Source: Basidiobolus meristosporus CBS 931.73 | Taxonomy: Eukaryota > Fungi > Basidiobolomycota | Direction of reading: 5' to 3' | DNA length: 64,000 nt | Assembly (NCBI GenBank): GCA_002104905.1 | Contig: MCFE01000195.1 | Location: 62,001-126,000 of the forward strand | In this document: positions 1 to 64,000 of the stretch, piece after piece | How the letters are laid out: every line of letters begins with the position of its first letter | How positions within the stretch are numbered: position 1 is the stretch's first letter | Translations under genes and position numbers: made by a program | Notes under the pieces: model-generated | The model's input: only the letters and a program-made list of their open reading frames with translations | Database searches by the model: none | What the model was told of the DNA's origin: nothing

Positions 1-460
1 CGTTGTGAACAATATATGTATCTTAGCGTAGAGAGCCACCATATGTCACTGTCCACATCCTCATGTGTAGTCATCGCCGTCCAGGCACCTGGCGTCCGAA
101 TATACTTCATGATTTGAATTTTGAGAATCTTTTGCGTGTAAACTTCATTGTGGTTTGATTGATCCCCCGGCATGTTCACGTTCCGAGGGTCTGACTTGGT
201 GGCATTCAAGTGGCCGATCTTACTGGCCCTTCCTCCAAACGGTTTAATGTTTCCAAATACAATGCAGTGGATGCCTCAGGGAAGAGGACAAAAGGTTTTT
301 GTTACAATCATCCACTTTGTCTCAAATCAACCCAACTTGGTTTCCCATAAAGTCCATCCACCAAAAGACCCTCCTTCAACATGGTTCCGGGGAATTTTCC
401 AGAGAGTAAAGTCTTAGAAACCATTAAAGTACACATTGGTGATGGGGCAGATCCTTGAAT

Positions 461-749
461 CCCTAAGCAAAAGAACTAAGAAAAGGCCGGCAGAATGCCA
501 TCATAATATCAGCTGAATTCCAAGTTTCTTGAAACTTGCAACTCTCAGTATCTCAGGTACTAGCTGTCAGGCAGACAAGCAGACATATTTCTCAGCAGGA
601 GATTAGGCTAGCTAGCATTCATACCAAATTTAATGATCAGCCGCTCATTACTTCCACCAAGAATTGCTACTAAAAACTTGAAGCAAAACCATCAGCTGAA
701 TTCCAGCAAAATACCAGATGAATTCCAAGTGTGAGATTTTTTCATAGGG
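461..749 (+). repeat. MITE-like repeat, copy 1 of 3
   Basis: About 290 bp, similar to 881-1201 and (inverted) 55694-55961. Imperfect terminal inverted repeats CCCTAAGCAAAAG ... TTTTTTCATAGGG. Confidence 0.5.
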
Positions 750-852
750 ATATATATATATACTAAACCATCCAAAGGTTGCAGTGCATATTAAAAGATC
801 ATGTCTGAAATCATGATCCACATATATTCAGTAGATATCATCAGTTCCTTCT

Positions 853-1523
853 TGTTGTAAGAGTTTTGGAGATATCAGAACCCTAGGAAGAAGATTGAAA
901 AAAGGCCAGCAGAATGTGGTTGTAATATCAGCCAAATTCCAAGTTTTGCCAAACCTACAACTCTCAATATCTCAGGTACTAGCCCTTAGGCAGACCAGCA
1001 GACATATTTTCTAAGAGAAGACTAGGCCACCTAGCATTCATGCCAAATATGGGAATCTGCTATCTACTATTTCCACTAAAAATTGCAACCAAAAGCTTGA
1101 AGGAGAAACAACACCTGAATGCCAGCAAAATACCAAAAGAATACCAGCAGAATTCTAGCAGATTATCTGATGAATCCCAAGCTTGCAATTTCTTGGAGGG
1201 GGAGCAATTGGCAGAACTGGTAGATAATATGGTGTTCACTTAATGAGATATTGAATGTATAATTATTGTGTCAACTTTACATGGTTTTGGCAGAATAACC
1301 ATGCAGAATATGCACAGGAGGTTCCCAAGACCATGTATGCAAAGTTTGGGGCTGTTTGGACAGCTTGGAGAAAATTCATGCTCCAGGTGCCTGATGTATT
1401 AATGAGAATAATCAAAGTAAATCCCAACAAGGAATCTGGTCAGATTTCTTTAAGATTTGTTGGTAATGATCTAGATGACTATGTTAGCTCAATATTTAGG
1501 TGGAATTACATACTTTTACAACA
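853..1523 (-). repeat. Old copia-family 3' LTR interrupted by MITE-like copy 2
   Basis: TGTTGTAAGAG at 853 and TTTTACAACA at 1523. Body resembles the reverse complement of LTR 3929-4276. Followed by CTTCCACTTA, the complement of the copia PPT. Confidence 0.65.
881..1201 (+). repeat. MITE-like repeat, copy 2 of 3
   Basis: Starts CCCTAGGAAGAAG, ends TTCTTGGAGGG(G), and splits the LTR at 853-1523 into two collinear parts. Confidence 0.5.
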
Positions 1524-2910
1524 CTTCCACTTAACTAAACACTCATGTTGACAGTCCTTATTGTCATCCAAGATACTCAAATATGTCTATAGTTAGTGAT
1601 TTTGTAAATATATCTGAAGTCACTCATCTATAGGACAGTCAGCCAAGTCAACCAAGCTATTCTCTATAGCTTCCCATATGAAATGATGTTCAATATCTAT
1701 GTGCTGAGTTCTAGCAAAAGAAGTTGGATTTATCCCTAATTGTGCACATCCTTGAGTATCTTGAAATAGTGTAGTAAGGGCTTATTACATAGGCCCAAGT
1801 CTTCAAAAGCTTTCTCAGCCACATTGCCTTTATTGTAGCCTTACATGCTGCAATATAATCTGCCTCTGAGGTAGAAAGTGTTATGGTTGATTGCTTTGTT
1901 AAATTCTGTTAAATTGCTCCTTCACAGTGAAGAAAGGTGTATCCTGTGGTATATCTTCTGTACTCTAAGTTTTGTCCCTAATCAGCACCAGAGTATCTCA
2001 AAAGATCCTGGTCTAAATCCTTATAAGTGTAGTTTATGCAGATATCAGCAGTTTCTGTTCAGAATCTCAAAATCTGCAAAACTGCTACAATATTTTGAGA
2101 TTCATAGTTCCAGTTCTGATGGTTGACAACTCCTATCAAATATGAGATATCTAGACATATTTCCAGCATACTATATATCAGGCTGCCAACTATACACTGG
2201 TAAGGGAAGTCTGAGCTTTCAGATTGCACCAAGCTCACTTAATTTGGTTCAACTTTGACTATATCAAGGACTATCTAAATAGGGGTAGCTGCCAGTTTAA
2301 AGTCTTCCATTTGGTACTTCCTTAGTATGTCTTGGGTATACTTAAACCCACTGAAGGCAAAGGTCTGGGTACTTCTGTCTATGGAGAACTGTATTCCTCA
2401 GTAGTAAACAAGTCCTCCTAGATTGCACATTTTGAATTCCTCAGATAAGCAGGATTTAGTATCTTCCACTGCTTTTAGTTATTAGAGGCTATAGCAAGTT
2501 CATTCACTCATTCACAGTGCTAACAGAGCTGGATTTGATCTGTCTGGCTTATAGTTAGGGTTAGGCTTGCAATTTCAGGCACTTAGTGTTTGTTTGAGAC
2601 CAAGAGATCTCCTGAGCTGGCCAGCCAAAAGCAGGCTATCTGGGTTAGCTAACCCATCAGGTTGGTTGGTATGCATGTCCTCTTCAAGCTCCTCACTCAA
2701 AAATGCAACTTTTACATCCATTTCATGATGAAGAATGCATATTAAGCTGCAATAGCCAACATCAGTATCATGGAATCAAGCTTAGCTACTGGTGCAAGAG
2801 TTTCAGTATAGGTCAGTCCTGCTGTTTGAGAGTATCCTTTGGCTCCAGGTCTGGATATCTTTCAATTGCACCATCAGCCTTCTATTGCCACTGTATTTGC
2901 TTACCTACTA
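1524..2910 (-). pseudogene. Degenerate Ty1/copia pol (RT-RNase H) relic
   Basis: Reverse complement is collinear with the RT/RNase H of elements A and B (e.g. GCTGATGGTGCAATTGAAAGA, AAAGGATACTCTCAA). Many stops. Confidence 0.8.
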
Positions 2911-3169
2911 CAATTAAGGGTATTCTACATATAGTTGAGTCAAAATAACTATGGCTTCCTTCTTACAAACCTCTATATACAGACACCCCTGCTGCAATTG
3001 ACACACCACTATCAACTCAGCTTCTTGGCTTTTCAGTGTGATACTTGCAAAGTTGCCATATATATTGTTTTGCTGGTAGCATATACATATTGCAAACACA
3101 TATATGATTGATGCAACTTTTTCCATGAACACCATTAAATATTGGCAAAATACCTTTGGTACTAAACTA

Positions 3170-3928
3170 GTAAATTCTTTCTCCCTGCTGTATTCTAGTC
3201 CTTCTTATTAGTGTGCTCCATTTCTTGTTGGTGTGGAGTCTATATCACAAGGTGTAGAGATTCACTGGTAATCAGAAGGTACCTGGCATAAGTTGGTAAA
3301 GTAGTCCTAATAATAATTGGTTGCTTGCTACATCCAACCCAACCTTGCCTTACTTGATTGCATATCTGTTGTGCATCAACATTTAAAACCTAGCTTATTT
3401 TACTCCTTTAGAAAGTCTAGTACCCTAACTGATTTTCCCTAACCCAAGCATAACTAATCCCAGTTATGGCTTATTTAATCACTCCTCAGAATCTATTTTT
3501 AGCTGTCACACCTGATCAATTTTCATGTGGTCATTACATCCTCAACTGATCTGCTAAGCCTTTCCAAGTGATTGGTCATCTGAGATCTATCCAGTCACTT
3601 AGCAGTTGCCAAGACATCAGCTGATTTATGATGCAATCTCTCATTTATCTTATGCACCAATGAACACCCCAAAAGATTTCAATTAGTCCAGTCTCTTGGT
3701 GCTTAATAATTCAACTTGATCAGAAAAATATAAATAAAGTTTACTGGACCTTTTGGTTTAGTGTGTGTCTCAACAAAACTAAGATTGTACCTTAGCAAAA
3801 TTAAGAATTCAACAATTCTGTTCTAGTTTCTACCCAAGCCTAGCAAATCTAGCACTCCCAAGAACATCAAGCCTAACCTGCATAGCAAACCAACTCTGTA
3901 GCCTTTATAGCCCAACTTAGCTATATAC
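3170..3928 (-). pseudogene. Probable distal fragment of a CMC/EnSpm-like transposon (copy T1)
   Basis: 3170-3350 resembles 20040-20580 (minus the solo LTR), which lies just downstream of the transposase relic in T2. Contiguous with 13523-14462 once copia A is removed. Confidence 0.35.
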
Positions 3929-4276
3929 TGTTGTAAAAATTTGTAATTCCACCTAAATATTCACCTAACTTAGTCACTTAGATCATTACCTTCAAATCCT
4001 AGAGAATACTGACCATATTCCTTGTTGGGATTTATTAGAATACTTTCACCAAAATACCAGGTACCCAGAACATGAAAATTCTCAAAGTTACCCAAACTGC
4101 CCCAAACTTTGCGCACATGCTCTTGGGACCTTCTCTAAGCTATTCTACATGTTTGTAATGACAAGACCATGTAAAAGTATAAATACAACTTTTACATTCA
4201 ATAGATCATTAAGTGAAAGCCACATAATCTACTTGTCCTCCTAATCATTACCAAGATCTCCAAGACTCTTACAACA
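3929..4276 (+). repeat. 5' LTR of copia A (348 bp)
   Basis: TGTTGTAAAAATTTG...CTTACAACA. Contains TATAAATA and resembles 8294-8642 and 12629-12977. Confidence 0.95.
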
Positions 4277-4289
4277 GGTAATGAGCCCA
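4277..4289 (+). promoter_or_regulatory. Copia primer-binding site (internal initiator-tRNA type)
   Basis: GGTAATGAGCCCA directly after the LTR. The cleaner GGTTATGAGCCCC follows LTRs at 8643, 36680 (-) and 48775 (-). Confidence 0.85.
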
Positions 4290-4306
4290 AGCTGTCACTC
4301 TCTGCA

Positions 4307-7300
4307 ATGTCTACTACTGCTATTACTGGAATTTTGCCCTCTGCTGAAAAGTTGGATGGATCCAACTACCAAGTGTGGAAGGTGAAGATGAAGATGCTGC
4401 TACAAGAAAGAGGCCTTTAGGATATTATCTTGGGAGAAGAATGCCCTTGTAAAAACATGGGAGAGGAAGCCTTAAAGTACTAGAAGAAAGAGCAAAGTGC
4501 CTTTAACTGCATTTTCCTCAATGTTGAAGACAAATTACTAATTCAATGCTCAAGAGCAAATATGGCAAAGAATGCCTGGAAGGCATTAGAAGACACCTAC
4601 CAGTCATGTTCAGCTGATAAGAAAATGTATCTGCAGCAAAAATTCTTTGCTACAAAGATGATGCCAGGAGAAGAAATGAAAAATCCAATTAACAGAATTT
4701 CCCTGCTGCTGGATGAGATGGAATCTGTGGGGTATACCAACTACTGATGAGGATGTGATAGTTACCATCCTGAATAGCCTGACAGACAAGTTTCAGGGCC
4801 TTGTATCAGCCCTAGAGTCCAGACCTGAAGATTTGACCTTAAATTATGTATATGGAAGGCTCCTGGATGAAAAACTAAGAAAATCATGCACCCATAAGAA
4901 GGAAGAAGAAAATGCTTTAATAAGCAAGGATAGCCAGCAAATGAGGTACCCAAGACCCTACAAAGGCAACAGCAACCTGTTTTGTAACTACTGCAAAAGG
5001 AAAGGACACACATCAGACCGGTGCTTCAAGAAGAGAGATAGTCAGCAGAAAAACCCTGATTATGGAAATGCTGCAACAACTGAAGATAGACTATTCATAT
5101 CTACACTAAATGTGACCACAAACCAGGATTCTCAGATGTGGTATACTGAATCTGGAGCATCTCAACACATTGCACACCAAAAAGTACTTTTTACCCAATA
5201 TCAAGAAATTTCAATTAAGAAGGTTTTAATGGGTGACAATAGAGCACTTGATGCAGTGGGACAAGGAGCTATCCAAGTAAACCTTAGAAGCAGTGAGGGA
5301 AGCCATACACTGACCTTTATAGAGGTACTCAATGTACCAGGAATAGCCAAGAACCTACTATCTGTAAGCAAGGCCACAGCGCAAGGACTCAGTTTCAGCA
5401 TTGACAATTCTGGATGCAGGATCACTGATCAAAATGGTGCCCATATTGCTTTGGGTATCAGAGCTCAGAATCTATACAAGTTGACTTGTATTCCATCATA
5501 CTTGGAAGCCAATATAAGTAACTTAAGTGAAGAAACATCAATGCTTTGGCACAGGAGATTTGGACACATCAATTTTGATTATTTGCGCAAAATGATCCAA
5601 GATCAGCTAATTTCCGGAGTAAGAATTGATCCCCAGCTAATTTGGAGCACTGTGAAGCCTGCATATATGGGAAACAAGCCAGACAACTGTTAAAGAGCTC
5701 TGTGTTAATCAAAACTAAGAAAAAATTAGATGTATTTCACTCAGATCTGTGTAGACCTATACAAAATTTATCCTTTGGCAGAACAAAGTATTTGATCACC
5801 TTTATTGATGATTGTATAAGATACACATGGGTCTACTTCATGCAGAGAAAGGAAGAAGCTCTATCTGAGCTCAGGGAGTTTAAAGCCATGGTGGAGAGAG
5901 AAACTGGTGAAAAAATTCAAGAAAATATGCTCTTACCATTGTGGAAAATACACATCAAACCTCATCATCCACTTCTGCAAAATTCATGGAATATAGCAAG
6001 AGACTACTGTACCATACTCCTGACAGCAAAATGGAGTAGCAGAACATGCAAGCAGATCAATAACTGATATGGCAAGATCTATGATCCATGATCAAAAATT
6101 ATCCTAAGATTTTTAGGTGGAATCAGTTGCCACTGCTATATACCTTAAAAATAGGAGTTATAACAGAATACTTTGTGATTCAACTCCATTTGAAGCATGG
6201 TACAGGTACAGACCAAGTGCAGAACATCTAAGAATACTTGGGTGTACAGCATATGCCAAGAAACTGCTCGGAAATCAGTCAAAATTTGAACCAAAAAGTG
6301 TAAAATGCATATTTTTGGGCTACTGCAATGAGAGTAAGGCATACAGACTCTACAATACCAAAGCAAAGAAGCTCATCAAGTCCCAGGATGTGTTGTTTGA
6401 TGAAAGTTCAAAATGTTCACAGAAAACAACATTAGATGATGATTAAAATCTGATCTCAAGTCCACCAATTGTCAGGATTGAATCAGAGCAAAACAATGAA
6501 AATTTTTTCACTCCAGAGAACTCTACAACCATGGTTCAGCCTGAATCAGTGCCCAGAAATATCCCAGAAGTGTTCATTCCAGTATCAAATGCCTGGCAAT
6601 CCAATTAGACAAGAAATAGCCCAAATTACTACATCAATGAGGGTACAAACTTAGCCTATGCCTATTCAGTCCATATTGATGAGCCCCAGACTGTAAAAGA
6701 GGCCCTAAATAGCCCTCAGACAAAGTTTTGGAGATCTACAATCACCGGAAATATCAGGCCCTGATGGAAAATCAAACTTGGGACTTAGTCAAATTACCAA
6801 TAAACCAAAATCAATTGGATGCAGATGGGTCTTCAAGACAAAATACAAGGCTGATGGTACAATTGAAAGATTTAAAGCAAGACTTGTGTCCAAAGGATAC
6901 TCTCAAGCAAAAGGACTTGACTATACTGAGACCTTTGCACTGGTAGCCAAGTTTAATTCCATCAGATTAATATTGGCTATTGCTGCCAAATATAAGTTTT
7001 TTATTCATCAAATGGATTTAAAAGCTGCATTTTTGAGTAGAGAGCTTGCTGAGGACATGTATATGGACCAGCCTGATGGGTTTGCTGATCTAGATAACCC
7101 CCATTTGGTTTGCAAGCTCAAAAAGTCTTTATATGGTTGTAAACAATCACCAAGAGCCTGGAATTGCAAGATAGATTCTTATTAGGAATCTTTGAGTTTC
7201 AAAGGAGTAATGCTGACTATAGTATATACTATAAGCCAGATAGAGCAAGTCCAGTTCTATTATCTCCATATGTGGATGATCTTACTATAGCTGCCAATAA

Positions 7301-8249
7301 CCTAGAAACATAGGAAGAGACTAAATCCAGCCTATCAAAGGAGTTCAAGATATCCAATCTAGGAGAACTCAGTTACTACTTAGGGATCAAGTTCTCCATA
7401 GACAGAAGTACCCAGACTATTACCCTAAGCCAATCCAAGTAAATTCAAAATATACTAAAGAAGTACCAAATGGAAGACTGTAAACTGGCAGCTACCCCAA
7501 TGGAAACAAACCTCAACTTGGTCAAAACTCAGCCAAATCACAAGAGCTTGGTGCCATATGAAAGCCCTAACTTTCCTTAGCAATCTATGGTCAGCAGTCT
7601 GATGTATATTGTGCTTGGAACATGCCCAGATATCTCATATTCAGTGGGAGTTGTCAGCCAACATAATCAGAACTATGGATCTGATCATATTGGAGCAGTT
7701 AAGTGGATTTTTAGATACCTAAAAGGAACTGCTGATATCTGCTTTAGATTCACATATAAAGATTCAGAACAGGATCTTGTGGGATACTCTGATGCTGATT
7801 GGGGACAAGATTTGGAAGACAGATGATCCACCACAGGATACACCTTTCTTTACTGTAAAGGAGCAATTTCATGGAATTCAAGAAAGCAACCATCCATAGC
7901 ACTTTCCACCACAGAGGCAGAGTATATGGCAGCCTGTGAAGCTACAAAAGAAGCAATGTGGTCAAGAAAGCTTTTTACAGATTTAGGACAATATCAAAAA
8001 ACACCTATTTCTTTATTTCAAGATAATCCAGAATGTATACAATTAGGTAGAAATCCAACTCTTCATGCTAGAACTAGGCACATAGATATTAGACATCATT
8101 TCATATGTGAAGCTATAGCGAGTAACTTTGTTAGCTTAGTTCACTGTCCTTCAGATGAAATGATTGCAGACATATTTACCAAACCATTAGCTAGAGACAA
8201 GTTTGAATATCTTAGGTCAAAATTAGGACTAGTCAGTATGAGCATTTAG
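4307..8249 (+). pseudogene. gag-pol: Copia A gag-pol, broken by stops and frameshifts
   Basis: Zinc knuckle CNYCKRKGHTSDRC, protease WYTESGAS, GAG-pre-integrase LWHRRFGH, integrase HSDL/FIDD, RT KARLVSKG, RNase H GYSDADW, spread over ORFs 4562-8249. Confidence 0.95.
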
Positions 8250-8293
8250 CTGAGTGGGAGTGTTGTAGAAATTTGTAATTCCACCTAAATATT

Positions 8294-11200
8294 TGTTGTA
8301 AAAATTTGTATTTCCATCTAAATATTAACCTAACTTAGTCACTTAGATCATTACCTTCAAATCCTAGAGAATACTGACCAAATTCCTTGCCGGGACTTAC
8401 TTAGAATATTTTCACCAAAATACCAGGTACCCAGAACATGAAAATTCTCAAAGTTGTCCAAACAGCCCCAAACTTTGCACACATGTTCTTGGGACCTTCC
8501 TTAACCTATCCTACGTGTTTGTAATGCAAAGACCAGGTAAAAGTATAAATACTACTTTTACATTCAATAAATCATTAAGTGAAAACCATATAATCTACTT
8601 GTCCTCCCAATCACTTCCAATATCTCCAAGACTCTTACAACAGGTTATGAGCCCCAAGCTGTCACTCTCTGCAATGTCTACTACTGCTATTACTGGAGTT
8701 TTCCCCTCTGCTGAAAAGTTGGATGGCTCTAACTACCAAGTGTGGAAGGTGAAGATGAAGATGCTGCTACAAGAAAGAGGCCTTTGGGATATTGTCATGG
8801 GAGAAGAATGCCCTCCTAAAAATGTGGGAGAGCAAGCCTTAAAGTACCAGAAGAAAGAACAAAGTGCCTTTAACTGCATTTGCCTTAATGTCAAGGACAA
8901 ATTGCTAATTCAATGCTCAAGAGCAAAAACACCAAAGAATGCCTGGAAAGCATTGGAAGACACCTACCAGTCATGTTCAGCTGCCAAGAAAATGTATCTG
9001 AGACAAAAATTCTTTACTACAAAGATGCTGCCAGGAGAAGAAATGAAAAATCTAATTAACAGAATTACCCTGCTGGTAGATGAGATGGAATCTGTGGGTG
9101 TACCAACTGCTGATGAGGATGTAATAGTTACCATCCTGAATAGCCTGACAGACAATTTTCAGGGCCTTGTATCAGCCCTAGAGTCCAGAACTGAAGATTT
9201 GACCTTAAATTACGTATATGGAAGGCTCCTGGATGAAGAATTAAGAAAATCAAGCGCCAATAAGAAGGAAGAAGAAAATGCTTTAATAAGCAATGATAAC
9301 CAACAAAGGAGGTACCCAAGACCCTGCAAAGGCAACAGCAACCTATTTTGCAACTACTGCAAAGGGAAAGGACACATATCAGACCGGTGTCTCAAAAAGA
9401 GAGATTATCAGCAATAGAAGCCAGAATATGGAAATGCTGCAACAACTGAAGATAGACTATTCATATCTGCACTAAATATGACCACAAACAAGGATTCTCA
9501 GATGTGGTATATTGACTCTGGAGCTTCTCAACACTTGACACACCAAAAAGAACTTTTTACATAATATTAAGAAATTCCAATTAAGAAGGTCTTCATGGGT
9601 GACAATAGAACACTTGATGCAGTGGGAGAAGGAACTATCCAAGTAAACCTTAGAAGCAGTGAAGGAAGCCATACACTGACCTTTAAAGAAGTACTCTATG
9701 TACCAGAAATAGCCAAGAACCTACTCTCTGTAAGCAAGGCCACTGCAGAAGGACTCAGTTTCAGTTTTGACAATTCTGGATGCAGGATCAATGATCAAAA
9801 TGGTGCCCATATTGCTTTGGGCATCAGAGATCAGAATCTATACAAGTTGACTTATAGACCATCATATCTGGAAGCCAATATAAGTAACTTAAATGAAGAA
9901 ACACCAATGCTTTGGCACAGGAGATTTAGGCACATCAATTTTGATTATTTATGTAAAATGATCAAGGATCAGCTAATTTCTGGAGTGAAAACTGATCCCC
10001 CAGCTAATTTGGAGCACTGTGAAGCCTGCATATATGGGAAACAAGCCAGACAACTGTTAAAGAGCTCTGGGTTAATCAAAACTAAGAAAAAATTAGATGT
10101 ATTTCACTCAGATCTGTGTAGACCTATACAAAATTTATCCTTTGGCAGGACAAAGTATTTGATCACCTTTATTGATGATTGTATAAGATACACATGGGTC
10201 TACTTCATGCAGAGAAAGGAAGAAGCTCTATCTGAGCTCAGGGAGTTTAAAGCCATGGTGGAGAGAGAAACTGGTGAAAAAATCAAGAAAATATGCTCTG
10301 ACAATGGTGGAGAATATACCTCAAAACTCTACATCCACTTCTGCAAAATTCATGGGATAAAGCAAGAGACTACTGTACCATACTCCCCACAGCAAAATGG
10401 AGTAGTAGAACAAGCTAACAGATCAATAATTGATATGGCAAGATCTATGATCCATGATCAAAAATTATCCTATGATTTTTGGGCGGAATCAGTTGCCACT
10501 GCTGTATATCTTAAAAATAGGAGTTATAACAGAATACTTAGTGATTCTACTCCATTTGAAGCATGGTATGGATACAGACCAAGTGCAGAACATCTAAGAA
10601 TACTTGGGTGTACAGCATACGCCAAAAAACTGGCCGGAAATCAGTCAAAATTTGAGCCAAAAAGTGTAAAATGCATATTTTTGGGCTACTGCAATGAGAA
10701 TAAGGCATACAGACTCTATAATACCAAAGCAAAGAAGCTGATCAAGTCCAGGGATGTGTTGTTTGATGAAAATTCAAAATTTTCACAAAAAATGACATCA
10801 GATGATGACAAAAATTTGATCTCAAGTCCACCAATTGTCAGGATTGAATTAGCGCAAAACAATGAAAATTTTTTCACTCCAGAGGACTCTACAACCGTGG
10901 TTCAGCCAGAATCAGTGCCCAGGAATATCCCAGAAGTGATCATTCCAGTATCAAATGCCTGGAGATCAAATGGGACAAGAAATAGCCCAAATTACTATAT
11001 CAATGAGGGTACAAACTTAGTCTATGCCTATTCAGTCCATATTGATGAACCCCAGACTGTAAAAGAGGCCCTAAATAGCCCTCAGACAAAGTTTTGGAGA
11101 TCTACAATCACCGGAAATGTCAGGCCCTGATGGAAAATCAAACTTGGGACTTAGTCAAATTACCAATAAACCAAAAATCAATTGGATGCAGATAGGTCTT

Positions 11201-12977
11201 CAAGACAAAATACAAGGCTGATGGTACAATTGAAAGATTTAAAGCAAGACTTGTGTCCAAAGGATACTCTCAAGCAAAAGGACTTGACTATACTGAGACC
11301 TTTGCACCGGTAGCCAAGTTTAAATCCATCAGATTAATATTGGCTATTGCAGCCAGATATAAGTATTTTATTCATCAAATGGATGTAAAAACTGCATTTT
11401 TGAATGAAGAACTTGATGAGGACATGTATATGGACCAGCCTGATGGGTTTGTTGACCAAGATAACCCCCATTTGGTCTGCAAGCTTAAAAAGTCACTATA
11501 TGGTCTCAAACAATCACTGAGAGCCTGAAATTGCAAGATAGAATCTTATTTGGAATCTTTGAGTTTCAAAAGAAGTAATGCTGACTATAGTATATACTAT
11601 AAGCCAGATAGAGCAAATCCAGTTCTATTAGCTCTATATGTGGATGATCTTATTATAGCCACCAATAACCTAGAAACATTGGAAGAGACTGAATCCAGCC
11701 TATCTAAGGAGTTCAAGATGTCTGATTTAGAAGAACTTAGTTACTACTTAGGGATTAAGTTCTCCATAGACAGAAGTACCCAGACTATCACCCTATGCCA
11801 ATCCAAGTATATTCAAGATATACTAAAGAAGTACCAAATGGAAGACTGTAAACCGGCAGCTACCCCAATGGAGACAAACCTTAGCTTGGTCAAAACTCAA
11901 CCAAATCAAGAGAGCTTGGTGCCATCTGAAAGCCCTGACTTTCCTTATCAATCTATAGTCGGCAGTCTGATGTATATCATGCTTGGAACATGTCCAGATA
12001 TCTTATATTCAGTGGGAGTTGTCAGCCAACATAATCAGAACTATGGATCTGATCATATTGGAGCAGTTAAGTGGATTTTTAGATACCTAAAAGGAACTGC
12101 TGATATTTGCTCAAGATACACTTATAAGGACTCAGAACAAGATCTTGTGGGATACTCTGATGCAGATTGGGGACAAAATTTAGAAGACAGAAGATCCACC
12201 ACCGGATACACCTTTCTTTACTGTAAAGGAGCAATTTCATGGAATTCAAGAAAGCAACCAACCATAGCACTTTCCACCACAGAGGCAGAGTATATGGCAG
12301 CCTGTGAAGCTACAAAAGAAGCAATGTGGTCAAGAAAGCTGTTTACAGATTTAGGCCTATGTCAAAAAATGCCTATTACTTTAATTCAAGATAATTGAGG
12401 ATGTATACAATTAGGTAGAAATCCAACTTTTCATGCTAGAACCAAGCACATAGATATTAGACATCATTTCACATGTGAAGCTATAGAGAATAACTTAGTA
12501 AGCTTAGTTTACTGTCCTACAGATGAAATGATTGCAAACATATTTACCAAACCATTAGCTAGAGACAAGTTTGAATATCTTAGGTCAAAATTAGGATTAG
12601 TCAGTATGAACATTTAGCTGAGTGGGAGTGTTGTAAAAATTTGTATTTCCATCTAAATATTCACCTAACTTAGTCACTTAGATCATTACCTTCAAATCCT
12701 AGAGAATACTGACCAAATTTCTTGTTGGGATTTACTTAGAATATTTTCCCCAAAATACCAAGTACCCAGAACATGAAAATTCTCAAAGTTGTCCAAACAG
12801 CCCCAAACTTTGCACACATGTTCTTGGGACCTTCCTTAACCTATCCTACGTGTTTGTAATGCCAAGACCAGGTAAAAGTATAAATACTACTTTTACATTC
12901 AATAAATCATTAAGTGAAAACCATATAATCTACTTGTCCTCACAATCACTTCCAATATCTCCAAGACTCTTACAGCA
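8294..12977 (+). mobile_element. Ty1/copia element B nested in the 3' LTR of A
   Basis: LTRs 8294-8642 and 12629-12977 (349 bp each, about 10 mismatches by eye). TSD ATATT at 8289-8293 and 12978-12982. PBS 8643-8655, PPT 12619-12628. Confidence 0.96.
8674..12617 (+). pseudogene. gag-pol: Copia B gag-pol with a few premature stops
   Basis: KLDGSNYQVWKVKM gag, CNYCKGKGHISDRC knuckle, SDNGGEY integrase, YVDDL RT, GYSDADW RNase H in ORFs 8515-9417, 9595-11130, 11253-11528, 11550-12398. Confidence 0.95.
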
Positions 12978-12982
12978 ATATT

Positions 12983-13522
12983 CACCTAACTTAGTTGCTT
13001 AGATTGTTACCTTAAAATCCTTGAGAATACTGAACAAATTCCTTGCTGGGATTTACTTAAAATATCTGCACCAAAATGCCAGGTACCCAGAATATGAAAA
13101 TTCTCAAAGTTGTCCAAACAGCTGCAAACTTAGCAAACATGTTCTTGAGACCTTCCTTAACCTATTCTACATGTTTGTAATGCCAATACCATGTAAAAGT
13201 ATAAATACTACTTTTACATTCAATAAATCATTAAGTGAAAACCGCAAAATCTTCTTGTCCTCCCAATCACTTGCAATATCTCCAGGACTCTTACAAAAAA
13301 TATCAGGTACCCAGAACATGAAAGTTCTCAAAATTGTCCAAACAGCCCCAAACCTAGCACACATTTTCTTGGAATCTTCCTTAACCTATTCTACATGTTT
13401 GTAATGCCAAAACTAAGTAAGAGTATAAATACTGCTTTTACATTCAATATATCACTAAGTGAGAACCATATAATCTACTTGTCCTCCCAATCACCTCCAA
13501 TATCTCCAAGACTATTACAACA
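12983..13522 (+). repeat. Remainder of copia A 3' LTR plus tandem duplication of its 3' 226 bp
   Basis: 12983-13296 continues the LTR begun at 8261-8293. 13297-13522 repeats LTR offsets of about 123-348 and ends TTACAACA before the TATAC TSD. Confidence 0.9.
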
Positions 13523-14462
13523 TATACAAGATCAATATTAGACCAGTACTTCTCTGCTAATATTTCTGCCACTCTTAACAATTCTAAGATTTTGCACTTG
13601 GTTGTCACTTGGGCTCAGTTATCCCATTTAAGAGTTTATTACACTTTTTTCTTGGATACAACAGTATCCATACAGTTAGGCTGCTTGGCATCTTGATGCT
13701 AAAGGTATAGGTATATCCATAGGCACATCTGCGCACCATATTTTGCAACTCTTCCTTGCTGTCCTCCATATGCCAACTCATCACATCCATGATGGGCTTG
13801 AAGGTAATGCCATTGATGGGATTGGATATGGCAATACAAGCACCTTAACTTATCTTTCTATCTCCCCTAACATATATACTGTAGGAGACTTCCAAAAGGT
13901 GGAGCAAGGTCCAATATTCCCTACACACCAAGCAGGGAGGAGAAGAGAAAGGACACAGTTGCAATAGAGATCTATACCACCAGATCTATGTCTGAAGTGT
14001 AGCTGCTCTAATCCCATTAAGACACCCCTGGAATGAATGCCATTGATATGCTAAATTGTTATAGATGATCCTCTTGTTGAGATATATTTCTACAATGCCA
14101 GCATATGACTGCAAATGCTTCAAACATATTCTGGGTAGATATTATATCCAAAGGCCACCATAGTAAATACATATCCACTTAATCTTGTCCTTTTGGTTGC
14201 TTTGTTGCCCATGCAAATGAATGTTGATTCAAGTTTGTGAGAAGTGTTTTTGGTAGTGGATACTCTGCAGTATCTTGCCTATACTTGTATACTTCTATGG
14301 TTTCTGAAGGGGCACATTTAGCTTGAAAAACCCTAGGTACAATTTGGTCATTGATATTGGATATTGCCCTATGAAGAATAATCTGGTCCTGCATTGGGAT
14401 CCAATACAGATCAGCCGTCAGGATCCCACAAGGAGGCCATGCTAATGCCAGCAGCTTGGAAT
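13523..14462 (-). pseudogene. CMC/EnSpm-like transposase relic (copy T1)
   Basis: 13690-13790 resembles 20640-20730 and 14310-14400 resembles 20910-20990 of the T2 transposase. Confidence 0.6.
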
Positions 14463-14840
14463 TGTTACAAGTCTTGGTATAAGAGTTGTAGAGGAATAGG
14501 GAGTTTAGCTAGTATTGTATTCACTAAAACTTGAACTGATTTTTATTGAGGTTCCAGCAGCTCCTTATATACATTTTGCCAGATCAATTGCTGACTAATT
14601 GTATTTCCTAATGTAGGTTGTGGCTGATGACTCATTTGATTGCATCATCATCACCCAATAAGATCCTACTTAATATATCTATTTCTGTCTGATAAGGATC
14701 TGCTGATTCATTTGCTGACTAATGCTACTGATTTCATAGATAATACTGATGTACTGATAACCTAAACATATACTAACTGATTTGACTAAAAACTGATCTA
14801 ACTTAAACATTCAAGCGGCAGATCATAACATTCTCCCCTA

Positions 14841-17800
14841 CTAAAGTTGAGAGGGTTCTCCTGAATCTCTTTTCTTGTGATACCAATATCTTGATGGTTC
14901 AGTATTATCAGCAAGTCTTGCAAGCTTGAGTCTGTCCCTATGCACTAAGTCTTCCCGGATATTGCCTTGTTTGTCCACCAGTTGGTAAGTTGCAAATGGA
15001 CATTCTCTGATGATCTTGAATGGTCCTGTCCATTGTGGCTCAAACTTCTTCCGAGTGTTGTTTCTTAGCAATACAAAGTTCCCAACTGTCAATGCTTCTG
15101 GTGCTATAGTCTTATCAAATCTCTGCTTCATCTTTTCTGCACTTTGAGATACTTTGGTCTGTGCCTCTTGACGTCTTTGTTCCAGTTGCTGGTGTCTACT
15201 TGGCTGACTGAGTTCATCTTCTAAGGTGTCTGTAAGCTTTGGTTGTGTGAGATCTCCTGGAATCCTTGGTTCACATCCATAAACTAAGTAAAATGGTGAT
15301 TGCTGGGTGGTGTTGTGTACTCTGACTCTGCATGCAAAGAGTGCTTGGTCTATATACTCATCCCATCTACTGACAACTCCATTTGCATACTTGGTCAGCA
15401 TTTTTCCAAATAATCCATTAAACCGCTCAGTGACTCCATTAGTTCTGGGGTGATATGCCGAGGTTTTCAAGTGTCTGATCTGCTGCATTTCCAGGTAAGC
15501 CTCTAATGTCTTTGCCATAAAGTTTGCACCTCTATCGGATAAGATCTCCACAGGGCATCCAAACTTCATCAGGATCTCATGGTAAATGAAACTTGCAACT
15601 TCTTGTTCACTGGCTATTGGTACAGCTTTAGCAACTGGCCATTTAGTGGCATGGTCAATTGCTACTAGGATCCAACGGTTGCATTTCCTGGTAGTTGGCA
15701 GTCTTCCAATAAAGTCAATTCCCCATCTCTCAAATGGTCTTACAGGCTCCAAAGGGAAGAGTTCGGCAATTCTTTGTGGCTGGCCTTGATTGATTTGGCA
15801 GTTTGGGCATGTTTTTACTAGCTTCTCAATGTCTTGTTTCATTCTGGGCCACCATGCTCTGGCTTTTACAAGGCTATAGGTTCCTTCAATCCCAAGATGT
15901 CCATATCCATTGTGTAGCTTATGTATTAAATCCAGGCGAGCAACATAAGGACAATAGGCAATAGGGCTTCCATCAACAATTCGGTAGAGTGTTTCATTCT
16001 GTACAACAAATTTGCTGGCCTCATCACGGATTATCTTCTTGATATCTTCATCCACCTCATTAGGAATGGCTTGGTCCTCCAAGTACTTTGGTAATAGGCT
16101 AGGCCAATCTGATTCATGCACCAAGTTGAGTTGTGCAACTTGATCTAATCTTGATAAGGCATCAGCAACCGTGTTGTTTTTTCCAGGACAGTAGACAATC
16201 TCCAGGTCAAATTGCTGAATGTATTCACTCCATCTTGTCATTCTTCTAGAGAGTACCTTCTGAGTAAATATATACTTGAGGGAGGCATGATCAGTCTTCA
16301 CAGTGCATTTGACTCCTTCAATATAGCATCTCCATGTCTTCAAACAGTGTATTATAGCAAGCATCTCCTTCTCATGAACTGGATAGTTTTGTTCTGCTGA
16401 GTTCAGTTTCTTGGATTCAAAGGCAACAGGGTAGTCCTTTCCCTCGTGTTCTTGGCTCAGCACTCCACCAATTGCATAATCTGAAGCATCTGTGCACAGA
16501 GTGAACTCTTTTCTGAAGTCTGGTATTCTTAAGCTTGGCAGCTTAGCAAGTTCATTCTTTAGTGTCTGGAAGGCAGTCTCACAAGCTATGTCCCACTTGT
16601 AGGTATTGTCTTTCTTGAGGATATCAGTTAAAGGGGCTGCAATACTTGCAAATGACTTGACAAATCTCCGATAATAGGAAACCATTCCAAGGAAGGATCT
16701 GAGTTCTGATATGCTATGGGGCTGCTTCAAATTCTTGATTACTTCCACCTTCTTGGGGTCTAAGGTTACTCCTGTGCTAGTCACTATGTGTCCCAGATAT
16801 TCTACGTGTTCCTTGAAGAATTCACACTTGGCTAGCTTGCCGTATAGCTTGTTCTCTCTTAGTTTCTTCAAGACCTTTTCAATGTGCACCATGTGATCCT
16901 TTTCTGTCTTGCTGTATATCAATATGTCATCCAGGTAGATTATCACAAACTTGTCTAAGTACTCCTGAAAGACAGTCTGCATCAGCGTCATGAATGTTGC
17001 AGGGGCATTAGTGAGGCCAAAACTCATGACTAAGTACTCGTAATGTCCATATCTGGTCCTGAATGCTGTCTTAGGGATATCTTCTGGTTTCACCCTAATC
17101 TGGTTGTATCCTGACATGAGGTCGATCTTGCTGAAAATAGTGGCTCCATTAAGTTGGTCCAAAAGCTCATCAATCCGAGGTATGGGGTACTTATTCTTGA
17201 CGGTAACTGAGTTCAGGGCTCTGTAGTCAATGCACATCCTAAGTGTTCCATCCTTCTTTTTCACAAAAAGCACTGGTGCTCCCCAAGGTGACTTGCTGGG
17301 CCTGATGTATCCTTGCTCCAATAGCTGATCAATTTGTTTCTTCATTTCCTCCAATTCCAATGGACTCATTCTGTAAGGTGTCTTGCTCACTGGAGGGCTA
17401 TCTCCTGTGTCAATGGCATGATCCACATCTCTGACTGGTGGTAGGCTTACAAGCTCATCTGGAAACACGTCTGAATATTTCTTCAAGAGAGTCTGGACCT
17501 GCTGGGGTGCTGGGATAGAGGAATCCTCCTGTAATACCGCCATGAGGAACATCTGGGTACCTTTTCTAAGTGCTCTACAGAACTGGGTCTTGCTAAGTTC
17601 ACTTGTCTCACACACACTGGAATTGACCAAGTTGAAATCCAGCCTGGCAGGTAATAGCTCATAGGTCTTGTTGTCTTTTTGGATCTGAGTAGCATGGGTT
17701 CTCCAGTTGATTGATGGATTACGACAAAATAGCCAGGTTTTCCCAAGTACAAGGTCAAACTTGCAGTTCCCAAATATATAAGCCTGTAGGTCTTCTTCAT

Positions 17801-18974
17801 AGTCATTGATCTTCATTCTTACTGGCTGGGTAATACGGTTGATTATGTGGGAGTTCCCATCAGCTGTGGAGACTGAAGTTGATTTGGTAGGTTCCGAGTT
17901 GATTCCAGCTTTCAAAGCAAATTGCTCTGACATGTACTCATGCGATGCTCCTGAGTCAATCATGATCTTGGCAGGTACTCCATTGATTGCTCCATTCAGG
18001 TACAATAACTTCCCTGAGTTTGAAGTCATTTGGGACAAGTACTCTTCTGTCATATGGAAGGTGAGTTCCGAGTCTTCTTCAAGCTCATCTTCCTCATTAT
18101 TGTGTTCATGGGACTCAATATGGTTGAAGGTTCTTGTTGGCTGGTGTCCATTTCTTCTCTGAGGGCAGTACTTTGCAATATGTCCCTGCTGGTGGCAATT
18201 GAAGCAAAGTCCTCTCTTCTTGCATTCTTCTGAGGAGGGATTCTTCTGCATAGCGTCTATTTCCATTGGTACTGCTTCTGATTGTCTTCTTTCATAATGA
18301 TTATAGCCTTTCTGACTAGTCACTGTAGGCTTCCCAACTCCAAACATAGCTGAGTCATAGTCAATGGCAATCTTGATGGCTTCTTCAATAGTCTGAGGTC
18401 TTCGGTAATTGACTTCCTTGCGAGTTCTTTCTTTCAACCCATCAATAAAGTATTCAACTTGATCCAAGGGGTCCATTCTTTCAATTTGTCCAAGTAGACA
18501 TCTGTACTCATAGATGTATTCTTGCACCATTCCTTTCTGTCTGAGTGTCTTTAACTTCCTTCTTAGTAGTGTCTGCTGGTGTGGAGGTTCAAAAGCATCC
18601 TGAATTTCCGACACAAACTCATCCCAGGTAGAGATTGTAGAGCATCCCATCATAGTAGCTGACCTGATCTTGTTGTGGTACCACTGTAAAGCTGCATCTG
18701 CCAGGTAAGAAGCTGCATAATGCAACTTGCTCTCTGGAGCAATTCCTTTAGCTTTAAAAGCTTCTTCAATCTGAAAGAGCCAAGTTCCCAGGTTTTCATT
18801 GACTCTGCCATGGTACCGGTTGACCTTCACACTAAAGTTGCTCTTGACAGGGCTTTGCTGGCTCTGAGCCATGGTAGTCATTCCTTGTTGCTGTTGGCTG
18901 AGGATCTGGAGTAGCTGTTGCTGTTGGGCCAGGATTTGCTGCATGGCATTCTTCCATTCTTGATTGTCCGACAT
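14841..18974 (-). CDS. gag-pol: Single-ORF Gag-Pol polyprotein, 1377 aa
   Basis: Capsid [23 protein letters not shown] knuckle, protease IDSGA, RT YLDD, RNase H TDASD, integrase HHCC plus GIDF/SDRG/ERFN, and GPF motif. No chromodomain. Confidence 0.97.
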
Positions 18975-19020
18975 CTTGAGGGTGGTTTCTTCTTTCTTCA
19001 GGAGGGAGGTTTCTGGTTAT

Positions 19021-19032
19021 CGCTGCTACCAA
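19021..19032 (-). promoter_or_regulatory. G1 primer-binding site (tRNA 3' end)
   Basis: TTGGTAGCAGCG is complementary to ...CGCUGCUACCA. Same site at 47454-47465 (-) and 31504 (+). Confidence 0.9.
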
Positions 19033-19400
19033 TGTTACAAGTCTTGGTATAAGAGTTGTAGAGGAATAGGGAGTTTAGCTAGTATTGTATTCACTAAAAC
19101 TTGAACTGATTTTTATTGAGGTTCCAGCAGCTCCTTATATACATTTTGCCAGATCAATTGCTGACTAATTGTATTTCCTAATGTAGGTTGTGGCTGATGA
19201 CTCATTTGATTGCATCATCATCACCCAATAAGATCCTACTTAATATATCTATTTCTGTCTGATAAGGATCTGCTGATTCATTTGCTGACTAATGCTACTG
19301 ATTTCATAGATAATACTGATGTACTGATAACCTAAACATATACTAACTGATTTGACTAAAAACTGATCTAACTTAAACATTCAAGCGGCAGATCATAACA

Positions 19401-20040
19401 GAATTAATAACTCTCTACACAATTGTATGACAGGATTCTACCAGTTTTCTGCTGACTTCACGGCCAAATAAAGTAAAAAACTTAATGGTGTTTAAGTGGT
19501 CTTTTGCCAACAGTTGCATAGCATTGTAACAGTCTTCATGTGCTCTACATTTATTTGAACTGATCCTGCTGACCAATACATCCAATTATCTTATATGGCA
19601 AGAAGCTTCAAAGTGTTCTGACAGCCTCCTTGCAAGCCCCCAATGGCATTATAATGGCAGTACAGGGGCCTAGAGCTAGTTCTGCATAGTGCTTCTGTAC
19701 CAATTTACCAGATAGTATTTCCTTTTCTGACCTCCCCTTGTGCCATTCCTATATCCATAGTAGAAGCACCCCTCCCTCTATACCTTGAGTATTCCACACA
19801 TAGTTCAGATCAAAATAAACTATGGCCACCTGCTGACAAACTTCCACATATATGCACACCCACTGCAATTGACACACTTCTATCACCTCAACTTAAGGCT
19901 TTTAGTGTGTCACTTGCAAAGTCACCATATACCTTGTATTGTGGCTAACATATGCATCTTGCAAGAATATGCTTGGCTGGTGCCACTCTTGCCATGAATA
20001 CCTCCAGATAATCCTCAAAGAGCTTTTAGTATTTAGCCAC
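19401..20040 (-). pseudogene. Possible upstream part of the T1 transposase relic
   Basis: Contiguous with 13523-14462 before G1 insertion. Only weak translated hints (CVNCSGCAY, FIWP). Confidence 0.3.
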
Positions 20041-20096
20041 TTTATTCCTTCTCCCTGCTGGATTCTAGTACCCTTATAGGTGCAATCTGACTCTTG

Positions 20097-20464
20097 TGTT
20101 ACAAGTCTTGGTATAAGAGTTGTAAAGGAATAGGGAGTTTAGCTAGTATTGTATTCACTAAAACTTGAACTGATTTTTATTGAGGTTCCAGCAGCTCCTT
20201 ATATACATTTTGCCAGATCAATTGCTGACTAATTGTATTTCCTAATGTAGGTTGTGGCTGATGACTCATTTGATTGCTTCATCATCACCCAATAAGATCC
20301 TACTTAATATATCTATTTCTGTCTGATAAGGATCTGCTGATTCATTTGCTGACTAATGCTACTGATTTCATAGATAATACTGATATACTGATAACCTAAA
20401 CATATACTAATTGATATGACTAAAAACTGATCTAACTTAAACATTCAAGCAGCCAATCATAACA
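20097..20464 (-). mobile_element. Solo LTR of the G1 gypsy family
   Basis: 368 bp, 8 mismatches to the G1 LTR by eye, 4-bp TSD CTTG on both sides. Confidence 0.96.
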
Positions 20465-20599
20465 CTTGTATGTGTGAGTTTGGTACTGAACAGTGTAGAA
20501 GCTGTCTGGTGACCAAGAGAAACCCTGCATTCTTGCTAAATCTGTCCTAATAAAGATTACTTGCTTGTGTCACCCAACCCAACATGCATTACTCAACTC

Positions 20600-22050
20600 A
20601 TTACCCATGCAATGCAGCTGCTTAGCTTCTTAATGCCATAAGCATAGATGTCTTCATGTGCACATCTGTTCTCTCTATTTTGCAACTCTTCCTGGCTGTC
20701 TGCCATGTGTCAACACATCACATCCATCCGTTGGTAGAAACAGCTATGGAAGTCCACTAGAATAACTACATGTCCAATTCACCTAGTTGTTGCATTTGTA
20801 TAGTCGCATATGCATATGAATGTTGATTGGATCCCATGAGAAGTACTCTGGGTAGCCAATACTCTGTATTATCTTGTCAGTTCTTGCAAATCTCTCCAGT
20901 ATCTCAAAGGGCACATTTAGCTTGAAATGGCCCATGTACAACTTGGTCATCAGTACAGGGATATTGATGAAAAGCAAATGCATTGCTCCTAGTGGAAAGC
21001 TTTTGCTCCAACAGATACCCTCTATTGTCAGTACCTCTGGTTTCCAATTAATTCCAAATTTCAGCCAATGGCTGATAGCCTACCAACTTTGCTGCAATTG
21101 CATGGTGACTTCTGTATGACATCACTGCAGGAAAATGATGTTTCTGATGTGGATGTTTGGGTAATAATAATTTTTGTGAGTTAAGGAGTAAATCCCCAAG
21201 ATCTCAAAGATTTGACAGTAATACTATCCAATGTGCCCAGAAAAGCTAGCTAATTTGCTGATGGCTGGGATATATCCAACACAGATCATAGGATGCACTT
21301 TGATATGATGGGCATTTGGTAGTATCCTCCCGAAAAGCATACAAAGTTCATCCAGCTAAGGATACAGGTAGCTATCCAGGTTGGAGGGTGATATAGGCCC
21401 ATACACCAACAAGACTACCATCAAATTTCTGCTCTGAAACTGCAAGATAAGCAGCAGTTTGAGACTGATGAGAATCAGTGGCCAGCAAGATTTGCTGGTA
21501 GAGTACTTGTTTCATGAGAGTACATCAGGTGCCAAGGCTAAGGCAAGGTCATACATACCTTCAAAGTAGCCCCTGCTTCTTAGTTGCTTGAAATGTCTGC
21601 CATCAATTATATTCAAAATGCTTGCACTTAACTTATACTGATTGCAGTACTTTATAGCTTCACAATATTTGTTGCACTGCATGTACTTCTTAAGACATGG
21701 TATTACTTGAATATATCTGGAGTGTGAACAATACTTTTCTCCAATGGTTGCGGATTCCTGATAAGCTAGACACCTTGCAATGGTGGCACTTTCTGATGTA
21801 AATGCCATGTAACTGTTAACACATGCTGGTATCAGGACAGTCTTGGTGTTGTATGCTGCCAGGCACATGACAGTTGCCCATGTGTACCATGTACATGATT
21901 GGTCAAATCCCATATTGATTTTGGCAAGAAGTAGTGGTAAATTCTCAAAGTCCCCATTACTGATATTAGTTGAAACATACCACCTCTCTAGCCACAACTT
22001 CACATCATTCACCAGTAAATGGATTACTGAGCTTACTTGACTCCATAAAG
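20600..22050 (-). pseudogene. CMC/EnSpm (CACTA-like, Transposase_21/tnp2-type) transposase relic, copy T2
   Basis: ORF 21512-22012 has IIDGRHFKQLRSRGYFEGMYDLALAL. Downstream broken frames read WPLILI..., GP..PSNLDSYLYP.LDEL, GYIPAISKLASFSGH and MHLLFINI, the usual motif series of this family. Confidence 0.75.
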
Positions 22051-22779
22051 CATCCTCTGCATTTGTTCAATGGGTGTTGTCTCATTGCATATTGGGACTT
22101 GACCAGGCTCATGCATGGTACTGATGTTAGGGGAGATAGGCTCACAATCCATCAGTGGGCCTTCATTTTCAGAGCTATTACTCTGCATGCCATATTCAGA
22201 AGGCTAAGGTGAGCCCAAAGTTATCACAAGCCTACCTGACTCAGTTTGCGCCAGGTGACAAGTGCAATCAGGTGCAGTTATAAAAGTATCAAGTGGCTGG
22301 CAAGATATTGTTGATACAGTAGTGCCAGATGAATGGTCAAATATGACTTGTGTGGCAAAACACTGGCCACAATCCTTGCAATACTTCCTATGCTGCCTGC
22401 ATGGTTCATTGCTTAGATGCTTGTTACAAAAGCCACATGGTCATGTTTCTCTTCTCTTATGTTGTTGAATCAATGTAGTCTTGTCCATGGGGCAAACAGT
22501 TTGACACCCAACAATGTAATGCTATTATACTACTTATTGGTCAGTACTCATGTAAATTTAAGACAGTCTTGTATTTGAGTCCTTGCACCAACTTGAATGT
22601 TCAATTCAATGATGACCCTCCATAGGAGGTATTATAGATAAAGTTGTAGCACCAAATACACATGTATATATAGCTCTATTTCCCTTTGGTTTGACTCACT
22701 TCCATATATATGCTGCCAAGAAATAAAGCAAAGTTGTCTAATTCCTAACCAACCCTCACTTTTGAAAGTAGCAGAGGTG

Positions 22780-24590
22780 TGGTTGAATAACTGCTTGCTC
22801 TGACATTCAGTGCAACTACCACGGCTACATTCAAAAAAGGCCAGCTTGGCAGTGTGCTCACTGTAGGTAATAATGCAGACTCCTGAGGCTCTCAGTCAAG
22901 CAGTCAATTGAAAATCTCTGCAGAGCTGCAGGCTGACCATAGTGTTCAGGCAGATTAGAATGTAGCACAAGCAACACCTTTGGTTGGATACAAGTAAGTG
23001 GCTGCCATACATCATCACCACCCATATTAGCTACTATATTGCCAGCTTATACCAAAGCATTAATGTAGCCATCAGGTGCAGTAGCCCATAGGATAGTATG
23101 TGAAGGCCCTGGGAAATTACAATATAGTCCAGAATCAGGATGAGTGGATAATATGTGTAGAGCAATCAATATCACAGGCAGAGAAGGCAGTATCTTTGCT
23201 GCAAAGAAGAAACCCAAGTAGCTTGGTGTCACAGTCAAGAGTTGAGCCATTTTGTATGTAACAGCAAGGGAACACAGTCTTTGAAGCACACCAACAGTGG
23301 CCAAAGATAAAGCCCACAGAAAAGCCTATCACAGCATGGTAGGGAGAGATTGTAGATTCTATTACAAAGCCTAAAAATCAAAAGACATTGAAGATCTTTA
23401 AGGCTGTAGAGTGCAATGATCAAGAGTGGGCAAATATCTAAGAAGCCATAAGAAGCCTAGCCTGCCATTACCTTAAGGCTGGCATACCTTGAGACCATCA
23501 GTAATTCAAGGCCAAGCCAGATGTGGTTGACTAGTTCCATGAGTATTATCCTAGATTAAAACAAGCAAACAAATCTTGGGCCAGCATTTTGATGCTAAGA
23601 AAGTGTCTCAAGAAGAGCAGAAACTATCAAAGGCACAAGTACAAGGGTGTAGTGGCTAAAATCCAGTGGCTTTCTCAAGAGCCTGTTACAAGGAGGGCCA
23701 AACATACTAACAAGAATCAAAGATGCATCAGGTAGTGAGAAGAGTGCCAAAAAGGGACAGGTAGGCAAACACAGATGGAATATCATATCATTAATCAAGG
23801 AAAAGGTGTTGTTCCATCAAAGAAGCACTTGTTCATTGAAGTACCTGGCAGTGATAGAAGTCAGCAGATTCCTTAGGAGCCTGACAAAACAAGGGCTTAA
23901 AGCTCAAAACAAGCAGCAAGAAAATGTCAGATTGTCAGTAGAGTGCCAGTAAGGGGCATGCCGGCCAAAGCAAACACATCAGAGCAGTATTTATCAAGGA
24001 GAAAACATAGCTCAATACAAGAAGCACTCAGACACATTAGCTGTGAAAGACCCAGCAGTGATAGAGCAATGGTTGTATAGAGAAAGGTCTGCCCAAGCTA
24101 GGGGTAGGGAAGTATAAGTTAAAAGCTTCTGCTCCTGCCAATTAATGACATTAGCCTGGAACAGGTAAAATCCCAACATAGCCAAGAAGAATTACCAATA
24201 AGACAAAAGCTGTTTTCACAAGAGTTGGAAGTGCCATCAGTTGAGCTATACTCCAGTGAGGTAGATGAGTTTGCAGAGAAAGGCAACTTGTCTACCACAA
24301 CCTCCATGTCCTGCATTGTAAATAGGGTATAGATTGTGCCAACAGACATAGGAACAATATCAAGAATTCAAAAGAGTGTCATAATTACTACAGTGGAATT
24401 TTAGAACATTAATAGGCACACCAAAAGGTGCAGCACTTCTTCAAGAGCAGTGCTCAAGAAAATACACTTGAAGATTGCAAGGATCTATTGCAATGACTGA
24501 CAGATGAGGTTCCAGACCTTGTAGTACCAGCTGAAGACCAGGTTGAATGGGGCCCAATGAATGAACAGTGGTATAAAGCTCTAAAACCCA
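22780..24590 (+). pseudogene. Uncharacterised repeated ORF 'R' relic, copy T2 (divergent from the transposase)
   Basis: Collinear with ORF 37272-38111 plus 39298-39820, with 51150-52850, and inverted with 27850-29800. Confidence 0.8.
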
Positions 24591-24599
24591 TGAGAAGTT

Positions 24600-25030
24600 A
24601 TTGTGATGATTCTTTCAAAAGACTGTTATAAACTTAATATCCTGTGACTAAGAGGTATTGTTCCCTTCAGTACACTGTGCAAAGACTGTCAAAAACTAAA
24701 TTATACCACAATTTTGCAGAAAACTTAGTCAAAATTTCTCATTCCAACAATACCAAAGTGGCTTTTGATTGATTCTCTGCCAATTCTCTCACTTTCTGAT
24801 CCTGGTGACTCTATCACCTCCTATATTTGCATGCATTCATTGGCTATTGCCTCTTTTATACACTCTTTGTTTCCTGACTTAGTTGTTTCTCTTACTTTTG
24901 ATGCATACATATGGAGATATTGCTGTTGAAGCTCGAGTTGTACCTCAATTGCCAATTGTACTAGCCTATACAAGTCCCCAATCTGACACTCTACAACACT
25001 ATCTGGCGCTCTAATTTCTATCATTATGCC
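24600..25030 (-). repeat. Segment X, inverted relative to its position in other copies
   Basis: Reverse complement resembles 53418-53700 and 39870-39940. Confidence 0.65.
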
Positions 25031-25105
25031 AGTGGTAGGACACAGTTACTGGTATTTCTATGCAATCTTACTTATCTTGCTCACAATAGTGCATTTCTTG
25101 CTTTT

Positions 25106-26080
25106 TTACTCTGTATAATGCTCCTGACACATTTGTCTCAGTGGATAGCTTCTTATATGAGTATACTGTACATCAATAAGTATCATATATATTTTACATG
25201 TTCTGCTGTGTTGTTCCATATATGATTTTCCTCTGAATTTATCTGTCAATATGCTGGATCTCTTTAGATATCCAAATGTATGCTCCACTCTCACTCTGAA
25301 ATGATTAAGTATCTTGTTGTTGAGCTTCAGCTTCTTGCTTAGTACTCCATTCCTTGGCTTCTTATAAGCTTTGATACATGCTGATCTCTGACAATCCTTT
25401 CCTATATAAGCTAAGTCTGTCATACACTTCTCCCCTCCACAGAATTCTGGATGATTCTCTACCAATTGTGCTTTGTCATTTTGGTCCACAGTACTTGGTG
25501 TAGATCTCCTCTAATGTGTCAAACAGACACTCAGTGTTAGTGATGACATTGCTGAGAACCATTCAGATGAGTGAGTCATATCAAAACTGGTATCTGATTG
25601 GGCAGAGGTGATATGAATTGATTTGGTGCACTCAGCTTAGTTTATCTGATTTTCCATTCATTATAATTAAATTTCATTCATTTGCCATTTATGCCATCAT
25701 TATGACACGTGTATCATCCCTAAACAATGGCTTGGTGACGGTGTTGATGAATTACTCACAGGTCTATGATCAAATTGGAAATCTGCAATTGATGTGATGT
25801 GATTCATGTCAATACAATCTTAGACGCTTCATCCATAATATATGGAAAATTCAACAAACACTTTAATATTAATATATATATCATATAAGACCAGGTTGAT
25901 GCCAGTATACCACTGTGAAAGTATCCAAATCTATAACTATGGTCCCTATACCATGCATCAACTCATCTCTAATACAGCACAGACAAAACCCATCCACTAG
26001 CTCACAAGCATGGTCCAAACCAGTAAAGTAATATTGGATCTGTTTGAGCACTTGCCAAATGTGTTTAGCATGGCCCAAGT
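25106..26080 (-). pseudogene. PIF/Harbinger/ISL2EU-type DDE transposase relic (DDE_Tnp_4-like)
   Basis: ORF 25106-25489: DLAYIG...YKKPRNGVLS..LNNKILNHFRVRVEHTFGYLKR. Upstream fragment 25881-26078 has VDG and HG.G.IV.D motifs. No TIR or TSD found. Confidence 0.7.
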
Positions 26081-27849
26081 GTCAATGATGAGCCTTCATG
26101 CAGATATATGGTCACTACGCATTAATGTAGCAGAATTGGATACCACAGAGAGCCAACAGAGATGGAAGAAACCAAGTAAAAAGCTGTAGCATGAGTTCTA
26201 CATTGAGATGCCAGTAGATGTATATCAAAAGATACATAACCAGACAAGTATTGCAGTCAAGAATGAGCTGAGAGTGAGGAAGTTTGATGAGGAAGGCATG
26301 TGCAAAATATTTGCATGTAACTTGCACAGTATGGGCAAGATGCATCTGTTTGTGCCTCAACTCTGGGAACAACAGAGATCTTGAATTAGCTTTTGCCTTG
26401 AATGACTAATCTACTACATGATATATTAGTAGAGCTGAGTGGCTTCCAAAAGCAATACACACAAGACTCATCAAGGTAACAGTTCCAAAGTATCAGACAG
26501 AGGGCAAGTGAGTACCTTGAGGGGTCAGAAGGCTTACAACAAGAGGAAGAATACAGACCTCAAGCAACTGCCTCTAGATTGTGCCAGCATGCCATGCTGG
26601 ATTCCTTACCATCTTCTGCAATGTTGGCATGCTGGCACATGTCAGTCCAATCTACACAAACTCCCTCACAAGAACACCCTTCATTGAGTCAATGTGTGTG
26701 AGATCAATGTAAGCAATGCAGAACAAAACCACCAGTACTCACCTAACTGCTCATTTAGAAACTAGTCCATTGGAGCAGGCCAAGTCATGTCAGCATGTAA
26801 CATCACATTGAACTCAGTTAAGAGCTATGCCAATGCATCAAGTTGTGTCTGCACATGCTGGCACACCTGAATATCAGCAAGTTACTTCTGATGAGCTCAC
26901 TGACAGTTACCTATAAGAAGTGCCCCCACCTCCAGAGACTTTAGCATAAGAAAAAATTAAAAGAATGCGTCAGCACATGGCACTTCAGGCTGGTTTGGTT
27001 ATGTAGTCTGGAGCAATTCAGCGTAGCCAAGCTCTAGCATTTCACTCATCAACTAAGAGACAAAATACTGACTACAAGTACACAAGTGGCTAAGATGATA
27101 GTCAACAAGGGAGTAGCTCAGGTGTGCAAAGTGAATCACTACCAAATGCCTCAGTAGTAATCCATGTGAGAGTAAATTCTAGGAGAATACAATGTGATTG
27201 CATTGAACTATTACCATTTATAAAGATCTAGATAACACATCTTTTTTTGCAATCCAGATTGTGCCATCCCAAATCAGTGATTACTAGATTTTTGTTATAA
27301 GTAATATCAAGGTCACCTTACATTTGCCACAGAGCCCCTATAATAAACACCCTGCAGATGTATATATAGTCTATAACACCAGTGCAGCTACTTGTTCTGA
27401 CTTGCACCTACACAATTGGTAGAATGCTTGCTATGACACCTTGTCAGATCACTAAGATCAAGGATTCACTTGCTTAATGGGGACAATAACTTTTTGGTGG
27501 CAATCATGTTACTTGTGTACTGGTCAATGAGCCATTTGGGGGTAAAGAGCTTCAGGATACTTTTTTACCAATCAGCCATTAACATACCATCCAAATGGAG
27601 TGATGGTAACCAAAATGGTGAGTATCAGTGAAATTTATACAGTGATAGGCATTTATTTTGATTTACATTAAAAAAATGTATTCAAATACTGATTTTTACC
27701 TAGCACAATAGGGGTATCCAGTTGCACATGTTATGCTAACATTACAAGTGGGTGTCATCATCTGTGCCAACCTCATTGTATCAGATTGTGCCATAGCATG
27801 CAAGATTGTCCCACATAGTGCAAAATTGTCTCACAGCAATCCTGCCTAC

Positions 27850-30800
27850 TGGTAGCTACAATACCGCACCTGATCATTCTTCACAACTGCGGATTGCACC
27901 ACACACCTTGGCATGGAACAAAGGAACAAGTCTAATTAGTATGTCTCCTACTACACTCTGTTTCCATGACTTTGGCAGGAACCCTACGGCTTTATGCCAC
28001 TGTGCATTCACCAGTTCTCGTACATCCTAGTCTTCAGCCAGCACTAAAAGGTCCAGAACTGCATCTGCCAGTCATTGCAACAAATCCTTGTAATATTAAA
28101 GTGCATTTTCTTGATTACTGCTGTAGAAGAAGTATTGACACCTCTTGGTATATCTATTGATGTCCCAAAATTCCACTGAAGGCAATGTGATAATCCTTTG
28201 AGTTCTTGACATCAATACTTAGTCTATTGGTGGGATCTCCACTGTGCCAACAATGGAGGAAATGGAGGCTGTTGAAGATAAATTGCCATCCTCTGCATAC
28301 TCCTCTACCTCACTGGGGTGTGGCCCAACTGCCTGCACTTCCTACTCTTGTGACAGCAGCTGTTTTCTTTTTGGTACTCAATGGCTATGATAAAATTCAA
28401 CTTGCTCTGGGCTTAAGGCGTTAGTTAGCAAGAACTACTCCTTCTTTCTCATGCTTCCCTGTCTCTGGCTTGGATAGACTTTTTCCCTTTGCATTTTGCT
28501 TATCAGCACCAGGTCTCTCACTACTATTTTATCTGAGTGCTTTTGTAATGAACTATATCTTATCCTTGATAAATGTTGTTCTGATGCATTTTTTTTGGCC
28601 AGCTTGTCCCTTGCAGGCACTCTGTGGTCAATCTGACACTTTGTTCATGCTTATTTAGAGCTCTCAGCCCATGCTGTGATAGGCTCCTGAGGTAGCAACA
28701 GGCTTTATCACTGCCAGGTCCTTCAGTGCTGTATTGACTGTGTGCTTCTTGAGAGGAAGTACACTTCTCCCTTAGTAAATGTTGTGCTGGTGTATCTGTG
28801 TCTGCCTGCTTTCCTTGTATTAGCACCCCCTAGCTACCTGATGTCTCTTTGCTGCTTGTTTGAAGCTTTTGGCCCTAATTGTTGCTAGCTCTGGAGGAAG
28901 CTGCTGGTTTTTGGCCAATGCACCCTTGTTCTTCTGCCTTTAGTAGTTTCTGCTATCCTTGAGATACTCTCAAAGCATACCTATGCTGGCCCAAAATCAA
29001 TTTGCTAGTTTGCATCCAGGATAATGCTCATTAAAGAAGTCAAGCAAATTCTGCTTGGCCTTTAGTTCCTGATGGTCCTATGGTATGCAAGCCTTAGATG
29101 TTGGCATGTTAGACTTCTAACAGCTTCTTGAATATTCAGTCCAGTCCTCCTCATTGCACTCAACAACTTCACAGATCTTCAATGCCATTTGATTTTTAGG
29201 CTTTGGTATAAGCCCTACATAATCTCTGCCTCATGCTGTAATTGGGTTTTCTGTGAATCTCATTGTTGCACACTGTTGTTGTGCCTCAAAGACTTTACAT
29301 TGTTCCCCTGCTATTGCATCAAGATATGGCTGAGCTCTTGGCTGTGACACTAAGCTACTTGAACTCCTTCTTTGCAGCAAAGATATTGCTTTCTTAAGCT
29401 GGGATATTGACTGCTCTACACTTATTATCTGTACACACTGTCTTAGGACTATTTCATGATTTCCCTGGATTATTTCATCTATCCTATCAGCCACTGCACC
29501 TGGTTGCCTATTAATGCTTTGGTATAAGCTGGCAACATACTTGTTGATACTGGTGGTGGTGATTTTATGATAGCCACATGGTGGTCTTCAACTGAAGATA
29601 CTACCTTTGATACATACTCTTCTGCCTCAGCATTATGGTCAGCTTGCAGCTCCACAAAAATTCCAAATTGCCCACTTGACCAAGAGCCTGAGGAGGTTGC
29701 ATCATTACCTTCATTGGGTGCACTGTCAAGAGGGTCTTATTTGGTTGTATCCACTCATCTGGCACTGAACGTCAAAGTAAGCTGTTGTTCAAGTGCTCTA
29801 CTGCTGCTATCAGTGGTGAGGTTTAGCTGAGAGCAAAACAACTTTGTGTTATTTTTTGGTGGCAAATATATGGAAGTGTGTCAAGCCACAAGGGTAATAG
29901 TGTAACATCTGTTCTTCTGCTGCTGTCAGTGGTGGAGTTGGGTTGGGAACCAGACAACTTTGCCTTATTTCTTGGTGGCATATATATGGAAGTGAGTAAA
30001 ACTAAAGGGCAAATAGTGTTACATATATGTGGGTATATGGTGCCACAACTTTATTGAGAATGCTTACCATGGTGGGTAATCATTGAATCTTACACTCAAG
30101 TAGGTGCAATGTCTCATATACAAGACTGTCTTAAATTCACATGAGTATTAGCCAAAAAGTGATATAATAGTGTTACATTGTTGAAGGTCAAACTGTTTAC
30201 CCTGTGGACAACACTTCTTTGATTCAATGCCATAAAAGTAGAGAAAAAAACCATGTGGCTATTGTAGCAAGCCTCTCAGTCATAAAGCATAAAGACACAA
30301 TAGGAGGTATTACAAGGATCACAGCCAGTGCTTTGCCACACAAGTCATATTTGACAAGTCATCAGTCACTACTGTGCCAACATTATCTGACCAGTCAGTT
30401 GATACTTCTATATGGGCACCTGACCATTGTGGAAGGGTAAAAATACCTCCCACAGACAAGTTTATACAGATAGCTGTTATGATGCACTTATCCGTATTTT
30501 ATCTTGTCAGTATTATCCCTTTCTTCTTTTGGCCATATTATCAGTATTTTCCCCATATGATATTTACCCTGATTAGTTATTAGCATTAGTTATCCCAGAT
30601 GTTATTCAGCTTTGCAATCAGTCTATGTATCTACATTAGGCAAATACCCGCATCAATATACATAAGAAATGACCTAAGTTTGTGTTACCATCTAAGCTAG
30701 AGAAGTAGAAGCTTTTACCATAGTGACATATTGACAAAGACACCAGCAGCTTAGACCCAGAGGTTATTGCACCCATCAGACATCTTACACACCTTGAGTA

Positions 30801-31134
30801 GTGTAACTTCTCCCAAGAGTACCTCTACACCACCATATTGTCATTGTAACCTTGTACAGATTGAGTCAGGTGTGTATGTGATGCCTTTAGGCTCACCTCA
30901 GCCTTCTCTATATGGCATGCAGAATGATAGCTCTGACAAAGAAGTCTTATTGAAGGACTGTGAGCCTATCCCCCCTAACAACAATACCATGCATGAGCCC
31001 AGTCAAATCTCAATAAGCTATGAGAGAGCACCCATTGCAACAAATGCCAAGGATACATTATGGAGCCAAATGAGCCCAGTAATTCATCCACTGGTGAATG
31101 ATGTAATGCTGTGGCTAGAGAAGTGGCATGTTTC
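27850..31134 (-). mobile_element. Inverted copy T3 of the CMC-like element (R relic, spacer, transposase start)
   Basis: Reverse complement is collinear with about 21975-24590. The transposase start (VNDVMLWLEKWHVS, + strand) is cut at 31134 by G3. Confidence 0.85.
30428..30837 (+). repeat. Internally deleted solo LTR, distant relative of the CpG-site LTR family
   Basis: Starts TGTGG and ends CACCACCATA. Shares ATTAGGCAA.TACCCG and CCAGAGGTTATTGCACCCA with 34948-36021, and is absent from the homologous T2 position. Confidence 0.6.
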
Positions 31135-34100
31135 TGTTATGATCTGCCACTTGTATATTTAAGTTAGATCAGTTGTTAGTCAAATCAATTAGTTATAGGT
31201 TTAAGTTATCAGTATATCAGTATTATCTATCAAATCAGTAGCATTAGTCTGCAAATGAATCAGCAGATCCTTATTAGACAGAAATAGATATAATAGGTAG
31301 GATCTTATTGGGTGATAATGATGCAATCAAATGAGTCATCAGCCACAGCCTACATTGGGAAGTACAATTAGTCAGCAATTGATCTGGCAAAATGTATATA
31401 AGGAGCTGCTGGAATCTCAATAAAGATCAGTTCAAGTTTTAGTAAATACAATACTAGCTAGACTCCCTAGTCCTCTACAACTCTTATACCAAGACTTGTA
31501 TCATTGGTAGCAGCAATAATCAGAAACATCCCCCCTGAAGAAAGAAGAAGCCTCCCTCAAGATGTCCAAAAATCAAGAATAGAAGAATGCTATGCAACAA
31601 GTCCTGGCTCAGCAGCAACAGTTACTCCAGACCCTTAGCCAGCAGCAACAAGGAATGACTACCATGGCCCAAAGCCAGCAAAACCCTGTCAAGAGCAACT
31701 TTAGTGTGAAGGTCAACTGGTACCATGGCAGAGTCAATGAGAATGTGGGAACTTGGCTCTTCCAGATTGAAGAAGCTTTCAAGGCTAAGGGAATTGCTCC
31801 AGAAAGCAAGTTACATTATGCAGCCTCTTACCTGGCAAACACAGCTTTACAGTGGTACCACAACAAGATCAGGTCAGCCACCATGATGGGATGCTCTACT
31901 ATTTCTACCTGGGATGAGTTTGTGTTGGAAATTCTGGATGTCTTTGAGCCCCCACACCAGCAGACACTACTAAGAAGAGAGTTGAAGACACTCAGGCAGA
32001 AAGGAATGGTCCAAGAGTACATCTATGAATATAGATGTCTACTTGGGCAAATTGAAAGAATGGACCCTCTGGATCAAGTTGAATACTTTATTGATGGGTT
32101 GAAAAAAAGAACTTGTAATGAAGTGAATTATCAAAGACCTCATACTATTGAAGAAGCCATCAAGATTGCCATTGACTATGACTCAGCTATGTTTGGAGCT
32201 GGGAAGCCCACAATGACTAATCACAGAGGCTACAATCACTATGAATGAAGACAATTAGAAGCAGTGCCAATGGAAATAGATGCTATGCAGAAGGATCCTA
32301 CCTCAGACAAATGTAAGAAGAAAGGACTTTGCTTCAATTGCCACCAGCAGGGACATATTGCAAAGTACTGCCCTCAGAGAAGAAATGGACACCAGCCATC
32401 AAGAACCTTTAACCATATTGAAGACATGGAGCATAGTAACATGGAGGATGAACTTCAAGAAGACTCAGAACTCACCTTCCATATGACTGAAGAATTCCTA
32501 TCCCAGATGACCACAAACTCAGGAAAGCTATTATACTTGAATGGAGTAATCAATGGAGCACCTGCCATGATCATGATTGACTCAGGAGCATTGCATGAGT
32601 ACATGTCAGAGCAACTCAATTTGAAAGCTGGAATCAACTCAGAACCCACCAAATCAACTTCAGTCTCAACAGCTGATGGGAACTCTCACATAATCAACCG
32701 TATTACTCAGCCAGTAAGGATGAAGATCAATGACTATGAAGAAAATCTACAGGCCTATATATTTGGGAACTGCAAGTTTGACCTTGTACTTGGGAAAACC
32801 AGGCTATTTTATTGTAATCCATCAATCAACTGGACAATCATGCTACTCAGATCCAGAAGCACAACAAGACCTATGAGCTATTACCTGCCAGACTGGATTT
32901 TAACTTGGTCAATTCCAGTGTGTGTGAAACAAGTGAACTGAGCAAGGCACAGTTCTGTAGGGCACTAAGAAAAGGCACCCAGATGTTCCTGATGGCAGTA
33001 TTACAGGAGAATTCCTCTACTCCAGTACCCCAGAAGGTCCAGACTCTTTTGAAAGAATATTCAGACGTATTTCCAGAAGAGCTTGCAAGCCTACCACTAG
33101 TCAGAGACATGGATCATGCCATTGAAGCAGGAGATAGCCCTCCAGTGAGTAATACACCTTACAGAATGAGTCCATTGGAGTTGGAAGAGATGAAGAGACA
33201 AATAGTTCAGTTACTGGAGCAAGGATAAATCCAACCCAGCAAGTCACCTTGGGGAGCACCAGTACTTTTGGTGAAGAAGAAGGATGGAACACTTAGCATG
33301 TACATTGACTACAGAGCCCTAAACTCAGTTACTGTGAAGAATAAATACCCCATACCTTGGATTGATGCGCTCTTGGACCAACTCAATGGAGCCACTATTT
33401 TCAACAAGATTGACCTCATGTCAGGATACAACCAAATCAGGGTGAAGCCTGAAGACATCCCTAAGACAGCATTCAGAACCAGATATGGACATTACAAGTA
33501 CTTAGTCATGAGTTTTGGCCTCACCAATGCCCCTGCAACATTCATGACCTTGATGCAGACTGTCTTCCAGGAGTACTTAGACAAGTTTGTCATAATCTGC
33601 CTAGAAGATATGTTGATATACAGCAAGACAGAAGAGGATCACTTGGTGCACACTGAAAAGGTCTTGAAGAAGCTAAGAGAGAACAAGCTTTATGGCAAGT
33701 TACCTAAGTGTGAATTCTTCAAGGAACATGTTGAATATCTGGGACACAGCGTGACTAGCACAGGAGTAACCTTAGACCCAAAGAAGGTTGAAGTTATCAA
33801 GAATCTGAAGCAGCCCCATAGCATATCAGAGCTCATATCATTCCTTGGAATGGTTTACTATTATTGGAGATTTGTCAAGTCCTTTGCAAGTATTGCAGCC
33901 CCTTTAACTGATATCCTCAAGAAAGACAATACCTACAAGTGGGACATAGCTTGTGAAACTGCCTTCCAGACACTCAAGAATGAACTTGCTAAGCTGCCAA
34001 GCTTAAGAATACCTGACTTCAGACAAGAGTTTACTCTGTGCACAGATGCTTCAGATTACTCAATTGGTGGAGTGTTGAGCCACAAATACAAGGGAAAGGA

Positions 34101-34947
34101 CTACCCCATTGCCATTGAATCCAAGAAACTGAACTCAGCAGAACAAAACTATCCAGTGCATGAGAAGAAGATGCTTGCTATAATACACTGTTTGAAGACA
34201 TGGAGATGCTATATTGAAGGAGTCAAATGCACTGTAAAGACTGATCATGCCTCCCTCAAGTATATATTTACTCAGAAGGTACTCTCTAGAAGAATGACAA
34301 GATGGAGTGAATACATTCAGCAATTTGATTTGGAGAGAGTTGTCTACTGCCCTGGAAAAAACAACACAGGATGAAATACTCTACTGTGAATTGTTGATGG
34401 AAGCCCTATTGCCTATTGCCCGTATGTTTCTTGCCTGGATTTAATACATAAGCTAGACAATGGATATAAACATCTTGGAATTGAAGGAACCTATAGCCTT
34501 GTGAAAGCCAGAGCATGGTGGCCAAGAATGAAACATGACATTGAGAAGCTAGTGAAATCATGCCCAAATTGCCAAATCAACCAAGGCCAACCACAGAGAA
34601 TTGCTGAACTCTTTCCCTTGGAGCCTGTTAGACCATTTGAAAGATGTGGAATTGACTTTATTGGAAGACTGCCAACTACCAGGAAATGCAACCATTGGAT
34701 CCTAGTAGCAATTGACTATGCCACTAAATGGCCAGTGGCTAAAGCTGTACTTATAGCCAGTGAACAAGAGGTTGCAAGTTTCATCTACCATGAGATCCTT
34801 ATGAAGTTTGGATGCCCAGTAGAGATTCTATCCAATAGAGGTGCAAACTTTATGGCAAAGACATTGGAAGCTTACCTGGAAATGCAGCAGATCAAGCACA
34901 TGAAAACCATGGCATATCACTCCAGAACTAATAGAGTCACTGAACGG
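31135..34947 (+). mobile_element. Degenerate, 3'-truncated gypsy G3 (G1 family)
   Basis: 5' LTR 31135-31503, PBS TTGGTAGCAGC at 31504, broken gag-pol ORFs 31592-34947 homologous to G1. Ends inside integrase with no 3' LTR. Confidence 0.93.
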
Positions 34948-36021
34948 TGTAGTGAGGTCACAGTGACACCAACTGACAGATGTGCTCATTCACATATTTT
35001 CTACTTCCCTATATCTCTACTACATTTATTTTAGTTTTATCCCATTTGTCTTACCCAGATCAGTACTATCCCATAAGCCTGGTTGGCTATCACACCTGCT
35101 TACCTTATTGCATAAGTTACCCCTCACTTTATGTAAGATTACTAGCTATAAGTACTTCTATATTAGGCAAGTACCCGTGCCAGTACCCGTAACACATGAT
35201 CAGCCCGTGTCACCATCCCTACCAGCTCTCATACCGTATATGGTATCCCCATGTTACACAGGTTTCAGAATACTGATTCCTGATTGGTTGGATGTGCTGT
35301 GCCTCTTAGAACCTTCCAGCACCTACTTAGAACATTCTTAGGTCATTCTGATGTCATTAAGATATCTATTGAACATCCGGAACCTTCTGGAACACCATGA
35401 TTAGTAATCACTTAGCCAGTGAGAAAAGTATACAAGGGAGGCTATCCTCAACAATAAATCATCATCCCTTTTATCAATATACCAACTTGTTGATTAGTGT
35501 GATCACTGCTACCTGCTGCTACCTGAACTTCCAACCCTAGACCACAGGACACTCCCAGGAAACCGCGCTGACAGCCAACTGACCTTGGAGGCACTACTTG
35601 TGAGGAATACTCAGAGTAGGTATCTTTTATTATATTTGATTCTTTCCCAAGTTTGTTCTTGTACAGGCAAAGATACTTTTCTGTCTTTGTAACTATTGAC
35701 CAAAGCTGCATTCTTATCAAGTCCCTGCTGGTGGAGTTTACAGTTGTTTTGACTTTGGAAGCTTTAGTACATTGTCATCTCAAAGGACGCTGAACCCAGC
35801 ACATACTTTTGTTAAGACACCAACTAAGTTGGGGATTGTAGCTCAATAGTTTTCCCTTGACAAGCTTGTGGCTTTATTCCCCTTCACATTAGATTAGAGA
35901 CAGAACCCAAGTATTCCTAGCAAGCTTTTGCCAGAGGTTATTGCACCCAGTGAACACCCCACACACAAAACACTTGAGAAGTGTTGGACGTATCTCTCCC
36001 TTGGACCTATACACCACCACA
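34948..36021 (+). mobile_element. Full-length solo LTR (1074 bp), CpG-site family
   Basis: TGTAGTG...CACCACA. Termini confirmed by copy 52855-53412, which has a TSD. TATA-like and AATAAA motifs near 35430-35460. Flanks ACGG and CCGG do not match. Confidence 0.85.
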
Positions 36022-36391
36022 CCGGAAGGTTCTAAGAGGCACAGCACATCCAACCAATCAGGAATCAGTATTCTGAAACCTGTGTAACATGGGGATACCA
36101 TATACAGCATGGAAATGGTAGGGATGGTGACACGGGCTGATCATGTGTCACGGGTACTGGCACGGGTACTTGCCTAATATAGAAGTACTAATAGCTAGTA
36201 ATCTTACATAAAGGCGAGGGGTAACTTATGCAATAAGGTAAGCAGGTGTGATAGTCAACCGGCTAATGGGATAGTACTGATTGGGTAAGACAAATGGGAT
36301 AAAACTAAAATAAGTGTAGTAGAGATATAGGGAAGTAGAAAATAAGGGAATGAGCACATCTGTCAGTGGGTGTCACTGTCACCCCACTACA
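36022..36391 (-). repeat. Truncated opposite-strand copy of the same LTR
   Basis: Reverse complement matches 34948-35318. Inserted in copia gag at ACGG (read on -) and cut at CCGG by the copy on its left. Confidence 0.88.
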
Positions 36392-37028
36392 CCGTTTTTG
36401 CTCTTGAGCATTGAATTAGCAATTTGTTCTTGACATTAAGGCAAATGCAGTTAAAGGCACTTTGTTCTTTCTTCTGGTACTTTAAGGCTTCCTCTCCCAT
36501 GTTTTTAGGAGGGCATTCTTCTCCTATGACAATATCCCAAAGGCCTTTTCTTGTAGCAGCATCTTCATCTTCACCTTCCACACTTGGTAGTTAGAGCCAT
36601 CCAACTTTTTGGAAGAGGGAAAAATTCCAGTAATAGCAGTAGTAGACATTGCAGATAGTGACAGCTTGGGGCTCATAACCTGTTGTCAGAGTCTTGGAGA
36701 TATTGGAAGTCATTGGGAGAACAAGTAGATTATATGGTTTTCACTTAATGATTTATTAATGTAAAAGTAGTATTTATACTTTTACCTGGTCTTGGCATTA
36801 CAAACATGTAGAATAGATTAAGGAAGGTCCCAAGAACATGTGTGCAAAGTTTGGGGCTGTTTGGACAACTTTGAGAATTTTCATGTTCTGGGTACCTGTT
36901 ATTTTGGTGAAAATATTCTAAGTAAATCCTGACAAGGAATCTGGTCAGTATTCTCTAGGATTTGAAGGTGATGATCTAAGCAACTAAGTTAGGTGAATAT
37001 TTAGATGGAAATACAAATTTTTACAACA
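36392..37028 (-). mobile_element. Copia C remnant: 5' LTR, PBS and start of gag
   Basis: LTR 36681-37028 (348 bp), PBS 36668-36680, gag fragment KGLWDIVIGEECPPKN. The rest is missing. Confidence 0.92.
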
Positions 37029-37271
37029 GTTGAGAATGTAGCAAACACAGTACCCTCCACTGAAGATCAGCAAGTGGCTATGATAACATCACCACCACCC
37101 ATATTAGCAAGTATGTTGTCAGCTCATACCAAAGCATTAATGAAGAAGTTAGGTGTAGTGGCTGATAGGATAGATGCCATGGCCCAGAGATATCAGGAAA
37201 TAGTCCAGAAACAGGATGAGCGGATAAGATGTGTAGAGTAATCAATATCCCAGGTAGAGAAAGCAGTATCT

Positions 37272-38111
37272 GTGCTGCAAAGAAGAAACTCAAGTAGCTC
37301 AATGACACAGCCAAGAATTGAGCCATTTCCCAATGTAACAGCAGAAGAACACCATAGAGTCTCTGAAGCACAACATCAGTGCCCAAAGATAAAGCCCACA
37401 GAAAAACCTATCACAGTGTGGGAGGGAGACAATGTGGTGTTTATACCAAAGCCTAAAAATCAAAAGACATTGACAATTGAAGAAGCTGTTGAGTGCAATA
37501 ATGAAGAGTGGGCTAATACACAAGAGGCTGTTAAAAGTCTAGCACACCATCACCTTAAGGCTGGCATACCATGGGACCATCAGGAACTCAAGGCCAAACA
37601 GAATACACTTGACTTGTTCTATGAGCATTATCCCGGACTCAAATGGGCAAACAAATTTTGGGCCAGAATTGGTATGCTAAGAAAGTATCTTAAGAATAGC
37701 AGAAATTATCAAAGGCAGAAGAGCAAGGGTGCCATGGCTAAAAACCAGCGGCTTCCTCAAGAGCCTGTTACAAGCATGGCCAAAAGCTCTAGACAAGCAT
37801 CAAAGAGATGTCAGATAGCTGAAAGAGTGCTAATTAGGGACAAGCAGGCAGACACAGATGCACCAGCACAACATTTATCAAGGAAAAAGCATAGTACCTC
37901 TCAAGAAGCACCCAGTCAAAGTAGCAATGAAGGACCTGGCAGCAATAAAAACCAGCCGCTTTTACAGGAGCCCATCACAACTATGGTTGAGAGTTCAAAA
38001 CAAGTGGAAAAGAAATGTCAGGTTGCCAGAAGAGTGCCTGCAAGGGACAAGCAGGCCAAAACAGATGCATCAGAGCAGAATTTATCCAGGAGAAAATGTA
38101 GTTGTTTATAA
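37272..38111 (+). CDS. Best-preserved segment of the uncharacterised ORF R (copy T4), 279 aa open
   Basis: Open frame with a helical-looking core (WANTQEAVKSLAHHHL...YPGLKWANKFW..ML.KYLKNSRNYQR) and two 69-aa repeats spaced 207 bp apart. Probably part of a larger decayed gene. Confidence 0.55.
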   Translation: MLQRRNSSSSMTQPRIEPFPNVTAEEHHRVSEAQHQCPKIKPTEKPITVWEGDNVVFIPKPKNQKTLTIEEAVECNNEEWANTQEAVKSLAHHHLKAGIPWDHQELKAKQNTLDLFYEHYPGLKWANKFWARIGMLRKYLKNSRNYQRQKSKGAMAKNQRLPQEPVTSMAKSSRQASKRCQIAERVLIRDKQADTDAPAQHLSRKKHSTSQEAPSQSSNEGPGSNKNQPLLQEPITTMVESSKQVEKKCQVARRVPARDKQAKTDASEQNLSRRKCSCL

Positions 38112-38202
38112 GAAGCACTCAGACAAAGTAGCAGTGAAAGACCTAGCAGTGATAAAGGAAATGGTAAAGGGAAAAATGTCTACTCAAGCCTGAGACAGGG
38201 AG

Positions 38203-39297
38203 TGTGGTAATGGAAAGTATTCCATTACTACAATATCTCTAAACCAATATTGCACTCATTTCTTTATTTTGCTTTTTGCTATCATAACACACAAGCAAAA
38301 GATCAAGAATTTCCAACTTTGAAGAACAAATGCTCCAGACCCTGACAAGCAATCCACCCAAGAATATTATGTCATACAGAACACATAGTAGCCAACACAT
38401 GTTTCAGATTACAGCTCATTTGAAGCAGTACTTAAGGAGTTATGACCAAAATAGTCCAATTACTATATATACTATGCCTTATTGCTAGGATTACTATGGT
38501 GACTTTGATTGCATGTAACTTATGAACCAGCCAACCAAATCACGTGAAATTTTCACAGGTGCTGCGCCTATGTTTGATCTACGCCACTGCATATTTTAGC
38601 TTTGTTTCACATGTATAGTGTGCGCAATTGCCCAAAAACTTTGATCCTTCAAAATTTTCATATATATGACTTCCCCAGCTGAAAAATAAAGGAGAGCCTC
38701 ACTTTCCAGAATCTCCACTCTACAATTACAAGTTTAAAGGTTATAAGACTTCCCTTGCATCACTTGCACTGTTGAGTATTCTGACTTTGATCAGTACTAC
38801 ATCAGTAAAGAGACTGCAAAGCTCACAAGAATCCAATCTAAGTTCTACAAGAAACTACCACCTTTCTGTTGGAAAAGTCCCCTCCAAGAAACCCCTTTAC
38901 TCTAAAGACACCCCTTTAGACACCCCTTTAGGTCTAAAGACCCCTTTAGAGACTTCTACAACACACCCCTTTAGGTTAAAGGGGAGTTCAGAATTTCCAT
39001 ATCAGGAAATATTTACTCAGAAAGGAAAGTGACTTCCAAATAAGGAAAGGTTACTATAAAAGTAAATAAGCCCATTAGTCAACAGAAGGTCAGAACACTG
39101 CTGTAGAAGTGATAAACACTGCCTACAGTATATTTTGAGCCTAAGATTGAGGAAATTAGTGAAAACTATTTCTTCTATTGGTATATCAGACTCCCAATAA
39201 ACTATTTCAGTATTAGCATACTGGAAGTTGTTGTATATTGTTGATTAGCCTCTACATTGTAGAACAAGCTCCAAACTAATTGTAATACAACACAACA
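38203..39297. mobile_element. Solo LTR (1095 bp) of another family
   Basis: TG...CA ends, 4-bp TSD GGAG, and it interrupts R copy T4, which resumes collinearly at 39298. Confidence 0.8.
38890..38985 (+). repeat. Short degenerate tandem repeat (CACCCCTTTAG)
   Basis: About five CCCCTTTA units with short irregular spacing inside the solo LTR. Confidence 0.75.
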
Positions 39298-39950
39298 GGA
39301 GGCATGCACAAGTAACTGCAGTTCTTGCCAATTAACACTGCAAGCCAGGAACAGACAGAATCCCATCATAGCCAAGAAGAATTACCAACAAGAAAACAAC
39401 TGCATTCACAAGAGTTGGAAGCACACCCAGTTGAGCTACACTCCAGCAAGGTAGATGAGTTTGCTGAAAAAGGCAATTTGTCTACCACAGCCTCCATTGT
39501 TGACAGAGTGGAGATCCCACTGATGGACAAGGCTACAACATCAAGAGCTTGAAAGACTATCACAATGCCTTCAGTGAAGTTTTGGAACATTAATAAGCAC
39601 ACCAAGAGGTTGCAGCACTTCTTCAAGAGCAGTGCTCAAGAAAATGCACTGGAATATTGCAATGATTTATTGCAAAGACTGGCAGATGAGGAGCTAGACC
39701 TTGCAGTGCTAGCTGAAGACCAAGATGTGTGGGAATCAGTGAATGAGCAGTGGCATAAAGCCATTGGGTTCCTGCCAAAGTTGTGGAACCAGAGCATTAC
39801 AGCAGAAATACTTATTGAGTGGTGGATTTTATTGGAGTTACTTGTTGAGTGTGGGGTTGGGCTTAATGTTAGTGTAGGGTATAGGGACTTGTATAGGTTG
39901 ATACAATTGGCATTGAGATACATCTGAAGTTTCAACAGTAATAAAGCAAT
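39298..39950 (+). pseudogene. Distal part of ORF R (T4) and start of segment X
   Basis: ORFs 39325-39552 and 39565-39927 are homologous to 24130-24590 and 52360-52850. Confidence 0.75.
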
Positions 39951-40440
39951 TTGCCTCTTGTATATTATCCCACTCTTCATTATTGCACTCAACAGCTTCA
40001 CAGATCTTCAATGTCTTTTGATTTTTAGGATTTGGTATAAACACCACATTGTCTCCCTCCCACACTGTGATAGGTTTTTCTGTGGGCTTCATCTTTGGGC
40101 ACTGTTGTTGTGCTTCAAAGACTGTATGGTGTTCCTCTGCTGTTGCATTGGGAAATGGCTCAATTCTTAGCTGTGAAAATCAGCTACTTGAGTTCCTTCT
40201 TTGCAGCAAAAATACTGCTTTCTCTAACAGGGATATTGTTTGCTCTACACATTTTATCCGCTCATCCTGTTTCTGGACTATGTCTGATTTCCCTGGGCCG
40301 TTGCATCTATCTTATCAGCCACTGCACCAAATTGCTTCATTGATGCTTTAGTATTAGCTGACAACATACTTACTAATTTGGGTGGTGGTGATATTATGAG
40401 AACCACTTGCTGGTCTTCTATTGAGGGTCCAGCAATTGCA
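39950..40440 (-). pseudogene. Inverted N-terminal fragment of ORF R (copy T5)
   Basis: Reverse complement resembles 37050-37530 (KPTEKPITVWEGDNVVFIP). Confidence 0.8.
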
Positions 40441-40893
40441 ATATATGGCCTCCTGGACCATTGCAGTATACTGCAAAGAGTTCTGGCCATCCTCCTGGAT
40501 TGATTGTATCAGGAGGACTTTACCCAATTTGCAGGTGCACAGTATATGACAGATGGTGAAGTGGTGCAATCAGCAAATTTGCTTATCTATAATATCTCAA
40601 GTATTAAACAGCTCCATGTGCCTGTCAATGGCTTGTAGCTTGTTCACTATATTGCAGCTGGATACTGACTACTACACATTATCTCCATGGAAATATAACT
40701 GACTTATTGAAGGTGTTTTATTGATCACTAAGTAAGTTACAGAGTACCTGCTGTGGGTTTCACACACTCATCACTATGTCATCCATATTACTCAGAAAAG
40801 CTACCATATTGCTGATTGCTGGGGTATATCTATTGTAGAAAACCAAAGTGGCTTTGATAAGGTATCCACATACTAGCTTGCACTAAATGGTGT

Positions 40894-41251
40894 TGTTGAA
40901 ATATCAGAGAGATATACCAAAAGTGAAATGGAGAATTGGAAGATTTACATGATATTCACTAGTTTATTTATAGAGTTGCCACATACTTTGTATACTTACA
41001 TCAGAACTACATACATGTAACTACTTGCTCATTATTAGGGGAATCTCAGGAATACATGTATCAAGTTTCAGCTCATGTGGGGATGTTTCAAATATTTCCA
41101 AAGGCTTGTACTTCACTGATTTCTAATAGTTAGCAAATCTCTTACAAACTAATTTTAGGTTAATATTCTGAAATATGTCATGTAACTAAGTGCTGGATCA
41201 TTATATATTAATGATTAGGCAGATTCCTAACTATTTCAACACTCCCACTCA
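40894..41251 (-). repeat. Copia-type 3' LTR (family E) with PPT
   Basis: TGTTGAAATATC...TATTTCAACA (40894-41241) followed by CTCCCACTCA, the exact complement of the A/B PPT. Similar to 48776-49103. Confidence 0.7.
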
Positions 41252-42895
41252 CATAATATATTCATATACTTATGAACTTGCTGTGATGTTATGTATCTCC
41301 AGTTGAAATTAATCCTTCAAGTAGCCATTTAACCTATTGGACTAATGTATTCTCCAATATATGTTAGGGACTGCATATTATCTGTAATAACTAAGTGTAA
41401 ACCTTTGCTATTAATTTCATGCTTCAGATCAAATTATTTGAGTCTGAATTCTGAACTCATCACAAAATATCTGTGAATGAGAACCATCCACGTAACTGGG
41501 GCAAAATCTTGAGATGCAAACTGTATCTTATCATACCTCCAACCATTAGGTAGCTGCATTATCCGGCTTTCTGCTGCTGCTTATTTGAGTGTAATTGGTC
41601 TGTAACTGGCAAATTTATGATGGAGCTAGTTCCCAAAAGATCTAGATTGTCCACAGTTCCTGTGTATTGTCAAATTCACTTAGAATATTCTCTGTATATG
41701 TATAGCTGCATCTCAACAATAACCTTTCATTTATTTTCCATATATCTTCTGCTAGGACCAATAACTGGTCAGCATTATAGTAGCCTTAATTGTCACCAGT
41801 TGATCTAATGTTTCCTCTTCTGGACTAGTGCTTTCAATGGTACTTAAGCTAGGTTTCCTGCACCCCTACTGTGGGATATTGTACTTCCACTGAAGCTATG
41901 ACTTCTTGTGCTTCCTGCCTTCTAAAATTGACTAAGATAGATCATATTTATATCCTTCTGATCTAGGCACACCTTTTTTGGACTGATTATTCTGTTACAT
42001 ACACAGATCTTCCATCTGCATCTTGATAGGCTTGATTTGGTATTACCTTGTACTGCAGTCTGATTGGTAGCTATTTGCAGATGCTTCATCCTAAACACAA
42101 TTGATTTGTTGTACTACACACCATTGCACTCAAACCATACAACTGGATCTGGCACTTTTCAATTGCAAAAATCTAAAATAACAGCCCTGATTTGCACCAT
42201 TACCTTTAATAGAGTATTCCAGCATAGAGCATAGTTGACAGCACAAATAGACAAGCTCATGATTTTCTACACCTATTATATCCCTTAGGTTGGATCTCAG
42301 TACCACTTCTCTAGCTCTAACTGCAAGGGATTTGACTTTATTGTACACCATAAGATTTATGTTACCTATGAGCTTGTAGTTTCTCATGTACTTTTCTGCT
42401 GCTTTTCCAAGCATCAATACTCCATTATCCTTGTGTGGTATGATTGCTGGATAATATCTAGTGTGTGGGATAGTCACAATTTGGCTTAGGTATCTCCCAA
42501 CTCCATGAAGAAACTGGCAACTTATTTGCAGTAGGTTTTTGTTTCATATCTGGTCTTGAAGATACTTGTTGCTAGATTTTCCTTTTTGATCAAGTTCTGG
42601 ATCATGCAGGTAGCATATGCATGGCTTGTCAGATTCCCTAGAGTTCTTGTGAACCTCCTGTCTGAAGAGCACTTCTAGTCTAAGATGTTTCATCCAAATT
42701 GGTCATCCACTTAGATCTGAAATAACTTTTCACAGGCTTGAACAAATTTGATCAAATAAACTTCCTTAAAAGCAGTTTCTCTCAGCATCCTGATAGCAGA
42801 TATCACTTACTACAGTGTGGCTGTAGCTGTGAGCTGCAAGTAAATTAATCTGCATATAATAGCAAGATTATATTTCATCCATGTTAATCTACATG

Positions 42896-45800
42896 TGTTA
42901 CAAGTCTTGGTATAAGAGTTGTAGAGGAATAGGGAGTTTAGCTAGTATTGTATTCACTAAAACTTGAACTGATTTTTATTGAGGTTCCAGCAGCTCCTTA
43001 TATACATTTTGCCAGATCAATTGCTGACTAATTGTATTTCCTAATGTAGGTTGTGGCTGATGACTCATTTGATTGCATCATCATCACCCAATAAGATCCT
43101 ACTTAATATATCTATTTCTGTCTGATAAGGATCTGCTGATTCATTTGCTGACTAATGCTACTGATTTCATAGATAATACTGATGTACTGATAACCTAAAC
43201 ATATACTAACTGATTTGACTAAAAACTGATCTAACTTAAACATTCAAGCGGCAGATCATAACATTCTCCCCTACTAAAGTTGAGAGGGTTCTCCTGAATC
43301 TCTTTTCTTCTGATACCAATATCTTGATGGTTCAGTATTATCAGCAAGTCTTGCAAGCTTGAGTCTGTCCCTATGCACTAAGTCTTCCCGGATATTGCCT
43401 TGTTTGTCCACCAGTTGGTAAGTTGCAAATGGACATTCTCTGATGATCTTGAATGGTCCTGTCCATTGTGGCTCAAACTTCTTCCGAGTGTTGTTTCTTA
43501 GCAATACAAAGTTCCCAACTGTCAATGCTTCTGGTGCTATAGTCTTATCAAATCTCTGCTTCATCTTTTCTGCACTTTGAGATACTTTGGTCTGTGCCTC
43601 TTGACGTCTTTGTTCCAGTTGCTGGTGTCTACTTGGCTGACTGAGTTCATCTTCTAAGGTGTCTGTAAGCTTTGGTTGTGTGAGATCTCCTGGAATCCTT
43701 GGTTCACATCCATAAACTAAGTAAAATGGTGATTGCTGGGTGGTGTTGTGTACTCTGACTCTGCATGCAAAGAGTGCTTGGTCTATATACTCATCCCATC
43801 TACTGACAACTCCATTTGCATACTTGGTCAGCATTTTTCCAAATAATCCATTAAACCGCTCAGTGACTCCATTAGTTCTGGGGTGATATGCCGAGGTTTT
43901 CAAGTGTCTGATCTGCTGCATTTCCAGGTAAGCCTCTAATGTCTTTGCCATAAAGTTTGCACCTCTATCGGATAAGATCTCCACAGGGCATCCAAACTTC
44001 ATCAGGATCTCATGGTAAATGAAACTTGCAACTTCTTGTTCACTGGCTATTGGTACAGCTTTAGCAACTGGCCATTTAGTGGCATGGTCAATTGCTACTA
44101 GGATCCAACGGTTGCATTTCCTGGTAGTTGGCAGTCTTCCAATAAAGTCAATTCCCCATCTCTCAAATGGTCTTACAGGCTCCAAAGGGAAGAGTTCGGC
44201 AATTCTTTGTGGCTGGCCTTGATTGATTTGGCAGTTTGGGCATGTTTTTACTAGCTTCTCAATGTCTTGTTTCATTCTGGGCCACCATGCTCTGGCTTTT
44301 ACAAGGCTATAGGTTCCTTCAATCCCAAGATGTCCATATCCATTGTGTAGCTTATGTATTAAATCCAGGCGAGCAACATAAGGACAATAGGCAATAGGGC
44401 TTCCATCAACAATTCGGTAGAGTGTTTCATTCTGTACAACAAATTTGCTGGCCTCATCACGGATTATCTTCTTGATATCTTCATCCACCTCATTAGGAAT
44501 GGCTTGGTCCTCCAAGTACTTTGGTAATAGGCTAGGCCAATCTGATTCATGCACCAAGTTGAGTTGTGCAACTTGATCTAATCTTGATAAGGCATCAGCA
44601 ACCGTGTTGTTTTTTCCAGGACAGTAGACAATCTCCAGGTCAAATTGTTGAATGTATTCACTCCATCTTGTCATTCTTCTAGAGAGTACCTTCTGAGTAA
44701 ATATATACTTGAGGGAGGCATGATCAGTCTTCACAGTGCATTTGACTCCTTCAATATAGCATCTCCATGTCTTCAAACAGTGTATTATAGCAAGCATCTC
44801 CTTCTCATGAACTGGATAGTTTTGTTCTGCTGAGTTCAGTTTCTTGGATTCAAAGGCAACAGGGTAGTCCTTTCCCTCGTGTTCTTGGCTCAGCACTCCA
44901 CCAATTGCATAATCTGAAGCATCTGTGCACAGAGTGAACTCTTTTCTGAAGTCTGGTATTCTTAAGCTTGGCAGCTTAGCAAGTTCATTCTTTAGTGTCT
45001 GGAAGGCAGTCTCACAAGCTATGTCCCACTTGTAGGTATTGTCTTTCTTGAGGATATCAGTTAAAGGGGCTGCAATACTTGCAAATGACTTGACAAATCT
45101 CCGATAATAGGAAACCATTCCAAGGAAGGATCTGAGTTCTGATATGCTATGGGGCTGCTTCAAATTCTTGATTACTTCCACCTTCTTGGGGTCTAAGGTT
45201 ACTCCTGTGCTAGTCACTATGTGTCCCAGATATTCTACGTGTTCTTTGAAGAATTCACACTTGGCTAGCTTGCCGTATAGCTTGTTCTCTCTTAGTTTCT
45301 TCAAGACCTTTTCAATGTGCACCATGTGATCCTTTTCTGTCTTGCTGTATATCAATATGTCATCCAGGTAGATTATCACAAACTTGTCTAAGTACTCCTG
45401 AAAGACAGTCTGCATCAGCGTCATGAATGTTGCAGGGGCATTAGTGAGGCCAAAACTCATGACTAAGTACTCGTAATGTCCATATCTGGTCCTGAATGCT
45501 GTCTTAGGGATATCTTCTGGTTTCACCCTAATCTGGTTGTATCCTGACATGAGGTCGATCTTGCTGAAAATAGTGGCTCCATTAAGTTGGTCCAAAAGCT
45601 CATCAATCCGAGGTATGGGGTACTTATTCTTGACGGTAACTGAGTTCAGGGCTCTGTAGTAATGCACATCCTAAGTGTTCCATCCTTCTTTTTCACAAAA
45701 AGCACTGGTGCTCCCCAGGGTGACTTGCTGGGCCTGATGTATCCTTGCTCCAATAGCTGATCAATTTGTCTCTTCATTTCCTCCAATTCCAATGGACTCA

Positions 45801-47833
45801 TTCTGTAAGGTGTCTTGCTTACTGGAGGGCTATCTCCTGTGTCAATGGCATGATCCACGTCTCTGACTGGTGGTAGGCTTACAAGCTCATCTGGAAACAC
45901 ATCTGAGTATTTCTTCAAGAGAGTCTGGACCTGCTGGGGTGCTGGGGTAGAGAAATCCTCCTGTAATACCGCCATGAGGAACATCTCGGTACCTTTTCTA
46001 AGTGCTCTACAGAACTGGGTCTTGCTAAGTTCACTTGTCTCACACACACTGGAATTGACCAAGTTGAAATCCAGCCTGGCAGGTAATAGCTCATAGGTCT
46101 TGTTGTCTTTTTGGATCTGAGTAGCATGGGTTCTCCAGTTGATTGATGGATTACGACAAAATAGCCAGGTTTTCCCAAGTACAAGGTCAAACTTGCAGTT
46201 CCCAAATATATAAGCCTGTAGGTCTTCTTCATAGTCATTGATCTTCATTCTTACTGGCTGGGTAATACGGTTGATTATGTGGGAGTTCCCATCAGCTGTG
46301 GAGACTGAAGTTGATTTGGTAGGTTCCGAGTTGATTCCAGCTTTCAAAGCAAATTGCTCTGACATGTACTCATGCGATGCTCCTGAGTCAATCATGATCT
46401 TGGCAGGTACTCCATTGATTGCTCCATTCAGGTACAATAACTTCCCTGAGTTTGAAGTCATTTGGGACAAGTACTCTTCTGTCATATGGAAGGTGAGTTC
46501 CAAGTCTTCTTCAAGCTCATCTTCCTCATTATTGTGTTCATGGGACTCAATATGGTTGAAGGTTCTTGTTGGCTGGTGTCCATTTCTTCTCTGAGGGCAG
46601 TACTTTGCAATATGTCCCTGCTGGTGGCAATTGAAGCAAAGTCCTCTCTTCTTGCATTCTTCTGAGGAGGGGTTCTTCTGCATAGCGTCTATTTCCATTG
46701 GTACTGCTTCTGATTGTCTTCTTTCATAATGATTATAGCCTTTCTGACTAGTCACTGTAGGCTTCCCAACTCCAAACATAGCTGAGTCATAGTCAATGGC
46801 AATCTTGATGGCTTCTTCAATAGTCTGAGGTCTTCGGTAATTGACTTCCTTGCGAGTTCTTTCTTTCAACCCATCAATAAAGTATTCAACTTGATCCAAG
46901 GGGTCCATTCTTTCAATTTGTCCAAGTAGACATCTGTACTCATAGATGTATTCTTGCACCATTCCTTTCTGTCTGAGTGTCTTTAACTTCCTTCTTAGTA
47001 GTGTCTGCTGGTGTGGAGGTTCAAAAGCATCCTGAATTTCCGACACAAACTCATCCCAGGTAGAGATTGTAGAGCATCCCATCATAGTAGCTGACCTGAT
47101 CTTGTTGTGGTACCACTGTAAAGCTGCATCTGCCAGGTAAGAAGCTGCATAATGCAACTTGCTCTCTGGAGCAATTCCTTTAGCTTTAAAAGCTTCTTCA
47201 ATCTGAAAGAGCCAAGTTCCCAGGTTTTCATTGACTCTGCCATGGTACCGGTTGACCTTCACACTAAAGTTGCTCTTGACAGGGCTTTGCTGGCTCTGAG
47301 CCATGGTAGTCATTCCTTGTTGCTGTTGGCTGAGGATCTGGAGTAGCTGTTGCTGTTGGGCCAGGATTTGCTGCATGGCATTTTTCCATTCTTGATTGTC
47401 CGACATCTCGAGGGTGGTTTCTTCTTTTCTTCAGGAGGGAGGTTTCTGGTTATCGCTGCTACCAATGTTACAAGTCTTGGTATAAGAGTTGTAGAGGAAT
47501 AGGGAGTTTAGCTAGTATTGTATTCACTAAAACTTGAACTGATTTTTATTGAGGTTCCAGCAGCTCCTTATATACATTTTGCCAGATCAATTGCTGACTA
47601 ATTGTATTTCCTAATGTAGGTTGTGGCTGATGACTCATTTGATTGCATCATCATCACCCAATAAGATCCTACTTAATATATCTATTTCTGTCTGATAAGG
47701 ATCTGCTGATTCATTTGCTGACTAATGCTACTGATTTCATAGATAATACTGATGTACTGATAACCTAAACATATACTAACTGATTTGACTAAAAACTGAT
47801 CTAACTTAAACATTCAAGCGGCAGATCATAACA
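42896..47833 (-). mobile_element. Young Ty3/gypsy G2, near-identical to G1
   Basis: LTRs 42896-43263 and 47466-47833, TSD CATG, same 4938-bp length as G1. Confidence 0.98.
43274..47406 (-). pseudogene. gag-pol: G2 gag-pol split by a 1-bp deletion at the start of RT
   Basis: G1 CTGTAGTCAATGC versus G2 CTGTAGTAATGC at 45660/45661, giving ORFs 45646-47406 and 43274-45667. Confidence 0.9.
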
Positions 47834-48762
47834 CATGATTGGCAATCACCAAGTGCCTACTGATATGTGTACTAGTATAGGGCTACCAGTCCGTTCCTCA
47901 AATGAATCTCATATATTCTTCACAGCATATATAGAGTTTACTTGCATGTATATTTTTGGACTTCCATTGGCACTTTACTTGATGATTATATAAATTTCAT
48001 GTTCATATATTATAGATTTATCTCCTCCCACTGCTTCTAATACTTGATGTAGACATGAAGCTTGTCTACTAAGTGTCTCACAGAGCCTCATAATTATTGG
48101 TGCTAGAAGGAGTACTACTTTTGTATCATGTGTACCACCCCAAAGTTGGCAAGTCTGAGATCCCTATTCTTCAGCCACATATATTTGTATTATACATCAT
48201 TGGATCCTCAGGATATAATCAAGCTAATTGATGTATCTATCTGCATATTCAGTCTCAAACTAGGGTGGCAGGTGGCTCCAAAGTGCTTGCACATCATTGT
48301 TATTTCATGTGGCTACAAACCCATGTAAGCTCACTGTAGGGGTTCAGGTACTTGATTGACCAAAGTAGTCTAATCCACACCCAGGTATATGTGGATCCTC
48401 AGCATAGCTCCTTTATGTAATGACATATCAAGATCATAGCATTGATACATATATGGTGTAGTATGCTCCTTGTTGATCTGAACTCCTTGCTGGGATTATG
48501 AGTTTTCTCAAAGTTTCATCCTTCTGCACATTGGATAATTTGAAATTTGTCCAACATGATCTCATTAACATATGAGCTCTTTCTTCTCTCTGTGTCTTCT
48601 TTAAAGGCATATGCCTTTCTCTCCATAGCAGTATATCCTACTCAGCAGCTCTTACAATAGCATTACTTTATGTCCTTTGTATTTCAAGTAAACAAGGCAG
48701 TCTTTCTCCAGAATAAAGATATAGTACTAAAGAAAAGTATGCACGTAAGAAATAGCAAGCTT

Positions 48763-49103
48763 GGGGCTCATAACCTGTGGAAATATTAGACAGATGTATT
48801 AGAAGTGAAATGGAAAATAAGAAGACACCTATAATATTAATTGGTTAATTTATTGATTTGCAACATAATACTTATACTTGTTGCAAGACTACATACAGTT
48901 AGCTTTTTGCTTGTTATTGGGAGAGTGTTGGGTGTACATGTGCCTAGTTTCAGACATTGCTAAAAGTCTGCGCATAACTAATTTCCAACAATTAGCAAAT
49001 ATCTTACAAGCTAATTCTAGGTTCATATTCCAAAATATGTCATTAAACTAAATGCTAATTCATAGTACATCAATAATTAGGTGGACTTCTAATTATTTCA
49101 ACA
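48763..49103 (-). repeat. Copia-type 5' LTR (family E) with PBS
   Basis: LTR 48776-49103 and PBS GGTTATGAGCCCC (48763-48775 on -). Confidence 0.75.
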
Positions 49104-49107
49104 AATA

Positions 49108-49468
49108 TGCCATGATATGCCACTTGAATGCTTAGATCAGATCAGTTTCTGGTCAATTAAATTTAAGCTTAGTCTATCATATGTAGTGTTAACTTTCAAG
49201 GCATTAGCATTTTTCAGCAAATGAGTCAGCAGATTTTATCAAACAGAAGTAGATTCAATGAGTAGTATCTGATTGGGTGATGATGATGCAGTCAAATGAG
49301 TCATCAGCTGCTACTTACATTAGGAAATATACTTAGCCAGCACTTGATCTTGCCAAATGTATATGGCAGCTGCAAGTGCCTCAATGAAGCGTGGCTCAAG
49401 TTTCAGCCAATGCAGCACTTGAATAACTCCCTTTTCTTCTACAGCCCTGATATTCAACACTTGAAACA
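49108..49468 (+). repeat. Old, diverged solo LTR of the G1 family
   Basis: Shares GATTGGGTGATGATGATGCA and CAAATGAGTCATCAGC with the G1 LTR complement. Flanks no longer match. Confidence 0.75.
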
Positions 49469-49469
49469 A

Positions 49470-52400
49470 GCAGATCAATCTATACAGTATTGAAATCAGA
49501 TAGCTTTCCAGATAGGACAGCAATTCTGCCTAAATACAAGGGAGACAGTGATCAGAGTTCTACTTTGAAGCCAATGGATTGGTGGCATTTTCAGTTTGAT
49601 GACAATACTTGACCACTAGAATTTGCTGTTGTGATACTTGTATAGTGATAGCCCACAAATGCTAGGGCAAAGGCATGACCCTACATACCTCCAAAGTAAC
49701 CCCTGCTTACTAGGTATTTTCAATATTTGCCATCAATTATCTTGGATATTCCTGTGTTGGATTGACAGTGTGTGGTACTTTACAGCTTCACAATGTTTCC
49801 TGGACTGCATGAGCGTCATTTACAGGGGCAATACTGGAATATACCACAAATATAGACTATGCATGGCTCCAATGGTGGTGAATTCCTGACAAGTTGAGCT
49901 TATTACAATGTTAACATTTTTTGATGTCAATGCCATGATACTAGCAATGCATGCTCTTATTGCAACAGTCTTTGGGTCTTAAGTGGCCAGCCGCATGATA
50001 AAAGTTCTTTTGTTTGGTATGGATTGTAAGGAACCTCCTGAAGTAATCTTGTCTAGAAAAAGCAGTAGTTCTTTGAAGCCTCACTGCTGGAATTGATGGC
50101 AACATACCACTTATTTGGTGAACTTGGCATATCTTTCAGCAGTTTAAGGATTACTGGGCTTACTTGGCACCATAAAGTATCCTTGGCATTTTTCCCATTG
50201 TTGCTTCCTCATCATATAATACAATCTTGCTAATCTCATGCAATCTGCTAATATTTTGAGAGATAGGCTCTAGATCCTTCAGTGAGCTATCTTTTTGGGG
50301 GCTACTGATATGTGTGCCGTATTGGAAATACCAAACTGTATCAGAAGGCTTTGTCTATGCTTCTTACTTCATTTGTATAAGATAGTAAGTGTGACTAGGT
50401 GCAGTATAAGCAACATCAATTTGTCAGAAGTTCTAATATGGGTATGTTGATGACTGAGCAGTGCTTAAATATTACTAGATGAGCAAATCAACAGCCATGA
50501 TCTTTAAAGTAATTCCTGTTCTCTCTGCATGCCTATAACTGAAAGGCTTGTTACAGTCACCAACTAATCTTTTTCACTTCTTAAGCAGTGAGCAAAGTAG
50601 TTGGATCCATGAGGCACACAGCTTAGTATATAGTAATGAAACACTATTATATCACCTTCTGTCATCATTTGTGCAAGGAAAAGACTGAGTTGTTAATAAT
50701 GCACTGGGCCTGTATGAGCTTAAGATCAAGCGTTGTCTTACCATGGTAAGTATGATGGATTCAGCTGAGGAATCCTGTGCACTTGTGATTTTGGCACTAC
50801 ATTTCATTTAGTTTGGCACACTTCTGTATATATGACACAAGTATGTAGAGTCAAGCTATCTGAAATCAACCAGCGGCATGATGATTATCCATTTATGCCT
50901 TCTGCTTCGCTAGTTGCAACCCAGAATGATTTGGAGCAAAGCACCAGCAAATCTTCATAGCCCCCATTATTGCTATTGGTGCAAGTATGCAATGGCTTTG
51001 GCCCCATCTTTGCATTACTTACAAGTCAGTGGAATACTGGGCTTGCTTAGTCCCATTAAGTATATTTGGAAGTTTTGCCATGTCTGTTGTTGCATTGCAT
51101 TTTGGGATTTTGATTAGTCCTCTGCCAGTTCTCTCAAGTTCATACCAGCAGTGCTGCAAGCTGACCATATTGCTGAGGAAGATAAGAATGTAGCAAAAGC
51201 AGTACCTTCAGCTGAAGACCAGAAAGGGGCTGTCCTAACATCACCACCACCTCTATTAGCATGCATGTTATTAGCTCATACCAAAAAATCCCAGATGTAA
51301 CTAGGTGTTTTGACTGAAAGGATAGATGCCATGGTCCAGAGAAATCAGTAAATAGTCCAGAAACAGAATGAGCAGATAAAAGTTGTAGAGCAATCAATAT
51401 CCTAGGTAGAAAAAGCAGTATCTTTGCTTCAAAGAAGGAACTCAAGTAGTTCAGTGTCATGATCAAGAATTGAGCCATTTCCCATTGTAGCAGCAGAGGA
51501 ACACTGTGCAGTCTTTGAAGCACAACAACAGTGCCCAAAGATAAAGCCCACAGTAACACCTATCACAGCATAGGAAGGAGACAATGTAGCATTTATATCA
51601 AGGCCTAAACATCAAAAGACATTGAAGATCTTTGAAGCCATTGAGTGCAATGTTGAAGTGTGGGCTAGTACTCAATAGACTGTTGGAAGTCTAGCATGCC
51701 AACACCTTAAGGCCTGCACACCATGGGACCATCAGGAACTCAAGGCCAAGCAGAATGCACCTGACTTGTTCCATGAGCATCATCCAGCATTCAAACAAGC
51801 TAACAGATTATGGGCCTGCATTGGTATGCTAAGAAAGTATCTCAATAATAGCAGAAGCTATCATAGGCAGAAGAACATGGGTGCAATAATGAAATAACAG
51901 TGGCTTCCTCAAGAGCCTGTTACAAGCATGGTCAACAGCTCCAAGCAGGCATCAAAGATGCCTCAGATAGCTGGAAGAGTGACAATTAGGGATAATCAGC
52001 TAGACACAGATGCACCAGCACAACATTTGCCAAGGAAAAGTGTATTTCTACTCAAGAAACACTCAGTCAAAGTTGCAATGAAGGACCTGGCAGTGATAAA
52101 ACAAGAGGCTACCTCAGAAGCAAGTCTTAGCATGGGCTAAGGGCCTGAAACAAGCAGGAAGGAATTGTCAGGTTACCTGCAGAGTGAGCAAGGGACAAGC
52201 AGGCCAAAACAGATACATCAGAGCAGCATTTATCAGGCAGAGTGCATAGTTGAATACAAGAAGCATGCAGACAAAGTAGTAGTGAAAGGCCTGGCAGTGA
52301 TAATGGAAAAGGTAAAGGGGAAAAAGTCTACCCAAGCCAGAGACAGGGAAGCATGAAAAAAAAGCTGCAGTTCTTCACAATTATTGCTGTAAGCCTAGAA

Positions 52401-54200
52401 TATACTGAATTCCATCATAGCCAAGAAGAAATACCAAAAAGTAAACAGCTATTTTCACAAGAGTTGGAAGTGTAGCCAGTCAAGCTACACTCCAGTGAGG
52501 TAGATAAGTCTGCAGAGAAGGGCATTTTGCTCACCACTGCCTCCACATTTCCCCTTGTTGACAGAGTAGAGATCACTCTTACACATAAAGTAACAGTATC
52601 TGGAACTTAAAAGGCTATCACAATGCCTTCAGTGAGATTTGGAACATTAAAAGGCACACCTAGAGGTTGCAGCACTTCTTTGAGAGCAGTGCTCAAGAAA
52701 ATGCACTTGAACATTGCAGGGATTTATTTCAAAGACTGGCAGATGAGGAGATAGACTTTGCAGTGGCTGCTGAAGACCAGGACATATGGGAACCAGTGAA
52801 TGAACAGTGGTATAAAGCTGTAGTGCTCCCACCAAAGTCCAGGAAGCAGAGTGTTGTGGTGGTGTATAAATTCACAGGAGAGATATATCCAACAATTCTT
52901 TAGTGTTTGGTGTGGGATGTTCACTGAGTGTGATAACCTCTGGCAAATGCTTGCTAGGAATACTTGGGTTTTGTCTCTAATCTGATGTGAAGGGGAATGA
53001 AGCCACAAGCTTGTCAAGAGAAAACTATTGAGCTACAATCACAACTTAGTTGGTGTCTTAACAAAAGTATGTGCTGGGTTCAGTGTCCTTTGAGATGACA
53101 ATGTACTAAAGCTTCCAAAGTCAAAACAACTGTAAACTCCACCAGCAGGGACTTGATAAGAATGCAGCTGTGGTCAATAGTTACAAAGACAGAAAAGTAT
53201 CTTTGCCTGTACAAGAACAAACTTGGGAAAGAATCAAATATAATAAAAGATACATAAGGTAAGCAAGTGTGATAGTTAGCCAGCTTATGAGGTATTACCA
53301 ATCAAGTGAGACAAATGAGCTAAAACTAACACAAGGGTAGTAGAAAAATAGGGAAGTAGAAGACATGGGAATGAGCACATCTGTCAGTGGGTGCCACTGT
53401 GACCCCACAACAGTGTTACAGCTAAGTTTCAACAGAATTAATCAATTTGTATGTATGAAAAGTAAGAGAAACAGATGAGTCAGATAGTAAGGAGTATGAA
53501 TACAAGGCAATAGCCAAGAAATGCCTACAAATGTAGGGGTTGATAGAGTGTCTGCAACCAGAAAGTGAGAAAACTGGCAGAGAACCAATCAAAAGCCACT
53601 TTTGTATTGGTGAGATGAAAAATTTTGACCAAGTTTTTGATGATATCTGGGGTAATGTTATTTTTTTGACAGTCTTAGCGCAGCATTCCAATGGGATTAA
53701 TACTTCTTAGTCATGGGACTTGAATTTGTGATGGCCTTGGATGGGATCATCACAACAATTTTTATAGCAGTTGTTGCTACTGGACAAAAACAAAGATGGC
53801 TTCTCTGGATCATTTTTTGTGGGTATGAATTACTAAACAGATGTGGTTCAGGTGGGAGAAAGCCATTGCAGCTCAAAGCTATGTAGGAATCTTTTCTTTG
53901 CCATGCTGTATGTACCATGGTGCCAGGAAATGAGCAAACTCCAGATCAGGCATACATGGAAAGACCTTAACTTTGCTAATGTAGGTCATTATTTTTACCA
54001 TGTATAGAGCCTATATGATGGAGGTACCTGGACCTGAGCTTCATATACACCCTAAGTAAAGTTACTAAATGAAGTAGACTATTACCCAGAAACAAACAAG
54101 CTCCAGATGTGCTGTATATGACAAGCACTGATGGTGACCAAATGTTAATCAACATTGCCCAAATAAGGATCATTGCATAGACCAAAGACTATATTACTTT
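49470..54200. mobile_element. Copy T6 of the CMC-like element: transposase relic (-), spacer, ORF R (+), segment X
   Basis: 49480-50000 resembles 21360-21900, 50380-50760 resembles 22260-22620, 51150-52850 resembles R, and 53418-53700 resembles X. Confidence 0.75.
52855..53412 (-). mobile_element. Internally deleted solo LTR, CpG-site family
   Basis: Both termini present, 4-bp TSD GTGT (52851-52854, 53413-53416). Removing it restores the R sequence. Confidence 0.88.
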
Positions 54201-55693
54201 TACAATCTGAAAATCAAGCCCAACATGTTGTTCAATCTCATACAAATGGTAAAAGTTTCTGCCAAGTACTAATAACAGATCATGCAAATATTTAAGCATT
54301 CTATTTGATAGGCATGCACTTTGTATTGCAGATTACCTGCGCAAATAAGTTGAACACAAATATATATACTGTTGTTACTACATTAGTACAGAATGCAGCA
54401 CAGTTAAACTTTATATGCTTATTGTTGATTGTAAATGCTGATAAATGTTTGATAATTATGGGTATTTTGTTATGTGGAAGAGCTGTTATTTTTGAGTTGT
54501 TGCCTTGATATTCTTGTTCACTTAGTCATAAGGATATTAGTTTGTGATTAGCTTTCTGTTCTGATCTAAACTCCTGTTAGGATTTACTTGGAGTAGTTTC
54601 ACTAAGTTATTAGGGTACCTAGATTAAGACCACTCTTAGGGTTGTAGGAAAGATCCAAATGTTGTGCATATACTTTTGGGACCTTCCTAAGTAAGCTCTA
54701 AAAATTTCTTTGTCTTGCTTTACCAACAGTATAAATACCACAATTTTGATCAATAAATCTACAAGTTTGCAGCATGATAATCCTCAAATTCTCCACATCA
54801 ATGCCAATACTACTCAAATACTGCAACAGATGTTGCAAAAATATACAAATCTTCCTAAATATGCACATGAGTTGGTTACCACAGTTATAAGAGCAATACT
54901 AACCAAATTCCTTGCTGGGACTCACTAATCCTGAATAGCCTGACCAAGAGGTCTCAGGGCCTTGTTTCAACCCCATAGTTGAGAACTAAAGATTGGACCT
55001 TAATCTCACCTATGGAAGGCACCTGAATTGAGTGACCTGAAAACCAAGTACCAACAAGAAGGAACAGGAAAATGCTTTGATAAGCAATACAACCAAAAGG
55101 AAGTAGTAAGGCTCCTTCAAAGGCAACAGCAATCTGTTTTGCAGCTACCTGAAAAAATTAACTCACATCAGCCCAGTGCCTCAGGAGGAGATAAATCGGC
55201 AAAAAAAGTCTGCATATGAAAATGGTGCAATAACTAAAGTTTGATTACCTATATCTGCACTCAATATGACCATAAACAAGGCTTTGCAGATGTGACACAT
55301 TGACCTTAGTGCATCTCAAGTCTTTATACACTCAACAGAATTTTTTGCCTGATATCAAGCAATTCAAATTAAGAAGGTTTTCATGGGTGAAAACATACCA
55401 CTGGATGCATTTGGAGAGGGTGCTATCCAGGTAAGCCTTGGAAGTATTGAAGGGAAGTACACATGTACCCTTAGATATGCATTCTTTATACCAGAAATTC
55501 CCAGAAACTCTCTGTTTGTCAAAAGGTCACAGGTGAAGGGCTCTGTCACAGGTTTTACAATTCTGGATGCACAAGCTTTAATCAAAATGGTGCCCATATT
55601 GCTTTGGATACTAGAGCTCTAAGTCAGCCCAAGCTGAATGCAAAATATGTAACTTAAAGGAAGAAACTCAAATGGATTGGCACAGTAACTTTA

Positions 55694-55961
55694 CCTTATG
55701 AAAAATCACAGCTGGGATTTTGCTGGTATTCAGCTGGTGTTTTTGGTTCAAAGTTTTAAATGCATTTTTTGATGGAAGTAATGGGCAACTATTTACCAAA
55801 CTTGATATGGATGGTAGTTGGCCTAGTCTCCTCCTGGAGGGTTTTTTTCTTATCTGCTCATAAGCTAACAACAGAGATATTGAGAGTAGTCGATTTTGAG
55901 AAACTTGAGATTCAGCTGATATTATAAAGGTATCTTGCTGGCCTTAATCTTTTACTTTGGG
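55694..55961 (-). repeat. MITE-like repeat, copy 3 of 3
   Basis: CC...GGG ends, flanked by TTTA on both sides, and it interrupts the copia relic. Confidence 0.6.
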
Positions 55962-56139
55962 TTTAGGTACAACAATTTTGATTGTTTGAGCCAAATAATC
56001 AAAGTCAGTTAGTTTGTAGGTTAAAAGCTGATCCCCCAGCAAATAGGGAGTACTGAGAAGCCTGCATATATAGAAAACAAGCCTGACAACCACTCAAGAG
56101 CTTTGTGCTAGTACAATATAACAAAAATTAGATTCAATT

Positions 56140-56515
56140 TGTGAATTATTACTGATTGTACTTGGTAGTTGAGAGAGCTTGTAAGTCAAGTCAGTACCCC
56201 TTGGTTCAATATAGTTTCCAGTAGAAGGTAGCAAGGTAGCAAGGTAATCATGACTCATGTTTATTATGTGAAAGATATGTTTCTTTCAACTTGTCACAAT
56301 TGGCTATATACATATCTCACTGAGAGATGCTTGGGCAATAGACAACATGTTTTGAAATAGAGGTACCTTCCTGTTATGGTAAGTGATCTAATTAGGTAAG
56401 GAAAGGAATAGAAGGAAGGACTTGTGAGGGACTCATAGAGAGAATACTTGGGAGACACTGGGTAGGACTTTGGGAGGACTCTTGGGCAAAGAGAGGTTAC
56501 TACAGAGTACTCACA
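56140..56515. mobile_element. Solo LTR (376 bp) of a further family
   Basis: TGTGA...TCACA, flanks CAATT/CCATT (4 of 5 match), and it interrupts the copia integrase relic. Confidence 0.65.
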
Positions 56516-57034
56516 CCATTGACTCAGATCTGCGCAGATATATGCAAAATATATCCTGAGGCAGGATCAAGTATTTAATCCCTTTTACTAATAAAAACAC
56601 TGGATGTATATGGGTTTATTTCATTGAATAAAAGGAAAAAGCGCTGTTTATGCTCAGGGAGCTTTAAGCCATAGTGGAGAGGGAAACTTGTGAAAATTTT
56701 GGAAAATATGCTCAGAAAATGGTGGGCAGTATATCTCAAAACTCTTCATCCACTTATGCAAAACTCATGGTATAAGGCAAGAGACAACAGCACTGTACTT
56801 TCCACAGATAAATGGAGCAGCAGAACATGCAGACAGATTAACAAATGATATTGAGAGATTCATGATCCTTGAGCTAAATTATCTTATAATTTTTGGGCAG
56901 AGATAGTTGCTACAAGCCAGAATATTCAATCAGATAAGTAATAGCTCAAATTACTTTATCAATAAGGGTGCAAACTTAGTCTATGCCTGTTTGGTCCATA
57001 TTAATGAGCCCCAGACTAAATCAGATGCCCTAAA

Positions 57035-57383
57035 TGTTGTGAAAATTTGTAATTCTACCAAAGAACTCACATAATATAGTCACTTGGCTCAACCCCTACA
57101 GCTTGTGGTGAAAACTAACCAAATACCTTCTTGGGATTCACTTGTGATCTTTTCACCAGAAAATCAGATACCCAGATCATGAATATTCTGAAAGTTGTCC
57201 AAACTACCCAAAGCTTTGCACACAAGCTGTTGAGGCCTTCCTAAACCAACTCCACATGTTTGCTATGTCAAGGTCTTGTAAAAGTATGAATACTACTGTT
57301 TTGCTCAGTGAATCACTGAGTGAAAACTGCAAAGTCCACTTGTTCTTCCAATCACTTACAATATCTCTAGGACTCTTACAACT
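57035..57383 (+). repeat. Copia-family LTR inserted at the start of the relic's RT
   Basis: TGTTGTGAAAATTTGTAATTC...CTCTTACAAC. The upstream flank is RT coding sequence rather than a PPT. Confidence 0.75.
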
Positions 57384-57385
57384 GG

Positions 57386-58050
57386 TGTAGTGGGGTCACA
57401 GTGACACCCACTGACAGATGTGCTCATTCCCATATTTTTGACTTTCCTATATTTCTACTACCCTTATATTAGTTTTGTCCCATTTGTCTTACTTGATCAG
57501 TACTATCCCATAAGCTGGCTGACAATCATGCCTGCTTACCTTATTGCATGAGTTATCCCTTACTGTATGTAAGATAACTCAATGTAGGTACTTCTATATT
57601 AGACAGGTACCTGTGCCAGTTCCCATGACACATGACCACACTGTGTTGCTATTCCTGCTACTTTGATACCATATATAGTATCCTTATGTTACACAGGTTT
57701 CAGAATACTGATTCCTGATTGGTTGACTGTGCTATGCCTTTGAAAACCTTCTGGCACCTACTTATGGCATTCATAGCTCATTCTGATGTCATCAAGATTT
57801 CTATCTGACCCTTGGAACCTTCTGGAGCAGTATGATTAATAATCACCTAGCCAGTGAGAAAAGTATATAAGGGAGGCAATCCCTCAACAATAAATCATCA
57901 ACCCTTTTATCAATATACCAACTTGTTGATTAGTGTGATTACTGCTGCCTGTTGCTACCTGAACTTCCAATTCCAGACTACAGGACACTCCCAGGAAATC
58001 ATGCTGACAGCCAACTGGCATTGTAGGCACTACGTGTGAGGAATATTCAG
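57386..58050 (+). repeat. Truncated LTR, CpG-site family
   Basis: Collinear with 34948-35610 and abuts the chromodomain WEP codons at 58051. Confidence 0.85.
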
Positions 58051-61000
58051 GGTTCCCAAGTTTGATCATTTGGGCTGTAGCTTACCTAGTCTACAAGATG
58101 GTGAAGTTGGGATCTGATGTACCTTGAATCCAATACTTGCTGGAACTCAAACTCTTGGTGTTTGTCTACTTGGATGGTCAGGAGATTAGCTGGGTGCTGG
58201 TTGGGTAGACTATTGTCCTGGAATGGTTCTAGGAGGGATGCATGGAATGTGTCATGTATTTTCATACTTAGTGGTACCTGTAGTTGGTATACCATTGGAC
58301 TATGTTTCTTCTTGATCTTGAATGGTCCCAGTATCTTGTAGTATAATTAGTGACAATGGCAGCAGGTAGCAATGTTTCTTCTCAGGAGTTATACTGAATC
58401 TCCTGCATTATGCTTTGGGCTAGGCTGCTGTTTGTTGTCTGCAAACTTCTTGTACCCCTCATGGGCTAAGGATAGTTCCTTGGATTTTTAGAATTGTTGA
58501 TGCATGCTCAGCTGCAGGGGGGCTCATAGGGCTTGTTGAGATCTAAATGTTAGATTACTGATGAAAACCACAATTTTTATAGAATGAGGTGAGACAAGTT
58601 GCATTGTGACATGAGTTGTTGTAGACAAGTTCTGCAAGTGGTAGCACCTGGGTCCAGTTGTCTTGCTGATAGTTAATATAGCACCATAGGTATTATTCAA
58701 GGATCTGGTTAAATCTCTCTGTCTGACCATCAGACTGAGGATGAAAAGTGGTTGAGAGCTTGACTTTCAAACCAAGATATTGTATGAAGTGTTTCCAGAA
58801 TCTTGATATGAACTGGGGTACTCTATTAGATACAATGTTACTAGGGATACCATGGAGCCAGAAAATGCTATTGATTACTAGGGGGACAGTCTCCTTGGCT
58901 TCTATATTCTTGGGGCAGGGAATGAAGTGAGCCATCTTTGTGAGTTTATCTGCCACTACCAGGACTGAATTGAATCAGTTGGATTCTGGGATGTTGGTTA
59001 TTAAGTTCATTGAAATTGACTTCCATTGCTGGTCAGGAATTGACAATGGTTGAAAAAGTTCAAATGGCTTGTGTCTGGCAGATTTTGCACAATTACATGT
59101 ACCACAGGATTGGAGGTACTCCTTGACAAGGGATATCATCTTGGGCCACTAGAAGTCACTCTTAATTGCATTCATGATTTTGGCAATACCAAAATATCCT
59201 GCAGCCATAGAATCATGGCAAGCATGGATGATATCCAACAGGGTATCAAGGTCTGGGACAAGCCATTGGTGCCAGTGATAGATGATGTCATCAACTAGAT
59301 GTAAGTGCAGGAGGTTTGGAACCAGGGTGGTGGGTCGGTGGGAGACATGAGGTATTTCTTAATTGTTGCTGCTGTGAAGTTAATGGCTTGACAGGTCTTG
59401 ACTTTCTCAAATAGTAAAGGAGCTATAGTGCTGGATGACTGGGTTGCAAGGTGCTCAAAATGTCTTTTGTTGAGTACAGGGTTTTTCATTTGCCAACAGG
59501 GATCATCCCCTTCTTTGAGAGAATATGCCATCTTTCTGGACAGGGCATCAGGTTTTCCTTGTTTTACACCTGGTCTATAAGTGATGACAACGTCAAAGTT
59601 AGACAGAAAGAGGGATCATCTGGCTTGTCTCCAGCTCAGTGCCTTTGAGGTGGTAAAGTACTCAAGGTTCTTGTGGTTACAGAAGATCCTTATCTTTTGG
59701 GCTGCACCATTTAGGCAGTGTCTTCATTGCTCAAAGGCAACAATGATTGCAAGTAGTTCCTTGTCTTGGATATCATAGTTTACTGCAGCTGGAGTAAATT
59801 TTCAAGAGTAGAATGCAATAGGTTGTAGCATGTTCTTGTCATCATACTGGGAAAGGATGGCACCAAGGGCAAAGTCAGAGGCATTAGTTTCTATGATGAA
59901 AGGTCTCTTAAGGTCAGGGTGGGCAAGCAGTGGGGCATACAAGAAGGACATCTTCATAGAATCAAAGAACTCAGACTGTTCCTTATTCCAGGCAAAGGGC
60001 AGATTTTTCTGGTTAAGCATTGTTAAGGGCATGACTATCTTGGAGTAGTGGAAATGAATCTACAGTAGTAGTAGTAAGTTGGCAAATCCAAGGAAGTATT
60101 GCACTTATTTTACAGAACAGGGAGTTTTCCAGGATTGGATGGCTTCTACTTTGTTATGGTCCATTCTTGTCCCATTTAAGCTTACAAGATAGCATAGGAA
60201 CTCAACTACTTTCTGGCCAAGCTCACATTTTTCCAGTTTGATACAAAGGCCAGTGGTGTCAAGCTTGGTTAAGACTTTCTTCAAATGGGAATTATATTCT
60301 TTTTGAGTCTTGGAGTAGATCAGGGTATCATCAAGATAGATAGCCACATAATGGTCAAGGTACTCACAGAAAATGTCATTGATCAGGTGTTCAAGGACAA
60401 CAGGGGCATTGGTGAGGCCAAATGGCATAACTGTATACTCAAAGTGACCATATTGTGTTCTGAAGGCAGTTTTCCATTCATTGACAGGCTTGATTCTTAC
60501 AAGGTTATAAGCTCCTCTGAAGTCAATTTTAGTAAATACTTTGGCAGTAGAGAGTTGATTCATCAGGGTGTTGATCAGGGGCAAAGGGTACTGGTTCTTG
60601 ATTGTGATCTTACTCAGTGCACAGTAGTGTACACACATTCTCAGGGTGCCATGGATTTCTTCCAACTTGGGTTGCAAAAGGTTGTAGATATGGCCAAAAG
60701 GTGGGGTTTTTCCATCTGCCAGGTCAATGGGACAATCATAGGGTCTATGTGCTATTCTTATCAAACAGATGGGCAAGCTCTTGATACCTGGCAGGTATTC
60801 TATGGAAGGAGGTTCTTTCAGTGATGATGAGCACCCAGGTCCAGGGTAGCTTGGGAAAAGATACTTCTTCACCTGAGAAGTCATGTGCTTTTATGCAGCT
60901 GACTTGATGTACTCTGGGGAATGTCAGGGTTTTGGTCTTCCAGTTGATAGCTGGGTTATGGTAACTAAGCCATTAGCTTCTACGGACTATGGGGTGGTGG

Positions 61001-62290
61001 AGAGAGTTGATGATGTTGAAGGCTATTATCTCATGTTGACCAGTGCTGGACTGCTGGAGTAGACATGTTTCATGGGTATTGGCACCAGATGAAAGGGATC
61101 TTCCATCAATAACTTCTACTTGGATATGACATGATTTCAGGATAGTGGGGAATTTGTGCTTCTGAACAAATGACTGGTCAAGGAGACAGGAGGAAGCGCC
61201 AGAATCTATAAGGACTAGGACATGGACAGGACTGGACTTATGGACTTGATAGTGTATAAGTTTCTTGAATGTTTTATATTTTCATGGGAGGGTCCAGTTG
61301 CAAGCCTGTCTTTGTAACTGTACAATGGAGTTTCCCTACAATTTTGGAGAAGGCTCTGCACTGGATGATTGCAGAAGTTTGAAGCTGGACTTATTGTTGG
61401 GGCAAGACTTGATAAAGTGGCCTGGCTGGCCGCAGTAAAGGCAGAGGTTTGCCTGTTGATATCTGGATCTTTCTTCTTTTGTAGGTTTCTTGTATTTAGC
61501 ACTGTCAATTTGCTTAGGATCATTGGGCTTATTAGCGGGTGACTGGAATACTGGGAATGAGGTTGGCTGATAAGTAGGTCAGAACTTTTGTTTCTTCTGG
61601 AAAAGTTAACTTTGTCACATTGGATTGCTTGATGTATAGCTTCACCCAAGGTAGTTGAGTCAGGGAGTGTAAGTAGTAGGTCACTGACTTTGTCATTGAG
61701 CCAATCTTGAAACTGACTAACTAGGGCAGTATCACCCCAAAGGCTCAAGTCACTGGCTAGTATCCAGAATTTGTAAGCCTACACAGTTGCAGGTCTGTTT
61801 CCTTGCTTCAAGTTCTTAATCTTGCTGGCAGCAGTTCTGGCTTTGTCAATGTTGCCAAAGGTTAGCTCCATTTCTGTGAGGATGGCATGGTAGTCACTGA
61901 GTAGAGGGGAGTTGGTGTTCAACAAAGTGGAGAACCATTTCTGGGCAGTTCCAGTGAGCAGGTAGAGATATAATCAACTTTTGCTTGATCTGTTGGGAAC
62001 CAATTTGGTTGTAGCTACAAGTGGAGCTTGACTATGTTAACCATGGAACTCATTTTGGGAGCCACTGAACTTGGTAGTGGAAGTGATCTTGGGATCATGG
62101 TAGGAAGGAGTATGGAAAGGCTGTTGAGGATTTTGGCTCTGAAGCTGAGCAACAGTATTTCTGAGTTCTACATTGTCTTGTTGCAGCTAGGCAAAGGAAG
62201 CATGACACTTGCAAAGTTGTACTCTGGACTGGACATGTTGAGGTAGCAGGAGGTTGAGAGGTTTCTTGAGCTTGTTCCGGAATACTGGAT
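58051..62290 (-). mobile_element. Degenerate chromovirus (Ty3/gypsy with chromodomain)
   Basis: gag with CLYCGQPGHFIKSC, protease LIDSGASSC, RT YLDDTLIYS, RNase H ASDFALGAILSQ, integrase DKLTKMAHFIPC/FHPQSDGQTER, chromodomain EFEFQQVLDSR...TWEP. No clear 5' LTR. Confidence 0.92.
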
Positions 62291-62374
62291 ATTACTAGCT
62301 AATATGCGAGTTATAAAGCCACTAGCTTGTCAAAATACAATTATTAAACCAATCAATAAACAAAAGACTTATAT

Positions 62375-64000
62375 TTGGCTGCAATAGCCAATATTAATGT
62401 GATATACTTAAACTTGGCTACTGGTGCAAAGGTCTCAGTATAGTTGAGTCCTTTTATTTGAGAGTATCCTTTGGCCACAAGTCTTGCTTTGCATCTTTCT
62501 ATTATATTCTCAGGCTGGTTTTTTGTCTTGAAGGCCCATCTGTGTCCAATTTATTTTTGTTTAATTGGCAATTTGACTAAGATGCTCAATATGGACTGAA
62601 TAGGCATAGTCTGAGTTTTTACCCTCATTAACATAGTAGACTTGTTCCATTGTGCCATTGATCATAGTGCCAGTAAGTGCTGTATATTTTATTATTAATA
62701 TGATATTTTAGGGTCATATTTATGTCAATTGTGATCCCAAACCGGCAATGTATGGCACTATCTGGCACTCTGTGGCATGATCAGGCACCCTCTGGCATTC
62801 TTTGACACTATTGGGGACTATGATCAGCTGGAATGATGGAACAAATCTAGCAAAACAGGTTATATCTTGTCTGGTTGGGTCTTTGGGCACTTGATACTGA
62901 TTGGATCTCCGGGCATTTGATACTGGAATGATCACTTCTGGGATATTCTTGGGCACTGATTTAGGCTGAGCCGTGGTTTTAGAGTCTACTGGAGTGAAAT
63001 AATCACAATGTTTTGCTCTGATTCAGCCCTGACAATTAGTGGACTCAAGATCTTAATTTTATCATCATCTGAAGTCATTTTTTGTGAAAATTTGATTTTT
63101 CATCAAACAACACATCCCTGGACTTTATCAGCTTCTCTGCTATGGTATGGTGGAGTATGTATGCTAAACTTGCATTGCAGCAGCCCAAAAAAAGCATTTA
63201 TAACTTTTAGTTCCAATTTAGACTGTTTTCCAGGCAGCTTCTTGCCATTTGCTCTACACCAAAATCTCTTGAGATGCTCTGTACCTGATCTCTATCCATA
63301 CCATGCTTCAAATGGAGTAGAATTGCAGAGTATTCTGTGATGGCTTCTATTTTTAAAGTATAGAGCAGTTGCAAATGATTCCATTCAGAAATCATAGGAT
63401 AATATCTCATTATGATTAATAGACTTGCCATATCAGTTATTGTTCTGTTTGTATATTCTGCCACTGCATTTTGCTATAAAAAGTATGGTGCAGTAGTCTC
63501 TTGCTTTATCCCATGAATTTTGCATAGGTGAATGAAGAGTTTTGAGGTGTATTCTCCAGCATTGTCAGAGCATATATTCTTAACTTTTCACCAGTGTCTC
63601 ACTCTACCATGACTTTAAACTCCTTGGGCTTAGACAGAGCTTCTACCTTTCTCTACATGCAGTAGACCCACAAGTTGTATAATCATCAATGAAAGTGATT
63701 AAATACTTCATCCCACCTAAGAAAAAATAGATCTAATTCACTCAGATCTGTGTGAATTAGATCTATTTTTTCTTAGTTTTGATCAACCCAGAGCTCTTGA
63801 ATTGTTACTTGGCTTGTTACCAATGTATGCAGACTTCACAGTGCTCCACATTAACCAGGGGATCAATTTTACTCCAGAAAATAGCTGATCCTTGATCATG
63901 TTGTGCAAAAAATCAAAATTGAGGTGTCCAAATCACCTGTACCAGAGCATTGGTGTTTCTTCATTTAAGTTATTTATATTGGCATTCAGATATGGTGGAA
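62375..64000 (-). pseudogene. Degenerate copia pol (GAG-pre-integrase, IN, start of RT), runs off the window edge
   Basis: Reverse complement is collinear with about 9850-11350 of element B. Extra sequence with TGGCAC repeats near 62680-62880. Confidence 0.85.
63717..63776. repeat. Perfect 25-bp inverted repeat with 10-nt spacer
   Basis: CTAAGAAAAAATAGATCTAATTCAC-TCAGATCTGT-GTGAATTAGATCTATTTTTTCTTAG. Confidence 0.95.

Follow-up and report, generated by a model that had tools for sequence, protein, structure and literature searches.

Transposons of the CMC/EnSpm (CACTA) type carry terminal inverted repeats (TIRs) beginning 5'-CAC(TA), are flanked by target-site duplications (TSDs) of 2-3 bp (up to 5 bp), and have a second gene that is usually co-directional with the transposase gene or alternatively spliced. 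In maize En/Spm, this second product is TnpA, an accessory DNA-binding, end-bridging protein encoded in the same transcription unit as the transposase TnpD. A second, non-catalytic protein is also needed or helpful in MuDR and PIF/Harbinger. Basidiobolus is a gut-associated, early-diverging fungus, and we know of no description of the gene content of its CMC/EnSpm elements. The expansion of CMC-EnSpm elements in Basidiobolus has already been published, and among the DNA-transposon expansions reported in this fungus it ranks in the top two (PMC5751038). Fungal DNA transposons with extra genes, some of them oppositely oriented, have also been described: TET/JBP genes are carried by EnSpm, Plavaka, KDZ and IS3EU elements, in IS3EU the alpha-kinase gene runs opposite to the transposase gene, and these accessory-gene families come from Dikarya rather than from zygomycete-grade fungi (PMC12730594).

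The locus examined here shares with CMC/EnSpm elements a Tnp2/Transposase_21-type transposase, present as a relic, and a second protein encoded beside it; the genome is Basidiobolus-like, with many PIF/Harbinger relics. It differs in that the second gene, termed R, is not TnpA-like (it matches neither PF03004 nor PF03017) and points away from the transposase. The co-directional TnpA-type product of En/Spm sensu stricto (TnpD plus TnpA) is thus not matched, R lying on the opposite strand in the three fuller copies. MuDR (mudrA/mudrB) and PIF/Harbinger (transposase plus Myb-like ORF1) are likewise two-gene cut-and-paste elements whose genes are not always co-directional, but they belong to other transposase superfamilies and use accessory protein families other than the Tnp2/R pair. 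We consider that the window, by which we mean the whole 64-kb stretch of DNA analyzed, probably holds six old, methylation-decayed, mutually nested fragments of one two-gene CMC/EnSpm-type (Tnp2) family, in which R is the accessory gene. The features are as follows, with positions counted along the window.

20599-22440, minus strand: transposase relic of copy 1, about 610 codons long, interrupted by several stops and by one frameshift or more; tblastn shows its pieces to be conserved in copies 2, 3 and 6.
21359-21511, minus strand: Transposase_21 (Tnp2) piece of copy 1, the sole Pfam-matching piece, covering profile positions 44-94 of 213.
22441-22925, no strand: intergenic stretch of copy 1, between the first recognizable codons of the divergent genes.
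22926-24583, plus strand: R of copy 1, with many stops; 52-65% amino acid identity to the copy 4 pieces in colinear frames (tblastn).
27934-29655, minus strand: R of copy 2, inverted, cut at 27933/27934 by a repeat ending AGACTT.
30251-31134, plus strand: N-terminal part of the copy 2 transposase, cut at 31134/31135 by a Gypsy LTR.
49499-50324, minus strand: transposase relic of copy 3, more diverged (38-55% amino acid identity to copy 1), abutting an old solo LTR at 49112-49469.
51154-52855, plus strand: R of copy 3, cut at 52855 by an LTR-like repeat.
37027-38201, plus strand: 5' part of R in copy 4, the best-preserved copy, truncated near 37030 by a copia-type LTR.
39298-39924, plus strand: 3' part of R in copy 4, with the acidic tail, downstream of an insert of about 1.1 kb (38202-39297).
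39953-40439, minus strand: 5' fragment of R in copy 5, inverted, 89% identical to copy 4.
13662-14462, minus strand: transposase fragment of copy 6, C-terminal half, with an intact Gypsy element (TSD GAAT) immediately to its right.

Self-BLAST of the window recovered six pieces of one repeat family at 66-89% DNA identity, the number that an earlier note on this DNA had set as a minimum. Copy 1 extends over 21420/21972-24583 on the plus strand. Copy 2 (31134-27989) is inverted relative to it, with 73-81% DNA identity; copy 3 (49551-50323 and 51148-52822) is direct, with 66-75%; copy 4 (37027-38201 and 39298-39816) is 77-78% identical to copy 1; copy 5 (40439-39953) is inverted, with 80% identity to copy 1 and 89% to copy 4; and copy 6 (13662-14417) matches 20599-21037 only at the protein level or at about 70% DNA identity. 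These coordinates are close to those first proposed, and they agree with the claim that the block recurs both inverted and directly and is accompanied by fragments. The repeats at 40894-41241 and 48776-49103 are members of another family, and no part of the window resembled human DNA. The order transposase-spacer-R, with the genes on opposite strands, is kept in the three fuller copies (1, 2 and 3). In copy 1 the transposase frames run on the minus strand from 22440 down to about 20599, while R occupies about 22926-24583 of the plus strand; copy 3 has the same arrangement and copy 2 its mirror image. The colinear frames confirm that the transposase relic and R point apart in the three long copies. 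This divergent layout may not be unprecedented; oppositely oriented extra genes have been described in fungal DNA transposons (PMC12730594).

Assignment of the first gene rests on copy 1, whose minus strand carries colinear stop-free pieces at 22207-22440, 22036-22203, 21515-22066, 21359-21511, 21227-21355 and 20786-21079. Piece 21359-21511 matches PF02992, Transposase_21 (Tnp2), weakly (E 3.5e-5, 23.6 bits, below the curated cut-off of 28.6), and this was the single match obtained when about 60 stop-free pieces, covering both genes and every copy, were scanned against Pfam; no KDZ or Plavaka model matched. The earlier description of a tnp2/Transposase_21-type relic is thus supported by one sub-threshold match. 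This piece and its neighbors 21515-22066 and 21227-21355 lie in one frame with single stop codons between them and, by our own reading of colinear motifs, the neighbors appear to carry on the Tnp2 pattern, which agrees with the assignment. A word search with a 184-residue transposase piece gave no matches. Relative to copy 6, the copy 1 transposase has a deletion of about 360 bp, and the copy 2 part carries about 400 bp of inserted sequence that copy 1 lacks; the C-terminal half (20599-21227 and copy 6) is strongly decayed, with a deletion.

The first recognizable codons of the two genes, whose start codons are not fixed, are about 485 bp apart in copy 1 and about 600 bp apart in copy 2. The two copies match across the intervening stretch at about 80% DNA identity (22268-22775 versus 30423-29916), as compared with 73-81% elsewhere, and BLASTN of copy 1 against copy 3 left it unaligned. 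The conserved spacer of about 700 bp reported previously did not hold up: it is 485-600 bp long, no better conserved than the rest in copies 1 and 2, and unaligned between copies 1 and 3. The stretch presumably contains a bidirectional promoter, the missing gene starts, or both.

Every copy of R but one is full of stops, the start and stop codons of R are undefined, and the copies are less alike in protein (52-71% identity) than in DNA. These properties could be expected if R were not a gene and its frames had stayed open by chance within non-coding transposon sequence. However, copy 4 stays open for 289 codons at 37242-38108, a frame that encodes the conserved domain together with two basic repeats of about 69 residues, and none of 200 random 64-kb sequences had an open frame of more than 229 codons. 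When 1.84 billion proteins were searched with an R profile, only two true relatives emerged, both partial entries: the metagenome protein P0001 (E 8e-26 against the whole library) and KAK9738516.1, a partial Basidiobolus ranarum protein (E 1.9e-6). BLASTP aligned R with P0001, an independent protein, over 144 residues without gaps at 37% identity (E 7e-35). The profile search, BLASTP and the simulation refute the non-gene reading in practice, leaving it a negligible probability. There is also a slight excess of third-position differences in the deeper pairs of R copies. These results indicate that R is a genuine protein family and a real, selected gene. P0002 and P0004 were rejected as relatives, being bacterial Ig-like repeat proteins that match only via many short repeated stretches. 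Word searches with the 289-residue R piece and with the R profile yielded nothing new, and ESM Atlas searches, for which P0001 and the R tail served as queries, produced at most sub-threshold leads to unnamed Mucoromycota clusters.

AlphaFold models of the R family predict a long coiled coil (helix residues 8-83, pLDDT 96) followed by a small helical domain (about 135-235, pLDDT 85-92), with the basic repeats of about 69 residues and the acidic tail downstream; the pI is 9.5-9.9 in the N-terminal half and about 5 in the tail. Pfam searches (E up to 1) with all R pieces, P0001 and P0003 found neither PF03004 (Transposase_24) nor PF03017 (TNP1), a PDB sequence search with the R profile returned no match, and none of the tools used recognized a DNA-binding motif in R. 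Two AlphaFold models, the whole of P0001 and the domain alone, were compared with the PDB (Foldseek, VIA wide and VIA second look) and with BFVD. The coiled coil matched coiled coils, and the best score for the helical domain, Z 5.0, was no better than chance. Two further resemblances of the domain, to a BEN domain (8yzs_C, probability 0.28) and to an FF domain (2doe; Pfam RhoGAP-FF1, E 0.18), were too weak to be accepted. R is real, runs divergently from the transposase and matches no known family by Pfam, PDB or fold, in keeping with its first description as an accessory gene that could not be assigned.

No copy in the window is intact or retains a terminus, TIR or TSD, and all copy ends are truncations by another repeat or continue into single-copy sequence. 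A common end on the R side was not found; the points at which four copies cease to match fall within about 80 bp, but the cause differs from copy to copy. The similarity of R in copy 1 to the other copies stops at about 24583, and the copy 4 tail beyond about 39816-39836 has no matching sequence in any other copy. On the transposase side, similarity ends at 20599 in copy 1 and at 13662 in copy 6, without an inverted match to the R side. The flanks differ among copies and include a Harbinger relic, the AGACTT-ended repeat, a Gypsy LTR and an LTR-like repeat; the last, which cuts copy 3, matches 36021-35617 over 52855-53256. A solo LTR with the TSD CTTG lies at the tail of copy 1, and Gypsy, copia-type and solo LTRs occur in or adjoining copies 1, 2, 4 and 6, as anticipated by the proposal that LTR elements had landed in this family. 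Its supposed old age is borne out as well, with pairwise differences among copies of 19-34%, a CpG observed/expected ratio of 0.04 (TpG/CpA 1.3-1.5) and all copies broken. The copies in the window are no longer able to move and are without functional weight of their own.

The lack of termini in the window, and the position of all copies within 40 kb of each other at one repeat-rich locus, would also be compatible with a composite, in which R came from an unrelated repeat beside a Tnp2 relic and the block then spread by segmental duplication. We regard this as highly improbable, since the copies occur in both orientations with different flanks on each side, differ by 19-34%, and have each been independently broken by a different insertion. 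The differing flanks and divergences of the three copies that share the layout fit transposition better than one segmental duplication, and we infer that both genes belonged to one mobile unit.

Within such a unit, R might instead be a captured host or foreign cargo gene, taken up once by a Tnp2 element and playing no role in transposition. Pack-type elements and the TET/JBP-carrying fungal transposons are models for this reading, R has no recognizable DNA-binding or transposition-related domain, and passively transferred accessory genes are documented in fungal EnSpm, Plavaka, IS3EU and hAT elements (PMC12730594). The fungal accessory-gene transposons resemble the present family in being multi-gene cut-and-paste elements with some genes oppositely oriented, but the protein encoded by R is not a TET/JBP dioxygenase or a kinase; like its relatives it has no Pfam match, and it is predicted to be all-helical, not a double-stranded beta-helix as in TET/JBP. 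Against capture, no stand-alone cellular homologue of R was present among 1.84 billion representatives, its only relatives are on very short contigs of 1.2 and 1.8 kb, typical of repeats, and the R half is conserved at least as well as the transposase half (74.6% versus 65.9% DNA identity, copy 1 versus copy 3). We therefore consider capture unlikely.

In the favored explanation, R as the accessory gene of a Tnp2 family, the ancestral element would have contained two genes transcribed apart from a common central region of about 0.5 kb. One would encode a DDE transposase and the other R, a lineage-restricted protein of at least about 570 codons, with a coiled coil at its N terminus, then a conserved helical domain (about 145 residues) for which no relative is known, two or three basic repeats of about 69 residues and an acidic tail. 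By analogy, R is most likely the accessory protein of the element, as TnpA is for En/Spm. Maize TnpA has no sequence or fold similarity to R, and the proposed parallel would lie only in a non-catalytic protein of the same element with a dimerizing region and a basic half. R may dimerize via its coiled coil, bind element DNA via its basic half and help to bring the ends to the transposase, while the common central region may co-regulate both genes. A further-reaching proposal, which we put forward tentatively and hold to be somewhat doubtful, is that R founds an undescribed accessory-protein family confined to Basidiobolus-type fungi, in which a coiled coil and basic repeats accompany a helical domain whose fold is unseen in solved structures. 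R would then be an obligatory partner of an entire CMC/EnSpm clade, would be co-expressed with the transposase from a common bidirectional promoter, and would either bind the ends like TnpA or counter CpG-methylation silencing by the host.

R would serve well as a marker when these repeats are masked and classified. If the standard unit of the family is the divergent transposase/R pair, R is probably among the most repeated genes of the genome, yet nearly absent from protein databases, and it would add one more independent "second protein" solution for cut-and-paste transposons.

Comparison of the window with itself by BLASTN resolved a family pairing a putative Tnp2-type transposase with a second gene, ORF R, into six pieces, in agreement with the number and the coordinates proposed in the earlier note. 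These copies are dead fragments:

Copy 1, 21420/21972-24583, the reference for the matches of copies 2-5
Copy 2, 31134-27989, inverted relative to copy 1, 73-81% identical to it
Copy 3, 49551-50323 and 51148-52822, direct relative to copy 1, 66-75% identical to it
Copy 4, 37027-38201 and 39298-39816, 77-78% identity
Copy 5, 40439-39953, inverted, 80% identical to copy 1 and 89% to copy 4
Copy 6, 13662-14417, kin of 20599-21037, ~70% DNA and 39-54% protein identity

The transposase and R diverge, running outward in opposite directions, in copies 1, 2 and 3, and the reading frames of these three long copies bear out the layout described in the earlier note. In copy 1, ~485 bp (22441-22925) separate the first recognisable codons of the two genes; the distance is ~600 bp in copy 2 and, by a rough estimate, probably similar in copy 3. 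This gap stretch is 80% identical between copies 1 and 2, about level with the genes, and gave no BLASTN alignment between copies 1 and 3. The spacer is shorter than the ~700 bp described previously. Because flanks and breaks differ among the three copies, and both orientations are present, these observations argue for movement of the two-gene unit by transposition and not by one local duplication. No element ends survive within the window, on either the transposase or the R side.

The copies lie in a transposon graveyard, in which the following features were recognised:

3929-12977, copia-type array (LTR-internal-LTR-internal-LTR), two units 92% identical
12977-13296 and 13297-13522, two more tandem LTR copies
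14463-19400, Ty3/Gypsy element, identical 368-bp LTRs, TSD GAAT, open gag-pol polyprotein frame of 1391 codons
20097-20464, solo LTR, TSD CTTG
25109-25510, minus strand, PIF/Harbinger transposase relic (DDE_Tnp_4, E 6e-6), between the tail-to-tail copies 1 and 2
31135-34954, inverted, older Gypsy copy, 91%
40894-41241 and 48776-49103, direct repeat pair, 69% identical, flanking the second Gypsy element
42896-47833, Gypsy twin, 99.6% identical, identical 368-bp LTRs, TSD CATG, frame split in two
60108-60890, another reverse transcriptase

The Gypsy element at 14463-19400 looks recently active, and the arrangement of the copia-type array (3929-13522) suggests that it arose by unequal recombination between LTRs. 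The direct repeat pair is unrelated to the Tnp2/R family. Rfam gave no match in the window. Since the Gypsy insertions show clean 4-bp TSDs, 13523-14462, 19405-20096 and 20469-24583 formed one contiguous stretch before those insertions. The observed/expected ratio of CpG is 0.08 over the whole window and falls to 0.04 in the family copies and old transposons; it is 0.17 even in the apparently young Gypsy element, and TpG and CpA reach 1.3-1.5. This extreme depletion of CpG, with an excess of TpG and CpA, is what long-term decay through CpG methylation leaves behind, and suggests that repeats in this fungus are strongly methylated at CpG. Codons that once encoded W or Q account for many of the stops in R.

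In copy 1 the transposase lies on the minus strand, where colinear stop-free pieces run from 22440 down to ~20599, and three of them (21515-22066, 21359-21511 and 21227-21355) share a frame, with single stop codons between them. The piece at 21359-21511 matched Transposase_21 (Tnp2, PF02992) at E 3.5e-5 over profile positions 44-94 of 213, with a score of 23.6 bits, short of the 28.6-bit curated cut-off. It was the only piece with a Pfam match, ~60 others from all copies giving none; by our reading, the Tnp2 pattern appears to carry on into the flanking pieces. At the protein level the copy 1 pieces recur at 58-71% identity in copy 2 and, more weakly, at 38-55% in copy 3. A word search with a 184-residue piece found no relatives among proteins of 101-322 residues, a range that excludes full-length transposases. 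The relic is very probably of the Tnp2 type, which is among the domains (PF02992, PF03017 and PF03004) through which CMC elements were assigned by Muszewska et al.

R retains an open frame of 289 codons in copy 4 (37242-38108), compared with a longest chance open stretch of 229 codons in 200 random 64-kb sequences of matched dinucleotide content. Colinear frames flank it in the same copy:

37005-37238, R piece
39316-39549, R piece
39553-39924, R piece

The R frames can also be traced in the other copies, where amino-acid identity is 52-80%; stops are numerous there but frameshifts few. A profile built from the stop-free pieces ahead of the tail (alignment A1) gave four matches among 1.84 billion representative proteins. 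P0001, a 299-residue protein on a 1.8-kb ENA metagenome contig, matched at E 8e-26, and BLASTP aligned it to R over 144 gap-free residues at 37% identity (E 7e-35). P0003, the partial "hypothetical protein K7432_018440" on a 1.2-kb contig of Basidiobolus ranarum, matched at E 1.9e-6, with 39% identity over 71 residues by BLASTP. The other two, bacterial Ig-like repeat proteins, were dropped because only six or seven short stretches align. Given the relatives P0001 and P0003, R is a real protein family under selection. The family is nearly missing from databases, its sole named member coming from Basidiobolus, and the JGI metagenomes scanned held no relative.

The first recognisable codons of R lie at the following positions:

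22926, copy 1
29649, minus strand, copy 2
51154, copy 3

No ATG common to these three copies is visible, nor do the R copies share a stop codon, because the break differs in each: copy 1 diverges from the others at ~24583, a repeat with an AGACTT end interrupts copy 2 at 27933/27934, an LTR-like repeat truncates copy 3 at 52855, and copy 4 continues alone as far as 39924. The length of R, estimated from these pieces as at least ~570 codons, is for these reasons a lower bound. Copy 4 alone carries a ~1.1-kb insert in R (38202-39297) with no clear TIR or TSD. Within the insert, five short direct repeats of the CCCCTTTAG type lie at 38886-38974, and an open stretch of 120 codons has no Pfam match. 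A 15-base terminus starting AGACTTGTTCC occurs at 27919-27933 (minus strand) and 62638-62652 (plus strand), with 0 and 1 mismatch; the former site is the break point of R in copy 2 and adjoins an AAT/ATT triplet. This terminus may be the end of an AGACTT-ended TIR family.

R matched nothing in Pfam, had no PDB relative by sequence and yielded no usable match in Atlas; Pfam and Atlas were likewise blank for the tail pieces R3 and R4. The AlphaFold model of P0001, computed from a shallow alignment, consists of a single long helix (residues 8-83, pLDDT 96), which we interpret as a probable coiled coil, a disordered linker and a helical domain (~135-235, pLDDT 85-92). Folded alone from the window sequence, the R domain adopts a three-helix arrangement at pLDDT 70-80. 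Foldseek and VIA-align searches of PDB and BFVD returned nothing beyond chance for R (top domain score Z 5.0), BEN and FF domains being just faint leads. Beyond the helical domain, R contains two or three K/R/Q/S-rich repeats of ~69 residues each, and its pI falls from 9.5-9.9 in the first half to ~5 in the acidic tail.

We propose that the transposase and R would together form one autonomous element, with the central region acting as a shared promoter. R would be a non-catalytic partner, a putative functional counterpart of TnpA of En/Spm, that may use its coiled coil to dimerise and its basic half to bind DNA, and would thereby help the transposase to find and pair the element ends. The main rival explanation is that R is passive cargo, like the TET/JBP genes documented in fungal EnSpm, Plavaka, IS3EU and hAT elements (PMC12730594); however, no stand-alone cellular homologue of R came to light among the 1.84 billion representative proteins, and the R half of the unit is conserved at least as well as the transposase half. 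Additional genes are common in fungal DNA transposons, some of them oriented opposite to the transposase (PMC12730594). In the literature searched, exclusive of Repbase reports, we found no paper on the R family or on a divergent layout in CMC elements. The original interpretation is partly supported, in its Tnp2-type relic, its real second gene and their divergence in three copies: this is a CMC/EnSpm family whose lineage-specific second gene, with a fold without known match, is divergently transcribed.
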